The translations under genes and the position numbers were made by a program. The notes under the pieces are model-generated. The model saw nothing but the letters and a program-made list of their open reading frames with translations, did no database searches and was not told the origin of the DNA. DNA of 64,000 nucleotides, taken from Thermodesulfobacteriota bacterium (lineage in GTDB: Bacteria > Desulfobacterota > BSN033 > UBA1163). Of the stretch, positions 1 through 64,000 are shown one piece after another; the first letter of the stretch is position 1; the number at the start of each line of letters is the position of its first letter. The DNA lies in assembly GCA_036769565.1 (NCBI GenBank), contig DAIPKW010000001.1:44416-108415 (forward strand). Reading direction: 5' to 3'.

Positions 1-24
1 CCGTAGGGTCAATGACTTTCAATC

Positions 25-53
25 TTGACAAAATAAGGGCTTCCCCTTATAAT
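25..53 (+). promoter_or_regulatory. sigma70-type promoter for the fur-feoB operon: TTGACA, 17 bp spacer, TATAAT
   Basis: TTGACA at 25-30, a 17-bp spacer, TATAAT at 48-53, about 35 bp upstream of the GTG start of fur. Confidence 0.5.
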
Positions 54-72
54 GAAATTGAAATTCAATTTC
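54..72 (+). promoter_or_regulatory. Fur-box-like 19-bp hexamer palindrome, GAAATTGAAATTCAATTTC
   Basis: Three hexamer units (GAAATT, GAAATT, inverted AATTTC) sit immediately after the -10 box. This matches Fur box architecture (GATAAT hexamers) with a different hexamer. The position suits autoregulation of fur-feoB. Confidence 0.35.
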
Positions 73-88
73 AAAAAGGGAAAAGCCT

Positions 89-538
89 GTGGAGGCTCAA
101 CAATTCAAGACCCGAATTTCCAAAGAAGGCCTAAAGTCCACCCGGCAGCGAGCCAAGATCATTGATGTCTTTCTCAATTCCACCGGTCATAAAAACCTCG
201 CCCAAATTTATGCCCAAGTCGCCCGGATGGACCCGAAGATTGGCTACACCACGGTCTACCGAACCCTTAAGCTTCTCACCCGACTGGGTCTGGCTGCCCA
301 GCGGAAATTTGCCGATGGAGAGACCCGATATGAGCCAACTCAGGAGGGAACGCACCACGACCATCTCATCTGTTTAGGGTGTGGCAAGATCGTTGAATTC
401 GAAGACGAAGTCCTCGAATCCCTGCAAAACCGAATCGCTCAGCAGAATGGTTTCCACATCCTCCAGCACCGAATGGAACTTTATGGTTACTGCAATTCAT
501 GTGGTAGAAAGAAACCTTCTCTTAGGAGAAAGGATTGA
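89..538 (+). CDS. fur: Fur family metal-uptake transcriptional regulator
   Basis: 149 aa. Fur-like N-terminal winged helix, the HHDHLICLGCGKIVEF metal-site motif and a C-terminal CxxC. GTG start. Overlaps the feoB start by 4 bp. Confidence 0.85.
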   Translation: MEAQQFKTRISKEGLKSTRQRAKIIDVFLNSTGHKNLAQIYAQVARMDPKIGYTTVYRTLKLLTRLGLAAQRKFADGETRYEPTQEGTHHDHLICLGCGKIVEFEDEVLESLQNRIAQQNGFHILQHRMELYGYCNSCGRKKPSLRRKD

Positions 539-2508
539 TGGCTCCCTATAGAAAAAAAACGGAATCTGAAGATCACCGGCTCGAAAGAGTCATCCTGATC
601 GGCAATCCCAACGTGGGAAAGTCCGTTATCTTCAACTATCTTACGGGCAAATATGTCACCGTTTCTAACTACCCTGGAACTACGGTCGAAGTGGCCACCG
701 GCACGATGTCCATAAAAGGGAAACGATTTCAAGTGGTCGATACTCCAGGAATCAACTCCCTCATCCCTACGTCAGAGGATGAGAAGGTCACACGCGACAT
801 TCTTCTTAAAGAACCTTTCGCCCATCTGCTTCAGGTCATGGACACAAAGAATCTGCGACGAGGACTCCTTATCTCTCTCCAACTCCTCGAGATGGGGTTT
901 CCCTTTCTCGTTGTCCTCAACATGTGGGATGAAGCCAAAAGCTGGGGGATTGACGTCAACCCGAAAAAACTCTCCGAAATTCTTGGAATGCCGGTTCTCA
1001 AAGCCATAGCCACTCGGCGAAGAGGTTTGGAAAAGATAAAAGAAAACCTCGCCTCCCATCCTCCCCCCTCTCCTGACATTGCCTATCCCGATGCGATTGA
1101 GAATGGCATATCCCGTATCACTTCGATCCTCCCTGAGATTCCCATCTCTAAACGGTCTCTCGCACTGATGCTTCTGGCTGGTGACGAAAGCCTTATCGAA
1201 TGGCTCTACCAGAATCTACCCGAGGAGGATATCGGTCGAATAGAAAAGATTCGGTATGAGGTCCAGGCTCGATTTCGTGATCCCATCGGATACCTGATCA
1301 ATCAGGCCCGTCTTCGAAAGGCGGATGAGATTCTCTCCCTTGTGGGAAGATCGGCCGAGAAGATTCCAAGAACCTTCGCCACTTCTCTCGGAAATCTGAT
1401 GATCCATCCATTCTGGGGAATTCCTTTTCTGCTCTGTATCCTCTTTCTCACGTATGAGTTTGTTGGAGTCTTTGGCGCTCAGACCAGTGTCCAATTTTTG
1501 GAAGAAGTCCTCTTTGGCGAATGGCTGATTCCGCCTCTAACCAAACTAATTCGCCAATACCTACCCCTCCCCCTTCTTCAGGATCTCCTAATCGGCCCCT
1601 ATGGAATTTTCACCATGGCCATCACCTATGCCATTGCCATCGTTCTTCCCATTGTGGGCTGTTTCTTCATCATCTTCGGCTTGATGGAGGACTCGGGATA
1701 CCTACCGAGGTTGGCCGTCATGAGCAATCGAATCTTTAAGTGGATGGGGCTCAACGGCAAAGCGGTACTGCCCATGGTCTTAGGACTGGGCTGTGACACA
1801 ATGGCAACCATGACCACTCGTATTCTGGAGACGGAAAAGGATCGGATCACCGTCACTTTGCTATTAGCCCTTGGAGTTCCCTGTTCCGCCCAGCTCGGCG
1901 TCATCCTGGGTATGTTTTCAGACCTTCCGATTTTCTATCTCCTCACCTGGATTCTGGTCATCGGGCTCATCCTGGTCACAGTTGGATATTTAGCGGCGAG
2001 GCTTCTTCCAGGAGAAGGCTCTGATTTTATTCTCGAGATCCCTCCACTGCGGATTCCTCAGCTCCGCAACATCGTTGTAAAAACGCTTGCCCGGATCGAA
2101 TGGTACCTCAAGGAGGCAGTCCCCCTCTTCATCCTGGGAACCCTCTTCCTCTTCGCTCTCCATCAGACCAAAGGGTTAGCACTTTTGGAGAGGGTTTCTA
2201 CTCCATTGATCGTTCATCTCCTTGGTCTCCCTGCCAAGGCCACAGAGGCCTTCATCGTCGGATTCCTTCGGAGAGACTATGGTGCAGCGGGTCTCTTCAT
2301 CCTCGCCAAGGATGGACTCCTCAATCCACGCCAGATCCTGGTCAGCCTGGTGACGATCACACTCTTCATCCCTTGTATTGCCCAACTCTTCATGATGATT
2401 AAGGAGAGGGGATGGAAAAAGACCCTCTACATATCCGCTGTCATCTTTCCCATTGCCTTTGGAGTGGGAGGCCTGCTAAATTTTATTCTTAGAATTGTAG
2501 GGTTCTGA
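535..2508 (+). CDS. feoB: Ferrous iron transport protein B
   Basis: 657 aa. N-terminal G-domain GNPNVGKSVIFN...DTPG followed by a polytopic membrane domain. Confidence 0.9.
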   Translation: MMAPYRKKTESEDHRLERVILIGNPNVGKSVIFNYLTGKYVTVSNYPGTTVEVATGTMSIKGKRFQVVDTPGINSLIPTSEDEKVTRDILLKEPFAHLLQVMDTKNLRRGLLISLQLLEMGFPFLVVLNMWDEAKSWGIDVNPKKLSEILGMPVLKAIATRRRGLEKIKENLASHPPPSPDIAYPDAIENGISRITSILPEIPISKRSLALMLLAGDESLIEWLYQNLPEEDIGRIEKIRYEVQARFRDPIGYLINQARLRKADEILSLVGRSAEKIPRTFATSLGNLMIHPFWGIPFLLCILFLTYEFVGVFGAQTSVQFLEEVLFGEWLIPPLTKLIRQYLPLPLLQDLLIGPYGIFTMAITYAIAIVLPIVGCFFIIFGLMEDSGYLPRLAVMSNRIFKWMGLNGKAVLPMVLGLGCDTMATMTTRILETEKDRITVTLLLALGVPCSAQLGVILGMFSDLPIFYLLTWILVIGLILVTVGYLAARLLPGEGSDFILEIPPLRIPQLRNIVVKTLARIEWYLKEAVPLFILGTLFLFALHQTKGLALLERVSTPLIVHLLGLPAKATEAFIVGFLRRDYGAAGLFILAKDGLLNPRQILVSLVTITLFIPCIAQLFMMIKERGWKKTLYISAVIFPIAFGVGGLLNFILRIVGF

Positions 2509-2509
2509 A

Positions 2510-2701
2510 ATGGAAGGAACGAGTTTTTACCAATGCCCCCTTTGTGGGACAAGGTTCTCAGGTACGGAGATGACCTGCAAAGGATGTCTCCTCTCGAAGG
2601 AATGCAATCTGCTCTGTTGCCCCCATTGCGGATATTCTTATAAGGAACGCTCTGCGCTGGTAGATTTTTTCAAAACGTTATGGAGGAAGAAAAAACCATG
2701 A
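2510..2701 (+). CDS. Small Cys-rich zinc-ribbon-like protein in the feo operon
   Basis: 63 aa with two CxxC pairs plus further Cys residues and no TM segment. Sits 2 bp after the feoB stop and overlaps the dtxR start. No identifiable FeoA. Could be a FeoC-like or FeoB-associated small protein. Confidence 0.4.
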   Translation: MEGTSFYQCPLCGTRFSGTEMTCKGCLLSKECNLLCCPHCGYSYKERSALVDFFKTLWRKKKP

Positions 2702-3414
2702 ATCGCAATTCGAATTTTCCAGGTGGACCCCATCGGATGAGATGGGGAAACAGGAAAGATATTGAGGAGGACCGAATCGATGAGATTCTCGAATTGATCT
2801 GGACATTGAGGGAGAAGGGGGTCTCGGATCTGGACAAACTCTTTGAGGAGACGAAGGATGTTGAGGCGAGGTCAATCCTTCGTTTGATGATAAGGGATGG
2901 CCTCTTTGAAGTGGATGGAAACCGCATAATCCTCAAAGAGCGCGGAGAGGAGAAAGCCAAAGAGCTCATTCGGCGTCATCGCCTGACCGAGAGGCTTCTT
3001 TTAGAGATTTTTGAGATGTCTGAAGAAGAAGCGGAGCAGGAGGCATGTAAGTTTGAGCATATCCTGAGCCCGAGTGTGACGGATAGCGTCTGTACCTTTC
3101 TCGGTCATCCACCCACCTGCATCCATGGAAAGCCAATTCCAAGGGGTGAATGTTGCACCAAATTCAAAAAAGAGATGAAACCTCTCGTCATTCCCCTTGA
3201 GGAGCTTGGATTGGGTGAGAAGGGAAGAATCGTTTTCATCGCTCCAAGGTCACACCAGCGCCTTGACCGGCTCAGCACCTTGGGACTGGTCCCTGGGAGC
3301 GTTCTCCGGATGCATCAGAAGAACCCCTCCTATGTGCTTCAGATCGGAGAGACGACTCTCGCCTTGGATAGTGAGATAGTGAAAGATATTTACGTGAAGA
3401 AAGTTTTGGAATGA
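2698..3414 (+). CDS. DtxR/IdeR family metal-dependent transcriptional regulator with C-terminal SH3-like (FeoA-type) domain
   Basis: RRHRLTERLL...EACKFEHI...GKPIP matches the DtxR metal-binding and dimerisation core. C-terminal SH3-like domain. ATG at 2698 is preferred over 2680 because a GGAGG lies 10 nt upstream. Cys-rich linker CTFLGHPPTCIHG. Confidence 0.8.
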   Translation: MNRNSNFPGGPHRMRWGNRKDIEEDRIDEILELIWTLREKGVSDLDKLFEETKDVEARSILRLMIRDGLFEVDGNRIILKERGEEKAKELIRRHRLTERLLLEIFEMSEEEAEQEACKFEHILSPSVTDSVCTFLGHPPTCIHGKPIPRGECCTKFKKEMKPLVIPLEELGLGEKGRIVFIAPRSHQRLDRLSTLGLVPGSVLRMHQKNPSYVLQIGETTLALDSEIVKDIYVKKVLE

Positions 3415-3494
3415 GCCGCCATCGCCAATTCTCAAAGGTCAGGATGAGGGCTCATTGACGAACGATGATTATCAGTTATTTAAGAATGAATCGC

Positions 3495-5285
3495 TCACTT
3501 TTTGTTCGAAGATTCTTGGCGGCGGCGGTCCATCTCTTCCTGAATGAGTGCCCCAAGGCTATTGGACGTGGATCCCTGAGAGGACATATACCTTTCGATC
3601 TCTGCCTTCTCGATCTTCTCCTTCAATCCCTTCAGGCTAAGACCAATCCTTCGCTCCTGTGAATCGACATGGAGAACGATAGCCGAGACGGTATCTCCCA
3701 CCTTCAACACATCTGAAGGTTTTTCCACCTTCTCCCGGCTGATCTCAGAGACATGGATTAATGCCTCAATTCCTTCTTCCAGCTCAATGAAGGCGCCGAA
3801 ATCTGTGACATTGGTCACTCTTCCGCTGACCATCTCTCCTCTTCGATATTTCCGAGCTACTTCCTTCCAAGGGTCTGGGGTTAACTGCTTGATTCCGAGG
3901 GAGAAGCGTTCGTTCTTTGGGTCAATGCTCAACACCACAGCTTCCACCTCTTGCCCTTTCTTAAAGAGTTCGGCTGGGTGCCTGATCTTCTTCGTCCATG
4001 ACATCTCGGATACATGAACGAGCCCGTCCACGCCCTCTGCTAATCCAATGAAAACCCCAAAATCCGTAATTGTCTTCACTTTTCCCAAGACTCGGGTGCC
4101 AGGAGGATATTTCTCCGAAATAATGTCCCATGGGTTGGGTTTGACCTGTTTCATTCCCAAGGAGATCCTTCGCTTCACAGGATCGCAATCGAGGACCATC
4201 ACCTCCACGATGTCGCCAGTGCGGACGATCTTCGAAGGGTGCTTCATCCTTTTTCCCCAGGTCATTTCAGATATATGGACCAGGCCTTCGACACCCTCCT
4301 CAAGTTCGACAAAGACGCCATAATCGGTGATGTTGACCACCTTCCCTTGAACGCGTGCACCAACAGGATAATTCTCCAGAGCTAAATTCCAAGGGTCGGG
4401 AAGAACCTGTTTCAATCCTAATGAAACCTTTCCCTTTTCCGGATCGAAGTGAAGAACTTTTACCTTAATCTGATCTCCGACCGAAAGCTTCTCAGAGGGA
4501 TGTCCAACTCTCCCCCAACTGATATCCGTTATATGGAGAAGGCCATCCAGTCCACCCAGATCCACGAAGGCTCCGTAATCGGTTAGGTTTTTGACCGTCC
4601 CCTCAACAATCTCTCCCTCCTTGAGATGTTTGAGGGTCTCCTCTCTCTTTGCCTTTCTCTCTTCTTCTAAAAGAATCCGACGGGAGAGAACGATATTACT
4701 CCTTTTTCGGTTAAATTTGATGACCTTAAAACTCAATCGTTGGCCAATCAATTCGTCCAGGTTGTGAACCGGCTTTAGATCGAGCTGAGAACCAGGAAGA
4801 AAGGCAAAAATACCGCCGATATCGACAGAAAGGCCGCCTTTCACCTTGGAAACGATTTCACCCTCAATCACTTCACCTTCTCGACAAGAGCGGCTGATAT
4901 CCTTCCAGATATTGACCTTATCGGCCTTCTCTTTAGAGAGGATGAGCAAACCTCCCTCTCGATCCTTCTTCTCTAAAAGGACATCAATCTGATCACCCAC
5001 CTTCACATCGAGCTTCCGGTTTCGTTTTAAAAACTCCTGCATGGGAATCTGGCCTTCGCACTTATATCCCACATCTACTGTGACATGATCAGGTGTGATT
5101 TCGATAACCGTTCCCTTGAGAATCTGGCCTTCAGTAATCTCTTTAAAACTCTCCTCATAGAGTGCCTGAAAATTTTCTGCCTCTTCCTTTCGGGGAAGTT
5201 CTTTGATCCCCTCCTCTTTTCCTTCTTCTAAGGGAGTGGCCTCTTTGAACTCTTCCGAGTCAGGAACCCATTCGTCTTTAACCAT
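3495..5285 (-). CDS. rpsA: 30S ribosomal protein S1, long six-S1-domain form
   Basis: 596 aa with repeated S1 domain signatures (GxV..I....G.FV.L..G..GL.H.S). Confidence 0.9.
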   Translation of the reverse strand: MVKDEWVPDSEEFKEATPLEEGKEEGIKELPRKEEAENFQALYEESFKEITEGQILKGTVIEITPDHVTVDVGYKCEGQIPMQEFLKRNRKLDVKVGDQIDVLLEKKDREGGLLILSKEKADKVNIWKDISRSCREGEVIEGEIVSKVKGGLSVDIGGIFAFLPGSQLDLKPVHNLDELIGQRLSFKVIKFNRKRSNIVLSRRILLEEERKAKREETLKHLKEGEIVEGTVKNLTDYGAFVDLGGLDGLLHITDISWGRVGHPSEKLSVGDQIKVKVLHFDPEKGKVSLGLKQVLPDPWNLALENYPVGARVQGKVVNITDYGVFVELEEGVEGLVHISEMTWGKRMKHPSKIVRTGDIVEVMVLDCDPVKRRISLGMKQVKPNPWDIISEKYPPGTRVLGKVKTITDFGVFIGLAEGVDGLVHVSEMSWTKKIRHPAELFKKGQEVEAVVLSIDPKNERFSLGIKQLTPDPWKEVARKYRRGEMVSGRVTNVTDFGAFIELEEGIEALIHVSEISREKVEKPSDVLKVGDTVSAIVLHVDSQERRIGLSLKGLKEKIEKAEIERYMSSQGSTSNSLGALIQEEMDRRRQESSNKK

Positions 5286-5353
5286 TCAACAAAACCCCCT
5301 TTGCCAGATGATGCAATCGTTTATACCATACCTAAAGAAAAAACACAAATACT

Positions 5354-6256
5354 TTAACGCTTCCGCCCCTTTAACCGATAGATCTCCTCTTCTACCTCTT
5401 TAATGATCCACGAGGGGGTCGAGGCCCCAGCGGTAAGTCCTATCCTTTCCTTGTTGAGCAGCCATTGAGGCACCAGCTCATCGGCTGTTTCAATGTGATG
5501 GGTCTGGGGTTGTACATGACGGCAGATGGCGGCTAATCTCTGGGTATTAGCGCTATTGTAGCCACCCACCACAATCATAGATTCCACCTTCTTTGCAATC
5601 TCAACGGCCTCTTTTTGACGGATTGTGGTCGCTTGGCAAATGGTATTGAATATTCTAACCTCTTTTGATTTTTCGAGGCTCGCTGCCACAATTTCTTTAA
5701 AGAGGCCAAAAGACTGCGTTGTCTGGACGATGATGCCCAGCTTCTTCCAAGGGCCAAGCCGCTCCAATATCTTTGGGCTTTCGACGACTTCCACCTCTTG
5801 ATCAAGATAACTGCAGATGGCCTCCACTTCTGGATGCTCTGCATCTCCCACAATCAATAGCAGATATCCGTTCCGGCGGAGAAACTTTGCATAATAATGG
5901 GCTCTCTTCACAATGGGACAGGTAGCGTCGACAACCCTCAAACGTCTCTTTTTAGCTTTTTCAAGGTCTCTCAATGGGACGCCATGGGAACGAAGAATGA
6001 GGGTCCCTCTCGAAATCGCCTCCACCCGGTCTTTCACCCTGACTCCCTGTTTTTCCAAATAATCGACAGCCTGAGGATTATGAATAAGGGGACCCAGCGT
6101 ATAGAGAGGAGCAGGATATTTCCGGGTAGCGTCAAGAGCAAGCTCCATGGCACGCTTCACTCCGAAACAGAATCCTGCTGACTTAGCGACGATCAGCTTC
6201 ACCCCATCTCCTCTTCTCGGCGACAATGCGAAGCATCCTCTCAACAACCTCCTCAA
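5354..6256 (-). CDS. ispH: 4-hydroxy-3-methylbut-2-enyl diphosphate reductase (IspH/LytB)
   Basis: SAGFCFGVKRA...HNP...DATCP..V...QTT...NTIC.AT motifs. The N-terminus overlaps the cmk 3' end, so the true start is probably an internal GTG near 6196. Confidence 0.85.
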   Translation of the reverse strand: MRRLLRGCFALSPRRGDGVKLIVAKSAGFCFGVKRAMELALDATRKYPAPLYTLGPLIHNPQAVDYLEKQGVRVKDRVEAISRGTLILRSHGVPLRDLEKAKKRRLRVVDATCPIVKRAHYYAKFLRRNGYLLLIVGDAEHPEVEAICSYLDQEVEVVESPKILERLGPWKKLGIIVQTTQSFGLFKEIVAASLEKSKEVRIFNTICQATTIRQKEAVEIAKKVESMIVVGGYNSANTQRLAAICRHVQPQTHHIETADELVPQWLLNKERIGLTAGASTPSWIIKEVEEEIYRLKGRKR

Positions 6257-6947
6257 CCGGCAGACAGGTTGAATCGATCAGAATGGCGTCCTCCGCCCTT
6301 TTGAGAGGAGAGATCGATCGGCTCATATCACTCCTGTCTCTTTCGACCACCTCCTTAAGGGTTTCACTCAAATCCACTTGTAGTCCCTTTTCAGAAAACT
6401 CCTGAAATCTTCTTCTCCCCCTCTCCTCTGGATCGGCATCTAAATAGAACTTCACATCGGCATCCGGAAAGACAACCGTGCCAATATCCCTTCCATCCAG
6501 CACCACACCTCCGGCCTTTCCAAAATCCCTCTGCATCCGGACGAGTGCCTCTCTCACCACTCTGCTCTTTGAAATATCCGAAGCCAAACGGCTAATCTCT
6601 GGAGAACGGATGGCATGAGTGACATCCTCTCCATTAGAGAAGAGATGCATTTCATCTCCTATGGCCGAAAAAGAGAGACGAATCGAAGAGACCAATTGGA
6701 AAAGGGCTACCTCATCTTCAAGTCCGATTCCACTCTCTTTCACCTTCAGGGCAAGGGCTCGATACATCGCCCCTGTGTCAATATAGAGATAATCCAGACG
6801 CTTTGCCAAGGCTTTTCCAACGGTACTCTTCCCAGCGCCTGTGGGTCCATCAATGGCAATGATCAATCTCTTCTCTCCCAAGATTCTGTCCTTTGAATGT
6901 GGTAAGGCAACAGGTATGAAACCCTTCTTGATGGATGCTGAGTCCAA
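6183..6947 (-). CDS. cmk: Cytidylate kinase
   Basis: IIAIDGPTGAGKSTVGKALAKRLDYLYIDTGAMYRA P-loop. The N-terminus appears extended by about 25 aa, so the start is uncertain. cmk-ispH-rpsA is a conserved arrangement. Confidence 0.8.
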   Translation of the reverse strand: MDSASIKKGFIPVALPHSKDRILGEKRLIIAIDGPTGAGKSTVGKALAKRLDYLYIDTGAMYRALALKVKESGIGLEDEVALFQLVSSIRLSFSAIGDEMHLFSNGEDVTHAIRSPEISRLASDISKSRVVREALVRMQRDFGKAGGVVLDGRDIGTVVFPDADVKFYLDADPEERGRRRFQEFSEKGLQVDLSETLKEVVERDRSDMSRSISPLKRAEDAILIDSTCLPVEEVVERMLRIVAEKRRWGEADRR

Positions 6948-6984
6948 TCGTCTTTTAGTCTAGTGGAAAAGACCAAACAACTAT

Positions 6985-7046
6985 ATGACTATTCAACTAT
7001 GAGACTATAAGACTAACTAACTGACTGACTGACTGACGATAGGTCT
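6985..7046. repeat. Short tandem repeat tract: GACTAT-type units followed by (CTAA)2(CTGA)4
   Basis: tatgactat...tatgagactataagactaactaactgactgactgactgac in the cmk/ald intergenic region. Places stop codons in all three forward frames. Confidence 0.6.
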
Positions 7047-7052
7047 GGTTTA

Positions 7053-8189
7053 TCATATTGGAGGGGGATTTTCAAGGACAGGAGAAAAGGGATTGGCAAT
7101 ACAAGATATTCCAAAACTATGAGCAACGCCTTCGCAGACGACCGCTCCATCGATCAGATTTAACCCTTTACGCAACGCTTCATTCTCAGTCAAGGCCTTC
7201 TCATATCCCAGATCTGCCATTTGAAGGATGTAGGGGAAAGTGGCATTGGTGAGGGCAAAGGTGGCGGTTCTCGGATAGGCCCCTGGAATATTGGCAACGC
7301 AATAATGGACGACCCCTTCCTCAGTATAGGTGGGGTTTTCATGCGTTGTCGGTCTTGACGTCTCAAAACAGCCACCTTGATCCACGGAGACATCAACAAT
7401 GACTGAGCCGGGCCGCATTCGACTCAGCATCTGACGTGTCACCAATTTGGGCGCTTGGGCGCCTGGGATAAGAACCGCTCCGATCACAAGATCGGCATCT
7501 GCAATCTCTTCGCTGATGGTCATCCGGTTGGAGATAAAAGTGGTGATATGGCCCTGGGTGATATCATGGAGATAACTGAGCCTTTCAGGTCGCACATCGA
7601 GAACAGAGACCCGAGCTCCCATACCCACAGCGACTTTGCAGGCATTGGCACCGACAACACCTGCACCGAGAATGACCACTTTGGCCGGTGGAACGCCTGA
7701 GGCGCCACAGAGGAGGACGCCTCTTCCGCCATATCTCGATTCAAGACACATCCCGCCTGCAAGAATGGAGGCCCTGCCTGCAATCTCACTCATTGGTCTG
7801 AGCAAAGGAAGCGTACCGTCCCGCTCCTGAACGGTTTCATAACCGATACCAACGATTCTTGAGGATAATAATGCCTTGGTAAGAACCTTACTGGCAGCAA
7901 GATGAAGATAGGTAAAGAGAACTTGCCCTGGCCGGAGCAAAGGAAATTCCTGTTCTTGGGGTTCCTTCACCTTCACAATGAGATCAGCCTCTCTCCATAT
8001 TCGCCTCACATTCTCAATCAGGATGGCTCCGGCTCTTTCATACTCTCCATCACTGAAGCCGCTTCCCTCTCCTGCACCCATTTCGACCAAGACCTTATGA
8101 TGATGCGAAACTAGGGCATCCACTCCCTGAGGAGTCATGGCGACCCGCCTCTCTCCTTCTTTGATCTCTTTTGGAATTCCGATGATCAT
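7053..8189 (-). CDS. ald: Alanine dehydrogenase
   Basis: 378 aa. MIIGIPKEIK..ERRVA.TP N-terminus and the GAGVVG NAD-binding motif. Near-collinear with Bacillus Ald. Confidence 0.9.
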   Translation of the reverse strand: MIIGIPKEIKEGERRVAMTPQGVDALVSHHHKVLVEMGAGEGSGFSDGEYERAGAILIENVRRIWREADLIVKVKEPQEQEFPLLRPGQVLFTYLHLAASKVLTKALLSSRIVGIGYETVQERDGTLPLLRPMSEIAGRASILAGGMCLESRYGGRGVLLCGASGVPPAKVVILGAGVVGANACKVAVGMGARVSVLDVRPERLSYLHDITQGHITTFISNRMTISEEIADADLVIGAVLIPGAQAPKLVTRQMLSRMRPGSVIVDVSVDQGGCFETSRPTTHENPTYTEEGVVHYCVANIPGAYPRTATFALTNATFPYILQMADLGYEKALTENEALRKGLNLIDGAVVCEGVAHSFGISCIANPFSPVLENPPPI

Positions 8190-9391
8190 GCGGGACCTCC
8201 AACAGGGCGGGCGGTCAACTGTTTTGCGACAAAATCAACCATCTCTTCCGTTGCCTTCGAAAACTCTTTCGCCGTAGCGATCATGGCTGTATGTGAGACA
8301 AACTCATCTGGCGTCAATCCATCCTCTGCATAAGCCCTCTCAAAATAGGGAATTCGCAATAACCGATCGAGAACAGATCTGGGGATTTCCTCATCGATCT
8401 GGGAGGTGAATTCAGTCCCGTCCAAATGTTCCAACACTCCCTCAATAAAGGTAGGTGGGCAGGTGAATACAATATCGCCACCTGCCAATTTCTCCAAATG
8501 CCAGCAATGTTTCTTCCCGTCCATCTCTGGGCTAATCCTCATGGAGCAGATGAGCATCTTGCTCGGATATCCCCTCTCTTTTAAGAGTCGGTAAGCCTTC
8601 TTGAAAATGGCGATCTCAGCCCAACGGACATCCGCCTCGGAGAGGGGAATATGGAGCGTCTCCGCCTCCTTTCGAAGATCTCCCAGATCGCCATATCGTG
8701 CCGTCATATGGGTGATCACAGAACGCCAGCGAGATAGATCAACGCCATTCTGTTTGGCAATCTCCAGTCCTTCTTTGACCGCCTTCGCACAAGCCATCAG
8801 TTGGGGAAGAACAAAGGTGAGTGTATTATTCGTTGAAATTCCCTTCGATGTGAGAAACCGAATGACCTCATACCCTTCCTTGCTTCCTGGAACCTTAATC
8901 ATCACATTGGGGCTGAGGCTTGCCAGCTCCAGGGCTTGCGAAATCATCCTCTCTTTGTTTGTCAAATTTCGAGGGTCAACCTGTCCTGAAAGATATCCAT
9001 ACCGGTATCCGGACTGGTTAAAAACCTCCAGATACATCTCCGCCCCTCTTCGGACAATCTCCTTATAGGTCATCCAAAAGAGCGATTCTTTGTCAACCTC
9101 AGGGTTTCTTTCAATCAAGTCGCGAATGATTTCGTTCACGAACGATTCTCTTGCCTTGATCACCCCCAGGGAAAGGGGAGGGTTGGTCGTTACACCTCGA
9201 AAGAGGGTTCTGCCAGGAGCCTCTGGGTCGTAGAGCCTCTTCAATTGCTCCTGTAACTCATCCCTCTTTTCAGCGGAGGCCTTCTTCAGGACACCCTCCA
9301 TCCATGAAGCATAGACCAGTGGAGAAGAATCCCACCAGATCTCCAAGCCTGGATGAGTCTTCATCAACTTTTCAAGAGGGGTCGGTTTCAT
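8186..9391 (-). CDS. tal: Transaldolase family protein, long form
   Basis: 401 aa. VTTNPPL and the Schiff-base IKVPGSKEG...TNNTLTFVLPQLMACA block align to TalB active-site regions. 4-bp overlaps with both neighbours. Confidence 0.7.
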   Translation of the reverse strand: MKPTPLEKLMKTHPGLEIWWDSSPLVYASWMEGVLKKASAEKRDELQEQLKRLYDPEAPGRTLFRGVTTNPPLSLGVIKARESFVNEIIRDLIERNPEVDKESLFWMTYKEIVRRGAEMYLEVFNQSGYRYGYLSGQVDPRNLTNKERMISQALELASLSPNVMIKVPGSKEGYEVIRFLTSKGISTNNTLTFVLPQLMACAKAVKEGLEIAKQNGVDLSRWRSVITHMTARYGDLGDLRKEAETLHIPLSEADVRWAEIAIFKKAYRLLKERGYPSKMLICSMRISPEMDGKKHCWHLEKLAGGDIVFTCPPTFIEGVLEHLDGTEFTSQIDEEIPRSVLDRLLRIPYFERAYAEDGLTPDEFVSHTAMIATAKEFSKATEEMVDFVAKQLTARPVGGPA

Positions 9392-10500
9392 ACCCGTTTC
9401 TCCTTCTTTCTTTTTTCAAAGAAACGCTTGATCGCTGAGACACAGAGGGAATTCTCCTCATGGGTGCCAAGACTGATACGGAAAAAACCGTTCCTGCCCC
9501 GAAAAGGAGCAAAGCATTTGAGCATGGCCCCAGCCTTCTCAAAAACGTAGTCAACCACTTCTTTTCCGGTCGCTCCCGCATCCGTGGCGTCGATGAACAC
9601 ATAATTGCCATGAGAATAATAAGGTTTAACCCCTGGAATCTTGGCTAATTCCTTGCAGATATATTCAACTCCTGCATTGTTGTAAGCGGCCTTCCGCCTC
9701 AACTCTTCCTCCTCCTCGAGAGCCGCTTCGGCGGCAGCAATCGACAGAAGACTCGTATTCCAGGGCACCTGCATCTTTCGAAAATATCCGATCAATTCCT
9801 CATCGGCTAGGGCATATCCAAACCGGATCCCTGCCATTCCATACGCCTTTGAAAAGGTATGGGAAACAAGGATGTGATTGTATTTCCGAACCAAAGGGGC
9901 TTTTGACTCATGCTCGGGATGATACTCCAGATAGGCCTCGTCGATCATCGTGGGGATTCCAAGCTCAACGATCTTCATCAGATCTTCATCGGGGATGAAA
10001 TCACCGGTTGGGTTGTTGGGCGTACAGACGATGATCAGTTTGGTGCGAGGGGTGACAGCACGGAGCATGGCGGCCACATCATACTGGAGATCGGGTGTGA
10101 GATCGACAGCCACAACCTTCCCCCCAACCGCTCTAGCCCGAATCCCAAAAAGGGAGAAGGTGGGGTTGGGAAGAAGCACCTCATCTCCTGGCGTGACGAA
10201 GAGCCTCATGACCATATCGATGATCTCGGATGAGCCATGGCTGATATAGACATTCTCCGGTCCGAGGTCATACCGTTTAGCGATCTTCGCCCTCAGGCGA
10301 GGCCCATTGTCAGGATAGCGGTTTCCCATTTTCGCGGCTTCTACGATGGCTTGAATGACCCTCTCTGAGGGAGGAATGGGGTTTTCATTAACCATCATCC
10401 GTTTGAGCTCTGGCCGAGACCAGGCAAGGACGAGGTCTTCTGTATCATAGGGTTTGACCTGATCAATCCATGGAACCAGATAACGCTTCAAATCGCTCAT
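9388..10500 (-). CDS. Class I/II pyridoxal-phosphate aminotransferase, HisC-like
   Basis: 370 aa. VNENPIPP...NPTG...SHTFSKAYGMAGIRFGY pattern of histidinol-phosphate/aromatic aminotransferases (PLP lysine in SKAYG). Confidence 0.75.
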   Translation of the reverse strand: MSDLKRYLVPWIDQVKPYDTEDLVLAWSRPELKRMMVNENPIPPSERVIQAIVEAAKMGNRYPDNGPRLRAKIAKRYDLGPENVYISHGSSEIIDMVMRLFVTPGDEVLLPNPTFSLFGIRARAVGGKVVAVDLTPDLQYDVAAMLRAVTPRTKLIIVCTPNNPTGDFIPDEDLMKIVELGIPTMIDEAYLEYHPEHESKAPLVRKYNHILVSHTFSKAYGMAGIRFGYALADEELIGYFRKMQVPWNTSLLSIAAAEAALEEEEELRRKAAYNNAGVEYICKELAKIPGVKPYYSHGNYVFIDATDAGATGKEVVDYVFEKAGAMLKCFAPFRGRNGFFRISLGTHEENSLCVSAIKRFFEKRKKEKRV

Positions 10501-10603
10501 AAACCCTCCTCATTCTTTATTTCAAATTTCAAATTGAATTTCTGTGTTTTACGGTACAATCTGCAATCTGAAATTTTAAATTTGAAATTTTTCTTACCTA
10601 ACT

Positions 10604-10619
10604 ACCTATCTATACAGGT
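10604..10619. promoter_or_regulatory. Site A of the repeated imperfect palindrome ACCTRTCTATRCAGGT. Candidate operator upstream of the aminotransferase-tal-ald operon
   Basis: acctatctatacaggt lies 18 bp downstream of a minus-strand TTGACA. The same 16-mer class recurs at 15817-15836 and 22518-22533. Confidence 0.45.
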
Positions 10620-10651
10620 AACAAGGAAAATTTTTTTTGTCAAGCCCGCTG

Positions 10652-11413
10652 TCAGCCCTCTAAATCGTATCGGTATTTCCCCGACTCCACTTCGAAGATG
10701 TACTTGTCCCCACGGTGAAAGGCATGGAGGACCTCTACAGGGATGTTTTTCGCATCGTAGATCACGCTTTCGAGAAAGATTCCTGGAGAACGGGGAGGGA
10801 CTTCCAACAACCTGGCATCCTCGTTGGATAGAAGGATGGCCCGAAAGGTCTGAATCGATCGGTGAAGCTCCACGTGAAACTTTTTGGTGAGGAGGTGATA
10901 GAGCGAACCCGTCAAACGCATTTTCAAAATGGCTTTATACTCCTGATGGGGAAGGTAACTCCTTTCGATGACCAATGGGATCCGATTTCCCAAGCGGAGT
11001 CGCTCGGTGAGAATCACCAGTTTCTCTTTTCCCAACATCAGTTTTTCGGCGACATCCGATGGTGCCTCGATCACAGACTTGTTGAGAAGTCGGGTCTGTG
11101 GAGTTACTCCCATCTTGATCATATCATCCGTAAAACTGGAGATGTGCTGAAGGGTATATTTGACAGGTTGAATGGCCCGACGGATCACAAAGGAACCCAC
11201 CCCATTCTTCTTCAGAACAATCCCTTTGGCCACGAGATCGGAAATCGCTTGCCGGACCGTGTTGCGATTGACCTGAAAGAGTTCGGCCAGTTTTGACTCC
11301 GAGGGGAGTTTATCGTTTACGGTATAACGCCCCTTCTGGATCATCTCGATAAGCCATTGGCTGATCTGAAGATATTTGGGAACGCCCGGATCGAGTTGAA
11401 ATGTCTCTGCCAT
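10652..11413 (-). CDS. GntR family (HutC subfamily, UTRA effector domain) transcriptional regulator
   Basis: N-terminal winged HTH YLQISQWLIEMI...LPSESKLAELFQVNRNTVRQAI plus a C-terminal UTRA-like domain. The start at 11413 has an AAGGAAAG RBS. The ORF extends to 11443. Confidence 0.8.
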   Translation of the reverse strand: MAETFQLDPGVPKYLQISQWLIEMIQKGRYTVNDKLPSESKLAELFQVNRNTVRQAISDLVAKGIVLKKNGVGSFVIRRAIQPVKYTLQHISSFTDDMIKMGVTPQTRLLNKSVIEAPSDVAEKLMLGKEKLVILTERLRLGNRIPLVIERSYLPHQEYKAILKMRLTGSLYHLLTKKFHVELHRSIQTFRAILLSNEDARLLEVPPRSPGIFLESVIYDAKNIPVEVLHAFHRGDKYIFEVESGKYRYDLEG

Positions 11414-11459
11414 ATCTCGCTTTCCTTTAGGGTTTAACCCCATGGCTCGCTAAGACGAT

Positions 11460-13226
11460 CTATTTCGATGAAACCATTCCCGTCAAACCAGACCGACCGG
11501 TGATGATCCTCATAACGAGAAGCGCTCCTACGACGATTGCCACCACAACCGTGCACATGGCATTGGCACTGGCCGTTCGACCATCCACATCGAGAAAGAT
11601 GATCTCAATGGCCGCCAGCTTGATCGTCGCAGAGATGAGAAAGATGACCGCGCTGATCGTCGTCATGGCCCTCATGAAGAAGAAGGTGGCTGTTGAGAGA
11701 AAAGCCACTCTTGAAAGGGGAAAAACCACCCTTGTAAAAGTCGAAATCGGTCCGGCGCCGAGACTCAAAGCAGCCTCCTCGATCGATTTATCAATCTGTT
11801 TCAAATTAGCAATGCTCGTCAGCACCCCAAGAGTAAAATTGCAAATGATGATGTTGATGATGATGATCCAGATCGTCCCATAGATGAAAAAGTATGGCTT
11901 GTTAAAAGCCAGGACATATCCCAGCCCCATCACCACGCCAGGGATGGCCGCAGGTAATACGCTCAAGGTATAGAGCACCTGTTCTCCTCGCGGTTTCTTC
12001 TTCTCAATGATATAACCTGCGAGGAGAGTCAAGGAAGCGCCGGCAATGGCTACAACGATAGAAACCATAAGGCTTGTCCAGATCGGCGCATATTTATAAG
12101 CGATCATCGTTCGAAAGGTGCTTTCAGGAAGAATCGATACCCAGAAGTTTGTCCAAAGAGGTGCATGGGCTCCCAAGGATGGAAAGTCGAAATGTCGGAG
12201 GGTCAGTGAAAAATCATAGGGCCAAGTTTTTACAAAAGACCCCAAAAAGACAGTGGCAAAAACGATGAGAATGCAAGCACAGATCAATCCACAATAGATC
12301 GTAAATCCTATCTTTTTGAGAGGTCGAGAGGGCTGCAGAAAGGGTCTGGCCTGGCCGCTGATCAGGGCATAGCTTTTTCGTGTCAAGTAATAGTTGATGA
12401 CGAAGGCGGTGATGGAGGGGATGAGGAGAATGACGCTGATCGTGGCTCCAAGGTCGAAACGCTGTAACCCAAAGACCTGTGAGACAATCTCTGTGGCGAG
12501 CACGGAGTAATTGCCTCCGATCACCACGGGGATTCCAAAATCGGTGATCGTGAGGTTAAAGGTCAGTGCCGCCGCACTGGCAATCCCATACTTCGCCGAA
12601 GGAAGGGTTACCTTCCAGAAGGTCTTCAGCGCAGAAGCTCCCAAACTCTGGGCGGCCTCGTCCAATCGGGTATCCACCGCAGAGAGGGTTGTGTAGAGGA
12701 TGAAGAGGGCATTCGGAAAGCAGTAGAGGCATTCTCCCACAATAATGCCTGTGGCTCCATAGATGTTCCAGTCCGTGCCCAAGAGATATCGAGTGATTAG
12801 CCCGTTTCTCCCAAAGAGGAGGATGAGGGCCAAGGCCTGAATAATGGTCGGAGCAATCAGAGGGAAAGTAGAAATCGTATAAAAAATTCCTTTGCCTGGC
12901 ATGGTTGTTCGGGTCAACCCATAAGCGAAAAAGAAGGCAGTTACCGTGGTGATGATCATCGTAACCACAGAGACAAACATGCTGTTGGTGAACGACCTGA
13001 AGATCCGCGGGCTTGAAAAATAGGCCACATAGTTTTGGAGGGTAAACTTCCCTTCCTTTAAAAAACTGAGCCGACAGATGTCCATCACTGGATAGAGAAG
13101 AAAAAACGCAAGAAGGGCTAAGAAGAAGAAAGTGGCGATGCCCGTGGCGATCCTATCCGAACCCAAGGCGAGGGTTGAAAAAGACGAGGAAACTCCGTAA
13201 GAAGGGCTAACCTCCCGATGATTCAT
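11460..13226 (-). CDS. ABC transporter permease, fused double-domain (FbpB/ThiP/PhnU2-like)
   Basis: 588 aa with two repeated six-TM permease modules. This is the fusion type typical of Fe(III), thiamine and putative 2-aminoethylphosphonate importers. Confidence 0.8.
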   Translation of the reverse strand: MNHREVSPSYGVSSSFSTLALGSDRIATGIATFFFLALLAFFLLYPVMDICRLSFLKEGKFTLQNYVAYFSSPRIFRSFTNSMFVSVVTMIITTVTAFFFAYGLTRTTMPGKGIFYTISTFPLIAPTIIQALALILLFGRNGLITRYLLGTDWNIYGATGIIVGECLYCFPNALFILYTTLSAVDTRLDEAAQSLGASALKTFWKVTLPSAKYGIASAAALTFNLTITDFGIPVVIGGNYSVLATEIVSQVFGLQRFDLGATISVILLIPSITAFVINYYLTRKSYALISGQARPFLQPSRPLKKIGFTIYCGLICACILIVFATVFLGSFVKTWPYDFSLTLRHFDFPSLGAHAPLWTNFWVSILPESTFRTMIAYKYAPIWTSLMVSIVVAIAGASLTLLAGYIIEKKKPRGEQVLYTLSVLPAAIPGVVMGLGYVLAFNKPYFFIYGTIWIIIINIIICNFTLGVLTSIANLKQIDKSIEEAALSLGAGPISTFTRVVFPLSRVAFLSTATFFFMRAMTTISAVIFLISATIKLAAIEIIFLDVDGRTASANAMCTVVVAIVVGALLVMRIITGRSGLTGMVSSK

Positions 13227-14308
13227 AGCTCAACCTCTTCGTCTGGATAGACCAGAAAAGACTCCGGAGGAAAATAGAGGAGAATCTCATCACCCTGTTT
13301 GAACCCTCTCTGCTCAAAGGTCTTCTCAATGATATCGGAGATCACCTCTTCTCCATCCATATTAACGACCAGTCGGACAGCCGCTCCTAAAAAAGTGACC
13401 ACGTCGATTCTGCCAGGGATCAAATTGGAGGCGGCGAGGTGATGGGTCGGTTCTCCGAGCCGGAAGACCTCAATCTTCTCCGGCCGGATGGCGAGAATCA
13501 CCTTCTCTCGAACGGAATGACTTCCCTGAGCAACCACGAATTCCCGTCTCTCTGTCTTCACATGGTCATTGATCCGAAGGCCCTTAAAAAAGTTGGAGGT
13601 CCCTACAAAGTCGGCCACAAAGTTTGAACTTGGGCATTTATAGATATCGATGGGTCTTCCCACCTGTCGAAACTGTCCCTTCTCCATCACGACCACTCGA
13701 TCAGCAATCGAAAGGGCCTCTTCCTGATCATGCGTGACATAGATCATCGTCTTTTTCAATTCCTGTTGAAATCGTTTAATCTCCGCTCGCAGGCGAACTC
13801 TGATCTTGGCATCTAGTGCGCTCAAGGGTTCATCTAAAAGCAGAACCTGTGGATCGGGTGCCAAGGCCCGGACCAGTGCGACCCTCTGTTGCTGTCCTCC
13901 ACTTAGCTGTGCTGGATAGAGTTTTCTCCAATCCCTAAGCCCCACAAGGTCCAACATCTCATCGACTCGGCGGGCAATCGCCTGCTTATTCATCTTTCTC
14001 ATCCTGAGACCAAAGGCAATATTCTCTTCCACAGTCATATTGGGAAAGAGGGCATAAGATTGGAAGACGATCCCAAATTCCCTCTTCTGTGGGATGAGAT
14101 GATTAATTACCTTACCATCGAAGATAACATTCCCTTCGGTCACGGTCTCAAATCCAGTAATCATCCTGAGGACTGTGGTCTTTCCGCAGCCGCTTGGCCC
14201 AAGGAAGCAGATAAATTCTCCTTCCTCGATTTCAAGATTGACCCGGTCCACAGCCGTAAGCGTTCCATAGCGTTTTGTGAGATTCTCCAATCTGAGATTT
14301 CGCCCCAT
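13223..14308 (-). CDS. ABC transporter ATP-binding protein with C-terminal TOBE domain (PotA/FbpC family)
   Basis: 361 aa. Walker A GPSGCGKTT, signature LSGGQQQRVAL, Walker B LLLDEP and a C-terminal TOBE-like region. Confidence 0.85.
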   Translation of the reverse strand: MGRNLRLENLTKRYGTLTAVDRVNLEIEEGEFICFLGPSGCGKTTVLRMITGFETVTEGNVIFDGKVINHLIPQKREFGIVFQSYALFPNMTVEENIAFGLRMRKMNKQAIARRVDEMLDLVGLRDWRKLYPAQLSGGQQQRVALVRALAPDPQVLLLDEPLSALDAKIRVRLRAEIKRFQQELKKTMIYVTHDQEEALSIADRVVVMEKGQFRQVGRPIDIYKCPSSNFVADFVGTSNFFKGLRINDHVKTERREFVVAQGSHSVREKVILAIRPEKIEVFRLGEPTHHLAASNLIPGRIDVVTFLGAAVRLVVNMDGEEVISDIIEKTFEQRGFKQGDEILLYFPPESFLVYPDEEVEL

Positions 14309-14554
14309 CTTTCTATCCTGCCCTTAGGAAATTCTTATCTCCCCTCTAAAGTAACACCATCCAGCCTCCCCTTATAACTCTCCTCCTTCCCCCTCTTATC
14401 ATAAGAGGGGGAAAATAGATGCGGGTGTTAGATTGGGAGATGTGGAGGGGTTAAAAGGGAGAAACCACCCCCACCAAAGTCAGAACAACCTAAATTACAA
14501 AGGAAAAACTGATGAGCTGTCTATAAAGCTTTTAATGAAATTTGGATTCTTTGT

Positions 14555-14593
14555 CAATAAAAAAGGGCATCCTGCCCTCTGCAGGATGCCCTC
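14555..14593 (-). terminator. Rho-independent terminator after the binding-protein gene
   Basis: Perfect 11-bp stem GGGCATCCTGC/GCAGGATGCCC with a 5-nt loop, followed on the minus strand by TTTTTTATT. Confidence 0.65.
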
Positions 14594-14608
14594 TCAAGGA
14601 TCTCTTTC

Positions 14609-15619
14609 TCATTTCAAGAAGAGGCTCTCCCACTTCTTCAGGATCTCATCCCGATTCTTTGCCTGCCAGGCAAAATCCATTGGATAGAGTTTGATTTCGG
14701 ATAGTTTGGGAAGGTCCGGTCGCGTCGGAATGCCAGGGAGAGTCACTCCATATTTGAACTTTGAATATTCTCTCATTGCGCTTTCGCTGATCGCCCAATC
14801 GAGAAACTTCTTGGCCGCTGCCACATTCTTTGCCCCTTTGAGAAGGGCATTGGCTTCCACTTCATAGCCCGCTCCTTCAATGGGGAATACAAATTCAACT
14901 GGGAACCCCTGTTTTTTTTGCTCTGCCACCACAAAGTCGAAAGAGGCGCCTACTGCGAATTCACCAGCCGCAGTCATCTTGGCAGGTCTTGATCCGCTCT
15001 TAATATACTGGCCCATATTCTTATCCAGTTTCTTTAGAAATTCCCAGCCATCCTCTTTTCCCTCTTTAGCCCCATACATCTGGAGAATGCTTGAAACCTG
15101 GAGAAACCCTGTTCCTGAAGCAACTGGATTAGGCATGGCAATCAATCCCTTAAATCTCGGATCGAGTAGGTCGTTCCACCCTTTGGGCATTGGAAGCCCT
15201 TTCTCTTTTAAAACCTTTGTGTTCACACAGAAGGCGGCAATATACATATCAATTCCCACATAGGCAAATCCTGGATGAACAAACTTTTTCTCCAGCTTCT
15301 CAACGCCTTTGGGCTTATAGGGTTCTAGCATTCCCTTAGCAACGAAATCCTCCATGTTTGTGACTGCCCATCCCCAGATGAGATCTGCTTGTGGATTGGC
15401 TCGTTCGGCTAACATTCTGGCCCCAAGTTCCCCTGTGGAAAGCCGAATGACATGGATTTCGAGGCCTGGAAGATCCCTGAGATAGGCTTCTCGATATTTA
15501 TCAATCTCATCTGTCTCTAAGGAGGTGTAAACGACGACCTTCTCCTTAGCCATCACATTCCCTGAAAGAAAGATCACCAATAAAAGACTTACCATCAACA
15601 TCCACCCTCTTCGCTTCAT
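14609..15619 (-). CDS. Periplasmic substrate-binding protein, family 1 (Fe(III)/2-aminoethylphosphonate/polyamine type)
   Basis: N-terminal signal peptide MKRRGWMLMVSLLLVIFLSGNVMA. FbpA/PhnS-like fold signature. The start at 15619 has a perfect AGGAGG RBS 7 nt upstream. The ORF extends to 15661. Confidence 0.8.
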   Translation of the reverse strand: MKRRGWMLMVSLLLVIFLSGNVMAKEKVVVYTSLETDEIDKYREAYLRDLPGLEIHVIRLSTGELGARMLAERANPQADLIWGWAVTNMEDFVAKGMLEPYKPKGVEKLEKKFVHPGFAYVGIDMYIAAFCVNTKVLKEKGLPMPKGWNDLLDPRFKGLIAMPNPVASGTGFLQVSSILQMYGAKEGKEDGWEFLKKLDKNMGQYIKSGSRPAKMTAAGEFAVGASFDFVVAEQKKQGFPVEFVFPIEGAGYEVEANALLKGAKNVAAAKKFLDWAISESAMREYSKFKYGVTLPGIPTRPDLPKLSEIKLYPMDFAWQAKNRDEILKKWESLFLK

Positions 15620-15760
15620 ATGCTTTACCTCCTGTGTATTTGAAATGATTGCATTCAACAACCCTATCCAATAAATTTAAGATTTCTCACCCCCCTTCTT
15701 TAGCTGTCGTTTTTAAAGGTTCGCGATCAATGATAAATTTTATATCGAACCCAAAACTTT

Positions 15761-15799
15761 TTGTCAATCCTTTTTTGTTCAAAAAAGATTGACAAAATA
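15761..15799. promoter_or_regulatory. Near-perfect 18-bp inverted repeat containing TTGACA on both strands. Divergent promoter or candidate GntR-family operator
   Basis: TTTTGTCAATCCTTTTTT-gttc-AAAAAAGATTGACAAAA lies between the divergent binding-protein and DMGDH-family genes. On the minus strand TTGACA is followed after about 17 bp by TATAAA. Confidence 0.45.
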
Positions 15800-15816
15800 T
15801 CTTTTTTCAATTAGTC

Positions 15817-15836
15817 CTGTCTGCATAGATAGGTAG
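15817..15836. promoter_or_regulatory. Site B of the repeated palindrome, in reverse orientation
   Basis: cctgtctgcatagataggta reverse-complements to tacctatctatgcagacagg. It shares a 15/16 core with site A and lies about 20 bp downstream of TTGACA at 15790-15795. Confidence 0.4.
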
Positions 15837-16003
15837 CTTAATGAAATTGTTTTGGGGCTACGGTGATGACGCCCGTTTCGGCTATTGGCTAAGGTGAAGT
15901 GTCAACCCCGTTAGAAATTCCAGTGGTTGCGACTTGAAACCAAACTGGACATTATTTCTAATGGGTTAAAGAATTGTGAGACGTCAAACGTAGCCTTTTA
16001 TTA

Positions 16004-16024
16004 ACGATACGGGCATCGTTACCG
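16004..16024 (+). promoter_or_regulatory. Copy 3 of the CGATACGGGCWTCGT motif, upstream of the DMGDH-family gene
   Basis: aaCGATACGGGCaTCGTtACC in the sense orientation, 45 bp upstream of the ATG at 16070. It is followed by AACCCC, as the other copies are by AACCCT. Confidence 0.4.
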
Positions 16025-16069
16025 TTGAACGAACCCCTTATTTTCTATAAACAACGGAGTATCTAACTC

Positions 16070-18487
16070 ATGAAAAATCAGGCGCGCGTGGTCATCATTG
16101 GAAGTGGAATCACGGGCTGCAGTATCGCCTACCATCTTACAAGAATGGGATGGAACGATGTCATCCTTCTTGATAAAGGAGAGCTCACCAGCGGTGCCAC
16201 TTTTCATGCGGCCGGGTTGGTGGGCCAGTTGCGGGCGTCCGTCAATATCACAAAGATGCTCAAATACAGTGTCGAACTCTATTCAAGGCTGGAAGAAGAG
16301 ACCGGACAGCACACAGCATGGAGCCCTGTAGGTGGTCTCCGGATCGCCTCTTCAAAAGACCGAATGGAGGAATTGCGTCGCTCTGCTGCAATGGCAAAGA
16401 CTTTTGGTCTTCCCATGGAACTGATCAGTCCGAAAGAGGCTTGTGACCTCTTCCCGGTCATGACAAAAAAAGGAATCGTTGGGGCCGCCTTTCTTCCCAC
16501 AGATGGTCAGATCGATCCGAGCGGTGTGACCTATGCCCTAGCTCAGGGAGCAAGAAGCAGAGGGGCAACCATCTATACGGATACCCGTGTCACTGGGATC
16601 AGATTGAAGAATGGTGCTATTGATGAGGTCCTCACAGAAAAGGGAAATATCAAAGCAGAAATTGTAGTCAACGCCGCAGGGATCTGGGCTCCAGAGATTG
16701 GAAAGATGGTGGGCGTTGCCATTCCACTCATCCCCATGGAGCACCAGTATATCATCACAAAACCGATCGAAGGAGTAAAAAAAGGAATGCCCACGATGCG
16801 GGACCCTGACCTTTTGGTCTATTTCCGCGAGGAATTGGGTGGTCTCATCATGGGTGGTTATGAACACAATCCCATCCCATGGGCTTTGGATGGTATTCCC
16901 AAAGACTTTACCAAAACACTTCTCAAATCGAACTACGAACATTTCGAACCCCTCTCTGCTTTAGCCATGAAGAGGGTGCCCTGTATCGGTGAGGCTGAAA
17001 TCATCACCCTTCTTAATGGTCCAGAGGCTTTCACCTCGGACGGCGACTTCATCATGGGAGAATCACCAGAGGTGAAAAATTTCTTCGTTGCTGCTGGTTT
17101 CTGTGCCCATGGCATTGCGGCTGCAGGAGGAGTGGGCAAAATGATGGCCGAATGGATCATCGAGGGAGAGCCGAGTCTCGATCTCTGGCGTCTCGATATC
17201 CGACGTCTCGGTCCCCACCATCGAAGTCAGACCTACACAGTCCACAGAGCGATAGAAATTTATGCCCATCACTACTCCATGAACTGGCCCTATGAAGAGA
17301 TGATTTCAGCAAGACCTCTTCGAACAAGCCCCCTTTATGAGCGACTTAAAAAGGCAGGAGCCGTTTTGGGCGAAAAGTATGGCTGGGAACGGCCCAACTG
17401 GTTTGCGCCGAAGGGAACGCCTCCAAAAGACAGACTGGGTTGGGGCCTACCAAATTGGTTTGATCATGTCGGGAAAGAACACGAGGCGGTTAGAACAAGG
17501 GCGGCCGTCATTGATCAGACCTCCTTTGGAAAGATCGACGTGAAAGGCCCTCGGGCGCTCCAGTTCCTTCAGAAGTTAACCGACAATCAGATGGAGAAAC
17601 CGATTGGTTCAACCACTTACACTCAGATGCTCAACGAAAGGGGAGGGATCGAGTGTGACCTAACGGTGAGCCGAATTAGCGAAGACCATTTCTATCTTGT
17701 AACAGGAACCGCTTTTATTAAACACGACCTTCAGTGGCTAAAAAAACATCTGCCTTCAGATGGCTCTGTCTCAATCGAAGATATCACTTCTTCTAAGGCC
17801 TGTATCACACTCTGTGGGCCAGAGTCTAGAAATATTTTGAAGCAACTGACCAGAGACGACATCTCAAATGAAGGATTCCCATACATGACCTGTAAGGAGA
17901 TAACCATAGGTAATGCTGCTGTCCTTGCCATCCGGATTACCTATGTGGGCGAATTGGGATGGGAGTTACATGTACCCACAGAATACGCCTTGCATCTCTA
18001 CGATCAATTCTGGGAGGTGGGAAAACCTATTGGCTTGGTCAATGCCGGTTACCGATGCATCGACTCCCTGCGGCTGGAGAAGGGATATCGTTACTGGAGC
18101 GGAGACATCTCTCCAGAATATACGCCTTTTGAGGCTGGACTCGATTTCTGTGTAAAATTGGACAAAGGTGACTTTATAGGCCGCAAAGCCCTTCTAACTC
18201 AGAAAGAAAAAGGATTAACTCGCAAACTCTGTTGTTTTACGATCGATTCAGGCCCACTGATGCCAGTTGGTAAAGAGGCCATCCTGGATGGAGATAAAGT
18301 AGTTGGCATTGTTACCAGCGGAGGATTCGGACACACGATCAAAAAACCCATTGCCTTGGGATACCTTCCCATGGATTATTCAAAACCGGGCACCCGATTG
18401 CAGATCGAAGTAGCCGCAAAAAGATACGAAGCCATCGTCGAAAAAGAGCCTCTCTACGACCCGGAAAATAAAAAGGTGAAGGGGTAA
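16070..18487 (+). CDS. FAD-dependent oxidoreductase fused to an aminomethyltransferase (GcvT) domain; dimethylglycine/sarcosine dehydrogenase family
   Basis: 805 aa. N-terminal GSGITGCS.A..L dinucleotide fold (DAO domain) and a C-terminal GcvT-like folate-binding domain. Substrate unknown. Confidence 0.75.
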   Translation: MKNQARVVIIGSGITGCSIAYHLTRMGWNDVILLDKGELTSGATFHAAGLVGQLRASVNITKMLKYSVELYSRLEEETGQHTAWSPVGGLRIASSKDRMEELRRSAAMAKTFGLPMELISPKEACDLFPVMTKKGIVGAAFLPTDGQIDPSGVTYALAQGARSRGATIYTDTRVTGIRLKNGAIDEVLTEKGNIKAEIVVNAAGIWAPEIGKMVGVAIPLIPMEHQYIITKPIEGVKKGMPTMRDPDLLVYFREELGGLIMGGYEHNPIPWALDGIPKDFTKTLLKSNYEHFEPLSALAMKRVPCIGEAEIITLLNGPEAFTSDGDFIMGESPEVKNFFVAAGFCAHGIAAAGGVGKMMAEWIIEGEPSLDLWRLDIRRLGPHHRSQTYTVHRAIEIYAHHYSMNWPYEEMISARPLRTSPLYERLKKAGAVLGEKYGWERPNWFAPKGTPPKDRLGWGLPNWFDHVGKEHEAVRTRAAVIDQTSFGKIDVKGPRALQFLQKLTDNQMEKPIGSTTYTQMLNERGGIECDLTVSRISEDHFYLVTGTAFIKHDLQWLKKHLPSDGSVSIEDITSSKACITLCGPESRNILKQLTRDDISNEGFPYMTCKEITIGNAAVLAIRITYVGELGWELHVPTEYALHLYDQFWEVGKPIGLVNAGYRCIDSLRLEKGYRYWSGDISPEYTPFEAGLDFCVKLDKGDFIGRKALLTQKEKGLTRKLCCFTIDSGPLMPVGKEAILDGDKVVGIVTSGGFGHTIKKPIALGYLPMDYSKPGTRLQIEVAAKRYEAIVEKEPLYDPENKKVKG

Positions 18488-18512
18488 TGGAGAGATTAGG
18501 ATATCCGAATCA

Positions 18513-19271
18513 TTATCTGAAAAACCTTAAGTCATGGATGGAATGAACGACGAGATCAGCCACCTTCTCCAATTCTTCCCTCGGAGTCACACCTCCCTCA
18601 AGAATCCCGATAGTTAATGCAACCCCTGCCCTCTTCCCCATGATCATGTCTGTTACCGAATCCCCTACCATCACCGTCTCATGGGGAGAAACCGAGAGCT
18701 TTCGACAGATGGTGAAGATCGTTTCAGGATGGGGTTTGGCCGGGTTCACCTCTCCCCAGCAGAGGACCATATCGAATAAAGTATCCATTCTGAGGTGATT
18801 AAGAATTGCTTCTGTATCTTTACGCTCATCATTCGTTGCCAGGGCTGTTTGAAATCCAATCTTCTTAAGTTGAGAGAGGAAATCTTGAATGCCTTCAATT
18901 TGGACAACATTCTTCCGCCAATCATCATCTCCGTCTGCTTCATCAAAGGCCTGAGCAACCCATTGTTTTGCTTCATCCCAAGGGTATCCATGCTGATAAA
19001 GCGCCATCGTCCCAATAATGATCTCATCCGACCGAGGGGAAACGGGACAGGGCCCCCTTGGATCGACCTCTCCACTAACCGGATCGATTCCCCATGATCT
19101 TAGGAGAAAGGCTTCCAACTCCCCGTCCTTCCCCAGCCTTTTTAAAACAGAAGAGACCCGCTTTCGGATCAAAGGGATCCAGGTTGCAGAAAAATCGATC
19201 AGCGTTCCATCCTTATCAAAAATGATTAAACGACATGGAACCTTTTTCTCTCTATGGAATATGCCTGTCAT
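18513..19271 (-). CDS. HAD superfamily hydrolase, subfamily IA
   Basis: Motif I IIFDKDGTLIDF and motif IV VGDSVTDMIMGKRAG. The canonical DxDGT argues against PhnX, which has DWAGT. Confidence 0.7.
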   Translation of the reverse strand: MTGIFHREKKVPCRLIIFDKDGTLIDFSATWIPLIRKRVSSVLKRLGKDGELEAFLLRSWGIDPVSGEVDPRGPCPVSPRSDEIIIGTMALYQHGYPWDEAKQWVAQAFDEADGDDDWRKNVVQIEGIQDFLSQLKKIGFQTALATNDERKDTEAILNHLRMDTLFDMVLCWGEVNPAKPHPETIFTICRKLSVSPHETVMVGDSVTDMIMGKRAGVALTIGILEGGVTPREELEKVADLVVHSIHDLRFFR

Positions 19272-19373
19272 CTCTCAGCCACCTATCCATGGCCTTATCA
19301 TAAAAGAGACTTGCAATCAATTCAATCTCTATTATAAAGTTATGAGTCAAAACGTCCGAAACGGAGATCAGAA

Positions 19374-21305
19374 ATGAGCGGAAAACGATTTCAGTCTGAA
19401 ACAATGGATGAAGCATCGATCAAGAAACTTGCAGCATTAGCCAGGTTGGCCCGGGGTGATATCTTGAAGATGACGACCCTGGCCGGCTCCGGTCATCCTG
19501 GCGGATCCATGTCATCCATTGATTTCTATCTCGTCCTCTACTCCTATGCCAATATCGATCCCAAACATCCAGACGATCCAGACAGAGACCGAATTATAAT
19601 CAGCCATGGTCACACCTCTCCGGGAGTCTATGCCGCCCTTGGGAGGACGGGTTTCTTTCCGATCGAAACCGCCATTGTCAACTTCCGTAAAGCGGGTAGC
19701 CCTTTTGAGGGCCATGTGGAAAAAGGAATTCCAGGACTGGAATGGAATACCGGTAATCTCGGTCAGGGGCTCTCGGCAGGATGCGGTTTCGCCTTAGGTG
19801 CAAAGGTCCTTATGAAGGATTTCCATGTCTTTGTCGCCATGGGTTGTGGAGAACAGCAGAAAGGCCAGATCAGCGAAGCCAGGCGCTTTGCCATCAAATA
19901 TGGTCTTGATAATCTTACCGTGATTATTGACTACAACAAAAGGCAGATCAGCGGGATCACTGGAGAGATCATGCCCCAGAATATCGCTAAAAATTTTGAA
20001 TCGGATGGATGGCGAGTGCTTGAAATTGACGGCCACCAATTTCAGGAGATCTATTCTGCCTTTCGGGAAGGCCTCTTTTCAAAATATCCCACAGCCATCA
20101 TTGCCCATACAGTGATGGGAAAAGGGGTCTCCTTCATGGAAGGGAAAGAGGATTTTCACGGTAGAGCTTTGAACATGGACGAGTATCAGAAAGCGATTCA
20201 AGAACTCGGCGTGGAGGACGATTTAGATCATTATCGTCAACGACGTGAGGGGAATACCCTCCCTTATGAAGGAAGGAAATATTCAATCCCGCCTCTCCAT
20301 ATTCAACCCGGAACTCCAAGGGATTATGGAAAGGATGTGAAGACCGATAATCGCTCTGCCTTCGGAAACGCTCTGGTTGATCTGGCAAAAGCCAATCTCT
20401 GTCAGGACGGTACCCTTCCGATCGTCGTCTTCGATTGCGACCTGGCTCCCTCGACAAAGACAACCGCCTTTGCCAAACAATTTCCAAACCATTTCTTCCA
20501 GGGCGGAATCCAGGAGCATCATACGGCCACACTTGCTGGAGCAATCTCTACTCTCGGCCTCCTCTCATTCTTCGCGGACTTCGGGGTCTTCGGCATTGAT
20601 GAAACCTATAATCAGCACCGGCTCAATGATATCAATGAGACGAATCTGAAATTGATCTGTACGCATAATGGCCTTGATGTGGGTGAGGATGGGAAAACGC
20701 ATCAATGTATTGATTATATTGGCATCATGAGAAATCTCTTTGGGTACAGGATCATCATTCCGGCGGATCCCAATCAGACGGACCGTGTGATTCGATATAT
20801 TGCAAAGGCAGAAGGAAACTTTCTGATAGCCATGGGGCGCTCCCCAATACCCACTATCCTTACAGAAGATGGAATCCCCTACTTTGCAACACCTTATGAG
20901 TTCCAATATGGGAAGGCAGATCTGATACGAAATGGAGATCAGGCCTCCATCGTTACCACAGGCAGCATGGTCTTCAGGGCAGTGGAGGCATGGAGGAAAT
21001 TGAAAGAGAAGGGAGTGGAAGTCCAGGTCCTCAATATCTCGTGTTTGAGCGATCTCGATCTTGATGCCATTCTCAAAGCCGCACATACTGGAAGACTGAT
21101 CACCTATGAAGACCATCATGTGCAGACTGGTCTGGGAAGCCTCATCGCCAATGTTATTGCAGAACATGGTTTGCCAGTTCGCCTCCGTAAATTGGGAATC
21201 ACCCGATATGGTAGCTCTGGGAAACCAGAGGACCTCTACCGGATGCAGGGGCTTGATGTGGATAGCCTTGTGAATGTTGTCATGGAAGAAGTCGAAGGGA
21301 TTTAG
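19374..21305 (+). CDS. tkt: Transketolase
   Basis: 643 aa. GSGHPGGSMS thiamine-diphosphate motif, SHGH, central pyrimidine-binding and C-terminal domains. The alternative start at 19404 is also possible. Confidence 0.8.
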   Translation: MSGKRFQSETMDEASIKKLAALARLARGDILKMTTLAGSGHPGGSMSSIDFYLVLYSYANIDPKHPDDPDRDRIIISHGHTSPGVYAALGRTGFFPIETAIVNFRKAGSPFEGHVEKGIPGLEWNTGNLGQGLSAGCGFALGAKVLMKDFHVFVAMGCGEQQKGQISEARRFAIKYGLDNLTVIIDYNKRQISGITGEIMPQNIAKNFESDGWRVLEIDGHQFQEIYSAFREGLFSKYPTAIIAHTVMGKGVSFMEGKEDFHGRALNMDEYQKAIQELGVEDDLDHYRQRREGNTLPYEGRKYSIPPLHIQPGTPRDYGKDVKTDNRSAFGNALVDLAKANLCQDGTLPIVVFDCDLAPSTKTTAFAKQFPNHFFQGGIQEHHTATLAGAISTLGLLSFFADFGVFGIDETYNQHRLNDINETNLKLICTHNGLDVGEDGKTHQCIDYIGIMRNLFGYRIIIPADPNQTDRVIRYIAKAEGNFLIAMGRSPIPTILTEDGIPYFATPYEFQYGKADLIRNGDQASIVTTGSMVFRAVEAWRKLKEKGVEVQVLNISCLSDLDLDAILKAAHTGRLITYEDHHVQTGLGSLIANVIAEHGLPVRLRKLGITRYGSSGKPEDLYRMQGLDVDSLVNVVMEEVEGI

Positions 21306-21434
21306 AACAAGAATAACCAATCACCCAGCACCAATTACCAAATAATAATCAATTTTCCAAACATGGTATTGTTTGGTTATTGGAAATTGAAATTTATTTG
21401 GAGCTTGGAATTTGGTTATTGGTGATTAAGGTTT

Positions 21435-22454
21435 ATGGACATTCTCATCTTCGATATGGATGGGGTTTTGATTGATGTGACGCAGTCTTACCGTAGAACC
21501 ATCCAGAAGACCATTCATATCTATCTTGAACAATGTCTTGGGCTAAAGGCAAATCGGGTCTCCCCAGAAGACATCTCTCTCTTCAAGTCTGCAGGAGGAT
21601 TTAATAACGATTGGGACCTTACTTCAGGATTCCTTCTCTATCTGCTTTCTACCTCAAAAGTCCATCCCCTCCCAGTAAAGAAGTTCTCTTCCTTGGACAA
21701 AATCGTACTCCATCTTCGACAGCAGCTAACCGGATTCCGTCAAAGAAGACCTGTCTCTTTGAAAAGGAATCACCTTTCTTCTTTTTTGGAGCAGGTGAGG
21801 ATATCCGGAGGAGGATTGAAGGGGATTCGGTCTGTTCTCGACAGATGTTGGGATGGGTGGATCTACCGATCCGGAAATCTCGCCAAAGAAAACCTTATAA
21901 AACGGATCTTTCAAGAGATCTACCTCGGCGAAAAATTTTCTTCCCTTTATCACCTTCCTTGCCTTTTCTACCATGGAAAGGGGCTATTTCTGCGAGAGAA
22001 ACTTCTCATTGAAAGAAATGTTCTTGCATCCCTTCGGAGAAAGATGCGATTGGGAATTGCCAGCGGTCGTCCAAAATTCGAAGCGGAGCTTGCCCTGAAG
22101 CGATTCCGGATCTTCCCATACTTCGATAGTGTGGTCACCCTCGACGAATGCGAACAAGAGGAAGCGAAAATCTTCAAAGAAACCCGTAGGAAGATCAGGC
22201 TCTCAAAACCCCACCCCTTTTCCATTCTCAAAGCGATCGAGGAGATCGGCATTCCAAATCCCCAATGCGGATATGTCGGTGATGTGGTCGATGATGTGTT
22301 GGCAGCTCAGAGGGCAAAAAAGAAGGTGCGGATGCTTGCCATCGGTTTTGCCGTAGATGGAGGGAATAAAAAGAGAGCCAGAGAAACTCTGTTAAAAGCT
22401 GGGGCTGATTACGTCATTGAAAACCCCCAACAACTCCTTGATCTCGCCGTTTAA
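21435..22454 (+). CDS. HAD superfamily hydrolase with large cap insertion
   Basis: Motif I IFDMDGVLID and motif IV GYVGDVVDDVLAAQRA, with an insertion of about 200 aa between them. Confidence 0.6.
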   Translation: MDILIFDMDGVLIDVTQSYRRTIQKTIHIYLEQCLGLKANRVSPEDISLFKSAGGFNNDWDLTSGFLLYLLSTSKVHPLPVKKFSSLDKIVLHLRQQLTGFRQRRPVSLKRNHLSSFLEQVRISGGGLKGIRSVLDRCWDGWIYRSGNLAKENLIKRIFQEIYLGEKFSSLYHLPCLFYHGKGLFLREKLLIERNVLASLRRKMRLGIASGRPKFEAELALKRFRIFPYFDSVVTLDECEQEEAKIFKETRRKIRLSKPHPFSILKAIEEIGIPNPQCGYVGDVVDDVLAAQRAKKKVRMLAIGFAVDGGNKKRARETLLKAGADYVIENPQQLLDLAV

Positions 22455-22489
22455 CCCTCGATAACCGGATCGGACAGGGATATGAGCTA

Positions 22490-22533
22490 TTGACAATCCT
22501 CACCATTATCCCTTATAACCTGTCTATACAGGT
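22490..22533 (+). promoter_or_regulatory. pit promoter (TTGACA-17-TTATAA) with site C of the palindrome ACCTGTCTATACAGGT overlapping the -10/+1 region
   Basis: TTGACA at 22490-22495, TTATAA at 22513-22518, palindrome at 22518-22533. Confidence 0.5.
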
Positions 22534-22695
22534 AAACCTCTTTAGGAAGTCTATGACTTTCAAAAAGTCTCGTTTACACCCAAAAAGAAGTTTGGCTTCG
22601 CACGGGGCAAGCAACAGAACTTTCTAAAGGGAGGAATGGCTTTGGACAGGGGGTTTTAGATCGAAACTTCGATTTTATTTGCAGTCATCTTAGTC

Positions 22696-23685
22696 GTGGG
22701 CTTGGCTCTTTTCTTCGATTACTCGAACGGTTTCCATGACGCCGCCAATGTGGTCGCCACCATCATTGCCACGGGAGCGATGGGGCCCCGAAGCGCCCTG
22801 GGGCTTGCAGCGATTGCCCATTTTATCGGACCTTTCCTCCTTGGCACGGCCGTGGCTCAGACGATTGGTAAAGGAATCATTGATATCTCGGCTTTCGATC
22901 CAAACCTGATCGGAATTTCGATCTCCCTGGTCATAGCCGCACTGATTGGCGCCATCGCCTGGAATCTGATCACCTGGGCCTGGGGGCTTCCCTCCAGCTC
23001 CTCCCATGCCCTCGTGGGTGGAATGATCGGCGCCGTCCTGATCGCTTATGGACCGGATAAAGTCATCTGGAAGGGCCTTCTCTATGTGGTCTCCGTCTTA
23101 ATCTTCACTCCCGTTTTAGGTCTGATTTTTGGCACTCTGTTTCTGAGGATCACTTTTCGCCTTTCCCATAAGGCACCTCCTCAGATATCCCATTTTTTTA
23201 ACCGAATTCAAATATTCTCCTCTGTGGCCCTCTCCCTAAGTCATGGTGCTAATGATGCTCAGAAATCGATGGGCCTCATCACCATGTCTCTCGTTATCCT
23301 CGGAGTTTTCCCGGATTTTCATATTCCTTTCTGGGTGATCGCCAGCTGTGCGGCTGCTATTGCTTTGGGCACAGCGAGCGGTGGTTGGCGAATCATCAAA
23401 ACCTTAGGCTCAAAGATCTACCATCTGAGATCAGTCCATGCCTTCTGCGCTCAGACCAGTTCAGCCATCGTCATCCTGACGGCAGCACTCTTAGGGGGAC
23501 CTGTGTCAACAACGCATGTCGTCTCCTCAAGCATTATGGGCGTAGGTGCTGGTCAAAGACTCTCTGCCGTTCGGTGGGGAGTAGCCAAGAATATCATTCT
23601 GGCTTGGTTCATCACCATCCCTGCCTCAGCAGTCATGGCAGGACTCAGTTTCTATTTGATCAGGATGGCGCATCCGAGTTTTTAA
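22696..23685 (+). CDS. pit: Inorganic phosphate transporter, PiT family. The N-terminus is interrupted by an in-frame TAG (see findings)
   Basis: NGFHDAANVVAT and GANDAQKSMG PiT signature repeats. The in-frame upstream segment MALDRGF-TAG-IETSILFAVILVVG encodes the expected TM1. The ORF as called starts at GTG 22696. Confidence 0.8.
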   Translation: MGLALFFDYSNGFHDAANVVATIIATGAMGPRSALGLAAIAHFIGPFLLGTAVAQTIGKGIIDISAFDPNLIGISISLVIAALIGAIAWNLITWAWGLPSSSSHALVGGMIGAVLIAYGPDKVIWKGLLYVVSVLIFTPVLGLIFGTLFLRITFRLSHKAPPQISHFFNRIQIFSSVALSLSHGANDAQKSMGLITMSLVILGVFPDFHIPFWVIASCAAAIALGTASGGWRIIKTLGSKIYHLRSVHAFCAQTSSAIVILTAALLGGPVSTTHVVSSSIMGVGAGQRLSAVRWGVAKNIILAWFITIPASAVMAGLSFYLIRMAHPSF

Positions 23686-23699
23686 AGAAAAGGAGTAAA

Positions 23700-24332
23700 A
23701 TGATGGTATTCGATTTTCTCAGAAGAAAGAAACCTTTTTCAGGCAGTGAGAATCGCTTCTTCGATCTGCTTTCCCGGCAATCTGCTAAAAGCATCGAAGG
23801 GCTGGAAGCCCTTGCCAATTATGCTGAAAATGGGACGAAGGAAAATGCCAACTTGGTTCGGAATATTGAAAGGGAGGCGGATGAACTGAGGCGGATTTTG
23901 ATCCAGGAACTGGATCAGACGTTTATCACGCCCATCGACCGGGAGGACATCTATCAGCTCTCACGGGCAATTGATGATGTCGTGGACTATGCGAATACAA
24001 CGGTCGATGAAATGGAAATTTACGAGGTCAAGGGAGATTCTCACATAAAAGAGATGGTCAATATCCTCCGTAAAGCGGCACGGGAGCTAAACGATGCGGT
24101 CAAAATCCTTAAAGATTATCCCAAGATCGCCTCGGAACATGCTGTCAAAGCCAAGTCCTACGAAAACCAGATGGAGAAAGCCTACCACGTGGCGCTCGCT
24201 GAGCTCTTTAAGGGAACCGATACGGTCTATATGCTGAAGATGCGAGAGATTTATCGCCATCTTAGCAATGCCGCTGACCGGGGGGATGAGGCGGCCAACA
24301 TCATCTCCAGCATCGTGATGAAACACACTTAA
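23700..24332 (+). CDS. DUF47 family protein (PhoU-like partner of PiT transporters)
   Basis: 210 aa. AAGGAG RBS then ATG at 23700. Helical PhoU-like protein immediately downstream of pit, a conserved pairing. Confidence 0.75.
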   Translation: MMVFDFLRRKKPFSGSENRFFDLLSRQSAKSIEGLEALANYAENGTKENANLVRNIEREADELRRILIQELDQTFITPIDREDIYQLSRAIDDVVDYANTTVDEMEIYEVKGDSHIKEMVNILRKAARELNDAVKILKDYPKIASEHAVKAKSYENQMEKAYHVALAELFKGTDTVYMLKMREIYRHLSNAADRGDEAANIISSIVMKHT

Positions 24333-24365
24333 TCGTCGGCCTGTCAGAATCTCATTCCAACAGCA

Positions 24366-24405
24366 TAAAAAAGCCCGATAAGGGATTCCTTTATCGGGCT
24401 TTTTC
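24366..24405. terminator. Bidirectional rho-independent terminator between convergent genes
   Basis: Perfect 10-bp stem AGCCCGATAA/TTATCGGGCT with a 9-nt loop, flanked by AAAAA and TTTTT. Confidence 0.7.
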
Positions 24406-24423
24406 TACGATGGGCTCACTTCA

Positions 24424-25332
24424 TCAATTTAAAATATATCTCATCGGATTCACTGGAATTCCGTTCAATCTGACTTCATAATGGAGATGGGGACCTGTCG
24501 TCTTTCCACTTGTCCCGATCTCTGCAATCTTATCCCCTCGTTTCACTTTCTGCCCCACTTTAACCAGCACCTTGTTGAGATGGCTATACCGGGTTGTCAT
24601 CCCGAACCCATGGGAAATGACGAGGAACCTTCCATGGACCCAATCGCTTCCGATATCGGAGACAAAGCCATTTGCAGGAGCTATCACAATCGTTCCTACC
24701 CTGTTGGAAATATCAATCCCCTCATGCATCTGAGTCAAACCTGTAAAAGGGTTGGTCCGGAATCCAAAATCGGAGGTCACCCATCCCTGGGCTGGCCAGA
24801 TGGAAGGGGTATGCGCAAGCATCTCCTGCTTGGTTAATAGGACTTTTTCGAGTTCGGAGAGACTGGTCTCCTGAGATACCACCTCTGATTGGAGGCGCTC
24901 CACATCGATCTTCATCTGCTGAACCAGCCCCTTATCATCCTTCTCCCCTTTCAATTTCTCTCTTAAATCCGAGGGTGATGGTCCACCCAATCCCATCACC
25001 GGTGTGGAGTCCTGACTTTTATCGAGATTGGCAATGATCCGAATGCGCTTGTCAAAATCTTTCAGCTTAGAGACCTGCTTTTCTAACTCCTCAATTTTTG
25101 AAGAGAAGAAATGGATCTGAGACCTTTGTATTTCCGTCTGTTGACGCAACCGTGCCACCTCATAGGCCTTCTTCTTCACCTGGATATAATCACAAAAGAA
25201 AAAGGTTACAGAGAGAATGGCAAAAGCAAAGAGGTAGAAGCCAATCTTAATGGTCTTTTTTCGGATCTTCAGATGCCTGGTCTTCGATGTTTTGTGGCCG
25301 AAGATGAGAATGGTGATGTGATCCTGATCCAA
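24424..25332 (-). CDS. M23 family metallopeptidase with N-terminal coiled coil (EnvC/NlpD-like)
   Basis: C-terminal HEGIDI...GTSG.TTGPHLHYEVR M23 motifs, N-terminal TM segment and coiled coil. Confidence 0.8.
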   Translation of the reverse strand: MDQDHITILIFGHKTSKTRHLKIRKKTIKIGFYLFAFAILSVTFFFCDYIQVKKKAYEVARLRQQTEIQRSQIHFFSSKIEELEKQVSKLKDFDKRIRIIANLDKSQDSTPVMGLGGPSPSDLREKLKGEKDDKGLVQQMKIDVERLQSEVVSQETSLSELEKVLLTKQEMLAHTPSIWPAQGWVTSDFGFRTNPFTGLTQMHEGIDISNRVGTIVIAPANGFVSDIGSDWVHGRFLVISHGFGMTTRYSHLNKVLVKVGQKVKRGDKIAEIGTSGKTTGPHLHYEVRLNGIPVNPMRYILN

Positions 25333-25456
25333 AATTCACCCCTTGTTTCATCAAAGATAGAGATTTAAGCTTTCCCCCAAAGGCTCAATTTTTTTATCAG
25401 ATTTGATCGGCTCTTGTCAAGCTTTTTTTGAGAAAATCGTCATCTTAAATTCCTTT

Positions 25457-26860
25457 TTAATTTCCACTAATTTCAAGACTTTCGATTAAAAGACAAGGTG
25501 AACCAATTTTTCCAAAAAACCTGAAATCACTTCCAACCTCAGCCACCTTCTGAAAAAGCTGATAGAGGTTTCCGGCCATAGCGATCGATTTGACAGGATA
25601 TGCCCTCTCCCCTTTTTCGATCCACTGTCCTGAACAACCCAATGAGAAATCGCCCGATATGGGATCAACAGTATGGATGCCCATGACCTCCTCAATCAGG
25701 ACTCCATGATTTAGGCACTGGACCAACGACGCGAGTGACGATTCTCCGGATTCAATAAAAAAATTTGAAGTTCCCAAACTGGGGGGAGCTTTCAGGCTAT
25801 GTCGCTGGCTATTCCCGGTTGAGGAGACCCTCGATGTTCCAGACCCAAGATTCTCTCGGTTCGCCCAGAACCGATCATAGAGGTACCCCAAAATCTCTCC
25901 TTTAACGACAACAGGGGTCCGTTGAGTTGGCATTCCCTCTCCATCAACCGGTGCGGCGGCTGATCCTATTTCAAACAGACCATCATCCACAATGGAAAGG
26001 ATAGGCGAAAAAAAGATCGTTCCCTTCTTATCCTTCAACACGGATTTGCCTTTCTGCACCTGTTCGGACAGGAAAGCATAGGCTAAGAGTGATAAAAATT
26101 CCGAAGCAATATGATTTTCCAAAATGACTGGATAGGTTCCGGAGGATATCCTCTTCCCACCCAGCCTACTCAATGCCCTTCTCCCAGCTTCCTTACCTAT
26201 TTTCTTGACATCAATCTGGTCAATAAAATGGCTGAAATCGAATTCCCAGCCCATCTCTGACTCTCCGAACTCCTCAGCAATGGCCATGGCACTCGCAGAG
26301 GCAAATGTTGCATCATAAGAGAAACGAAGCCCATTGGAGTTGATCAGGGTCGTTCTCGAAACAGCTTCCTGATAGGAGGCCTTCCTAACCTTCTTAATCC
26401 TCTCTGGATCCACAGATCGGGCCGCTTCTTCCAATTCTCTTGCAAATTCGATCTTACGCTTTTCCGATACCTGCATTAGGTTGGGATCGAAGATCGCCAA
26501 GATGGGAGGTTCCTTCTCCAAGGCAGGCGTAAAATCGAAACAGGGGTCTGAAGTGGTTACTTCCGCGCTTGACACGGCATCTCCAATAAGACGTTCCAGG
26601 CTCTTGCTACTTCTCCCTGAAGAAGAGACATCAGGAGAGGTGGTATAAGAGAAGCCTATTCGGCCTCGATTCAAAATTCGAATGGCCATTCCCCATGACC
26701 GAGAGGCTTGAAGGGTATCCACTTTCCCATCCTTCGATTCCACCTCAAAATGGGAAGATTCGGCCGAACAGATCTCGTATCCATCCACCGATTGCTTGCG
26801 GAGAAGCGTCAAGGTCTGGTCGATGATCCGATCAACATCTCCCATATCTTCATAACCCAT
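25457..26860 (-). CDS. TldD/PmbA family metalloprotease
   Basis: 467 aa with a TldD/PmbA-like fold signature including the C-terminal GxC motif region. Confidence 0.7.
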   Translation of the reverse strand: MGYEDMGDVDRIIDQTLTLLRKQSVDGYEICSAESSHFEVESKDGKVDTLQASRSWGMAIRILNRGRIGFSYTTSPDVSSSGRSSKSLERLIGDAVSSAEVTTSDPCFDFTPALEKEPPILAIFDPNLMQVSEKRKIEFARELEEAARSVDPERIKKVRKASYQEAVSRTTLINSNGLRFSYDATFASASAMAIAEEFGESEMGWEFDFSHFIDQIDVKKIGKEAGRRALSRLGGKRISSGTYPVILENHIASEFLSLLAYAFLSEQVQKGKSVLKDKKGTIFFSPILSIVDDGLFEIGSAAAPVDGEGMPTQRTPVVVKGEILGYLYDRFWANRENLGSGTSRVSSTGNSQRHSLKAPPSLGTSNFFIESGESSLASLVQCLNHGVLIEEVMGIHTVDPISGDFSLGCSGQWIEKGERAYPVKSIAMAGNLYQLFQKVAEVGSDFRFFGKIGSPCLLIESLEISGN

Positions 26861-26897
26861 CTTTTAATCACCAATTTCGAATCTCACAAAACCAGCA

Positions 26898-27932
26898 TCA
26901 CCATCTTATCAAACTGCTGCCCCAAGTAAGACCTCCTCCAAAGCCTGTGAGGATGACATGGTCTCCTTTTTGAATCGATCCGCTTCGGACCGCTTCATCC
27001 AAGGCAATTGGGATGGTGGCCGAGGAAATATTTCCGTATTTCTCAATGGTGAGATAGACTTTCTCCATGGAAATACCGAGTCGTTTAGCCATCTGTTGAA
27101 GGATTCGAATATTGGCCTGGTGGGGAATGATCCACTTTGCATCAGAGACCTCAATACCATTACTGGACGCAGCCTCCTCGGCTGCCTCGGCAAATCGTTT
27201 TACAGCGACCCGAACCGACTCATTGGCTTTGATCATCTTCAATGTATGAAGCTTCTTATCAACGCTCTCATAACTAATAGGAGTCGTCCTCGAACCGCCT
27301 CCGGGCATGAGAAGATTCTCTCCGTTCTTGCCATCCGAATGGATGTGGATGGAAAGAATCTCTCCCATCATCCGTCCCGGGTTGGAGTGATGGAGGCTAT
27401 GCTCCGATTGATCAAATGACCTCAGCAATGCAGCTCCGGCACCATCTCCCCAAAGAATGCAATTTTCTCGATCGGTCCAATCTTGACATCGGCTCATCAC
27501 TTCAGAGGCAACGACCAAACAGTTTTTAAACGCTCCGGTCTTCAGATATTGTTCCGCCACTGACAGGCCGAAGATGAACCCGCAGCAAGCCGCTGTGATG
27601 TCGAAAGAGACCGCTTTCTGAGCGCCCAATTTGGCTTCCAACCAGTTGGCTCCTGATGGACAACACGTATCCGGAGTAATGGTAGCCATTACGATGAGCT
27701 CCAAATCTTTTGCTGAGATCCCAGCCATCTCCATGGCCCGCAAAGAGGCTTCCCTGGCAAGGTCTGAAGTATTGACATCGGGATCTGCAATTCTTCGTTC
27801 CCGAACTCCGGTCCGTTGATAAATCCACTCGTCGCTTGTGTTCAAAACTTTCTCAAGATCAAAATTGCTGAGGACCCTTTCCGGCAAATAGGATCCCGTT
27901 CCTACAATTCCGATTCTCCTTCCGCTCATCAA
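26898..27932 (-). CDS. fabH: 3-oxoacyl-ACP synthase III
   Basis: GSYLPERV...TSDEWI..RTGI..R, active-site Cys in AACCGF, and the C-terminal His/Asn region. Confidence 0.85.
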   Translation of the reverse strand: MMSGRRIGIVGTGSYLPERVLSNFDLEKVLNTSDEWIYQRTGVRERRIADPDVNTSDLAREASLRAMEMAGISAKDLELIVMATITPDTCCPSGANWLEAKLGAQKAVSFDITAACCGFIFGLSVAEQYLKTGAFKNCLVVASEVMSRCQDWTDRENCILWGDGAGAALLRSFDQSEHSLHHSNPGRMMGEILSIHIHSDGKNGENLLMPGGGSRTTPISYESVDKKLHTLKMIKANESVRVAVKRFAEAAEEAASSNGIEVSDAKWIIPHQANIRILQQMAKRLGISMEKVYLTIEKYGNISSATIPIALDEAVRSGSIQKGDHVILTGFGGGLTWGSSLIRW

Positions 27933-27947
27933 TCTATCCCTCTCTGA

Positions 27948-29078
27948 CTATCCATGATAAATCCTTGGCACCCGCTTCCCAATCATGCACAACACTTCGT
28001 ATGGGATGGAACCGATCTTTCTGGCCATCTCATCCGCTGTGATCTGCTCCTTGCCCTGTCTTCCAATCAAAATAACCTCATCTCCATGCGATACGTCAGG
28101 GATATCGGTGACGTCGACCATGATCAGATCCATGCAGACTCTTCCTATCACAGGAGCCCTCTTTCCTCGAATGAGAACCTCGCCCTGATTGGAGAGACGA
28201 GTGTTGTATCCATCCGCATATCCGATGGGAAGGGTCGCAATCCGACTCTTTCTCCGTGTTATAAATGTGCCTCCATAACTGATCCTCGTTCCAGTTGGAA
28301 CCCATTTGAGAAAGTGAATGCGGGTCTTCAAAGTGAGTACGGGTTCCAGCTCAATCCTTTTTTCGAAGAAGGGAGAGGGATAAGAGCCATAAAGCATGAT
28401 CCCGGGCCGGACCATATTTCCTGAATAGTTGGGAAAGGCAATCGAGGTCGCGCTGCTGGCCATGTGAATATATCGGCTTGAGACTCCCATCGATTTTGCC
28501 TGCACGATCGCCTCTTGAAATTTTTCCCACTGGGATAAAGTGTAAACCTCCTCACCATCGGTCATGGCAAAATGGGAAAGGAGACCTTCAATCTCGATAT
28601 TGGGAATCTCTATCATCTCTTTTAAAAAATCGAGAAAATCACGATAAGGCACTCCAAGCCTTCCCATCCCTGTATCCACTTTGATATGGACTTTTGCCTT
28701 TCTTCTCCTCTTTTTCGCTGCTTTAGATAAACGTCTTAAAGATTCGATGTCAAAAACAACCGGTGTGAGGCCGTAACGAAGGATCTCTTCCTCACCCTCC
28801 TGGAAAAATCCTCCCAAGATCAGTATGGGAGCCCTCACTCCCCCTTTTCTTAAAGCCACCCCTTCTTCAGCAATCGCAACGCCCAAATATCCCACGCCCA
28901 TCCCTTCCAGCTTCAGGGAAACGGGCAAGGCTCCATGGCCATAGGCATCTGCCTTAACGACGGCTAAAATGGAAACACCTTTAGGAATACTTTTTTTGAT
29001 CTGCCGATAATTGAATGCGAGCGCTCGCAGATCGATCTCTGCAATGGTGGGCCTTCCATAGGAAATAGGGGTTTTCAT
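27948..29078 (-). CDS. alr: Alanine racemase
   Basis: AVVKADAYGHG PLP-lysine motif, 376 aa. Confidence 0.85.
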   Translation of the reverse strand: MKTPISYGRPTIAEIDLRALAFNYRQIKKSIPKGVSILAVVKADAYGHGALPVSLKLEGMGVGYLGVAIAEEGVALRKGGVRAPILILGGFFQEGEEEILRYGLTPVVFDIESLRRLSKAAKKRRRKAKVHIKVDTGMGRLGVPYRDFLDFLKEMIEIPNIEIEGLLSHFAMTDGEEVYTLSQWEKFQEAIVQAKSMGVSSRYIHMASSATSIAFPNYSGNMVRPGIMLYGSYPSPFFEKRIELEPVLTLKTRIHFLKWVPTGTRISYGGTFITRRKSRIATLPIGYADGYNTRLSNQGEVLIRGKRAPVIGRVCMDLIMVDVTDIPDVSHGDEVILIGRQGKEQITADEMARKIGSIPYEVLCMIGKRVPRIYHG

Positions 29079-29313
29079 TCGACTCGTCCTATTTCAAAAA
29101 ACAGAATTTTCATAACATCAACCCCAACGTAAAGTCAATCAACATAGGAATGGGATTGAGATAGATATACTCAACTCACTTCAAAACGATGAGACCGTAT
29201 CTAAAATAGAAAAGGCGGCAGATCGAAGGTTTGTCGATTCGGATGGATCAATCTCAGAAACCATTAACTTATTCTCAGATTGAGACTCTTGAAGTTAAAA
29301 GCCAACTGCTCCA

Positions 29314-29772
29314 TCAAACCAATTTTCTAACCATGGCCACTTCATCACAATCTGGAAATTTAACACATTTGAGACAATCTGCCCAAATCTTGTGGGGAAG
29401 AACGCTCTTATCCACGAGATTAAAATTTAACTTCTCAAAAAAATCTGGGCGATAGGTGAGCGCAAACACCCTCTTCGCGCCGAGAGCCTTGGCCTCCTTA
29501 AGACAGGCTCTCACCAACTTCGCCCCAATTCCCTTCTTGCGAGCTCCTTCCTCAACAGCCAGAGACCGGACCTCTGCCAGATCTTCCCAACAGATATGGA
29601 GAGCGCAGATGCCGACCACCTTTCGATTCTCGATGAAAACGAAAAAGTCTCTGAGATGGTCATAAAGATCCACCAGTGAGCGTGGAAGGATATCCCCACG
29701 AGTCGAATATTGCTTGATCAACCGCTGAATCTCCTTCACATCCTTTAATGTGGCTTTACGTATCATTCCCAT
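29314..29772 (-). CDS. GNAT family N-acetyltransferase (short ArgA-like)
   Basis: Acetyl-CoA motif RKKGIGAKLV. The ORF extends to 29841, and an internal Met is the more likely start. Confidence 0.65.
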   Translation of the reverse strand: MGMIRKATLKDVKEIQRLIKQYSTRGDILPRSLVDLYDHLRDFFVFIENRKVVGICALHICWEDLAEVRSLAVEEGARKKGIGAKLVRACLKEAKALGAKRVFALTYRPDFFEKLNFNLVDKSVLPHKIWADCLKCVKFPDCDEVAMVRKLV

Positions 29773-29871
29773 CCCCTTTCGTGAATCGTGATCGGCCCTC
29801 CATGACTCGCCAAATGAAACATGGAACCCCTTTCTAACCATTACCGAAGTTACCGAAGCACAAGAAACGCT

Positions 29872-31551
29872 TCACAATCTTCTGGCATTCTCAATCATCT
29901 CTTTGGCATGGGCTCGGGTCTTTTCTGTCACCTTCATACCGCCTAACATCCTTGCGATCTCATCCACAATCGCTTCTTTCTCTAAACGCTCAACAACGGT
30001 AACCGTCCGGTTTCCTCTCACCACTTTTCCCACGCAATAGTGTGTGTCCGCATAGCATGCAATCTGTGGAAGATGGGTGACGCAGAGGATCTGATGGTGT
30101 TTAGAAAGGTCCTTCAATGTTCTCCCAACCACCTCTGCAACCGCTCCCCCGATTCCGGAATCGACTTCATCAAAGATCAAAACCTGTCTTCCTCCGACTC
30201 TGGCCAAAATCTTCTTCATGGCTAACATCATCCTGGAAAGCTCTCCTCCTGAGGCGATTTTGGCAAGAGGTTTAACTTCCTCTCCTACATTTGGAGAAAT
30301 GAGAAACTCCACCCGATCCAATCCTTTCGGTGAAAGATCACCCTCCTCCATCCGAACTTCAAAAGTCGTCTTCCTCATCCCCAGGTTTCCCAACTCCCGC
30401 TCGACGGCTCTCTTTAACTCAGAAGCCACCCTCTTTCGCTCCCGTGAAAGTCTCCTCGCCAGAGCAATCATCTCTCCTTGAAGGGAGAACCGCATGCCCT
30501 CCAAATGAGAAAGCTTTTCTTCATTCGAACTAAAGGCGTTCAACGTCTTTTTGATCTTCTCCCGAAAGGCGAGTACCTCTTCCACGGTTGGACCATATTT
30601 CCTTTTCAGACGGCCAATCTCCTCCAGCCGGTTTCCGACCTCTTCCAATCGCATGGGGTTGACTTCGATCCTTTTCAGATAATCCCTCAGACTGTGAACA
30701 ACCTCTTCCAGTTGGATGGAGGTTGCCTCAAGATTCCTCATCGTTTCTGAAAGTGATGGGTCGATGGCCATCATCTCGCTTCCCTGACGGATGATCGTCT
30801 GAATCCGTTCAATGGTAGAACCCTCTCCTTCGTAAAGCAATTCATTGGAAAGACGTACAAAATCCATCAACTTTCTGGAGTGGCTAAGAATCCTCTGTTC
30901 CTCTTTAAGGGCTTCCTCTTCTCCCACACGAATACCAGAACCCTCAATCTCCCTCAATTGGAAACTCATGAGCTCTTTCTCTTTTGCCACTCTCTCTCTC
31001 TCTTCTTGAATCCGCTTGATCTGTCCAGAGAGAGAGAGGAATCTTTCGAAATATTCCTGATATTCCTTCCTGAGATTGACCAACCCACCAAACTCATCCA
31101 GGATGTCAAGATGGGTTTCAACGCGCTGTAAAGACTGATGTTCGTGCTGACCATAGATGCTGAGCAATCTCTCTCCTACCTCAGCGAGTGTCCCGAGCGT
31201 TGTCAGATTCTCATTGAGGAAGGCTTTCCCCCTTCCTGAACGGGAGAGCATCCGGCTGATCAGACAGACATTCCCATCTGCAGCGGTATTGGTTCTTGTT
31301 GCCTTTTCTCTGACCTTCTCCTTTATCTCAGGATTTTCAGTAATATCGAAGAGGGCCTCGATGCTCGCCTCCTCTTCAGAACTTCGGATCAGTTCTTCGC
31401 TGGCCTTATCACCCATCAGGAGGTGAACCGCATTGAGGATGATCGATTTGCCTGCCCCTGTCTCACCGGTGATGACATTGAACCCCTTTGAGAAGGAGAG
31501 GTTCAATTCATCAATAATGGCAAAATTTCTAATCCGTAGTTCCAGCAACAT
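29872..31551 (-). CDS. recN: DNA repair protein RecN
   Basis: N-terminal Walker A GETGAGKSI, a long coiled coil and a C-terminal signature/Walker B region. Confidence 0.9.
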   Translation of the reverse strand: MLLELRIRNFAIIDELNLSFSKGFNVITGETGAGKSIILNAVHLLMGDKASEELIRSSEEEASIEALFDITENPEIKEKVREKATRTNTAADGNVCLISRMLSRSGRGKAFLNENLTTLGTLAEVGERLLSIYGQHEHQSLQRVETHLDILDEFGGLVNLRKEYQEYFERFLSLSGQIKRIQEERERVAKEKELMSFQLREIEGSGIRVGEEEALKEEQRILSHSRKLMDFVRLSNELLYEGEGSTIERIQTIIRQGSEMMAIDPSLSETMRNLEATSIQLEEVVHSLRDYLKRIEVNPMRLEEVGNRLEEIGRLKRKYGPTVEEVLAFREKIKKTLNAFSSNEEKLSHLEGMRFSLQGEMIALARRLSRERKRVASELKRAVERELGNLGMRKTTFEVRMEEGDLSPKGLDRVEFLISPNVGEEVKPLAKIASGGELSRMMLAMKKILARVGGRQVLIFDEVDSGIGGAVAEVVGRTLKDLSKHHQILCVTHLPQIACYADTHYCVGKVVRGNRTVTVVERLEKEAIVDEIARMLGGMKVTEKTRAHAKEMIENARRL

Positions 31552-31637
31552 AAATCATACATAACAAGTTCCGAATTCACAGTTTGGAGTTCAAATGATG
31601 AAACCTCCGAGCCCCTAACTCTAAACCCCGAACCGTT

Positions 31638-32522
31638 TTATCTCTCTCCCCACTTCAGTTTTTCTCTCAGCACCTCAAAGTAATGGCGGTAGGGCGATTT
31701 GATTAAAAGAATCTTACCCTCAGCTTTTTTTACTTCCACAACATCTCCATACTCCAATATGAATCCCTGTTGTCCATCTAAGGTTAGAAGAACCTCCTGC
31801 TGCTTGGACTTCAAGATGGCACGGACCTCCACATCATCCGGAACCATAATTGGACGATTGGTCAGCGTGTGGGGGCAGATTGGCGTGATGATGATGCAGT
31901 GGAGGGATGGATAGACAATGGGCCCTCCGGCAGAAAGGTTGTAAGCCGTGGAGCCTGTGGGCGTCGAAAGGATCAACCCATCCGATTTGAAGGTGGTCAG
32001 GTACTCTCCATTGATCGTCGTCTCAATATCAATAATTCGGGCTAAAGCTCCCTTATTGATCACCGCATCGTTTAAGACGACAAACTCCGCAAGCCTCTCT
32101 CCCCGGCGGACCACCCCAGCCTTCAGGATAACCCTCTCATCAGTTACAAAATCTCCCTCGATGACCCGTTCAAGAACACGATAAAGCTCATCGAGTGTGA
32201 TCTCCGTTAAAAATCCAAGTCCTCCAAGATTCACTCCGAGAATGGGAACATCATGGTCCCCAATAAGTCGAGCCACGCTGAGTAGTGTGCCATCGCCTCC
32301 AAGGACGATGATCATTTCTGCATGGGAAGGAATCTCCTCTTTCTTCATTCCGCTCAAAAAAGGCCTGTTCTGAGTTCTGCGGATTACAGCTTCTACCCCT
32401 TCTTCAGTAAAAACTTCGATTCCTTTGGAACCCAACCATTCGATCAACCGACTGGTAATGGTCACAGCTTCAGGTTTATTCTGTTTAGCGATGATACCGA
32501 TTCGTTTCATTATTGGCCTCAT
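31638..32522 (-). CDS. nadK: NAD kinase
   Basis: GGDGTLL motif. nadK-recN adjacency is conserved. Confidence 0.85.
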   Translation of the reverse strand: MRPIMKRIGIIAKQNKPEAVTITSRLIEWLGSKGIEVFTEEGVEAVIRRTQNRPFLSGMKKEEIPSHAEMIIVLGGDGTLLSVARLIGDHDVPILGVNLGGLGFLTEITLDELYRVLERVIEGDFVTDERVILKAGVVRRGERLAEFVVLNDAVINKGALARIIDIETTINGEYLTTFKSDGLILSTPTGSTAYNLSAGGPIVYPSLHCIIITPICPHTLTNRPIMVPDDVEVRAILKSKQQEVLLTLDGQQGFILEYGDVVEVKKAEGKILLIKSPYRHYFEVLREKLKWGER

Positions 32523-32708
32523 TAGAATATCGAATTGATTTTTTCACAGAGACACACTCTCTCGATCAGGTTTCACTCCGATGGTACATAAGCGATGGAT
32601 CTTTGTCAATCGAAAGGTGATGGATGAGCCCAGCAAACTTCCACGCCGCCTGACCCCATTCGAAAGCCCTGTTGTTTGCCCCTTACGAAGCTCCGTTTCT
32701 ATCAGGGC

Positions 32709-33200
32709 TTATTGATTCCGAACAACCTCTTTTCCATCCTCCCTTTCGTTTGTTATCTTTTCGAACCGTACTGAAGAGGGTTCGCAGAAATTTGGAACTG
32801 AGAGAAGGTAGAGGGTAACACCGATAGCAATCCCAATTAAAATAACCTTGACCATGCAAGGACGGACGATAAAAAGGGCTGAGATGAGAATCATCAACCA
32901 GAGCAGGGAAATGGACAAGGCTTTTACCCGTGGAGGGATTCCTCTCCCTTCCCGATAATTTCGGATATATTCTGCAAACCATCGATGGTTCAAGAGCCAG
33001 TTGTAGAATCTTTCCGAACTCCGAGCATAGCATGCTGCCGCCAACAGAAGGAAAGGGGTTGTAGGGAGAACAGGCAAAAATATCCCAAGGAGTCCGAGCC
33101 CAACAAAAAAAGTGCCCACTCCCACCAACACCCACCTGATCCATCTATCTCTATGGAGCTTCTCCAATTGGTCAGTCCTCTCCTCTTTCTTCTCTTTCAA
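32709..33200 (-). CDS. ybaN: DUF454/YbaN family inner membrane protein
   Basis: GIFLPVLPTTPFLLLAAACYARSSERF signature. Confidence 0.75.
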   Translation of the reverse strand: MKEKKEERTDQLEKLHRDRWIRWVLVGVGTFFVGLGLLGIFLPVLPTTPFLLLAAACYARSSERFYNWLLNHRWFAEYIRNYREGRGIPPRVKALSISLLWLMILISALFIVRPCMVKVILIGIAIGVTLYLLSVPNFCEPSSVRFEKITNEREDGKEVVRNQ

Positions 33201-33285
33201 TCTAATAAGAAGCTAATCAATTTTTTTAAAAAAGGCAATCCTTAACAAAAGGTTTGTCATTATCGAATTAAGCCCCCCATAGCGC

Positions 33286-33314
33286 TTGGATTAGACCTTC
33301 TAACGGGGTATACT
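33286..33314 (+). promoter_or_regulatory. sigma70-type promoter TTGGAT-17-TATACT
   Basis: TTGGAT at 33286-33291, TATACT at 33309-33314, upstream of the 306-aa hypothetical gene. Confidence 0.45.
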
Positions 33315-33327
33315 ATAAAGCCAATCA

Positions 33328-34248
33328 TTGAAAATGAGAATCGAAGTATATAGAATGATATTCATGCATCTACCCATTGCTATCCTGGAAGGGAAAAAGA
33401 TTCAGAGGGTAATTTTCTCTATAGATCCACCCTCCCCCACCCTTCAGAACACCTATTTTTTAATGGAAAAGGTGTATCAGAGGGGAAGCTGGTGTTTTAA
33501 CCTTTCCACAGCCAGACATGTCGAATCCTTTCAAAGATTGAGAGAGAGAGTCGAAGATGAAACCTTAATCGGGTTCGGCCATATAGAAGCAGGGTCTGGG
33601 GTTTCCCTCATGGGAAAACCGATTCATCAGTTTGAATCGAAGGTCGCCTCAACGATCGCAAGAAATATCGTTCCCAAGGACTTAATGAGGAGACTATTTC
33701 CTAATCCACCCTTGGGTGACGTGCTGACGCAGAAAGAGATTGATCGGATGAGGTTCGATCCTTCTCGTTTCAGTCAGGCCCTCTCCCTCTACTCTTCGAA
33801 AGAGGTCCCATTTCTTCAGATCGGTGGTAAATATAGCGACTGGCTCTTAGGATTGGGAAGGGTTGACCTTTTGAGGGAGATGGTGACAGAAACGAAGAGG
33901 AAGAATTTTATCCCCATCTTCTCGGGCCAGTGGGCGACCTTCGTCTTGCCGAAGGCAAAGTCTCTTGATGTGGCAGGTTATGCCACCCCTGTTAACAAGA
34001 GAAAGAGCTTATTCGACCTCACGTTAGCAAGCGACATCATCAAAAAATTTGACAGACCAATCATCAGCCTCGATCCTCTGTCAAAAGGAAGGCTTTTAAA
34101 AAAATCGGAAGAGGCGCTCTCCTTTCTTTTTAATGAACTTAAAATCCATTCCGCCATTATAGAGGTGGCTTCCGAAGATCAAATTGAGGTCCTGTGGAGG
34201 GTGCTGGAGAAGATCCCCTCTCTCATCCCATTCCGAAAGACAGGATAA
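33328..34248 (+). CDS. Hypothetical protein
   Basis: 306-aa ORF with no motif I recognise. Soluble, mixed alpha/beta composition. Confidence 0.5.
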   Translation: MKMRIEVYRMIFMHLPIAILEGKKIQRVIFSIDPPSPTLQNTYFLMEKVYQRGSWCFNLSTARHVESFQRLRERVEDETLIGFGHIEAGSGVSLMGKPIHQFESKVASTIARNIVPKDLMRRLFPNPPLGDVLTQKEIDRMRFDPSRFSQALSLYSSKEVPFLQIGGKYSDWLLGLGRVDLLREMVTETKRKNFIPIFSGQWATFVLPKAKSLDVAGYATPVNKRKSLFDLTLASDIIKKFDRPIISLDPLSKGRLLKKSEEALSFLFNELKIHSAIIEVASEDQIEVLWRVLEKIPSLIPFRKTG

Positions 34249-34795
34249 TTCCTGCGACCAAAGGAATGGTGAAGTTATCATCCAGCGGCAAAGGAAGCAC
34301 TTCGACCAGTGTGGTTCCAACGGCGGCGATACTTCCAGCAAGACGGTCCAAACCAGGATAGATCCAGACGATCAGAAAGGATGTCATCAGAAACGCCAGG
34401 CTTCCCTCCAGCGTCTTATTAAAGATCGGAGTCCGCCCAAACCCTCTGCCCACAAGGGCTGCGGCTGTATCCGAAAGGATAAGGATCAGAAGGCTCACAA
34501 TAGCGATTGGCTTGGGAAAGAGCAGAATGGTCATGATTGAAGCAAAGAGAAAATAAGTGGAGCCCATGAGGGTCGGTTTCTCTCTTTCCCGCAGCACCCT
34601 TCCGAAAAAATGCTTTTGGAAAAGAGAGGCCAATCCCGGATGATAATGGCGAACCAGGTCAACCAAAAGATAAAGGAGAAAGAAAGGAACGAGAAAGGTG
34701 AGAACGGTGGTATCCGAGGTGAAGCCATAACCAACAGGAATCACCAGGGTGGCCAGGTGAACCAGCTTCCTTTTAACCTCAATGCCTGTAATCAT
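34223..34795 (-). CDS. CTP-transferase-like membrane protein (CdsA/dolichol kinase superfamily)
   Basis: 190 aa, about 5 TM segments. The SDTAAALVGRGFGRT motif resembles the CdsA C-terminal signature. Confidence 0.5.
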   Translation of the reverse strand: MITGIEVKRKLVHLATLVIPVGYGFTSDTTVLTFLVPFFLLYLLVDLVRHYHPGLASLFQKHFFGRVLREREKPTLMGSTYFLFASIMTILLFPKPIAIVSLLILILSDTAAALVGRGFGRTPIFNKTLEGSLAFLMTSFLIVWIYPGLDRLAGSIAAVGTTLVEVLPLPLDDNFTIPLVAGIILSFGMG

Positions 34796-34844
34796 CTCTC
34801 TTCTCTTCTATCTTTTGGTGATCACTGATAACTGATCACTGATT

Positions 34845-35606
34845 TCAATCGTCCTCCTTCTCTCTCTCCCTCTTCCCTCGTCTCTCATCCGTCGTCTTCC
34901 TCAAATTCTCCTTCTCTTCTTCCGTAAGAGGTCGCCAATGGCCAACCGGAAGATCTCCGAGTCGAATCGGTCCAAATTTCACCCGCTTTAACTTAACGAC
35001 AGGATGGCCTACGGCCGAGAAGATTCTTTTGACCAGATGGTTTCTCCCCTCAGTGACCACTGCCTCAACCCAACAACTCTTTTCCGCCTTACGAAAAACA
35101 CGGATCGAGTTAACCCTTGCCTCACCGTCCTCAAGCATGACTCCCTTCTTCAGCCACAATAACTCTTGTTGCTCAAGATGGCCCTCCACTTTGGCCCAGT
35201 AAGTTCTGGGAATGGAGTACTTGGGATGGGTAAGTTGATGGGCAAGTTCCCCATCATTGGTTAGGAGCAGTAGACCCTCTGCATCAAAATCGAGGCGGCC
35301 AATTGGATAGAGCCGCTCTCTCACCTTTTGAAGGAGGTCCTTTACGGTCGGCCTTCCTAAGGGGTCTTTCACGGTTGAAAGATACCCTCTGGGCTTATTG
35401 AGAAGGACTGTTCTTTTCGGCTCAAGTCGGAGTATTCTCTTTCCATCCACCTTAATATGGTCTCTCACTGGATCGGCTTTGAGTCCGAGTTGATCAACAA
35501 CCTGCCCGTTTACCGAAACCCTTCCCTCAAGTATCATCCTCTCGGCTTCACGTCGTGAGGCAACACCAGCGCGGGCTAATATCTTTTGAATTCTTTCAAG
35601 CCCCAT
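34845..35606 (-). CDS. rluB: Pseudouridine synthase, RsuA/RluB family
   Basis: N-terminal S4 domain LQKILARAGVASRREAE and a catalytic Asp in GRLD. Confidence 0.8.
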   Translation of the reverse strand: MGLERIQKILARAGVASRREAERMILEGRVSVNGQVVDQLGLKADPVRDHIKVDGKRILRLEPKRTVLLNKPRGYLSTVKDPLGRPTVKDLLQKVRERLYPIGRLDFDAEGLLLLTNDGELAHQLTHPKYSIPRTYWAKVEGHLEQQELLWLKKGVMLEDGEARVNSIRVFRKAEKSCWVEAVVTEGRNHLVKRIFSAVGHPVVKLKRVKFGPIRLGDLPVGHWRPLTEEEKENLRKTTDERRGKREREKEDD

Positions 35607-35614
35607 AGGATTCC

Positions 35615-36220
35615 CTAATCTCCCGCTTCATCATTGGAAGCGACTGAGCTCTCCACTTTTGAAACGGTCTCTGGTTCCGGAGGAGGTTGAACTTCCTTTA
35701 AGGTAGGAAGATCAGAGAGGGTGTTGAGGTTAAAGAGTTCAAGAAAAGTTTTGGTAGTTCCATAGATGAGGGGACGCCCTGGAATCTCTTTTCTTCCCAC
35801 AATGCGGATCAATCCCTTCTCCAAAAGGGACCGGATCACCCATCCTGAATCCACGCCTCGAATCTCTTCAATGGTGGGCCGAATCACGGGCTGTCGATAG
35901 GCAATGATGGCAAGTGTCTCTAATGCGGATTGACTCAGCTTCACCGGCTTCGTCTTTTTAAGTCGGTTGACCCACGACGCCCATTGAGGTTTGGTTCGGA
36001 ACTGGTATCCACCTGCCACTTCAACCAGCTCCACCCCTCTGGAACGATCTTCACAATCTTTTTTGATTTCAGCAATTCCCTGCAACAGGGCTTCCCTATC
36101 CCATTCGTGGAGGATCTCCTCTAAAGCATCGAGCTTTACCGGTGAATCTGAAACGAACAGAATGCCCTCAAGTATTGGTTTAAGATCTTGTCCGTCTATC
36201 ATGAGTGGCCCATTCATCAC
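35615..36220 (-). CDS. scpB: Segregation and condensation protein B
   Basis: ScpB winged-helix repeats, 201 aa. Confidence 0.75.
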   Translation of the reverse strand: MMNGPLMIDGQDLKPILEGILFVSDSPVKLDALEEILHEWDREALLQGIAEIKKDCEDRSRGVELVEVAGGYQFRTKPQWASWVNRLKKTKPVKLSQSALETLAIIAYRQPVIRPTIEEIRGVDSGWVIRSLLEKGLIRIVGRKEIPGRPLIYGTTKTFLELFNLNTLSDLPTLKEVQPPPEPETVSKVESSVASNDEAGD

Positions 36221-36268
36221 CCTTCAGGGAGGTCTATTGGGAAATGAGAGAGAAGTTGATTCCCGATT

Positions 36269-36496
36269 CTATTTCTGTTCGAACAGCTCTATCTTTTCGC
36301 CTGTGGTGATCGAAGATATGGCATGTTTGTAGATCAACTCATCTCCCTTGCCTCGGAGGACGACGCAAAAGTTATCAAAGCTTTGAATCACTCCTTCCAG
36401 TTTACGTCCTGTCACTAATTCCACGACGACGTGATTTCGGTCTCGCCTGATCCGATTTAAAAATTGATCCTGCACATTGATCTGGTTCTTTATCAT
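36269..36496 (-). CDS. hfq: RNA chaperone Hfq
   Basis: 75 aa. Sm1/Sm2 motifs VVVELVTGRKLEGVIQSFDNFCVVL...YKHAISS. Confidence 0.9.
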   Translation of the reverse strand: MIKNQINVQDQFLNRIRRDRNHVVVELVTGRKLEGVIQSFDNFCVVLRGKGDELIYKHAISSITTGEKIELFEQK

Positions 36497-37470
36497 GGAT
36501 CCTTGCCCTCCTCTCGGTTACAAGTCACCTCTTCTCCCAAAAAAGACCTAACCTCTGAAAATATCTTCTTCCGATCAACAGACCCATCGTGCCAGAAAAC
36601 TTCAGGGTCTGACTTAAACCAGGTCCATTGCCGTTTGGCGTAATGGCGTGTATCTCTCTTCATCTGTCGTACCGCCTCATCCCATCCCAACTGTTTCAAA
36701 AGAAATTGAACCATCTGTTTATAACCCAGACTCTGCATCGGCTTCAATTCCGGTCCATAACCCATCTGGAGTAATGCGTCCACCTCTTTGAGAAACTCTC
36801 TTTCGATCATTCGCTCCACTCGCTCTTCGATCCGCCGATAAAGTTTTTCACGCTCCATCTCTAAACCGATCTTAAGTGTGAGATAAGGGCGATCTCCAAA
36901 ACGGTGCTGCTCCCTGAAGAAGGAGATGGGGAAACCGGTCGATTCGAAGACCTCCAATGCCCTTATCGTTCGGAAAAGGTCATTTGCATGGATACGACTG
37001 GCTGCCTCCGGATCCACTTTTTTTAACCGTTCGTGGAGTAATCCTCCTCCCTTCTCTTCTGCTTCCTCCTTTAACCTCTTTCGGATGGAGGGGTCTACCT
37101 TAGGACTGGCGAAGAGGCCCTGGGTAAGGACTTTAATGTAGAGGCCGGTTCCTCCTACAACAAAAACAGGGGTGTGATTTCGATACAACCGATCGACAGT
37201 CTTTCTTCCCAGTGTCCGGTAGAGACCTGCATGAAAAGGTTGATCCGGAAAGACGATATCCAGCAGATGATGCTTGACCCTCTGCTGCTCTTGCGGCGTT
37301 GGTTTGGCCGTTCCGATATCCATATACCGATAAACCTGCATCGAATCGGCATTGAGAATCTCTCCTCCAAAGGCTTCAGCCAGTTCGATGGCCAGGGCTG
37401 ATTTTCCTGCGCCAGTTGGGCCCAGCAGAATCACCAACCGAGGTTTTACCCTATCGATCACCACGGCCAT
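36493..37470 (-). CDS. miaA: tRNA dimethylallyltransferase
   Basis: GPTGAGKS P-loop...DSMQVYR...DIGTAKP. miaA-hfq is a conserved pair. Confidence 0.9.
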   Translation of the reverse strand: MAVVIDRVKPRLVILLGPTGAGKSALAIELAEAFGGEILNADSMQVYRYMDIGTAKPTPQEQQRVKHHLLDIVFPDQPFHAGLYRTLGRKTVDRLYRNHTPVFVVGGTGLYIKVLTQGLFASPKVDPSIRKRLKEEAEEKGGGLLHERLKKVDPEAASRIHANDLFRTIRALEVFESTGFPISFFREQHRFGDRPYLTLKIGLEMEREKLYRRIEERVERMIEREFLKEVDALLQMGYGPELKPMQSLGYKQMVQFLLKQLGWDEAVRQMKRDTRHYAKRQWTWFKSDPEVFWHDGSVDRKKIFSEVRSFLGEEVTCNREEGKDP

Positions 37471-37726
37471 ACGGATTGCATTTTAATGAATTTATCGGGG
37501 GACTTCAAGCCAAACATTCTCCCAAATCTCGATTTAGTAAAGGGACCTCCATTTCGAAATCGGGTTTTGGGTTCCCGACATAAAAGGAGAAGGTAGTTCA
37601 GAACTGGATCCAAAATCTTCTTGAAATCTGATCCTGCATTGTTTAAATTATACGAGTAATCTCACATCCGGAAACCTGTTGAATCCCTTGACTCATTCTT
37701 ATAAATCTTCTAACAGGGAGCCAGCA

Positions 37727-38536
37727 ATGTTATCTTCTTATACCAACCCAAGGACCAATCCCGAATTAAAAAGCCTATACGAAATCTCCTTGCTCCAGCC
37801 CCAGCCAAAACTCCAGGACTATTTTCTTAGGGTGATGACCACACTCGCCGAATATTTTTCCGTGAATTACGGAGCGATTATCCTTCGGGATGACAAGAGG
37901 GATTCGCTCCATGTGGAAGCCCTTTATGGAATAGAGATGGAAAAACATCCCCGTCTCTGTTCCTCCAGAAAGGGAGTGATTGGGGAAGTTCTCCGATCTC
38001 GCCAACCCATGCCCATTCATGACTTAAACCATGAGCCTCTCTATGAGGAAACCCTAAAAAGCCAGAAACAGGCCGAGAAGATTCGGTCTCCACTCCTCTG
38101 TATTCCGCTAATCGCTGAGAGGGAAACGATTGGAGCGTTGAACATCAACCCCCTTTATGGGTCCAAAAATGAGTTTGCTGAAGACTTTCATTTTCTGGCT
38201 GTCCTTTCTGCGATTCTCTCTCCTATGATCAGAAATTATCATTTCAAAATGGAAGGTTGGCATACCGAATCAAATCCGTCAAAATTGAAAACCGCAATGT
38301 TAGAGGAAATTCTTAAGGAGCGGTTGACAGAGATGTTGAACCGGATTGACCCTTACGTCGAGTTAAAGAGCAAAACAGGTCTTCTTGGCGACATCATCTC
38401 ACTGGTAGAGAAAATTATGATCAAATCCGCTCTCGAAAAAGTGGGCGATGTTCAGACCTTAGCAGCCCAACTGCTGGGGATCAATCGCAACACCCTTCGA
38501 ACAAAGATGAAAGAGTATAAGATTAAATCACGCTGA
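37727..38536 (+). CDS. GAF domain protein with C-terminal Fis-type HTH (NifA/NtrC-like C-terminus without the AAA+ module)
   Basis: GAF-like central region and a C-terminal LAAQLLGINRNTLRTKMKEY Fis-family HTH. Start at 37727 with an AGGGAG RBS. The ORF extends to 37679. Confidence 0.6.
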   Translation: MLSSYTNPRTNPELKSLYEISLLQPQPKLQDYFLRVMTTLAEYFSVNYGAIILRDDKRDSLHVEALYGIEMEKHPRLCSSRKGVIGEVLRSRQPMPIHDLNHEPLYEETLKSQKQAEKIRSPLLCIPLIAERETIGALNINPLYGSKNEFAEDFHFLAVLSAILSPMIRNYHFKMEGWHTESNPSKLKTAMLEEILKERLTEMLNRIDPYVELKSKTGLLGDIISLVEKIMIKSALEKVGDVQTLAAQLLGINRNTLRTKMKEYKIKSR

Positions 38537-38669
38537 TTCCATTGCGGAACGAAGATTGCCGATTACGGAATTAAATTCCAAAATCCCTGTCTTCGGCAGC
38601 TCAGCCTGTTCCAAAATCCGAACGGAAAATTCCCTTGCAATCATTCCATTAAAAAGTCAGAATTTAAAT

Positions 38670-39347
38670 ATGAGCAACCCAAAAGAAAACGTCGATTCGC
38701 TAAGGAACGTATGCTTTCAGTGGGGCGCCTCTCTCTTTGGGGTAGCCGATTTGAATCGATTAAACAGAGAGACTATCCTTATTCCTCCGGAAACCTTCCG
38801 TGGCTTCCCTTTTGCCATCTCTATTGGATACCATCTATCTGACTCAATTCTTGAAGGCATTGAGGATGCTCCTACCCCTCTTTACTTCCATCATTATCAG
38901 CGGGTCAACATTCTCCTCGATACGATCGGCCTCCTCCTCTCTTCGGCCATTCAGGGAAAAAGATCTCAGGCTCTGCCCATTGCAGCCTCACAGATCATTG
39001 ACTGGAAGAATCAGAGGGGTCATCTTTCACACAAACATGTGGCAAGAGCAGCGGGATTGGGATGGATTGGACGGAATAATCTTTTGGTGACCGAACCGTT
39101 TGGATCGCGGATTCGTCTTGTCACTATTCTGACCGATCTCCCTCTCGAAGTCGATTCTCCAATGGAAAAGGACTGCGGTACCTGTCGTGTCTGTATGAAA
39201 GTCTGCCCGGCAGGAGCCATTCAAGAGAGACAAGAGGATTTTGATCACCTTCGATGTTACGAACAATTAAGAGCCTTTTCAAAAACCCTCCATCTCAGCC
39301 ATAATATCTGTGGCATCTGCGTCAAGGCCTGCCGAGGCAAAGGATGA
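38670..39347 (+). CDS. QueG-like 4Fe-4S protein (short epoxyqueuosine-reductase-like)
   Basis: N-terminal DUF1730-like region (RNVCFQWGASLFGVADL) and the ferredoxin motif CGTCRVCMKVCP plus further Cys residues. Shorter than canonical QueG. Confidence 0.5.
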   Translation: MSNPKENVDSLRNVCFQWGASLFGVADLNRLNRETILIPPETFRGFPFAISIGYHLSDSILEGIEDAPTPLYFHHYQRVNILLDTIGLLLSSAIQGKRSQALPIAASQIIDWKNQRGHLSHKHVARAAGLGWIGRNNLLVTEPFGSRIRLVTILTDLPLEVDSPMEKDCGTCRVCMKVCPAGAIQERQEDFDHLRCYEQLRAFSKTLHLSHNICGICVKACRGKG

Positions 39348-39451
39348 CATCTTGGAATCGTGGAATAGTGGAATGATGATCATTTGCTGGAAAAAGAGGA
39401 TTTTTCTCTCTTTCAACCCACTATTCCAACATTCCCGTTTTCCAATATCCC

Positions 39452-41365
39452 ATGACTACAACGGGGGGCAACACGCCAATGGACAGACATTCTATCCGCT
39501 CATCAAGAGATTATGATGTGATCGTGGTAGGTGGCGGTCATGCCGGCATTGAAGCCTCTCTGGCTTGCGCCCGAATGGGCCATGCCACTCTTCTCATCAC
39601 TCAGAAAGCCGATCAAATCGGGTATATGTCCTGCAATCCTGCCATTGGCGGTCTGGCCAAGGGCCATCTGGTGAGAGAGATTGATGCCCTCGGTGGAGAA
39701 ATGGCCCGCGCCACGGATGAGACAGGCATCCAGTTTAAACAGCTCAATACGGGTAAAGGCCCTGCCGTCCGATCCTCCAGAGCTCAGGTGGACCGCCAGG
39801 CCTACCGGCTCAGAATGAAAACAGCGGTGGAGTGCCAGGCAAACCTTTCTGCCCAAGAGGCAACTGCCGAAAAGATCCTCGTGGATGGAGATCGAGTTAT
39901 CGGGGTGGCGACCGATTCAAGTGAAACCTTCTATGGGAAGGCCCTGGTTCTTGCCCCGGGAACCTTTCTTAATGGCCTCATCCATATTGGCCTGACCCAT
40001 TTCCCTTCAGGCAGAATGGGCGATCCTCCTTCCATTGGCCTTTCCGACTCAATTAGAGATTTGGGATTTCGAATGGGAAGGCTGAAGACTGGCACTACTC
40101 CAAGGTTGGATGCTCGTACGATCAACTTCTCCCACCTTACTCCTCAATATGGAGACGAACCACCGGTTCCCTTCTCCTTTTCAACAGCTAAGATTGAAAC
40201 AGACCAAATCCCCTGCTACATCACCTATACTAATCCGACCACTCACGAAATTATTAAAAGCGGCCTCGACCGTTCCCCTCTATTCTGTGGGGTGATCAAA
40301 GGAATCGGGCCACGATACTGCCCTTCGATTGAGGATAAAGTGGTTCGTTTTGCCGATAAGAAGAGACATCAGATCTTTCTCGAACCGGATGGAAGAAATA
40401 CCAATGAGGTCTACCCAAACGGTATTTCCACCAGCCTTCCGCTCGATATTCAGATGCGCATGCTTCGATCCATTGAGGGTTTGGAAGAAGTAGAGATCAT
40501 CAGACCGGGTTATGCCATCGAGTACGATTTTGTTGACCCAACCGAACTCCGCCCTTCTCTTGAAACGAAAAAGGTCAGCGGCCTCTTTCTGGCTGGCCAG
40601 ATCAACGGCACTTCTGGCTATGAAGAAGCCGCTGCCCAGGGATTGATTGCAGGGATCAATGCTGCGCTCTCCATACAAGGAAAACAGCCCCTGATCTTGA
40701 AACGTTCCGAGGCATACATCGGTGTCCTGATTGACGACCTCATTACGAAAGGGACTACCGAACCCTACCGAATGTTCACCTCTCGTGCCGAATACCGCCT
40801 CCATCTCCGTGAAGATAATGCCGATCTGAGATTAAGGGAGTACGGATATCGAATCGGATTGGTCAAGGAAGATGATTATCGAACCTTTCTGGCGAAAAAA
40901 TCTGAAATCGAAAAGGCTCTCTCCAAAATATCAGAATTAAAAATCACTCCCACCAAAGAAAACAATGAGCTCCTCCATCGTTGGGGTTGCACTCCATTAA
41001 AAAAGGAGGTTTCCTGCCGAGAATTATTAAAAAGGCCTGAAATCCATTTTGAACATCTCTCTGAATTTGACCCGAGCCTCAAAGCGATTAAAAAAGAGGC
41101 AAGCCAGCAGGTTGAAATCCAGGTGAAATATGAAGGCTACATCAAAAGGCAGATGGAAATGATTGAACGGTTCAGAAAGTTAGAGGAAGTCACCTTTCCA
41201 GAGGATTTTGATTTTCGTTCGGTGATCGGCCTTTCAACAGAGGTGATGGAAAAACTGATTAAAATAAGACCCCGCTCCCTCGGCCAAGCCTCAAGGATCT
41301 CCGGTGTCACGCCAGCCGCCATCTCCATCCTCACGGTCAACCTGAAGAAACAGGGATATCTATGA
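39452..41365 (+). CDS. mnmG: tRNA uridine 5-carboxymethylaminomethyl modification enzyme
   Basis: [18 protein letters not shown] motif, 637 aa, collinear with GidA. Confidence 0.9.
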
Positions 41366-41380
41366 GTTTCGATTTGAGCT

Positions 41381-41989
41381 CTAAAATTCTGTAACCAACT
41401 GAATAACCTTCTTGGCAGTGTATTCCGCGGTATCGGCCAATCCGGCTACAGGTATGAAACGGTCTGCATTCGAGGCAAAGAGGCAGGTGACCGAAGCAGG
41501 AAACTCCTCATCGGCCCGATTAAAAATATAGTAGAGAGGAATACGTGGCAAGGAGTAGATTGTAAAAGAGAAATCACATCTTCGGGCATCCTTGTTCGGA
41601 TGTCCGGAAAAGCGGTAGATGATCTCTTCCTGATGTCTCTGGATCGCTTCGACATAAGGAATAAGCGCTTTTTCAGCATTCGTGGTAAATGCTCCTTGAT
41701 AGCCCATGCCTCCTGGAAATTGTTTAAAGGCTTTCAACGGTTGCAGCTGAACCATCTCATTCGTAACAAAACTCGCATACATGGCGATGAGGACCCCCTC
41801 GGGTCCGCTCATCATCTGACTATCCAGAATAATCTGATCCGGATGAAGCTCACATTGTCCACCAAAAGCCTGAAAGTGAAAACAACCTCCCCCATACCTG
41901 GCAGGAAGTGCCACTTCCAGTTCATCAAGAGGACGAGACCAGGCTTTTCTCAGATACCCTTTCTGAATGTCGAGAAAATTTTGAGACAT
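41381..41989 (-). CDS. Hypothetical protein, co-operonic with the MDR dehydrogenase
   Basis: 202 aa with no motif I recognise. 6 bp downstream of the dehydrogenase gene. Confidence 0.5.
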   Translation of the reverse strand: MSQNFLDIQKGYLRKAWSRPLDELEVALPARYGGGCFHFQAFGGQCELHPDQIILDSQMMSGPEGVLIAMYASFVTNEMVQLQPLKAFKQFPGGMGYQGAFTTNAEKALIPYVEAIQRHQEEIIYRFSGHPNKDARRCDFSFTIYSLPRIPLYYIFNRADEEFPASVTCLFASNADRFIPVAGLADTAEYTAKKVIQLVTEF

Positions 41990-41995
41990 CGAAGT

Positions 41996-43021
41996 TCATC
42001 GCTGGGGTTCGATGATCACCTTGATCGATTCTTTGGCTTCTGCAACCAACTGAAATCCGAGTCCTGTTTTAGCCAAAGGAAGACGATGGGTGATCATTTT
42101 TTGAAGTGGAAGACGATGAATTTGAATCAAGTTGATCGCCTGAAGAATATCGCTGGGAGCTCCTCCATAGGTGGTCAATAGACTGATCCCATCATTCCAG
42201 AAATTAAAAAATGGAAATACAAAATTGAGATCCGGCTCAAGGGGTGCAAAACAGAGGACAGTTCCACCCCGTTCGACAGATTGCAAAGCCTGAAGATAGG
42301 CCGAAATGGCTCCTGCACAGACGATGACGAGATCAGCCAATCGGCCTTGGTTGATTTCACGAATCGCTTCGGGATCAGCATCTTTGGCAAGGATCGCTTC
42401 ATCTGCCCCGAAGTTTTTAGCAGCCCTTATGCGAAATTCGTTGATGTCGGAGGCAATGATTCTCCTGGATCCTGAAACACGGGCCAGCGCAATGTGTAGG
42501 AGACCAGAAATACCGCTTCCGATCACGAAGACGCTCTGTCCAGACATGAGCTTGGCCAATCTCTGGCCTCGAATAACGCAGGCCAAGGGTTCGATAAAGA
42601 CCCCTTCTTCAAATGAGATCTCTTGGGACAGTACGAATGTCCCACGGTCCACATTGATCTTTGGGATACGGATATATTCCGCAAAACCTCCTGGATCCAA
42701 GTTGGTCGTCCGGAGCGTATCGCAGACTGTATGATGACCATTCAGGCAGTAATAGCATGTGTTGCAGGGAACATGATGGGAGACAAAGACCCGATCGCCG
42801 ATCTTAAAATTTTCAACTCCCTTACCCACTTCAACGATCTCTCCTGCAATCTCATGTCCGAGCACCCGGGGCGCCTTCTTGATCCGGTACCACTCCATCA
42901 CATCACTGCCACAGATCCCGCTGGCAACCACCTTGACCAACAATTCCCCTGCTCCTATTGGAGGGGTAGGATATTCCTCCAATCGAACATCCCGGTTGCT
43001 GTAATACATGGCCACACGCAT
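41996..43021 (-). CDS. Zinc-dependent medium-chain dehydrogenase (threonine/sorbitol dehydrogenase family)
   Basis: GICGSDV...GHE..G catalytic zinc motifs, the structural zinc Cys cluster CNTCYYCLNGHHTVC, and GxGxxG. Confidence 0.8.
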   Translation of the reverse strand: MRVAMYYSNRDVRLEEYPTPPIGAGELLVKVVASGICGSDVMEWYRIKKAPRVLGHEIAGEIVEVGKGVENFKIGDRVFVSHHVPCNTCYYCLNGHHTVCDTLRTTNLDPGGFAEYIRIPKINVDRGTFVLSQEISFEEGVFIEPLACVIRGQRLAKLMSGQSVFVIGSGISGLLHIALARVSGSRRIIASDINEFRIRAAKNFGADEAILAKDADPEAIREINQGRLADLVIVCAGAISAYLQALQSVERGGTVLCFAPLEPDLNFVFPFFNFWNDGISLLTTYGGAPSDILQAINLIQIHRLPLQKMITHRLPLAKTGLGFQLVAEAKESIKVIIEPQR

Positions 43022-43176
43022 CGTCTTTTTCCACCCCTTCCATCCATTTCAATGGAATTACATTAAGGGTTAACATACGAACTTCGTTTCAGTCAAATCT
43101 TAAGGTTTTTGAAAAAAGCCAGAAATCTCTAATCAGGGAGCGAAAAGCAGTTTTTCAGAGCTCTCATCCTTTTCCA

Positions 43177-43204
43177 TTGACAATCCCCTACCCATCATTA
43201 AAAT
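43177..43204 (+). promoter_or_regulatory. sigma70-type promoter TTGACA-16-TAAAAT for the hydrolase/radical-SAM operon
   Basis: TTGACA at 43177-43182, TAAAAT at 43199-43204, then a GGAGGAAG RBS region. Confidence 0.5.
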
Positions 43205-43230
43205 GGAGGAAGATCATAGGAAGGTAAAAT

Positions 43231-44034
43231 ATGTTAATAGACTATTCCGCTCTTGACCACCCTCTTCTGTTAAACTTTATCTTTTACCCAAGAAGGGATC
43301 ACACCCCCTGCCCTTCCAATGCCTTTGACCTCTCCGTCAAAGTTGAGGAAGAGGTTCAAATCTCTTGTCGTTTCTATATGGAACATCCCAGAGGGCCTTC
43401 GATTCTCTTCTTCCATGGGAATGGCGAGGTTGTGAGTGATTATGATGAGATGGCCCCCTTTTACCACCGAAGAGGAATCAACCTCGTGGTCTCCGATTAT
43501 CGGGGTTATGGAAAGAGCTCAGGATTTCCAACCCTCACCTCCCTCTATCACGATGCTCCTTTAATCTTTCAAGGAGTCAAAGATGAACTCATCCAAAGAG
43601 GGTTTAGGTCTGATCTCTGGGTGATGGGAAGGTCCTTAGGAAGTCTATCTGCCCTCGAAATAGGACGTCACTTTCAGAAAGAACTGAAAGGATTGATTAT
43701 CGAAAGCGGTTTTCATTGTGTGACAAGGATCTTGACCCATTTTGGATATCCACTCAATCTCAATATATCCAGGATCGATCAAGAAAGCCTGAAAAGGATA
43801 GGTGAGATTTTCCTGCCGACGCTCATCATCCATGGTGATCGAGACCAAATTGTCCCGATTGAAAATGGCCAAACGATTTTTCAGTCTATTCAATCGGAGG
43901 ATAAAGAGTTTCTCATCATCCCTAAAGCAAACCATAACGATATCTTTTGGGTAGGTCGCGAGAAATATCTGGAGGCCGTCCAAAAATTTATTGAACGAAC
44001 CGATCAGCCCCTTACAACACGGCACACGCCATGA
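43231..44034 (+). CDS. Alpha/beta hydrolase
   Basis: GRSLGS nucleophile elbow plus downstream Asp and His residues. 267 aa. Overlaps the radical SAM gene start by 4 bp. Confidence 0.75.
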   Translation: MLIDYSALDHPLLLNFIFYPRRDHTPCPSNAFDLSVKVEEEVQISCRFYMEHPRGPSILFFHGNGEVVSDYDEMAPFYHRRGINLVVSDYRGYGKSSGFPTLTSLYHDAPLIFQGVKDELIQRGFRSDLWVMGRSLGSLSALEIGRHFQKELKGLIIESGFHCVTRILTHFGYPLNLNISRIDQESLKRIGEIFLPTLIIHGDRDQIVPIENGQTIFQSIQSEDKEFLIIPKANHNDIFWVGREKYLEAVQKFIERTDQPLTTRHTP

Positions 44035-45848
44035 AAGCCCTCCTTCTCCAGCTTCCCATCCAGGATCATGACTACTTCTGCAGTCGAGAACATGTGCCCT
44101 TGGCTCCTGCCTACCTACAAGCGATGGGAAGAGCTAAAGGATTCGATGTGGAACTTCTTCCCAAAGAACTCATGCGCTATGGGAATGATCAGGCCATTCT
44201 TCAATTTCTTAAAGAGGCGAAGCCAGACCTGATTGGAATGAGCTGTTACCTCTGGAATATGGAGCGGAGCCTCTTTTTGGGAAGGGAGATTAAAGCGATC
44301 TTCCCTCAATGTCGTGTCATATTGGGCGGACCTGAGATTATACCTTCGAATGATTTTCTCCTTCAGTGCCCGGATTTTGACATCGGTGTGGTTGGAGAAG
44401 GTGAAACCCTCTGGCTTCAACTGTTACAGGCCTTTCCTGAAATTCCGAAGCTTCCCAATCTGATCCTCCTGGATAAAAGAGGTCAATGGTCTTTCAAAAA
44501 AGGAGAGACCCCTTCTCTCTCCTTAGGAGATCTTCCTTCCCCTTACTTGATGGGTTATCTCGATTCCCAGATCGAAGAGGTTCTTTATCTGGAAACCCTC
44601 AGGGGATGTCCACGACGCTGCTCTTACTGTAATTACCATAAACAGTTTCCTAAGGTTCGACTCTTTCCCATGGATCGGATTTTAAGCGAGGTGAGACGGG
44701 CCAGAGAAAAAGGGGTTAAGGAGATCGTCTTTCTCGATCCCTGTTTTACTGAAAGACCTGATCTCGAAATTTTCCTCAAAGAGCTTATCAATATCAATTT
44801 CGATAAAGCCATCCATTTTCACATAGAAGGAATTGCCGAAAGCATAACTCCACAACTTTCTGAAAAAATGGCAAAGGCAGGCTTTGAGCAGATCGAGGTT
44901 GGTCTTCAGAGTCTGAAACGGAGTACCTTAAAAGCGGTCAATCGTGTTTCTAATCTAAAAAACTTTCTCCAAGGTGTGAAGGCTCTTCAAATGTCAGGAA
45001 TTGAGGTGATGGTTGATCTAATTGCAGGACTTCCGGGAGATAGGCTCAGGGATATTCGAGCCTCTCTCGACTGGGTCTTAGACCATGAAGTCTATGATAT
45101 CCTCATGCTTTATCCTCTCCACCTCGTTCCTGGCACAAAACTTCGAAACGAAGCGCAAAGCCTCGGGATCTCCTTTTTAGAAAAGCCTCCCTATTTGTTG
45201 ACCAAAAATCAGGAAATAACCGCTAAAGAGATGGCCATGGCTTTTCAGTATTATTCCGACCGAATGGAGATGGATGCCTCTGCCTTAGAGATTCCCTGGG
45301 GTTTCCGGCCTGGGCAGAAATCCTATTGCTTAGGCCAATTTCAGACCAGAATCGAATGGAAAGTTTCCCATTCGATACCTTCAAACCTCCGTCGTTTAAA
45401 CCGAAATGGTTATGCCATCTGTATCTCTCTCTCCGCCTCCGTTCTCAAGGAACCTTCTTCTCTACTCTCCATACTAAAAGAGTACTTAAAGAAAAACCCA
45501 TTTTCCCTTTTATCCATTGAAGTTCCCGCTGATTCTCATCCAGTTGATCTTCAGCCCCTTTGGGAGCTGGCTCAAAATCATCACCACTTGATCGATCGGG
45601 ACTATACGGTGAATCACACCCCCATTCGAAGTTTTTTGATTCTCAGCCAAAATAAGGGGCTCATCTGGAAATGGCCTGATCCTCGTGAATCCCAGCCACT
45701 CCATCTACCCGATGGCCAAAAAGTCCCCTTTTATCCTGTCTGCTTAGTAGCTAAAGAGGGAGAAATCCCACCATGGTTTAAGCAGCATCTCAAAGAAAGA
45801 TTTGCGACTTTACCAGAAATCCGAAGGTGGGAAGAGCCTGAGGAGTGA
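44031..45848 (+). CDS. B12-binding-domain radical SAM protein with a C-terminal extension of about 200 aa
   Basis: N-terminal Rossmann-like B12-binding-type domain and a radical SAM CxxxCxxC (RGCPRRCSYCNY). 605 aa. Confidence 0.75.
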   Translation: MKALLLQLPIQDHDYFCSREHVPLAPAYLQAMGRAKGFDVELLPKELMRYGNDQAILQFLKEAKPDLIGMSCYLWNMERSLFLGREIKAIFPQCRVILGGPEIIPSNDFLLQCPDFDIGVVGEGETLWLQLLQAFPEIPKLPNLILLDKRGQWSFKKGETPSLSLGDLPSPYLMGYLDSQIEEVLYLETLRGCPRRCSYCNYHKQFPKVRLFPMDRILSEVRRAREKGVKEIVFLDPCFTERPDLEIFLKELININFDKAIHFHIEGIAESITPQLSEKMAKAGFEQIEVGLQSLKRSTLKAVNRVSNLKNFLQGVKALQMSGIEVMVDLIAGLPGDRLRDIRASLDWVLDHEVYDILMLYPLHLVPGTKLRNEAQSLGISFLEKPPYLLTKNQEITAKEMAMAFQYYSDRMEMDASALEIPWGFRPGQKSYCLGQFQTRIEWKVSHSIPSNLRRLNRNGYAICISLSASVLKEPSSLLSILKEYLKKNPFSLLSIEVPADSHPVDLQPLWELAQNHHHLIDRDYTVNHTPIRSFLILSQNKGLIWKWPDPRESQPLHLPDGQKVPFYPVCLVAKEGEIPPWFKQHLKERFATLPEIRRWEEPEE

Positions 45849-46646
45849 TTACTTACTTCTCTTCATCTTCTCATGTTCGAAGATGTCGATTGCCTCTTGG
45901 ACAGTTGCTTTCTTATGGATGATGGCGCGCAGGGCCTTGATCATCGCTACTGGATGGTCATGTTGCCAAATGTTTCGGCCCAGATTGACCCCAATGGCCC
46001 CCTTTTGCATGCCATCGTAAACAAACTCGAATACTTCTCTTTCCGTATCCACCTTTGGTCCACCTGCCATAACCACAGGCACAGGACAGCCATTAACCAC
46101 CTTGTCGAAATTCTCGCACCAGTAGGTCTTCACAATCCTGGCACCCAACTCAGCGGCAATCCGGCAACTTAAGGCAAGGTAGCGGGCATCTCTCTTTTCC
46201 AATTCCTTGCCAACAGCCGTCACGGCCATCACAGGGATACCGTACTTTTCTCCTTCATCGACGAGCTTTGCAAGGTTGAGGAGGTTCTCTTTCTCATGCT
46301 CGCTACCGATGAAGATTGAGATGCCCACAGCCGCTACATTGAGCCGAATGGCCTCTTCCATGGAGGTCGTAAGACCTTCATCGGAAAGGTCTTTTCCAAC
46401 CATACTCGTCCCTCCTGAAACTCGGAGGATAATGGGTTTGGTATGTTCTGGATCAATTGAAGCCCGTAGGACGCCTCTCGTCACAAAAAGGGCATCACAA
46501 TAAGGTAGCAGAGGTTTGATCGTCTCACCGGGTTTTTCCAGTTTTCGGGTAGGCCCCTGAAAGTAGCCATGATCGATCGGCAAGAAGAGACAATGTCCAT
46601 CCGATTGAATCAACTGTGCCAAACGATTCCTCATTCCCCATTCCAT
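45849..46646 (-). CDS. Class I aldolase, DhnA family (archaeal-type fructose-bisphosphate aldolase or ADH synthase-like)
   Basis: LPIDHG...Schiff-base Lys in IVKTYW region. 265 aa. Confidence 0.7.
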   Translation of the reverse strand: MEWGMRNRLAQLIQSDGHCLFLPIDHGYFQGPTRKLEKPGETIKPLLPYCDALFVTRGVLRASIDPEHTKPIILRVSGGTSMVGKDLSDEGLTTSMEEAIRLNVAAVGISIFIGSEHEKENLLNLAKLVDEGEKYGIPVMAVTAVGKELEKRDARYLALSCRIAAELGARIVKTYWCENFDKVVNGCPVPVVMAGGPKVDTEREVFEFVYDGMQKGAIGVNLGRNIWQHDHPVAMIKALRAIIHKKATVQEAIDIFEHEKMKRSK

Positions 46647-46683
46647 AATGATCCCCCTTTTGAGATCTCAGATTTAAGATTTG

Positions 46684-46700
46684 AGATTGAAAAAATCTGC
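46684..46700. repeat. 17-nt AATCTGCAATCTGAAAT motif, identical copy at 10558-10574
   Basis: Exact 17-mer shared between two AT-rich intergenic regions. A related AAATCTGCAATTTTAAAA lies at 50963-50980. Confidence 0.5.
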
Positions 46701-46724
46701 AATCTGAAATCTACAATCCGCAAT

Positions 46725-47783
46725 CTACTTTCCAATAATATACTTCACCACCAGATCGCCAACCTGAGAGGTGCTGTAGCCCATCTTGCCTGCGCTTAAG
46801 CTCTTCACATCGTTCTTCACCACTTCCATAATGGCCGCTTCAATGGCTCTGGCTGCCTCCTCTTCACTAAGGTTTTCCATCATCATCTGACACGCTGCAA
46901 TGGCTGCTAAGGGGCTGACGACCCCTTTTCCAGTATATTTGGGTGCAGACCCCCCCATGGGTTCAAACATCGAAACGCCTTTGGGATTAATATTTCCTCC
47001 TGCCGCAATGCCAAGACCTCCCTGAATTATGGCTGCCAAATCGGTGATGATGTCTCCGAACATATTATCGGTTACGATCACATCGAACCACTCGGGATTC
47101 TTCACCATCCACATGCAGATGGCATCGACATGGGCATAATCGGTCTCAATATCGCTATACTCCTTTGCCACTTCTTTGAAGGTCCTCTCCCATAGGTCGA
47201 AGGCATAAGTGAGGACATTTGTCTTTCCACAGAGTGTGACCTTTTTCTTCTTGTTCCGCTTTCGACAGAACTCAAAGGCATAACGGAGACACCGTTCCAC
47301 GCCCCTGCGGGTATGGATCGCTTCTTGAACTGCAATTTCATCAGGAGTGCCTTTTTTGTGAAATCCTCCTGCTCCTAAGTAGGCACCTTCCGTATTCTCC
47401 CGGACAACGACAAAATCGATGTCTTCAGGCCCCTTGTCTTTCAAAGGGGTCTCCACACCTGGATAGAGTTTCACCGGCCTGAGATTGATATACTGATCCA
47501 GTTCAAAACGGGTCTTCAGCAGAATCCCCTTCTCAAGGATTCCTGGTTTAACGTCCGGGTGACCGATGGCTCCGAGATAGATGGCATCCATCTTGCGAAA
47601 CTCATCAAGGGTCTCGTCCGGAAGAATAACCCCTGTCTTAAGGTAATGATCGCCTCCCAAATGGTAATGGATCAACTCATACTTAAAATTGAACTTTTCG
47701 GAGACGGCCTTCAGAACCTTCAGCCCCTCAGCCACGACCTCCGGGCCGGTTCCGTCTCCAGGAATCACTGCAATTTTGTACAT
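46725..47783 (-). CDS. 3-isopropylmalate dehydrogenase family (beta-decarboxylating dehydrogenase; LeuB, or a short isocitrate/homoisocitrate dehydrogenase)
   Basis: IAVIPGDGTGPEV N-terminus and the NLFGDIITDL motif. 352 aa. Confidence 0.75.
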   Translation of the reverse strand: MYKIAVIPGDGTGPEVVAEGLKVLKAVSEKFNFKYELIHYHLGGDHYLKTGVILPDETLDEFRKMDAIYLGAIGHPDVKPGILEKGILLKTRFELDQYINLRPVKLYPGVETPLKDKGPEDIDFVVVRENTEGAYLGAGGFHKKGTPDEIAVQEAIHTRRGVERCLRYAFEFCRKRNKKKKVTLCGKTNVLTYAFDLWERTFKEVAKEYSDIETDYAHVDAICMWMVKNPEWFDVIVTDNMFGDIITDLAAIIQGGLGIAAGGNINPKGVSMFEPMGGSAPKYTGKGVVSPLAAIAACQMMMENLSEEEAARAIEAAIMEVVKNDVKSLSAGKMGYSTSQVGDLVVKYIIGK

Positions 47784-47869
47784 GGTTCTCCTCTCTTATT
47801 CGCAATCCTCCGTGATAAAGGGATATCCGCAAACAACGAAAAAATGGTACAGTATAGGTAAAGGTTAGG

Positions 47870-47890
47870 GTTACGAAGCCCGTATCGGTT
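47870..47890 (-). promoter_or_regulatory. Copy 1 of the CGATACGGGCTTCGTAACCCT motif, sense to the leuB-like gene
   Basis: On the minus strand CCGATACGGGCTTCGTAACCCT sits about 90-105 nt upstream of the start, followed 14 nt later by TATACT. Confidence 0.45.
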
Positions 47891-47915
47891 ATCGTCAAAG
47901 GGTAAAGGTGAAAAG

Positions 47916-49193
47916 TTAATACGATCGGCACAACGCCTTCTTGCCGATATCTTTCCGGTAATGGACACCTTCCCAGGAAATCTTCTGAACTGCCTCATAA
48001 GCCCTTTCGATGGCTTTCGGAATATTCGCTCCCAAACCGGTTACGCCTAAAACTCTCCCTCCATTGGTAATGATCTTGCCATCGCCAAAAGCAGTGCCCG
48101 CATGAAAGACGAAGACGTCCTCCATCTTCGAAACCTCTTTTAACCCTTCGATTACCTTTCCTCTTTCGTAGGCTCCAGGATACCCCTTCGATGCCATGAC
48201 CACACAGACCGAAGCCTTATCCTCCCATTCGATCTGGCACTGAGAGAGCTCTCCATGGATACAGGCTTCGAGAATGGGAATTAAGTCTCCCTTCATACGC
48301 ATCAGCACTGGTTGAGTCTCCGGATCTCCGAAGCGGGCATTGAATTCCAGTACCTTAGGATGACCGTTATGGATCATCAACCCAGCATAGATGACCCCCT
48401 TATAGGGTCTTCCCTCTTCTGCCATTCCCTGAATGATCGGCCTTAAAATCTTCTCAATGATTCTCTGATTGACCTCGTCTGTGACCACAGGTGCAGGAGA
48501 GTAAGCCCCCATGCCTCCAGTATTGGGTCCCTCATCGGCGTCAAAAACTGGCTTATGGTCCTGAGAAGAAGCTAACGGAAGAATGGCTTTCCCATCCGTA
48601 AAGGCAAGATAGGAAGCTTCTTCCCCTACCAGATACTCCTCAATCACCACCCGACGCCCTGCTTCACCAAAAACTTTTTTCACCATGATCTGATCTACCG
48701 ATTGGATGGCCTCTTCAACAGTTTTACAGAGGATGACCCCTTTGCCTGCAGCCAGACCATCTGCCTTCACCACGATGGGAGCGTCCTGTTTACGAATATA
48801 GTTGATTGCGTCTCCCTGATCTTCAAATACTTCATAAGCGGCAGTCGGAATATGATACTTCTTCATCATCCCCTTGGCAAAACCTTTGCTTCCTTCAAGC
48901 TCAGCTGCCTTCTGGCTTGCTCCAAAGATGGAGAGCCCTTTCGACTCGAAGAGATCAACGATACCCCGTGTGAGAGGCTCTTCTGGCCCAACCACAGTAA
49001 GGTCAATCTCCTCCTTCAATGCAAAATCGAGAAGACGACTTAAATCATTCGCTTGGATGGGAACGAGGGTCGCCTGCTCCGAGATTCCTGCATTTCCTGG
49101 AGCACAATAGACCTTCGTGACTTTCGGGCTCTGTCTGATCTTCCAAACCAGAGCATGCTCCCTGCCACCACCACCGACTACCAGCACCCTCAT
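47916..49193 (-). CDS. purD: Phosphoribosylamine-glycine ligase
   Basis: MRVLVVGGGGREHAL N-terminus with an ATP-grasp fold. Confidence 0.9.
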   Translation of the reverse strand: MRVLVVGGGGREHALVWKIRQSPKVTKVYCAPGNAGISEQATLVPIQANDLSRLLDFALKEEIDLTVVGPEEPLTRGIVDLFESKGLSIFGASQKAAELEGSKGFAKGMMKKYHIPTAAYEVFEDQGDAINYIRKQDAPIVVKADGLAAGKGVILCKTVEEAIQSVDQIMVKKVFGEAGRRVVIEEYLVGEEASYLAFTDGKAILPLASSQDHKPVFDADEGPNTGGMGAYSPAPVVTDEVNQRIIEKILRPIIQGMAEEGRPYKGVIYAGLMIHNGHPKVLEFNARFGDPETQPVLMRMKGDLIPILEACIHGELSQCQIEWEDKASVCVVMASKGYPGAYERGKVIEGLKEVSKMEDVFVFHAGTAFGDGKIITNGGRVLGVTGLGANIPKAIERAYEAVQKISWEGVHYRKDIGKKALCRSY

Positions 49194-49209
49194 ATGTCCC
49201 TCGTGATTC

Positions 49210-49330
49210 GTATTGCAAAAGTGACTAAAGTTAAAAGTGAGCCAAAGTGTCTAAAGTGATACCGATCTCAAAATTTTAAGCATTTTAGTCATTTTAGTCA
49301 CTTAAAACTTTAGTGCCTAAAGTGTCTCAT
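49210..49330. repeat. Repeat-rich purH-purD intergenic region (AAAGTG/CACTTT direct and inverted repeats)
   Basis: Four AAAGTG units on one side, and inverted AGTGACTAAA/TTTAGTCACT and TTTTAGTCA x2 on the other. Can fold as a long imperfect hairpin. Confidence 0.5.
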
Positions 49331-50872
49331 TCCAGTAAAGACCATGGCGATGTTATATTCGTCAGCGGCTGCAATCACTTCATCATCTCGAATCGAACCA
49401 CCGGGTTGGATGATCGCTGTAGCGCCTGCCTCTGCTCCAGCATCCACGCCATCCCTGAAAGGAAACATCGCATCCGAAGCCAGTACTGTGCCTTTGGTTG
49501 AGGACTGCGCCTTCATCTTGGCCAAGCGAGTTGAATCAATCCGACTCATCTGGCCTGCCCCTATGCCAATGGTCCGATCTTCTCTAACCAAGACAATGGC
49601 ATTTGACTTGACATGCTTAGCCACCTTCCATCCAAAGGCCATGGCCCTCTTCTCTTCTTCTGTTGGTTTCCTTTTCGTAACGACCTTCCACTGTTCCATT
49701 GGAACTTTACCAAGATCCCGGTCCTGGACCAGAAGCCCACCCACCACCTTTTTGAAATCGAATCCCTTTTGAAGAACATAGGAAGACAGGGGTGGTGTTT
49801 GAAGGATACGAAGGTCTTTCTTTGCCTTAAGAATCTCCAAGGCTTCTGGATCAAATCCCGGAGCAATGATCGCTTCAAGGAAGATCGGAAGCATCTCCTT
49901 TGCCGTCTCTGGATCAACTGGCCGGTTGAACCCGACAATACCCCCAAATGCTGAGACTGGGTCACAGTCTCTTGCTTTTTTATAGGCATCAACCAGTCCC
50001 GTTAAAGAGACGGCCACGCCACATGGATTATTATGTTTGATGATGACCACAGCCGGCTCTTCAAACTCCTTGACCGTTTCATAAGCAGAATCAAGGTCGA
50101 GAATATTGTTATAAGAGAGCTCTTTCCCCTGAAGCTGGACAGCATTGGACACAGAGGGTTCAGTCAATAAATATTCGCGATAGAAAGCCGCCTTCTGGTG
50201 TGGATTCTCCCCATAGCGGAGTTCCTGCGCCTTCTTCACTTGAAATGTGAATGTTTCCGGAAATTCATAAACCTTCTTGTCTTTTTCGATCTGCCCGAGA
50301 TAATTGGAAATCGCCCCGTCATAGCGTGCCGTATGTTGGAATACTTTTCTTGCCAACCGGAAATTGGTCTCAAGGGAAACCTCCCCTTTCTCCTTCAATT
50401 CAGAGAGAATTGTCTCATAATCACTCGGATCCACCACAACCGTCACATCCGGATAATTCTTTGCTGCTGACCGGAGCATGGTTGGCCCGCCGATATCAAT
50501 ATTTTCGATGGCATCTTCGAGACTGCAATCCTCCTTTGCTACAGTTGCTTCAAAGGGATAAAGATTGACCGCCACCAGGTCAATAGGAAGGATACCATGC
50601 TCTTTCATCTTTGCAACATGTTCCGGCTTCGATCTCTGGCCCAAAAGCCCTCCATGGACTTTCGGATGAAGGGTCTTCACCCTGCCATCCATCATCTCTG
50701 GAAACCCTGTAAGTTCCGAGATGTCTTTTACCAGAATCCCATTCTCTCTCAATGTTTTGGCTGTCCCTCCGGTCGAAAGGATCTCCACACCCATCTCTGC
50801 CAGACCTTTGGCAAATGAGACCACCCCTGTCTTATCCGATACACTGACAATCGCCCTTTTGATCTGACCCAT
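49310..50872 (-). CDS. purH: Bifunctional AICAR transformylase / IMP cyclohydrolase
   Basis: MGS-like N-terminal domain [10 protein letters not shown] plus the AICARFT domain. 520 aa. Confidence 0.9.
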
Positions 50873-50906
50873 CTCTTAACCCCCCTTATAATTTCGGATT
50901 GCATAA

Positions 50907-50949
50907 CCCCTCCTCTCCTTCCCTTAACCTAAGGGGAGGTAGGGTGGGG
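50907..50949. other. Long imperfect hairpin, pyrimidine-rich arm against purine-rich arm
   Basis: CCCCTCCTCTCCTTCCCTT-aacct-AAGGGGAGGTAGGGTGGGG. A stem of about 19 bp with 3 mismatches, between the LUD-domain gene and purH. Confidence 0.4.
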
Positions 50950-50974
50950 TTACTTCAATTTTAAATCTGCAATT

Positions 50975-51616
50975 TTAAAAACCTAGCTGCTCTCCAACAA
51001 TTATAATTAACACATCCGTCAAGGATGGCCTTCTCTCATGAATGACAATGACCCTACAGATCCTATTAGGAGAGTTGCAATCCACACATCTTCCAACCTT
51101 TGCACAGGGCACATCAATATTGAGTCGTCTCGCATTGAGTGGAGCGGACACATTCTTGATTCTCTTGATCGCCTCCTCTACGTTCTCGATGATCTTGTTA
51201 TAACCCGCTACCAGAATGACCTTGCCTGGACCAAAGACCGAGGCATTAACTCGATTTCCAATCCCATCAATATTGACCAGCTCCCCGTTCAGGGTGATGG
51301 CATTAACACTACTCAGGAAGAGATCACAGGTCATCTGTGCTTTGCGAATTTGTAAAATTTCCTCCTTCGAAAGTCCTGGTTTCCAGTGATTATAGACAAC
51401 ATTTCCCTGGCCTTCGAGTCGTTCCACAATTCCCAACTCTCTGACAGTCACTGAACCGCCCACACCGACCTTCTGCTGAGGAACGACATACTTCCAAATC
51501 TCTTCGGTTGCCTCCTTCTTATCCTTCACAAAGATCGCCTTAAAATCATGAGCCTCCAATCTCTCAATAGCCCTCTTGACTCGTTCCTCGATCCACCATT
51601 GCTTAATAGGGTCCAT
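50975..51616 (-). CDS. LUD domain protein (LutC/YkgG family)
   Basis: 213 aa. LUD-domain-like central region (VGVGGS...). 10 bp downstream of glnA, so likely co-transcribed. Confidence 0.5.
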   Translation of the reverse strand: MDPIKQWWIEERVKRAIERLEAHDFKAIFVKDKKEATEEIWKYVVPQQKVGVGGSVTVRELGIVERLEGQGNVVYNHWKPGLSKEEILQIRKAQMTCDLFLSSVNAITLNGELVNIDGIGNRVNASVFGPGKVILVAGYNKIIENVEEAIKRIKNVSAPLNARRLNIDVPCAKVGRCVDCNSPNRICRVIVIHERRPSLTDVLIIIVGEQLGF

Positions 51617-51626
51617 TCTTCCCTCC

Positions 51627-52958
51627 TTACAAAACCGAAAAATACTGCTCTAACTCATAGTCTGTGACGCGGGAGCGGTAACGCTCCCATTCGACCTTCT
51701 TATTCTCAATAAACTTATAGAAGACTTCGTCTCCGAGGGCTCTTCGTACCAGATCACTTTTCTCCGTGACCTGAATCGCTTCCCAGAGGTCCTCTGGTAG
51801 GGTTTCAATCCGATGTCTCCTTCTCTCTTTTTCGGTCATCTCATAGACATTTCTCTCCACCGGATCTCTTAAAGGATACTTCTTCTCGATCCCCTCTAGC
51901 CCAGCCGCCAACATCACAGAGAAGGCTAAATAGGGATTGCAGGCCGGATCTGGGCACCGGTATTCCACACGGGTCGCAAGCTCCTTTCCTGGTTTGTAGA
52001 CGGGGATTCGGATGAGATCGGAGCGGTTCTTCTGTGCCCAAGAGATATAGACCGGCGCTTCGTAACCAGGCACCAACCGCTTATAGGAGTTTACCCATTG
52101 ATTGGTAACCAGGGTGATCTCACGGGCATGCTTCATCAGTCCGGCAATATAATGTTTGGCGACATCGGATAGATGATACTTATCTTTCGGATCGAAAAAG
52201 GCATTCTTACTTCCTTTAAAAAGAGACTGATGTGTATGCATCCCACTTCCGTTGATTCCAAAAACAGGTTTAGGCATGAAACTGGCATATACACCATTCT
52301 TTAGAGCTACCTCTTTGACGACCAATCGGTAGATCATCGTATTATCGGCCATCGTTAAGGCATCTGTATACTTTAAATCAATTTCATGTTGACTGGGTGC
52401 GGCTTCATGGTGGCTGTATTCAACTTGGATGCCCATCTCTTCCAGGACCATAACAGCCTGTTTGCGGAGGTCGCTTGCCACATCAAGAGGGGTCAAATCG
52501 AAATAGCCTCCTGAATCGAGAAGCTCTGGCTTGCCCGAAGAATTCCTAAAATAGAAAAACTCCAGCTCTGGGCCTACGTTAAAGGTGTATCCCATCTTTT
52601 GAGCCCTCTCCAGATTCCTCTTTAACACCCAGCGAGGATCACTCTGATAAGGTTTCCCATCGGGCTGTAGGATGTCGCAGAACATGACCGCCACCACATG
52701 GTCATTTGCCTTCCAGGGGAAAATCCTGAAGGTAGATGGATCAGGCTTGGCCACCATATCGCTTTCATCAATCCTTGCAAAACCGGCCACAGAGGAGCCG
52801 TCAAACCCCATTCCGTCTTCAAGAGCTGATTCTAATTCGCGAATGGTGATCGCAAAGCTCTTCAAAAAGCCGAGGATATCGGAGAACCATAGCCTGACAA
52901 ACCTGACCTTCTTCTCCTTTGCAATCCTCAGAACATCCTCTCTACTTAATTTAGCCAT
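51627..52958 (-). CDS. glnA: Glutamine synthetase, type I
   Basis: 443 aa with GS beta-grasp and catalytic domains. AGAGGGGGA RBS. Confidence 0.9.
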   Translation of the reverse strand: MAKLSREDVLRIAKEKKVRFVRLWFSDILGFLKSFAITIRELESALEDGMGFDGSSVAGFARIDESDMVAKPDPSTFRIFPWKANDHVVAVMFCDILQPDGKPYQSDPRWVLKRNLERAQKMGYTFNVGPELEFFYFRNSSGKPELLDSGGYFDLTPLDVASDLRKQAVMVLEEMGIQVEYSHHEAAPSQHEIDLKYTDALTMADNTMIYRLVVKEVALKNGVYASFMPKPVFGINGSGMHTHQSLFKGSKNAFFDPKDKYHLSDVAKHYIAGLMKHAREITLVTNQWVNSYKRLVPGYEAPVYISWAQKNRSDLIRIPVYKPGKELATRVEYRCPDPACNPYLAFSVMLAAGLEGIEKKYPLRDPVERNVYEMTEKERRRHRIETLPEDLWEAIQVTEKSDLVRRALGDEVFYKFIENKKVEWERYRSRVTDYELEQYFSVL

Positions 52959-53055
52959 AAGTTCCCCCTCTGATTAAGAATTGAACGAATCCTGTATGAC
53001 GGATTGGTCTCTCCTAAAGATTGAAAATACTCTGGAGACCTGGATCAGGGTTACG

Positions 53056-53076
53056 GCTACGAAGCCCGTATCGTTC
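53056..53076 (-). promoter_or_regulatory. Copy 2 of the CGATACGGGCTTCGTA motif, sense to glnA
   Basis: On the minus strand gaaCGATACGGGCTTCGTAgccgtAACCCT sits about 100-115 nt upstream of the glnA ATG. Confidence 0.45.
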
Positions 53077-53236
53077 ATAAAAGGTTAGGTCCAAGGTCTT
53101 TAACTCTTTTCTATACGGAACGTTACCGATAACCGAAACAGGCATCATAACCTTTGCCGTCATAAAAAACCCTTTACTTCCAATTAGACTCTGTCCATAA
53201 ACTAATTTTTCCAAGAAAGGTATCATTTCGGCGAAA

Positions 53237-53285
53237 CCCGGAATCCAGTTCTCTCAAGGACTTCTGGATGCCGGATCAAGTCCGG
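53237..53285 (-). promoter_or_regulatory. Mutually exclusive hairpins in the putative glnA leader
   Basis: On the minus strand CCGGActtgaTCCGG overlaps the 5' arm of a larger hairpin TCCGGcATCCAG-15 nt-CTGGATtCCGG. It is not followed by a strong U-tract. Confidence 0.3.
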
Positions 53286-53418
53286 AATGACGGACAAACT
53301 GAATTTATAAACAGAAACTAATTAAAGATAGAACAGGTTTAGCATAATCCCCCTTCTCGGGTCAACCCCAATGTCTTCCAATTGACAATGATTCACCTTT
53401 TTTGTAAATTAAGTCCAA

Positions 53419-54147
53419 ATGGCTAAGAAAGGAGTTCCCACATTGCTTTACAAAAAGACTTCCTACAAACAGCAGATCAAGGCCCTCACTGAAATCAGCA
53501 AGGCCATCTCGTCAGATAGGTACCTTGATGATATTCTAAAACTGATCGTGACAGTCACGGCCAATGTGATGGACTCAAAGATCTGCTCTCTCTGGCTTCT
53601 CGATGAGAAAGAGAAGGCTCTCAAAATCCGAGCCACCCAAACCATGAGCGAGGAATATCTGAAAGAGAGGAGCCTAAAATTGGGTGAGGGTGTTGTAGGC
53701 TATGTGGCCCAGACCAAAAAACCCCTGGCCATCCTCGATGTCCTCAAAGAGCCCCGGTATAAGGAGAAAGAGTTGGCAAAAAAGGAAGGTCTGGTCTCCA
53801 TGCTGAGCGTCCCTCTTGCCATTAAGGATAAGGTCATCGGCGTGATCAACTGCTATACCTCTTATCCTCATCAATTTACCGAAGCAGAACAAGACATGCT
53901 TACGGCAGTTGCCAGTCAAGCCGCCATCTGTATTGAGAGTACGGAGTTGATGGTAAAAACTAAGGTGATCCAAGAGGAATTGGAGGTTCGAAAACTGATC
54001 GAAAGAGCAAAGGGTATTCTGATGAAACGGCAGGGGCTGAGCGAAGAGGAAGCCTTCAAACGGATCCGCAAGGCGAGCATGGATAGCCGAAAAACGATGC
54101 GCGAAATCGCCGAAGCCATCCTCCTCACCGACAAAATGGGTGGGTAG
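53419..54147 (+). CDS. GAF plus ANTAR domain RNA-binding antitermination regulator
   Basis: N-terminal GAF-like domain and the C-terminal ANTAR motif EVRKLIERAKGILMKRQGLSEEEAFKRIRKASMDSRKTMREIAEAIL. Confidence 0.8.
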   Translation: MAKKGVPTLLYKKTSYKQQIKALTEISKAISSDRYLDDILKLIVTVTANVMDSKICSLWLLDEKEKALKIRATQTMSEEYLKERSLKLGEGVVGYVAQTKKPLAILDVLKEPRYKEKELAKKEGLVSMLSVPLAIKDKVIGVINCYTSYPHQFTEAEQDMLTAVASQAAICIESTELMVKTKVIQEELEVRKLIERAKGILMKRQGLSEEEAFKRIRKASMDSRKTMREIAEAILLTDKMGG

Positions 54148-54228
54148 TGAAAATAGCTCCTGACATTGGATATACGACAAAGAAAGAGATGTCATCCGTC
54201 TGTCATCCATAAAGTAAACCTCGCTTAT

Positions 54229-54309
54229 TCCCACCCTAAAGACGGGGCTTTTCTTCATCCTTGGATTTGAAATTGCCTTCATCCCCAGTCTAAAGACTGG
54301 GGCTTTCGG
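54229..54309 (+). other. Two tandem copies of a CCC...CTAAAGAC...GGGGCTTTC unit. The second is a perfect 8-bp hairpin
   Basis: cccaccctaaagacggggcttttc and ccccagtctaaagactggggctttc. Possible terminator or attenuator between the ANTAR gene and the UPF0261 gene. Confidence 0.4.
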
Positions 54310-54508
54310 GATTATACGGAGTGATGTTCTGTAATGGTTGTTTGACACTCTTCAAAAGAACCCACCACGGGCTATTTAAGATGATAGCTCCTGTTTCCAA
54401 TGCAACAACGGGCTTAACTTGCCACCTTCCTTCTCTAAGAGGAACACAGGACAGAGTTGACAACCAGAAATAACCTGGGGTATAGAAATCGCTAAAAAGG
54501 AGAAAAAG

Positions 54509-55710
54509 GTGAAAACAATTGCCATCCTTGGAACTCTAAACACCAAGAGAGAAGAAATTAACTATATTAGAGAGAGAATCATAGAGAAGGGCCATCAAGC
54601 GATCATCGTCGATCTCAGCCTCAATCTATGGGATACATCTTCCTTTAGATCCGATATAGGCCAGCAACAGATAGCCGACGAGAGCGGGATGAAATTGGAG
54701 GAATTAACCTCAATGGCTCAAGAGGAGGCGTGCACCGTCGTTATCAAGGGTGCTACCAGCCTCGTGGGTAAACTTTACCGGTCCGGGAAATTGAACGGTA
54801 TTCTGGCGCTCGGTGGCACAGTAGGAACGTCAATGGGTTGCGCTGTGATGAGAAGTTTACCATTGGGTATCCCCAAATTGATGGTCTCAACTTTTGTTAG
54901 CGATATCCGACCATTTGTAGGCAATAAAGATATTGTCTTTTTTCCATCGAACATTGATATGTTCGGGCTGAACCATATCTCCAAAAGGCTTCTGGCCAAA
55001 GCTGCAGGGGCTATTGTAGGGATGGTCGAAGCCGATACAGTTCCTTTCACGCTGAAAAACCCATCATTGGGATGTCAGTGCGTGGTGATAAGGCCCCATG
55101 TGTTGATAGGGTAAAGTCTCTGCTTGAGAAGAACGGATTTGAAGTGATCTGTTTCCACGCCGTGGGCCAGGGGTTGCTCTTGGAAGAATTGGTAAGGGAA
55201 GGGATCATTGGAGGTGTATTAGACCTCGTCCCAGCTGAAGTGAATGAGTACCTCTTTGGAGGAATGTTCAGCGCTGGTCCAGAGCGTTTAGAGGCGGCGG
55301 CTAAAAGGGGAATCCCCCAGCTGATTAGCACAGGTGGGATAGAATTCGTCTGTTTTCCAGACGAAAAGGTTATTCCACCACCGTTTAGAAAACGAAAGAG
55401 GAGAGCTCATAACCCCAATGTCATTGCGGTCTGGCTGAATAAAAAGGAGATGATCCAGGTAGCTAAGGTAATGGCAGAAAAGTTGAACCTGGCTAAGGGC
55501 CCAACAGCCGTGATCATTCCAATGAAAGGCTTCGGTGGAGGGGGTTGGACCATCGATCCAAAACTGATTCCCGTCTTGATCAGCACCCTTAGGGAAGAAC
55601 TAAAACCTGAGATCGAAGTGATGGAAGTCGATGCCCACATCAATGACAGCTCCTTTGCCAATGCAGCTGTAGAACTCTTTCTTAAGTTGATGAACAAAAC
55701 GAAAGAATGA
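54509..55710 (+). pseudogene. UPF0261 (Tm-1-like ATP-binding) family gene split by a +1 frameshift near 55070
   Basis: The 54509-55114 frame ends ...TLKNPSLGCQCVV.... The 55072-55710 frame continues MSVRGDKAPCVDR.... Together they make about 400 aa, the normal length. A single-base indel in ttgggatg restores ...SLGMSVRGDK... Confidence 0.6.
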
Positions 55711-55862
55711 GGGGATTGCAATAGGCTTCATTTTATATCCTCAGAATCAAGGACCCTAATAAAATTAGGAACGTCCGTGAAGTTCTATTCTTCTTGTGTG
55801 CCACCCCCGAATTATCAACAATTAATGATTTTTGAAATTGACGTCTTTGATAGGTAAACAGG

Positions 55863-56753
55863 GTGAGGAATAAAATGGATGATTCCATCTTTAAAGGGTT
55901 TCGAGAGATAAATCGCCAACATTTCCACCAAATCTGGAAAAAGGCTCAAAAAGGCGAGTTACAGACCTTAACTGAGGAGGAGCAGCGCATCGGAAAAATT
56001 ATGCTTGACCATTCTGATGAGTATTTCAATCAGTTTGAATTCGCTGATGTCCTGGCTGATCACCAATATGATCCTGAGACGGAAACGAACCCTTTTTTAC
56101 ACGTTGCCATCCACGCCGTTGCGGAGAAGCAGGTTCAGGATCGTGACCCCATCGAAGCATTCCAATTCTATAATGCCATGCTCCATAACAAATGCAGTCG
56201 GCATGATGCCATTCATCTTCTCGGAGACATCCTGATAAGATTTACCCATTATGTCCTGAAAGAGAATAAGCCCTTTCCACTCAACCGCTACTGTAAAACC
56301 TTGAAAGAACTAAAATCCAGGAAACCGGAAAAGATCCCTCAACTTCTGGAAGATATCGAGTTTTATGAAGAACAACAGGAGTATGGAAAAAGTGGATCGA
56401 ATCCCAAAATCGAAAGGTTTTTGGCCCAATTAAAGCGAAAACATCCTCACCTTCGGGCTTACGAAGAGGATGACCTCGACTGGTGGGAAGATGGAATGAC
56501 GATGTTGGAATTGGGTGATTTGAAAGGAGCTGAGAAAAAATTTGAACAACTCATCCTTGCAGAGCCCGAACACCATGATGGTTATGAAGGACTTGCGATG
56601 GTCTATCAAAGAAAAGGCAAAAAGGAAGAAGCTCTCCTTCTTATCGAACATGCCCTCACCTTGGCAAAAGGATTCTTTGAAGACGGGACACTGGATCAAG
56701 AAATTCTTGATGAGATGGAGGAGAAAAAGCAAAAGATCTTTAAAATGAAATAG
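55863..56753 (+). CDS. Hypothetical protein with a TPR-like helical C-terminus
   Basis: 296 aa, acidic, helical repeats near the C-terminus. Confidence 0.5.
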   Translation: MRNKMDDSIFKGFREINRQHFHQIWKKAQKGELQTLTEEEQRIGKIMLDHSDEYFNQFEFADVLADHQYDPETETNPFLHVAIHAVAEKQVQDRDPIEAFQFYNAMLHNKCSRHDAIHLLGDILIRFTHYVLKENKPFPLNRYCKTLKELKSRKPEKIPQLLEDIEFYEEQQEYGKSGSNPKIERFLAQLKRKHPHLRAYEEDDLDWWEDGMTMLELGDLKGAEKKFEQLILAEPEHHDGYEGLAMVYQRKGKKEEALLLIEHALTLAKGFFEDGTLDQEILDEMEEKKQKIFKMK

Positions 56754-56877
56754 CGTGTATGTGAATGCCAAAAGGAGTTCAGAGGCCTTTGTGGATATGG
56801 AGGGATTTTCGTAAAAGAATTTGATTTTACCCTATTAAACATATTAAACATAAAAATACCCAATGAAATCCATTTGA

Positions 56878-59526
56878 TTGGCTGAGGAAATGGGTTCTTC
56901 TACAGTGCCTAGCGGCATTCAGGCTTTGGATGATGTACTACAGGGAATTCGTCTCGGTGACAATGTGGTCTGGCAGGTGGAGCGGTTAGAGGATTACCTC
57001 TACTTTGCCGTCCCATTTGCTGAAGCCTCCATCGCCTCCAAGCGGCGCATGGTCTATCTTCGGTTCGCCTCCCATCCTCCTGTTCTGACACCGCGACCGG
57101 GTTTGGAGATCATTGAATTAAATCCTGCTCTGGGGTTCGACTACTTTTCAAAGGAAACGCATCGCCTCATTGAAGCCTATGGCCATGAGGTCATGTACGT
57201 CTTTGACAATCTCTCTGCCCTGGTGGTGGAGTGGGCCACAGATGAACTTTTAGCCAATTTTTTTCAGATCACCTGCCCTTTGCTCTACGAATATGACACC
57301 ATCGCCTATTTTGCCTTAACGCGCGGCCAGCACGCACATCATGCCGTTGCCCGGATTCGGGACACCACCCAGATCCTGGTGGATGTCTACCAGATCAATG
57401 GACAGATGCATATCCACCCCATCAAGGTCTGGGATCGCTACTCGCCTCAGATGTTTCTTCCCCATCTTGTGGCAGGAGACCAGTGGGCACCTCTTGCACA
57501 AAGTCAGGAAGCGGCCAAGGTGCTTTCGTCGGCCTATCAATCGCCTCTCCTCGACACCACTCGACCGATCGCCCCCTGGGAAAGTGTCTATCAAAAACTC
57601 CTCCACTATCGCAACACTGCTTCGGGATTTGACGAGACCGATCCAGAACAACTGGCTTTAAAATTGGAATTGAGCCGGATGCTCATTGGCCATCACCCGG
57701 TCTTCAGTCAGTTAGCCGACCGTTACTTTACACTGGATGATCTTTTTCAAATTCGTAACCGCATGATCGGGGCAGGCCGGATCGGTGGAAAAGCGGCTGG
57801 CATGCTGTTGGCGAGGCGAATCCTGCTGTCATCAAAGGAGAATGATGGATTTGACTTTGCAGAGAGGCTTGATGACCATGACTCCTTCTATATCGGCTCG
57901 GATGTGTTTTTCACCTTTCTGGTCAACAATGATCTGTTCCGTCTCCGTCTTCGATTGACCTGCAATTCCGAAACGTCTCATGACGAGTTCCAGGAGATTG
58001 AGAAGCGTTTTTTAGCCGGTCGTTTTTCAGCCATGGTCCAGGAGCAATTTCAGGCCATGCTTGACTACTATGGCCAGGCACCCATTATCGTCCGCTCCAG
58101 CAGCCTTTTGGAAGATAGCTTTGGAAATGCCTTCGCAGGCAAGTATTCGAGCATCTTCTGCCCGAACCAGGGAACCCCGGAGGCCCGCCTGGCGGAATTT
58201 ATGAAAGCGGTTAAATTGGTTTACGCCAGCGCCCTCAATCCGGATGCGCTCTGCTATCGGAGCAAGCGGGGCCTGGGCGAATATGACGAACAGATGGCCA
58301 TTCTCGTTCAGCGCGTCTCGGGTATGCCCTATCGCCACTACTTTTTCCCCACCCTGGCAGGAGTCGCCTTTTCACGCAATCTCTATGCCTGGAACGACCT
58401 CATCGATACCCGTCAGGGAATCATCCGACTGGTCTTCGGTCTGGGCACCCGGGCTGTGGATCGGGTCGATTCCGACTACCCCCGTATGATTGCGATCAGC
58501 CATCCACACCTACGTCCAGAAGTGGGGCCCAAAGTCTACAAATACTCCCAGCACCATATGGATCTGATCGACCTGAAAAAGAATCAGTTCACCACTTGTT
58601 TGTTGACCGATGTCCTCTCGGATGGCGACTATCCCAATCTCCACCTCTTGCTTTCGATGATGCGTGACCGTTATCCTTATGATCCCATCTCTAAAAAAGT
58701 CCTTGGTAATAAAGATCAATGGGTCTTCACCTTTAATAACTTAATCCAACAGACCGATTTCGTACCCCTCATGGGAAAAATATTAACCAGACTGGAAGAA
58801 GCCTACGGCCAGCCAGTAGACATCGAGTTTACCGCCTCTCTCGATACAATGAACCGCATCCATATCAACCTGCTTCAATGCCGTCCGCTCTATCTGCCTG
58901 GATCTCTGGAAGATGTATCCATACCGGATTCTCTCCATAGGAGCCAAATTCTATTTCGCGCCCACCGAATGATCTGTGGCGGCTTCGTGGAACAAATCCG
59001 TTACATCCTCTACATCGATCCAAAAACCTACAATCGCATCAGCTACGAGGCCAAAAAATCCCTGGGCCGCATGGTCGGACAAATCAACAGACATCCAATG
59101 ATTCGGTTTGAAAAGATCATCATGATGGGACCGGGACGCTGGGGAACCAGTAACATCGCCCTCGGAGTCAATGTGAGTTATGCCGACATTGATAATGCTT
59201 CGGTTTTGGTGGAAATGGCCCTCGAAGAGGCAGGACATGTGCCTGAAGTCTCATACGGAACACACTTTTTCCACGATTTGATCGAGGCCCGGATCATTTA
59301 CCTGCCGGTCTACCCTGCCGACCGCTCATCAGAGCTTCAGACAAAATTCTTTGAAACCTCGCCCAATGTGCTCTGTGAGTTTTTGCCTGAAGCCAAAGAA
59401 TTTGAATCGGTTCTCCATCTGATTGATGTTCCCAGATCAACTGGAGGGGCATTGGTTCAGGTGGTTGCCGATCCGAGGCGGCAACAGGCAGTCTGTTTTT
59501 TAGATAAACCTGTCCCAACGGTTTGA
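56878..59526 (+). CDS. PEP/pyruvate-binding (PPDK_N, ATP-grasp-like) domain protein with a degenerate KaiC/RecA-like N-terminal domain
   Basis: The central IIVRSSSLLEDSFGNAFAGKYSSI matches the nucleotide-binding domain of PEP synthase and PPDK. The N-terminal SGIQALDDVLQGIRLGDNVVW resembles the KaiC/RAD55 GIPGLDE..GGG..G..V motif but has no Walker A GKT. There is no recognisable phosphohistidine swivel motif. Confidence 0.7.
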   Translation: MAEEMGSSTVPSGIQALDDVLQGIRLGDNVVWQVERLEDYLYFAVPFAEASIASKRRMVYLRFASHPPVLTPRPGLEIIELNPALGFDYFSKETHRLIEAYGHEVMYVFDNLSALVVEWATDELLANFFQITCPLLYEYDTIAYFALTRGQHAHHAVARIRDTTQILVDVYQINGQMHIHPIKVWDRYSPQMFLPHLVAGDQWAPLAQSQEAAKVLSSAYQSPLLDTTRPIAPWESVYQKLLHYRNTASGFDETDPEQLALKLELSRMLIGHHPVFSQLADRYFTLDDLFQIRNRMIGAGRIGGKAAGMLLARRILLSSKENDGFDFAERLDDHDSFYIGSDVFFTFLVNNDLFRLRLRLTCNSETSHDEFQEIEKRFLAGRFSAMVQEQFQAMLDYYGQAPIIVRSSSLLEDSFGNAFAGKYSSIFCPNQGTPEARLAEFMKAVKLVYASALNPDALCYRSKRGLGEYDEQMAILVQRVSGMPYRHYFFPTLAGVAFSRNLYAWNDLIDTRQGIIRLVFGLGTRAVDRVDSDYPRMIAISHPHLRPEVGPKVYKYSQHHMDLIDLKKNQFTTCLLTDVLSDGDYPNLHLLLSMMRDRYPYDPISKKVLGNKDQWVFTFNNLIQQTDFVPLMGKILTRLEEAYGQPVDIEFTASLDTMNRIHINLLQCRPLYLPGSLEDVSIPDSLHRSQILFRAHRMICGGFVEQIRYILYIDPKTYNRISYEAKKSLGRMVGQINRHPMIRFEKIIMMGPGRWGTSNIALGVNVSYADIDNASVLVEMALEEAGHVPEVSYGTHFFHDLIEARIIYLPVYPADRSSELQTKFFETSPNVLCEFLPEAKEFESVLHLIDVPRSTGGALVQVVADPRRQQAVCFLDKPVPTV

Positions 59527-59732
59527 TGGTTCAATCTTAAGGTGACTGAAGAATAAATTGGAGTCCTTTATCGAAGCTCTGTTTCTGGGAAGTATCGTTC
59601 ACTCTTATTCTGGCGACAGCAGATCGGGTTACTGAGGCTTTAAATCTTCTCCTAAGAAAATGATGAATCGGTCTAACCTTCCAAGGGCAATCCTATTCCG
59701 GTTGAAATGCTCTCAATTCTATTTCCAGAACT

Positions 59733-60404
59733 TCAAATGGGATTCGGGTCGCAGAAGCAGCCAAAAGTGCCTTCCGTGCAACAATTGGGCATCTCTTCCA
59801 ACCTGATACATCTTCCGCAGAGTTCTCCGGGTTCTTTCACTCCCTGACAAGGAACGACCATTCCTGGGCAGACATAATCGCATCCCCTGCAGAGACGGCA
59901 GGTGTCGGGTCGGACTTGAAAAGGCATACTGATCTTCCTGCCCGTTCCTCTTCCCACAAAACCGAGCGCCCTTCCATCCATCTGCTCATAACACATCCGA
60001 ATGCAGAGGCCGCAAAGCACACACCGGTTATCTTCCATTGGAAATCGGACTTTAAGAAGTCCCATGCGAGCCGCAATATCCTGTGCAATCTTCACATTGG
60101 GTGCACTGGCCACCAGAAGTTCTGCCAGCATCTTTCGTGCGCGGATGATCCGTGGGGTCTGTGTTTGAATCACCAAACCCTCTCTCACCTCATAGGTACA
60201 GGCTGTATCAATAAATGGCTTACCGCCATTTTGGCTAATCTCTACCACACAGATCCTGCATCCTCCATAAGGAGAAAGGTGCTCCATATAACACATCGTG
60301 GGAATGTGGATCCCAAATTGACGTCCCGCTTCAAGGATGGTGCTCCCCTGCTCCACTTCTAACAAACGCCCATCAATAGTGATCTGAACTGTTTTTCTCT
60401 CCAT
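59733..60404 (-). CDS. 2Fe-2S plus 4Fe-4S iron-sulfur protein, NuoG N-terminal fragment / HoxU-like
   Basis: Plant-ferredoxin-like 2Fe-2S (C..GGCRIC) followed by His-ligated and 4Fe-4S cluster motifs. 223 aa, no catalytic domain. Confidence 0.75.
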   Translation of the reverse strand: MERKTVQITIDGRLLEVEQGSTILEAGRQFGIHIPTMCYMEHLSPYGGCRICVVEISQNGGKPFIDTACTYEVREGLVIQTQTPRIIRARKMLAELLVASAPNVKIAQDIAARMGLLKVRFPMEDNRCVLCGLCIRMCYEQMDGRALGFVGRGTGRKISMPFQVRPDTCRLCRGCDYVCPGMVVPCQGVKEPGELCGRCIRLEEMPNCCTEGTFGCFCDPNPI

Positions 60405-60469
60405 TTTGTTCTCCTTGGTTCATTCTCATCCCTGCCCCTCCACCATCGAAAGGGAAGAAGGAGTGAGAG

Positions 60470-62320
60470 CTATTGAACCATCACTGCTTCAACTTTACAA
60501 ACATCTTTACAGGAACCGCATTTTGAGCAGCGCTCGGCTACAATACGATGTACCTGTTTCTTCTCACCAACAATGGCCTGGGTCGGGCAGATCTTCGCAC
60601 AGGCACCACATCCAGTGCATGCCTCTGAAATGACATATTGGATGAGCGATGTACATACACCAGCAGGGCATCTTTTTTGATGAATATGAGCCTCAAATTC
60701 TGGGCGAAAATATCTCAGCGCTGAAAGCACCGGATTAGGTGCTGTCTTTCCCAGACCGCAGAGGGAGGTATCCGCCACGACCTCAGACAATTCTTCAAGG
60801 AGTGCCAAACTCTCTTCATCTCCTTCTCCCTCCGTAATCCTATCGAGAATCTGCCCCATCCTTTTCAGTCCTTCACGGCAGGGAAGACATTTACCACAGG
60901 ATTCCTCCTCTAAGAAATGGACAAAATACCTCGCCACATCGACCATACAGGTCCCCTCATCCATCACGATCATTCCTCCAGAGCCCATCATCGAACCCAC
61001 CTGCGTTAAACTGTCGAAATCAACTGGAAGATCGAATAAGGAAGCAGGAATACAACCCCCTGATGGTCCCCCTGTCTGCACTGCTTTAATCTTTCGCCCA
61101 TCTTGCGGACCACCCCCAATGTCGTAGATGATCTCTTTAAGGGTGATGCCCATGGGGACTTCTACCAATCCGGTATTCTTCACTTTCCCTACCAGAGAAA
61201 AGATCTTTGTCCCCTTGCTCTTTTCGTTGCCAATAGAGGAGAACCATTGGCTTCCCCTCTCAATGATCAATGGAACATTGGCCCAAGTTTCGACATTGTT
61301 GAGATTCGTGGGTTTCCCCCAGAGTCCTCGGTTTACGGTGTGAACCTGTTTACTTCTGGGTTCTCCAACCCTCCCCTCGATGGACGCAACCAAAGCAGTC
61401 GATTCTCCGCAGACAAAGGCACCACCTCCTTTGGCAATCTCCACATCGAAATCAAAACCAGAGCCCAGAATGTTTTTCCCAAGCAATCCTGCCTTTCTGG
61501 CCTGGATGATGGCAATCTCACCATTCTGACAAGCCAGGGGATACTCATGTCTGACGTAGATGTACCCATGGCTTCCCCCGATCGCATAGGCGCCTATGAT
61601 CATCCCTTCCAAGATCGAATGAGGGTTCCCCTCGAGTAAGCTTCGGTCCATATAGGCTCCTGGATCTCCCTCATCGCAATTGCATATGATATACTTTGGA
61701 CTACCTTGGGCATGGCGGCAATCATTCCATTTTTGACCTGTTGGAAATCCAGCCCCTCCTCTTCCTCTCAAACCAGATGCCTTCACCTCATCGATGATCT
61801 GTTCAGGCTCCATTTCAAAGAGAGCCTTTGCCAGGGCCTGATATCCCCCGATGCCGATATAGTCCTCTATCTTCGCCGGATCGAGTAAGCCGTTATTTCC
61901 TAAGAGCAATCGATTCTGTAATTTATAAAAAGAAACCTCTCTCTCTGAGGAGATCTTTCTTTTAGTGCTTGTGTCCTCGTAGAGGAGATTTTCCAATACT
62001 TTTCCCTTTCCAATCGTCTCCGAAAGGATGATCGGTACATCCTTTTCTTGCACCTTCTGATAAAAAATTCCATGCGGTTGGATGGTCACAATGGGTCCCC
62101 TTTCACAGAACCCCCGGCATCCAGTAAACCTCAATCGGATCTTTTTATCCATGAGGTTATTTTTTATGCCTTTGGCAAACTGGTCCCTCACCTTTTTACA
62201 TCCATAAGCATGACATCCGGTGCCACCGCACACGGATACAGTCATCTCATAGCGCTTCTGCTTTAAAAGGATATCATCTCTCCACTGATCTAAATCCTTA
62301 AGTGATTTGACTTTTCTCAT
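60470..62320 (-). CDS. NAD(P)H dehydrogenase flavoprotein subunit, NuoF/HoxF/HndC-like, with N-terminal thioredoxin-like 2Fe-2S and C-terminal 2x4Fe-4S domains
   Basis: GRGGAGFPTG..W FMN/NADH site and the SLBB region. N-terminal CGGTGC...C..C and C-terminal ferredoxin Cys clusters. 616 aa. Confidence 0.85.
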   Translation of the reverse strand: MRKVKSLKDLDQWRDDILLKQKRYEMTVSVCGGTGCHAYGCKKVRDQFAKGIKNNLMDKKIRLRFTGCRGFCERGPIVTIQPHGIFYQKVQEKDVPIILSETIGKGKVLENLLYEDTSTKRKISSEREVSFYKLQNRLLLGNNGLLDPAKIEDYIGIGGYQALAKALFEMEPEQIIDEVKASGLRGRGGAGFPTGQKWNDCRHAQGSPKYIICNCDEGDPGAYMDRSLLEGNPHSILEGMIIGAYAIGGSHGYIYVRHEYPLACQNGEIAIIQARKAGLLGKNILGSGFDFDVEIAKGGGAFVCGESTALVASIEGRVGEPRSKQVHTVNRGLWGKPTNLNNVETWANVPLIIERGSQWFSSIGNEKSKGTKIFSLVGKVKNTGLVEVPMGITLKEIIYDIGGGPQDGRKIKAVQTGGPSGGCIPASLFDLPVDFDSLTQVGSMMGSGGMIVMDEGTCMVDVARYFVHFLEEESCGKCLPCREGLKRMGQILDRITEGEGDEESLALLEELSEVVADTSLCGLGKTAPNPVLSALRYFRPEFEAHIHQKRCPAGVCTSLIQYVISEACTGCGACAKICPTQAIVGEKKQVHRIVAERCSKCGSCKDVCKVEAVMVQ

Positions 62321-62805
62321 GACTTCACCCCACTCCGCTTGTTATTTATTTTTTCAATAATTCTTCTGGCCTTGATGGGTGTCATCTCTCCATAAAATTT
62401 TTGATCCACCATCATCACTGGACCAATGGCACAGACCCCAAGACAGTTCACCACATTTAGAGAAAACTGTTTATCTGAAGTGGTTTGCCCGGGTTCAATG
62501 CAAAGGAAACTCTTAAGTTCTCTCAAAATCTTTGGGCCTCCCCGAACATGGCAGGCTGTTCCCATGCAGAGCGTGATGGAGTGTCTACCCTTTGGAACGA
62601 GACTGAATGATTTATAGAAGGTTGCAACGCCATAGATCTCATTGATGTCCATGCGGAGCCTGGAGGCAATCATTCTTAATGCCTCTTCAGGAAGATAGCG
62701 ATAACGGTCCTGCACATCGTGTAGAATGCTTATAAGAGCAGTTCTCTTCTCCTGATACTTGTCGACGATAAAATCGACTGATTTTAGGTCCATATTCCCC
62801 TCCAA
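62317..62805 (-). CDS. NuoE/HoxE-like thioredoxin-fold 2Fe-2S subunit
   Basis: 162 aa. C...GTACHVRG...C...C pattern of the 24-kDa subunit family. Confidence 0.8.
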   Translation of the reverse strand: MEGNMDLKSVDFIVDKYQEKRTALISILHDVQDRYRYLPEEALRMIASRLRMDINEIYGVATFYKSFSLVPKGRHSITLCMGTACHVRGGPKILRELKSFLCIEPGQTTSDKQFSLNVVNCLGVCAIGPVMMVDQKFYGEMTPIKARRIIEKINNKRSGVKS

Positions 62806-62893
62806 AGAAATGTGGAATGTAATAACTTTAAATAAAAACAGTTATACTTAATTTATTTATCAAAAAAAATTAAAATTTAATTTTTACTAAAAT

Positions 62894-63964
62894 TTATAAC
62901 CCCGACCTCGGTGGACTTAAAATCCAAAGTATTACAGCCTCTCCTCTCCCTCTATTTGACCATTTTGAAGGAAAAGTCGACCCAATATATAGGCTATCTC
63001 CTTGTTTTAATATATGATTTTCGTTATTGATTTCTACCTCAAGTTCTCCTGCCATGACATAGACAAATTCATCTCCCTTGTGACTATAGAAGTGGCCTTT
63101 GACTATAGCTCCCTCCTTGAGCGTTAATAGATAAGGTTCCATTCTCCGGTTGAGGGAATCCGAAATTAGGAGCTGGAGTTTGACATCTTTCCCCCTAATG
63201 GATGGAAGCTGAATCTCTTGTCTTTCGTCTGATCTGATGACCAGCTTTTGGAGAGGACTACTTTCGCTTTCCACTAAAAAGTAGATGGGCTGTGTATTCA
63301 ATTTCTCACTCAATTTAAGAAGAGAATCGAGAGAGGGACTAATCAGATTCTTTTCAAGTTGTGAAATGAAGCTTGGGGTTAGCCCTACCTGTTCCGCTAA
63401 TTCCTTCTGAGTCATCCCCGCTTTCTTCCTTAGTGATCTGACCTTTTCGCCGAGATTGCTGGGTCTTCTACCCCCAATCGACGGAAAGATGATCTCTTCA
63501 TCCCAGACCTCATAATGTTTAGGAAGAAAGGCGGTCTTTGAAAACCGACCTTCAATCTTGATGGCCTTGAAAAAGAGTTCCCCATCCTTTTTCTCAAGTT
63601 CAATGGCAACTTGAGTGATATGCTTGAGATTGGCTTTAAAGGATGCGGAATGTGCCTCTTTCTCTAATACCCAATAAGCAACGGTCTGAAGATCATAGAG
63701 CCGGGGACAGGAGTAGGTAAAAAACTTATACGTCAGGTTCTCATCCCCCCAGATATCTTGCATACCTGTGAGGCTGTCGAAGATATAACGAACGCCTGGT
63801 CCCTTCTCAATCTCTATTCGGTCTATGGCCACCCGAAATTGTGAGTGGTCTTTTGGGTTTTCAACCTTGATGACATGTCCTCTGAACCCTTCTCTCTCTT
63901 TTTCATAGAACTGAGCGAAGAGGGGATCACTGTTTCCTTTTCCGGAGGTAAAGCAATCAAGCAC
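62894..63964 (-). CDS. XRE family HTH transcriptional regulator with C-terminal cupin domain and an uncharacterised N-terminal domain of about 185 aa
   Basis: Central LRKKAGMTQKELAEQVGLTPSFISQLE XRE HTH and a C-terminal cupin (HSHKGDEFVYVMAGELEV). Heads the diaphorase operon. Confidence 0.7.
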   Translation of the reverse strand: MLDCFTSGKGNSDPLFAQFYEKEREGFRGHVIKVENPKDHSQFRVAIDRIEIEKGPGVRYIFDSLTGMQDIWGDENLTYKFFTYSCPRLYDLQTVAYWVLEKEAHSASFKANLKHITQVAIELEKKDGELFFKAIKIEGRFSKTAFLPKHYEVWDEEIIFPSIGGRRPSNLGEKVRSLRKKAGMTQKELAEQVGLTPSFISQLEKNLISPSLDSLLKLSEKLNTQPIYFLVESESSPLQKLVIRSDERQEIQLPSIRGKDVKLQLLISDSLNRRMEPYLLTLKEGAIVKGHFYSHKGDEFVYVMAGELEVEINNENHILKQGDSLYIGSTFPSKWSNRGRGEAVILWILSPPRSGL

Positions 63965-64000
63965 GGTTAAATGTTCTAAATGTGAAAGGTGGGATAAGCG

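Follow-up and report, generated by a model that had tools for sequence, protein, structure and literature searches.

Regulators of the HutC subfamily of GntR proteins recognize short palindromes with the consensus NyGTMTAKACNy, in which the GT and AC of a GTMTAKAC core stand 4 nt apart, with weaker extra half-sites 7-12 nt off the centre (PMC4494728). The footprints of Pseudomonas HutC centre on TGTA-N2-TACA and comprise three half-sites, with higher-order oligomers being formed (PMC12977541). NagR (YvoA) of Bacillus subtilis and DasR of Streptomyces, which join a GntR winged helix to a UTRA domain, act on the dre operators, 16-bp palindromes with a GT-N-TA-N-AC core placed over promoters, and a phosphorylated effector lifts their repression. 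In the structure of NagR bound to DNA, the two G's of the TGGT half-site are read by Arg48 and Arg38, the second G by Arg38, while Gly69 anchors the wing (PMC4333415).

In the 64-kb stretch of DNA analysed here (referred to below as the window), the palindrome ACCTGTnTAnACAGGT recurs at the promoters of a gene cluster that encodes a regulator of this type. On the basis of sequence comparison, we consider this palindrome to be, very probably, the operator of that HutC-subfamily GntR repressor. A first-pass annotation of the window had stated that the regulator was not evident within it; this does not hold, since a GntR+UTRA gene lies inside the cluster, behind O(atp), and accompanies the sites in every related genome. 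The positions of the genes, promoters and operators are collected in Table 1.

Table 1. Features of the regulated cluster and its surroundings (positions in the window; gaps are counted from TTGACA to the 16-mer)
Feature	Position	Strand	Remarks
fur-family gene	89-538		metal module, 89-3414
feoB	535-2508		metal module
DtxR-family repressor fused to FeoA domain	2680-3414		metal module; Pfam
Alanine dehydrogenase (ald)	7053-8189	-	above equivalog cut-off
Divergent transaldolase-family protein (tal)	8186-9391	-	401 aa; NCBIfam/Pfam
HisC-like aminotransferase (hisC)	9388-10500	-	NCBIfam/Pfam
hisC-tal-ald target operon	7053..10500	-	gene order 3' of operator conserved in relatives
O(hisC)	10596..10619	-	ACCTGTATAGATAGGT (10619 to 10604) and adjoining third half-site AGTTAGGT (10603 to 10596)
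-35 box TTGACA, hisC-tal-ald promoter	10638..10643	-	invariant across all relatives; gap 18 nt
GntR+UTRA regulator (hutC)	10652-11413	-	253 aa; last gene of atp-perm-hutC unit
Fused ABC permease (perm)	11460-13226	-	best NCBIfam among PhnT2/PhnU2, below curated cut-off
ABC ATPase (atp)	13223-14308	-	best NCBIfam among PhnT2/PhnU2, below curated cut-off
O(atp)	14515..14530	-	AGCTTTATAGACAGCT on transcribed strand; predicted operator of atp-perm-hutC
-35 box TTGACA, internal atp promoter	14557 to 14552	-	directly after hairpin; conserved; gap 21 nt
Terminator-like hairpin 3' of sbp	14580 to 14562	-	terminator scan; conserved in relatives
Solute-binding protein (sbp)	14609-15661	-	
TATAAA, sbp promoter	15744-15739		
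TTGACA, sbp promoter	15767-15762		
-35 box TTGACA, DMGDH-like gene promoter	15789..15794	+	gap 20 nt in the orthologous register
O(dmgdh)	15815..15834	+	TCCTGTCTGCATAGATAGGT; degenerate copy in this genome
DMGDH/sarcosine-oxidase-like N-demethylase (dmgdh)	16070-18487	+	FAD oxidoreductase fused to GcvT folate-binding domain; Pfam DAO, FAO_M, GCV_T, GCV_T_C
HAD hydrolase (had1)	18513-19271	-	
Transketolase (tkt)	19374-21305	+	
Second HAD protein	21435-22454	+	
-35 box TTGACA, pit promoter	22490..22495	+	gap 22 nt
-10-like TTATAAC, pit promoter	22514..22520	+	overlaps operator left edge; TTATA kept in relatives
O(pit)	22518..22533	+	ACCTGTCTATACAGGT; best palindrome, exact GTCTATAC core
pit, Pit-type phosphate transporter	22696-23685	+	Pfam PHO4 2e-93
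DUF47/PhoU_div protein	~23700-24332	+	Pfam PhoU_div 4e-19

The three near-identical 16-bp palindromes reported in the first-pass annotation are all real. Those at 10604-10619 (ACCTATCTATACAGGT) and 22518-22533 match the palindrome ACCTRTCTATRCAGGT exactly, and that at 15819-15834, ACCTATCTATGCAGAC on the minus strand, matches it with two mismatches. Three distinct sites with at most two mismatches in the window compare with 0.04 expected from dinucleotide shuffles, none of 100 shuffles equalling this number; with up to three mismatches allowed, there are 7 strand-matches against 0.69 expected. Every site with at most two mismatches is intergenic, as had been claimed, and the matches within open reading frames, for example at 37225-37240 in a 325-aa ORF, carry three mismatches and stand at chance level. 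The count of three overlooked a fourth site, AGCTGTCTATAAAGCT (O(atp)), a three-mismatch match which is situated in the sbp-atp intergenic region, 3' of a terminator hairpin and of its own TTGACA, and which is kept in relatives. The register originally given for the second site is off by 4 bp: the orthologous one is 15815-15830, TCCTGTCTGCATAGAT, where relatives have TCCTGTCTACATAGGT. Two substitutions, central TA to TG and AGGT to AGAT, distinguish the window copy, which is the weakest site in the genome, with three mismatches to the palindromic consensus whichever register is used. A 4-bp CTAT duplication at this site was considered and dropped, the fixed-register alignment revealing two substitutions and no insertion. 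Judged by their sequences, O(dmgdh) and O(atp) of the window, both degenerate with three mismatches each, may be bound weakly. In every operator class, an extra right half-site (AGTTAGGT, AAACAGGT or AGGTAGCT) directly adjoins the palindrome, bringing the total to three half-sites, as is known for Pseudomonas Phut (PMC12977541); such a layout has been reported for other GntR-family motifs too. Through it, a third subunit or a second dimer may be brought to the operator.

All four sites are found 18-22 nt 3' of a perfect TTGACA on the transcribed strand. With standard sigma-70 spacing, the 16-mer would span approximately -12 to +8, covering the -10 element and the transcription start, and this agrees with the earlier placement of the first three sites over -10/+1. 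The gaps of sites 1, 2 and 3 measure 18, 20 and 22 nt. P(hisC) (TACCTG/TTGTTA) and P(dmgdh) (TAGTCC) have poor -10 elements, so the promoter assignments depend chiefly on conservation and on the TTGACA, which is invariant. The promoters that bear operators went uncalled in a consensus promoter scan, whose rule their -10 hexamers are too weak to satisfy. The position of P(atp), directly after the terminator-like hairpin of sbp, predicts that atp-perm-hutC has an operator-controlled promoter of its own and that the regulator is autoregulated. Site 2 had been assigned to both sbp and the DMGDH-like gene. The second half of this assignment stands, the site being oriented toward the DMGDH-like gene; the first does not, for sbp has a separate promoter, about 50 bp downstream of the site, in which TTGACA and TATAAA are separated by a 17-nt spacer, GTTTCGATATAA, conserved in all relatives. 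No HutC-type operator overlies the sbp promoter, and sbp may be expressed constitutively or be controlled by another factor. The divergent -35 boxes of sbp and dmgdh are contained in a near-perfect inverted repeat of 39 bp (15759-15797). The divergent region between had1 and tkt is free of operators. The pit leader (22534-22695) exceeds that of relatives by about 90 nt, which are inserted between operator and ribosome-binding site, and has no Rfam match; an Rfam scan of the whole window returned no family, so that the long 5' regions of pit and dmgdh contain no riboswitch or leader of a known type.

The regulator was used to scan species-representative genomes, yielding 34 loci, 22 of which belong to close relatives with conserved gene order (most of their regulators 79-91% identical). 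All 22 have both the regulator gene and the sites, with one site preceding the regulator-containing unit. The four intergenic regions vary widely in length and sequence, and what they conserve is TTGACA, the operator block and the ribosome-binding site, the region after sbp additionally keeping the terminator hairpin and an ATTAAA -10-like element. Thus, the hutC-hisC regions (151-585 bp) are otherwise unalignable, their only conserved blocks being cTTGACAaa, GTTACCTGTATAGATAGGTAGTTAGGTA and the ribosome-binding site; the window and 19 of 21 relatives (20 of 22 sequences) share an identical O(hisC) 16-mer, which deviates by one base in loci L016 and L017 and always starts 18 nt after TTGACA. 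Between sbp and atp, the hairpin, TTGACA, gATTAAAa and ACCTaTtTAGACAGGT followed by AAACAGGT are conserved, the site beginning 21-23 nt after TTGACA, and the hairpin stem shows compensatory changes in relatives, both sides matching. Upstream of dmgdh, the conserved elements are TTGACAAAA, a spacer, caATTAg and TCCTGTCTACATAGGT, the relatives' site reading TCCTGTCTACATAGGT or ACCTGTCTACACAGGT, always with a 20-nt gap. The pit upstream region conserves ATTGACA, a spacer, TTATA and ACCTGTCTAyACAGGT, with gaps of 20-22 nt, and O(pit) is kept 5' of pit in L016, L017, L031 and L034. Flanks that have diverged around sites that have been kept indicate that the sites are under selection.

A search of the window and the 22 close loci (363,861 bases) with the palindromic consensus ACCTRTNTANAYAGGT returned 27 exact and 16 one-mismatch matches, where first-order Markov simulations predict none of either kind; coming from homologous loci, these 43 matches are not independent events. 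All 43 are intergenic and sit at the same four orthologous positions. The comparison of orthologous intergenic regions, proposed as a check in the first-pass annotation, thus bears out the sites, which are conserved upstream of orthologous operons in the 22 close and some 10 distant loci. In the distant loci, the regulator is 46-50% identical and the context is the same (ABC transporter, hutC, then tal/ald/hisC/dmgdh). The ACCT/AGGT flanks are absent there; TGTATATACATCT occurs exactly at 11 intergenic places, oriented with transcription, 5' of hutC, atp, sbp, tal, ald or hisC, and the core of these sites is exactly TGTATATACA. It follows that the 10-bp core and its link to the regulator gene survive deep divergence. 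In some of the distant relatives (L029; L022, L026, L027), the transaldolase-like gene is missing or the AlaDH family is represented by two genes. Among the close relatives, L016 and L017 carry the outer flank AGCT, not AGGT, at all three operator classes that they possess (10863/11019, 7080/7083 and 1493/1849 in L016/L017), as does O(atp) of the window; no change in the helix-turn-helix or wing of their regulators was found to account for it.

The regulator itself has the architecture of the HutC subfamily, an N-terminal GntR winged helix-turn-helix (Pfam GntR, 2.1e-19, residues 24-86) and a C-terminal UTRA effector domain of the chorismate-lyase fold (1.3e-32, residues 111-248). Homologues of 253 aa with 80-91% identity come from metagenome-assembled genomes of uncultured Thermodesulfobacteriota, Syntrophaceae and Deltaproteobacteria, and the nearest solved structures are NagR/YvoA (E 1e-29) and DasR (2e-24). 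When the sequence is aligned with NagR, the DNA-contacting Arg48 and Gly69 correspond to Arg50 and Gly71, while Arg38 is replaced by Ser40, a change that fits a cTGT half-site instead of TGGT. The recognition helix, VNRNTxRQA, is identical in the close and distant regulator groups; the Arg38 equivalent is Ser in the close group and Ile/Leu in the distant one, and the wing reads NGVG versus KGMG. The operator motif belongs to the same class as its presumed reader. Its core, GTCTATAC or TGTnTAnACA, fits both the HutC-subfamily consensus (PMC4494728) and the TGTA-N2-TACA of Pseudomonas HutC (PMC12977541), contrary to the earlier statement that the motif matched neither known consensus; O(pit) has this core exactly, and the other sites and the orthologues are off by 1-2 bases in one arm. 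A metagenomic match, ACCTGTATATACAGGT, lies directly 5' of a bona fide hutF gene, which shows that genuine hut promoters, too, employ this class of motif.

Comparison with the individual characterized systems nevertheless sets the locus apart from each of them. With the NagR/DasR systems it has in common the GntR-plus-UTRA architecture and 16-bp palindromes with a GT-N-TA-N-AC core over promoters; it departs from them in that the half-site is CTGT where dre has TGGT, the outer flanks are ACCT/AGGT, Ser40 stands in place of Arg38, and the targets are not those of a GlcNAc or chitin regulon, there being no nag or chitin genes; relief of repression by a phosphorylated effector, known for NagR and DasR, is here only proposed. 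With Pseudomonas HutC and Phut, the locus shares the subfamily, the core, operators overlapping the promoter and three half-sites, but the regulator scores 92.4 bits against the HutC equivalog TIGR02018 (cut-off 220), which denies it HutC identity, the cluster contains no hut genes, and the effector pocket appears suited to phosphate rather than to urocanate. Among the NCBIfam matches of the regulator, PhnF and PhnR rank second and fourth, the adjoining ABC transporter is PhnS2/T2/U2-like, and pit-DUF47 and the HAD hydrolases supply a link to phosphate; however, the scores of 123.7 bits for PhnF (TIGR02325, cut-off 156.8) and 110.7 bits for PhnR (TIGR03337, cut-off 296.75) fall short, and no phn catabolic genes (C-P lyase, PhnW, PhnX or PhnA) were found in the cluster, so that neither name applies.

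That the sites are operators of a different transcription factor, be it the DtxR-family protein of the window or a regulator whose gene lies elsewhere in the genome, appears improbable. The first-pass annotation had named both the HutC-type and the DtxR-family protein as candidates. A DtxR-family gene is indeed present, detected by Pfam where a regular-expression search for the DtxR helix gave no match, and the view is limited to 64 kb of the genome. This gene, however, belongs to the fur/feoB metal-uptake module, 7 kb off and beyond rpsA-ispH-cmk, and is unlinked to the sites, and the motif has the GT-N4-AC core of HutC-type operators; the verdict on DtxR rests on this location and on the HutC-type motif. 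Against any outside factor, a HutC-type gene is found inside the regulated cluster in every relative, the distant ones included, where the flanks of the motif have changed alongside the helix-turn-helix and wing residues of the regulator. Of the two earlier candidates, it is thus the HutC-type protein that motif class and linkage support. A paralogous HutC-type regulator of the same specificity, or further targets, may lie beyond the window.

It is more improbable still that the conserved block is promoter-intrinsic or acts as RNA, for example as a 5' hairpin, a discriminator or an initial-transcribed signal. The arms can form a 6-bp stem with a 4-nt loop, and L016 and L017 have altered both arms symmetrically, from ACCT/AGGT to AGCT/AGCT. 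Sigma-70 geometry, on the other hand, would place the left arm at or upstream of the -10 element, hence outside the transcript; sequence and not pairing alone is kept over four non-homologous promoters, with the TA at the centre and the GT/AC typical of HutC sites among the kept positions; pairing is broken in several conserved sites of the atp class (for example ACCTTT...ACAGGT); and the window has no Rfam match. We attach a similarly slight probability to the idea that the regulator binds these sites yet activates, or both activates and represses. Some GntR/HutC proteins, NagR of Bacillus thuringiensis among them, are reported to be dual regulators (PMC6141813), and O(dmgdh) precedes the -35 box of sbp by about 50 bp, which is compatible with activation of sbp. 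Yet each of the four sites is in the classic position for occlusion, over -10/+1 of a promoter whose -35 box is perfect, and L016, L017 and L031, in which dmgdh is not beside sbp, keep the sbp promoter with no operator. The position of the sites and the usual behaviour of the family together argue for repression by promoter occlusion.

Operators of the HutC-type repressor, as we interpret them, would function as follows. In the absence of effector, a repressor dimer would bind each palindrome, with one winged-helix domain per half-site, and the adjoining half-site may bring in further subunits. Lying over the -10 element and the transcription start, the bound repressor would block RNA polymerase at four promoters, P(hisC-tal-ald), P(atp-perm-hutC), P(dmgdh-like) and P(pit-DUF47), the second of which would place the regulator under its own repression. 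A small molecule bound to the UTRA domain would lower the affinity for the operators and derepress the cluster.

To judge from these sequences, the four sites look like a small, dedicated, local regulon. The first-pass annotation had also proposed a dedicated regulon, and its proposal gains from the recurrence of the same four intergenic positions in relatives and from a wider search. In metagenomes, the pattern TTGACA-N17-24-ACCTGTNTANACAGGT gave 78 matches, followed in 41 cases by homologues of pit or DUF47, in five by hisC, in three by dmgdh, in one by atp and in one by another HutC-type gene (49% identity). The remaining 27 were at contig ends or in unrelated sequences (phage-like or repeat DNA, true hutF), and no new regulon target appeared among the 78. 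In two metagenome contigs (L037 and L112), ACCTGTCTACACAGGT recurs in tandem repeats of about 50 bp (cacctgtcc...gcaggtg...aacctgtctacacaggtt) with no ORF following; these are unrelated repetitive DNA, caught only by the pattern match.

The regulator and the transporter both offer clues to the effector. All six residues that coordinate phosphate in NagR (Thr90, Arg133, Arg135, Ser165, Ile166 and Tyr167) have counterparts in the window regulator (Thr95, Arg138, Arg140, Ser170, Leu171 and Tyr172), in the close and distant groups alike, while the sugar-contacting residues are kept only in part (Tyr228 to His, Arg211 to Ser). The solved structure nearest to the binding protein is AfuA (E 3e-43), followed by P5PA (E 2e-35), and the 2-aminoethylphosphonate binder is distant (E 1.5e-8); AfuA binds hexose and heptose phosphates and P5PA binds PLP (PMC4546632, PMC8427247). 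The best NCBIfam models for the transporter are PhnS2/T2/U2 (putative 2-aminoethylphosphonate ABC transporter), all of them below cut-off. Its substrate is probably a phosphorylated organic compound. The conserved phosphate residues, the AfuA/P5PA-like binding protein and the predicted co-regulation of pit-DUF47 together suggest that the effector is probably a phosphorylated metabolite, most likely a substrate or intermediate that the AfuA-like ABC transporter imports.

The enzymes of the cluster, a HisC-like aminotransferase, a transaldolase-like protein, alanine dehydrogenase, a DMGDH-like N-demethylase, two HAD hydrolases and a transketolase, make an unusual set, and a literature search for this combination found no description of such a cluster. 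Elsewhere in the window (53419-55710), a GAF-ANTAR RNA-binding antiterminator-type regulator (53419-54147) precedes a split UPF0261 pair (54509-55114 and 55072-55710).

As a tentative proposal, which we regard as possible but doubtful, the operators may mark a previously undescribed module of catabolism that is widespread among uncultured Syntrophaceae-like Desulfobacterota and in which one NagR-like repressor senses a phosphorylated intermediate. If true, an amino compound that is phosphorylated and possibly N-methylated would enter through an AfuA-like ABC importer; the enzymes of the module would be an N-demethylase linked to folate, a HisC-like aminotransferase with alanine dehydrogenase coupled to it and a divergent transaldolase-family enzyme, and a co-repressed Pit/PhoU-like phosphate transporter would handle the released phosphate. 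The assignment of operator to regulator is testable, and is made for a lineage without cultured representatives. It would bound the co-regulated set to the transporter, the N-demethylase, the aminotransferase, Ald and transaldolase-like enzymes and Pit-DUF47, and this regulon, with its likely phosphorylated effector, narrows the search for the substrate. The switch itself, standard in its regulatory logic, would be conceptually ordinary for GntR/HutC biology; the interest, and the novelty if the proposal is true, would reside in the pathway that it controls and in the coupling of that pathway to a Pit phosphate transporter.

Follow-up and report, generated by a model that had tools for sequence, protein, structure and literature searches.

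The redox operon at positions 59733-62793, on the minus strand throughout, encodes BfuA, BfuB and BfuC, which by their sequences are the type-2 A, the B and the C subunits of a Bfu family NAD(H)/ferredoxin enzyme, and it is not an orphan: across phyla it has a conserved partner gene, for a 550-571-aa FMN-binding TIM-barrel protein of the glutamate synthase family (PF01645). This gene lies about 0.4 kb past the end of the window (the whole 64,000-nucleotide stretch analysed), as located on L001; L001 and L002 are other contigs encoding the identical 616-aa flavoprotein, with the five compared window proteins 99-100% identical. Given this conserved partner, the operon probably belongs to an undescribed nitrogen-assimilation enzyme. 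The best reading, to which we give somewhat better than even chances, is a four-subunit, Bfu-driven glutamate-synthase-like enzyme made up of BfuABC and the PF01645 partner. The sequence-only reading had taken the operon for an orphan, which the gene just beyond the window contradicts; its suggestion that the operon feeds an enzyme encoded outside agrees with that gene, but the partner is neither a hydrogenase nor a formate dehydrogenase, the kinds of enzyme it had implied. The features are as follows.

51627..52958, minus strand: glnA (glutamine synthetase), with Gln-synt_N and Gln-synt_C, 7 kb from the operon
53419..54147, plus strand: GAF-ANTAR regulator, with GAF and ANTAR domains, divergent from glnA
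56878..59526, plus strand: convergent 882-aa protein with a PPDK_N ATP-grasp domain (159 bits) and a KaiC-like pseudo-ATPase N-domain
59733..60404, minus strand: type-2 BfuA, 223 aa, with Pfam Fer2_4 and two CxxCxxCxxxC motifs
60470..62320, minus strand: BfuB, 616 aa, with 2Fe-2S_thioredx (N-terminal), Complex1_51K, SLBB, NADH_4Fe-4S and two Fer4 domains
62317..62793, minus strand: BfuC, NuoE-like, 158 aa, matching PF01257 (174 bits), with the C1 [2Fe-2S] cluster
62894..64000, minus strand: 3' part of the regulator gene, 1107 nt or 369 codons including the stop, with HTH_3 and Cupin_2
about 64413-66128 in window-equivalent positions (from L001; beyond the window end), plus strand: PF01645 partner gene

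The three redox genes and their domains were found where the earlier reading had placed them (59733-62805, minus strand), as was the converging PPDK_N gene, and its tentative mention of the Bfu family is supported by matches to solved Bfu enzymes. The bfuC reading frame spans 62317-62805; translation probably begins at the ATG at 62793, which follows a GGAGG, and yields the 158-aa protein that is also called on L001 and L002, and the bfuC stop and bfuB start overlap by 4 nt. Among proteins of solved structure, BfuC matches Bfu C subunits best (146-118 bits), and NuoE less well at about 100 bits; the one nearest to BfuA is WorA (9mqx_A, E 1.7e-31, residues 3-208). In a 16-sequence family alignment its A1 [2Fe-2S] ligands (C38/C49/C52/C69) and the cysteines of its [4Fe-4S] motifs (C128-C138 and C169-C179) are all invariant, as are seven cysteines in the C-terminal tail; AELLVASAPNVKIAQD stands in place of HxxxCxxC, the motif that in NuoG and HoxU goes with a His-ligated cluster and that BfuA therefore lacks. 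WorA likewise lacks this cluster (PMC12318220), and type-2 BfuA, as in WorA, describes the protein more exactly than HoxU-like.

Of the solved structures the nearest is WorABCSL, the type-2 Bfu complex with tungsten aldehyde oxidoreductase from Acetomicrobium mobile (PDB 9MQX), matched by BfuC at 139 bits and by BfuB over its full length. Shared with it are a BfuA with A1, A2 and A4, no His-ligated A3 and a Cys-containing C-terminal extension, and the placing of catalysis on extra subunits (PMC12318220). Where WorABCSL has tungstopterin WorL plus poly-ferredoxin WorS, the present system has an FMN TIM-barrel of the glutamate synthase family as its extra subunit; the BfuA tail has its seven invariant cysteines and no evident long terminal helix; and the third substrate is predicted to be an acceptor of high potential, not a low-potential donor. 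The domains agree with the definition of the Bfu family (HydABC, NiFe-HydABCSL, NfnABC/StnABC), BfuA carrying 2Fe-2S and 4Fe-4S (Schut et al. 2022, PMC9304861). The partners named in that survey are hydrogenase, FDH, Nfn, F420, Wor, Bam, Por, Codh, Rub, Mbh and Nuo; glutamate is not mentioned.

BfuB, the predicted FMN- and NAD(H)-binding subunit, matches seven solved bifurcating B subunits end to end at 680-779 bits (WorB 9mqx_B, 779; NiFe-HydB 7t2r_B, 769; HydB 8a6t_B, 747), against 406 bits or less for non-bifurcating homologues (FdsB, 406; Nqo1, 379). Its sites are B5 [2Fe-2S] in the N-domain, B1 [4Fe-4S], B2 (CPAGVC) and B3/B4 2x[4Fe-4S] in the C-domain, the last being the ferredoxin-binding part of solved Bfu enzymes. 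All B1-B5 ligands and the motifs DEGDPGA[Y/F]M and GGPSGG are kept in the family, except in L007, where two B5 cysteines are missing, and in L093, where the ferredoxin-type C-terminal 2x[4Fe-4S] domain is absent. These two losses speak for a plain NADH-dependent enzyme in which B5 and B3/B4 are evolutionary baggage and ferredoxin has no part; so does our own estimate from textbook potentials that, for an acceptor near -0.1 V, NADH would be thermodynamically sufficient. We nevertheless consider such an enzyme unlikely: the eight B3/B4 cysteines are all invariant in 21 of the 22 family BfuB sequences, the FMN site retains the motifs described as Bfu-specific, A[F/Y]M and GGPSG (PMC12018979), and ferredoxin is used by every solved BfuBC-core enzyme (PMC9304861, PMC12018979, PMC12318220).

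The partner gene is divergent from the regulator gene and begins about 210 bp beyond it. The PF01645 profile matches the partner at 60 bits (cut-off 20.4) over 120 residues, the IMPDH profile at 21 bits, below its cut-off; by sequence PF01645, and not FMN_dh or IMPDH, is the nearest family; no match was obtained in NCBIfam, or by sequence in the PDB. The partner and an archaeal-type GltB encoded in the same locus are 24% identical over 384 aa (E 2e-7), and the motifs GE, VxxGRxGV, KxGQGAK, DGxxGGTGxSP and AGG are collinear between the two, the motifs of the GOGAT active-site region being invariant in the partner family. Of the 50 top matches that Foldseek listed, Fd-GOGAT (1ofd) has the highest query-normalised TM-score, 0.48. 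The partner is thus a homologue of the GOGAT synthase domain, albeit a remote member of PF01645. Its family is an isolated clade: of 1.84 billion representatives, phmmer matched only 1103 at E<=1e-3. None of the three Bfu subunits is as strongly conserved as the partner, which keeps 68-90% identity from phylum to phylum. A paralogue (GltB-like) without Bfu genes occurs in L096, a point against the four-subunit reading.

Glutamate synthases (GltBD; the archaeal-type split GOGAT of L093 and of Geobacter, GSU1235-1239) have the PF01645 FMN domain with its collinear motifs in common with the partner, and their genes likewise lie in nitrogen-regulated neighbourhoods with GS (PMC2725144). Unlike them, the partner lacks the 3Fe-4S motif and has an N-terminal four-cysteine motif instead (C-x2-C-x3-C-x3-C), and its electron donor module would be BfuABC, not the FAD/NADPH subunit GltD. 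The glutaminase (GATase_2), central and GXGXG domains were not found in the window or related loci (tblastn with E. coli GltB), with the single exception of a separate split GOGAT operon in L093 (Pfam). With no linked glutaminase, a glutamine-dependent reaction would need an unlinked subunit, or ammonia would be used directly.

The neighbourhood points to nitrogen assimilation. Recurrent neighbours are glnA, gdh, Amt-GAF-kinase genes (amt-fused kinases), sigma-54 response regulators, NrpR, GAF-ANTAR and NAD synthase; NrpR is a nitrogen repressor that responds to 2-oxoglutarate. Homologues of glnA adjoin the cluster in L010, L017 and L024 and the GltB-like paralogue in L096; GAF-ANTAR genes follow the cluster in L003 and L004 and precede the GltB-like gene in L096. 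In L093 a canonical archaeal-type GOGAT operon stands right alongside, so that the new enzyme would not simply be the sole GOGAT there. That operon, the isolation of the partner family, the missing 3Fe-4S motif and glutaminase subunit, and the other roles of stand-alone PF01645 proteins, such as N-methylglutamate synthase (PMC6237917), are all consistent with a Bfu module that serves the PF01645 protein to reduce or oxidise a nitrogen-linked metabolite other than glutamate (another imine, a 2-oxo or 2-hydroxy acid, or an N-alkyl-glutamate-type compound). We judge this unlikely, in view of the closeness to PF01645, the collinear and invariant active-site-region motifs and neighbours specific to the glutamate/glutamine node (GS, GDH, NrpR, Amt).

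Of 21 related loci with 4 kb or more of sequence to either side of the Bfu triad, 16 have the partner gene no more than 8 kb away from it; among loci of other Bfu types, 0 of 56 have it alongside (Fisher p = 1e-11, computed on the conservative count of 16/23 versus 0/56). Elusimicrobia, Poribacteria, Actinomycetota and unclassified lineages carry it immediately beside the triad and on the same strand; in a further Desulfobacterota genome it diverges from the regulator gene. In a neighbour-joining tree the BfuB sequences of the related loci group into a single clade, separate from GltD/Nfn-linked and other sampled Bfu loci. A diaphorase acting alone as an NAD(P)H:ferredoxin oxidoreductase, without any third substrate, would fit an operon with no catalytic gene inside the window and the five well-flanked loci with no partner gene within 4-8 kb; it is very improbable given the conserved, clade-specific linkage, which includes same-strand adjacency, and a BfuA built, like WorA, to conduct electrons and to dock by a Cys-rich tail (PMC12318220).

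HoxEFU of bidirectional NiFe hydrogenases and NuoEFG of complex I are a homologous NuoE-like, NuoF-like and NuoG-N-terminal-like set; unlike in these, BfuB has the extra B5 and B3/B4, and hoxYH and nuo genes are not nearby. Electron input to an unlinked hydrogenase or formate dehydrogenase, or descent of the operon from a broken-off piece of complex I, would account for the weak model matches to HoxE, HoxU, NuoE, NuoF and FDH gamma, but either is highly doubtful: the HoxE, HoxU, NuoF, NuoG and FDH-gamma scores fall below the curated cut-offs (HoxU, 104.6 versus 333; NuoF, 489 versus 559), NuoE model NF005722 being passed marginally by BfuC (143.4 versus 141), BfuA lacks the His-ligated cluster, and no hydrogenase, formate dehydrogenase or nuo gene is present in the 64-kb window, as the earlier reading had noted for the first two, or in the annotated related loci.

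The regulator gene, directly upstream of bfuC and kept in 13 loci, is cut by the window end; its frame is open through base 64000, not started at 63964 as had been proposed. In full it has 435 aa on L001 and L002 (L001 coordinates 1964-3271), and three domains, as read earlier, stand; the N-terminal one therefore measures about 245 aa instead of about 185 aa. Described as uncharacterised, this domain is by profile search a degenerate KaiC/RecA-like domain, followed by an XRE HTH and a cupin: KaiC PF06745 matches 9 of 11 regulator N-domains, and in the alignment with PDB 2dr3 the Walker A motif stands opposite VEAGTYIE. It is paralogous to the N-domain of the 882-aa PPDK_N protein (BLASTP 32% identity, E 4e-17). 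The PPDK_N protein adjoins the cluster also in L017, L021, L024 and L095, and is recurrent, not universal. PuuR is the best NCBIfam match of the regulator (E 8e-20); PuuR-type XRE-HTH/cupin regulators share HTH_3 and Cupin_2 with its C-terminal 190 aa, but the score is far under the cut-off (71 versus 211) and the KaiC-like domain is extra.

In the favoured four-subunit glutamate-synthase-like enzyme, the BfuB FMN would oxidise NADH, and reduced ferredoxin would probably enter via the B3/B4 clusters. Electrons would pass from B1 to the BfuA clusters A1, A2 and A4, then through the Cys-rich BfuA tail to the N-terminal cluster of the PF01645 partner, whose FMN would reduce 2-iminoglutarate, formed from 2-oxoglutarate and ammonia or glutamine-derived ammonia, to glutamate. 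In this lineage the enzyme would have a dedicated KaiC-like/XRE/cupin regulator and a place in the glutamine synthetase neighbourhood; operon and partner together would probably encode an enzyme, so far undescribed, by which anaerobes link nitrogen assimilation to NADH and ferredoxin.

The redox genes lie in a run of four consecutive reverse-strand genes at the window end. Features of this region and of glnA are as follows.

62894 to beyond 64000, reverse strand: regulator gene, first of the four (ORF list)
62317-62805 in the ORF list, reverse strand: bfuC, NuoE-like; an ATG at 62793 behind GGAGG gives 158 aa, the length also called on other contigs
60470-62320, reverse strand: bfuB, 616-aa NuoF-like protein; its start overlaps the bfuC stop by 4 nt
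59733-60404, reverse strand: bfuA, 223-aa Fe-S protein (ORF list)
56878-59526, forward strand: PPDK_N gene, 882 aa, converging on the operon
51627-52958: glnA, with a GAF-ANTAR gene divergent from it

Besides the operon region, the window holds housekeeping genes, glnA and the GAF-ANTAR gene; no hydrogenase, formate dehydrogenase or nuo genes were found within its 64 kb. The regulator had been placed with its start at 63964, but the frame runs without a stop from 63964 to 64000 and the ORF is therefore truncated by the window. The full protein has 435 aa on L001 and L002, two contigs that encode an identical 616-aa flavoprotein and whose neighbouring genes are 99-100% identical. On L001, a 571-aa ORF (called as 550 aa, P0121) of the glutamate-synthase family PF01645, the presumed catalytic partner and hereafter the partner, is divergent from the regulator; 212 bp separate its annotated start from that of the regulator (window-equivalent ~64413-66128, forward strand). 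The sequence-only reading saw an operon with no hydrogenase or formate dehydrogenase catalytic subunit and named a partner gene just beyond it as the observation that would overturn this view; such a gene lies just past the window edge. The case shows that a window edge can make an operon look "orphan".

Linkage of the PF01645 gene to the redox genes was assessed by tblastn, ORF clustering and pre-computed Pfam tables. The BfuA family is tight (222-247 aa among the 120 matches listed, most 222-236 aa; full-length members 60-88% identical among the matches listed), and 80 loci were obtained when one genome per species was scanned for BfuA. Loci at 59% BfuA identity or more belong to Syntrophaceae, Syntrophorhabdus and other Thermodesulfobacteriota MAGs, and also to Elusimicrobia, Poribacteria, Actinomycetota, Omnitrophota and Armatimonadota. 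Among the 21 family loci whose flanks reach 4 kb or more to either side, 16 have a PF01645 gene beside the NuoE-NuoF-223 triad. It is found in 0/56 loci whose BfuA-like protein is more distant (46% identity or less), nine of which carry GltD/NfnB-like genes instead (Fisher's exact p = 1e-11 for linkage, conservative count). Outside Thermodesulfobacteriota the usual arrangement is direct adjacency on one strand, in the orders Glt-C-B-A or C-B-A-(regulator)-Glt. The partner is the most conserved of the four proteins (68-90% identity across phyla). Loci without an adjacent PF01645 gene include L012, L018, L020, L022 and L023. In L012, L016, L018 and L020, where the locus has no PF01645 gene, a gene of ~315 aa (DUF1722/2-thiouracil-desulfurase-like) holds the divergent position upstream of the regulator. 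A second partner paralogue (551 aa; L096, from the same assembly as L005, GCA_040960625.1) lies without Bfu genes, flanked by a GAF-ANTAR gene divergent from glnA and by genes for a GAF kinase, a sigma-54 regulator and NAD synthase; the partner family thus also occurs apart from the Bfu module.

To judge from their sequences, the three redox proteins of the window are a Bfu module, a membership that the sequence-only reading had offered as a possibility; domains, ligands and best solved matches are all Bfu, and its domain reading of the three proteins is likewise borne out by Pfam and NCBIfam. By the InterPro set of Schut et al. 2022 (PMC9304861), BfuB has all domains in their Pfam equivalents (Nuo51 FMN, SLBB, NADH_4Fe-4S and C-terminal 4Fe-4S dicluster), and it aligns end to end with solved WorB, HydB and NfnB.

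BfuB of the window against solved structures (PDB chain, score):
A. mobile WorB, 9mqx_B: 779 bits
NiFe-HydB, 7t2r_B: 769 bits
HydB, 8a6t_B: 747 bits
HydB, 7q4v_B: 727 bits
NfnB, 9n5u_B: 700 bits
Stn, 8oh5_B: 680 bits
FdsB (non-bifurcating), 6vw7_B: 406 bits
Nqo1 (non-bifurcating), 2fug_1: 379 bits

The Cys ligands of B5, B1, B2 and B3/B4 are kept in 21/22 family BfuB sequences, and the FMN/NAD-site motifs DEGDPGA[Y/F]M and GGPSGG are also conserved across the family; in the window protein the first reads DEGDPGAYM, with Y at a position where other members have F, and the second GGPSGG. A-F-M and GGPSG motifs are specific to bifurcating enzymes and absent from non-bifurcating NuoF (PMC12018979). 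In a neighbour-joining tree of BfuB (66 sequences, no bootstrap), all family loci fall in one clade. BfuC matches PF01257 at 174 bits, and its best PDB matches are Bfu C subunits. The 223-aa protein had been read as HoxU-like; its 2Fe-2S and 4Fe-4S domains stand (the [2Fe-2S] ligands and two ferredoxin-type [4Fe-4S] motifs are kept), whereas the HoxU model reaches only 105 of the required 333 and the invariant segment AELLVASAPNVKIAQD replaces the His-ligated cluster (HxxxCxxC) of NuoG, HoxU and HydA. Its best solved relative is WorA, a type-2 BfuA that is without exactly this His-ligated cluster (PMC12318220). Type-2 BfuA is defined by the absence of A3 and A5 clusters, with catalysis on extra subunits; the Cys pattern, the HxxxCxxC loss, the WorA match and a conserved extra subunit gene were all found here. 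The C-terminal part of BfuA has seven invariant Cys after the cluster motifs. WorA carries in its C-terminal part a Zn-finger that docks the catalytic module (PMC12318220), and by analogy we infer that the Cys-rich tail of BfuA may be a counterpart of this docking Zn-finger. Two loci have irregular Bfu genes: in L093, bfuB ends before the C-terminal 2x[4Fe-4S] domain, with no CxxCxxC left in any frame; in L019 (785-kb contig binned as Euryarchaeota; 7736-8672), a bfuA of 81% identity has before it no bfuC and, of bfuB, just the final 31 codons; an assembly chimera or the remnant of a rearrangement could explain this.

Four other assignments were considered and rejected. A HoxEFU diaphorase or a complex I fragment would fit the one NuoE model marginally passed (143.4, cut-off 141), but the other curated models stay below their cut-offs (HoxE 148/224, HoxU 105/333, NuoF 489/559, NuoG 86/470) and there are no hoxYH or nuoA-N neighbours. 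A stand-alone diaphorase is improbable given the conserved linkage of the triad to the PF01645 gene. An input module for a hydrogenase or formate dehydrogenase is likewise improbable, as neither the 64-kb window nor the annotated related loci have such genes.

The partner has PF01645, "conserved region in glutamate synthase", as its sole family assignment (60 bits, cut-off 20.4; profile positions 185-302 only), and NCBI names its family "FMN-binding glutamate synthase family protein". This family is very large in metagenomes (at least 8000 scored matches) and isolated in sequence space (1103 phmmer matches at E<=1e-3 among 1.84 billion representatives). The partner matched no NCBIfam model and, by sequence, no natural protein in the PDB; against solved structures, single sequence and profile searches returned de novo TIM barrels only. 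To the archaeal-type GltB of L093 it is 24% identical over 384 residues (E 2e-7), with GE, VxxGRxGV, KxGQGAK, DGxxGGTGxSP and AGG collinear in both; the last two of these five motifs also align to E. coli GltB. Against the latter, hhalign of the family profile recovered the FMN-phosphate motif alone, at a probability of 8%, and hmmsearch with filters off gained the KxxQGAK motif. In Fd-GOGAT, the 2-oxoglutarate site includes a Gln and a Lys that belong to QGAK. The collinear motifs are evidence that the partner is a homologue of the GOGAT synthase domain. An AlphaFold model (pLDDT 82; alignment with 33-53% identical representatives) was used in fold searches, in which GOGAT and other FMN TIM barrels could not be told apart.

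From canonical GOGAT the partner differs in several respects. GOGAT has a [3Fe-4S] or equivalent Fe-S motif after the FMN site (GCHVCQKC in the aligned archaeal-type GltB), whereas the partner reads GRATMTAAMVGNTVG there, has no Cys triad and carries an invariant N-terminal C-x2-C-x3-C-x3-C in place of it. GOGAT also has a GATase_2 domain or subunit, GXGXG and central domains, none of which is linked to the partner; tblastn with the E. coli GltB domains found no GATase_2, central or GXGXG domain in the window or at any locus, the sole GATase_2 gene being that of L093, within a separate canonical operon. That operon is an archaeal-type split GOGAT operon (GATase_2, Fer4+PF01645, Fer4, Pyr_redox_2) divergent from the GltB-like-BfuCBA cluster; together they occupy L093 1-3552 and 4128-8669.

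The neighbourhood of the cluster is one of nitrogen assimilation. A glutamine synthetase gene lies near the cluster or paralogue in L010, L017, L024, L096 and the window, and a glutamate dehydrogenase gene is a neighbour in L095; in at least seven loci there are sensor kinases, either ammonium-transporter-fused or of the GAF kind, together with sigma-54 response regulators, and GAF-ANTAR proteins and glutamine-type NAD synthase recur. A gene for NrpR, the nitrogen repressor of methanogens, adjoins bfuA in L026 (2112-3107), L028 (8718-9767) and L094 (8850-9694, two pieces), all three bacterial-looking contigs.

By homology to solved Bfu enzymes, BfuB would bind NAD(H) at the FMN and ferredoxin at B3/B4, and BfuA would wire B1 to the extra subunit. 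The 2-oxoglutarate/glutamate couple lies at about -0.1 V (textbook estimate), far more positive than NAD, so electrons would have to flow toward the partner. Bfu enzymes that spend NADH plus reduced ferredoxin on high-potential acceptors have been predicted, namely Nuo-Bfu with menaquinone and Rub-Bfu with H2O2 (Schut et al. 2022, PMC9304861), and Glt-Bfu would belong with these. Two alternatives are a plain NADH-dependent enzyme and, less likely, a true bifurcation in which NADH drives the reduction of ferredoxin. In the latter case the complex would be a flavin-based, energy-conserving bifurcating enzyme of glutamate synthesis, and the strongly exergonic reduction of 2-iminoglutarate by NADH would drive ferredoxin reduction at the same time; this reading is considered improbable. 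Its balance would be 2 NADH + 2 Fd(ox) + 2-oxoglutarate + NH3 or Gln -> 2 NAD+ + 2 Fd(red) + glutamate. If this mode were true, energy-starved syntrophs would regain low-potential reductant while assimilating nitrogen, and a Bfu enzyme would use NADH as mid-potential donor; we know of no Bfu member for which such a donor has been shown.

The regulator (435 aa) consists of an N-domain of ~245 aa, an XRE HTH and a cupin. It shares the HTH_3 + Cupin_2 architecture of PuuR but scores far below the PuuR cut-off (71 vs 211). The N-domain, previously taken as ~185 aa and uncharacterised, is weakly KaiC/RecA-like by profile and PDB matches (PF06745 in 9/11 members, best E 1.6e-7; PH0284, PDB 2dr3, E 9.5e-4); its Walker A position (GxxxxGKT) reads VEAGTYIE, so the domain would be a pseudo-ATPase. 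With the N-terminal part of the 882-aa PPDK_N protein it shares 32% identity (E 4e-17), and the gene for that protein also adjoins the cluster in L017, L021, L024 and L095; that the shared pseudo-ATPase domains pair the two proteins is speculation. In 13 loci of Thermodesulfobacteriota, bfuC directly follows the regulator gene, and NrpR or GAF-ANTAR occupy comparable positions in other lineages. A direct repeat, AATCTTAAG (two copies, each with the palindrome CTTAAG), closely precedes the start of the regulator gene beyond the window end (L001 1933-1963), in the regulator/PF01645 divergent promoter region, and is a candidate operator. The sigma-54 promoter pattern had no site near the operon (eight matches in the window, no more than chance), and the sigma-70 and terminator scan gave background level only.

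Two further genes of the window were noted. A UPF0261/Tm-1-like protein (NCBIfam PRK02399; normally ~410 aa) is divided between two overlapping forward-strand ORFs (201 + 212 aa; 54509-55114 and 55072-55710) in both the window and the independent contig L001; a frameshift, a pseudogene or recoding may account for the split. An 805-aa DAO + FAO_M + GCV_T fusion of dimethylglycine/sarcosine dehydrogenase type (16070-18487, forward strand) adjoins an ABC transporter and a GntR/UTRA regulator and is unrelated to the Bfu finding.

What the Bfu family is known for so far are hydrogenases, formate dehydrogenase, transhydrogenase and aldehyde oxidoreductase. In the open-access full-text literature, no account was found of a glutamate-synthase-family protein tied to NuoEF or to Bfu. 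Glutamate is nowhere mentioned in the survey of the Bfu family, in which 17-18 of 57 clades have no assignment (PMC9304861). On comparative genomics, the three redox subunits and the partner are proposed to form a Glt-linked Bfu enzyme. If this holds, the family would gain a biosynthetic, nitrogen-assimilating member; Thermodesulfobacteriota (Syntrophaceae-like) MAGs, as well as Elusimicrobia, Poribacteria, Actinomycetota and other uncultured anaerobes, would have a candidate glutamate-forming enzyme; and the product annotated there as "FMN-binding glutamate synthase family protein", which is large and highly conserved, would have a candidate role. The prediction is concrete: it names four genes and a defined set of substrates, poses a question about the stoichiometry of ferredoxin, and would tie ammonium assimilation to the cellular ferredoxin/NADH balance.
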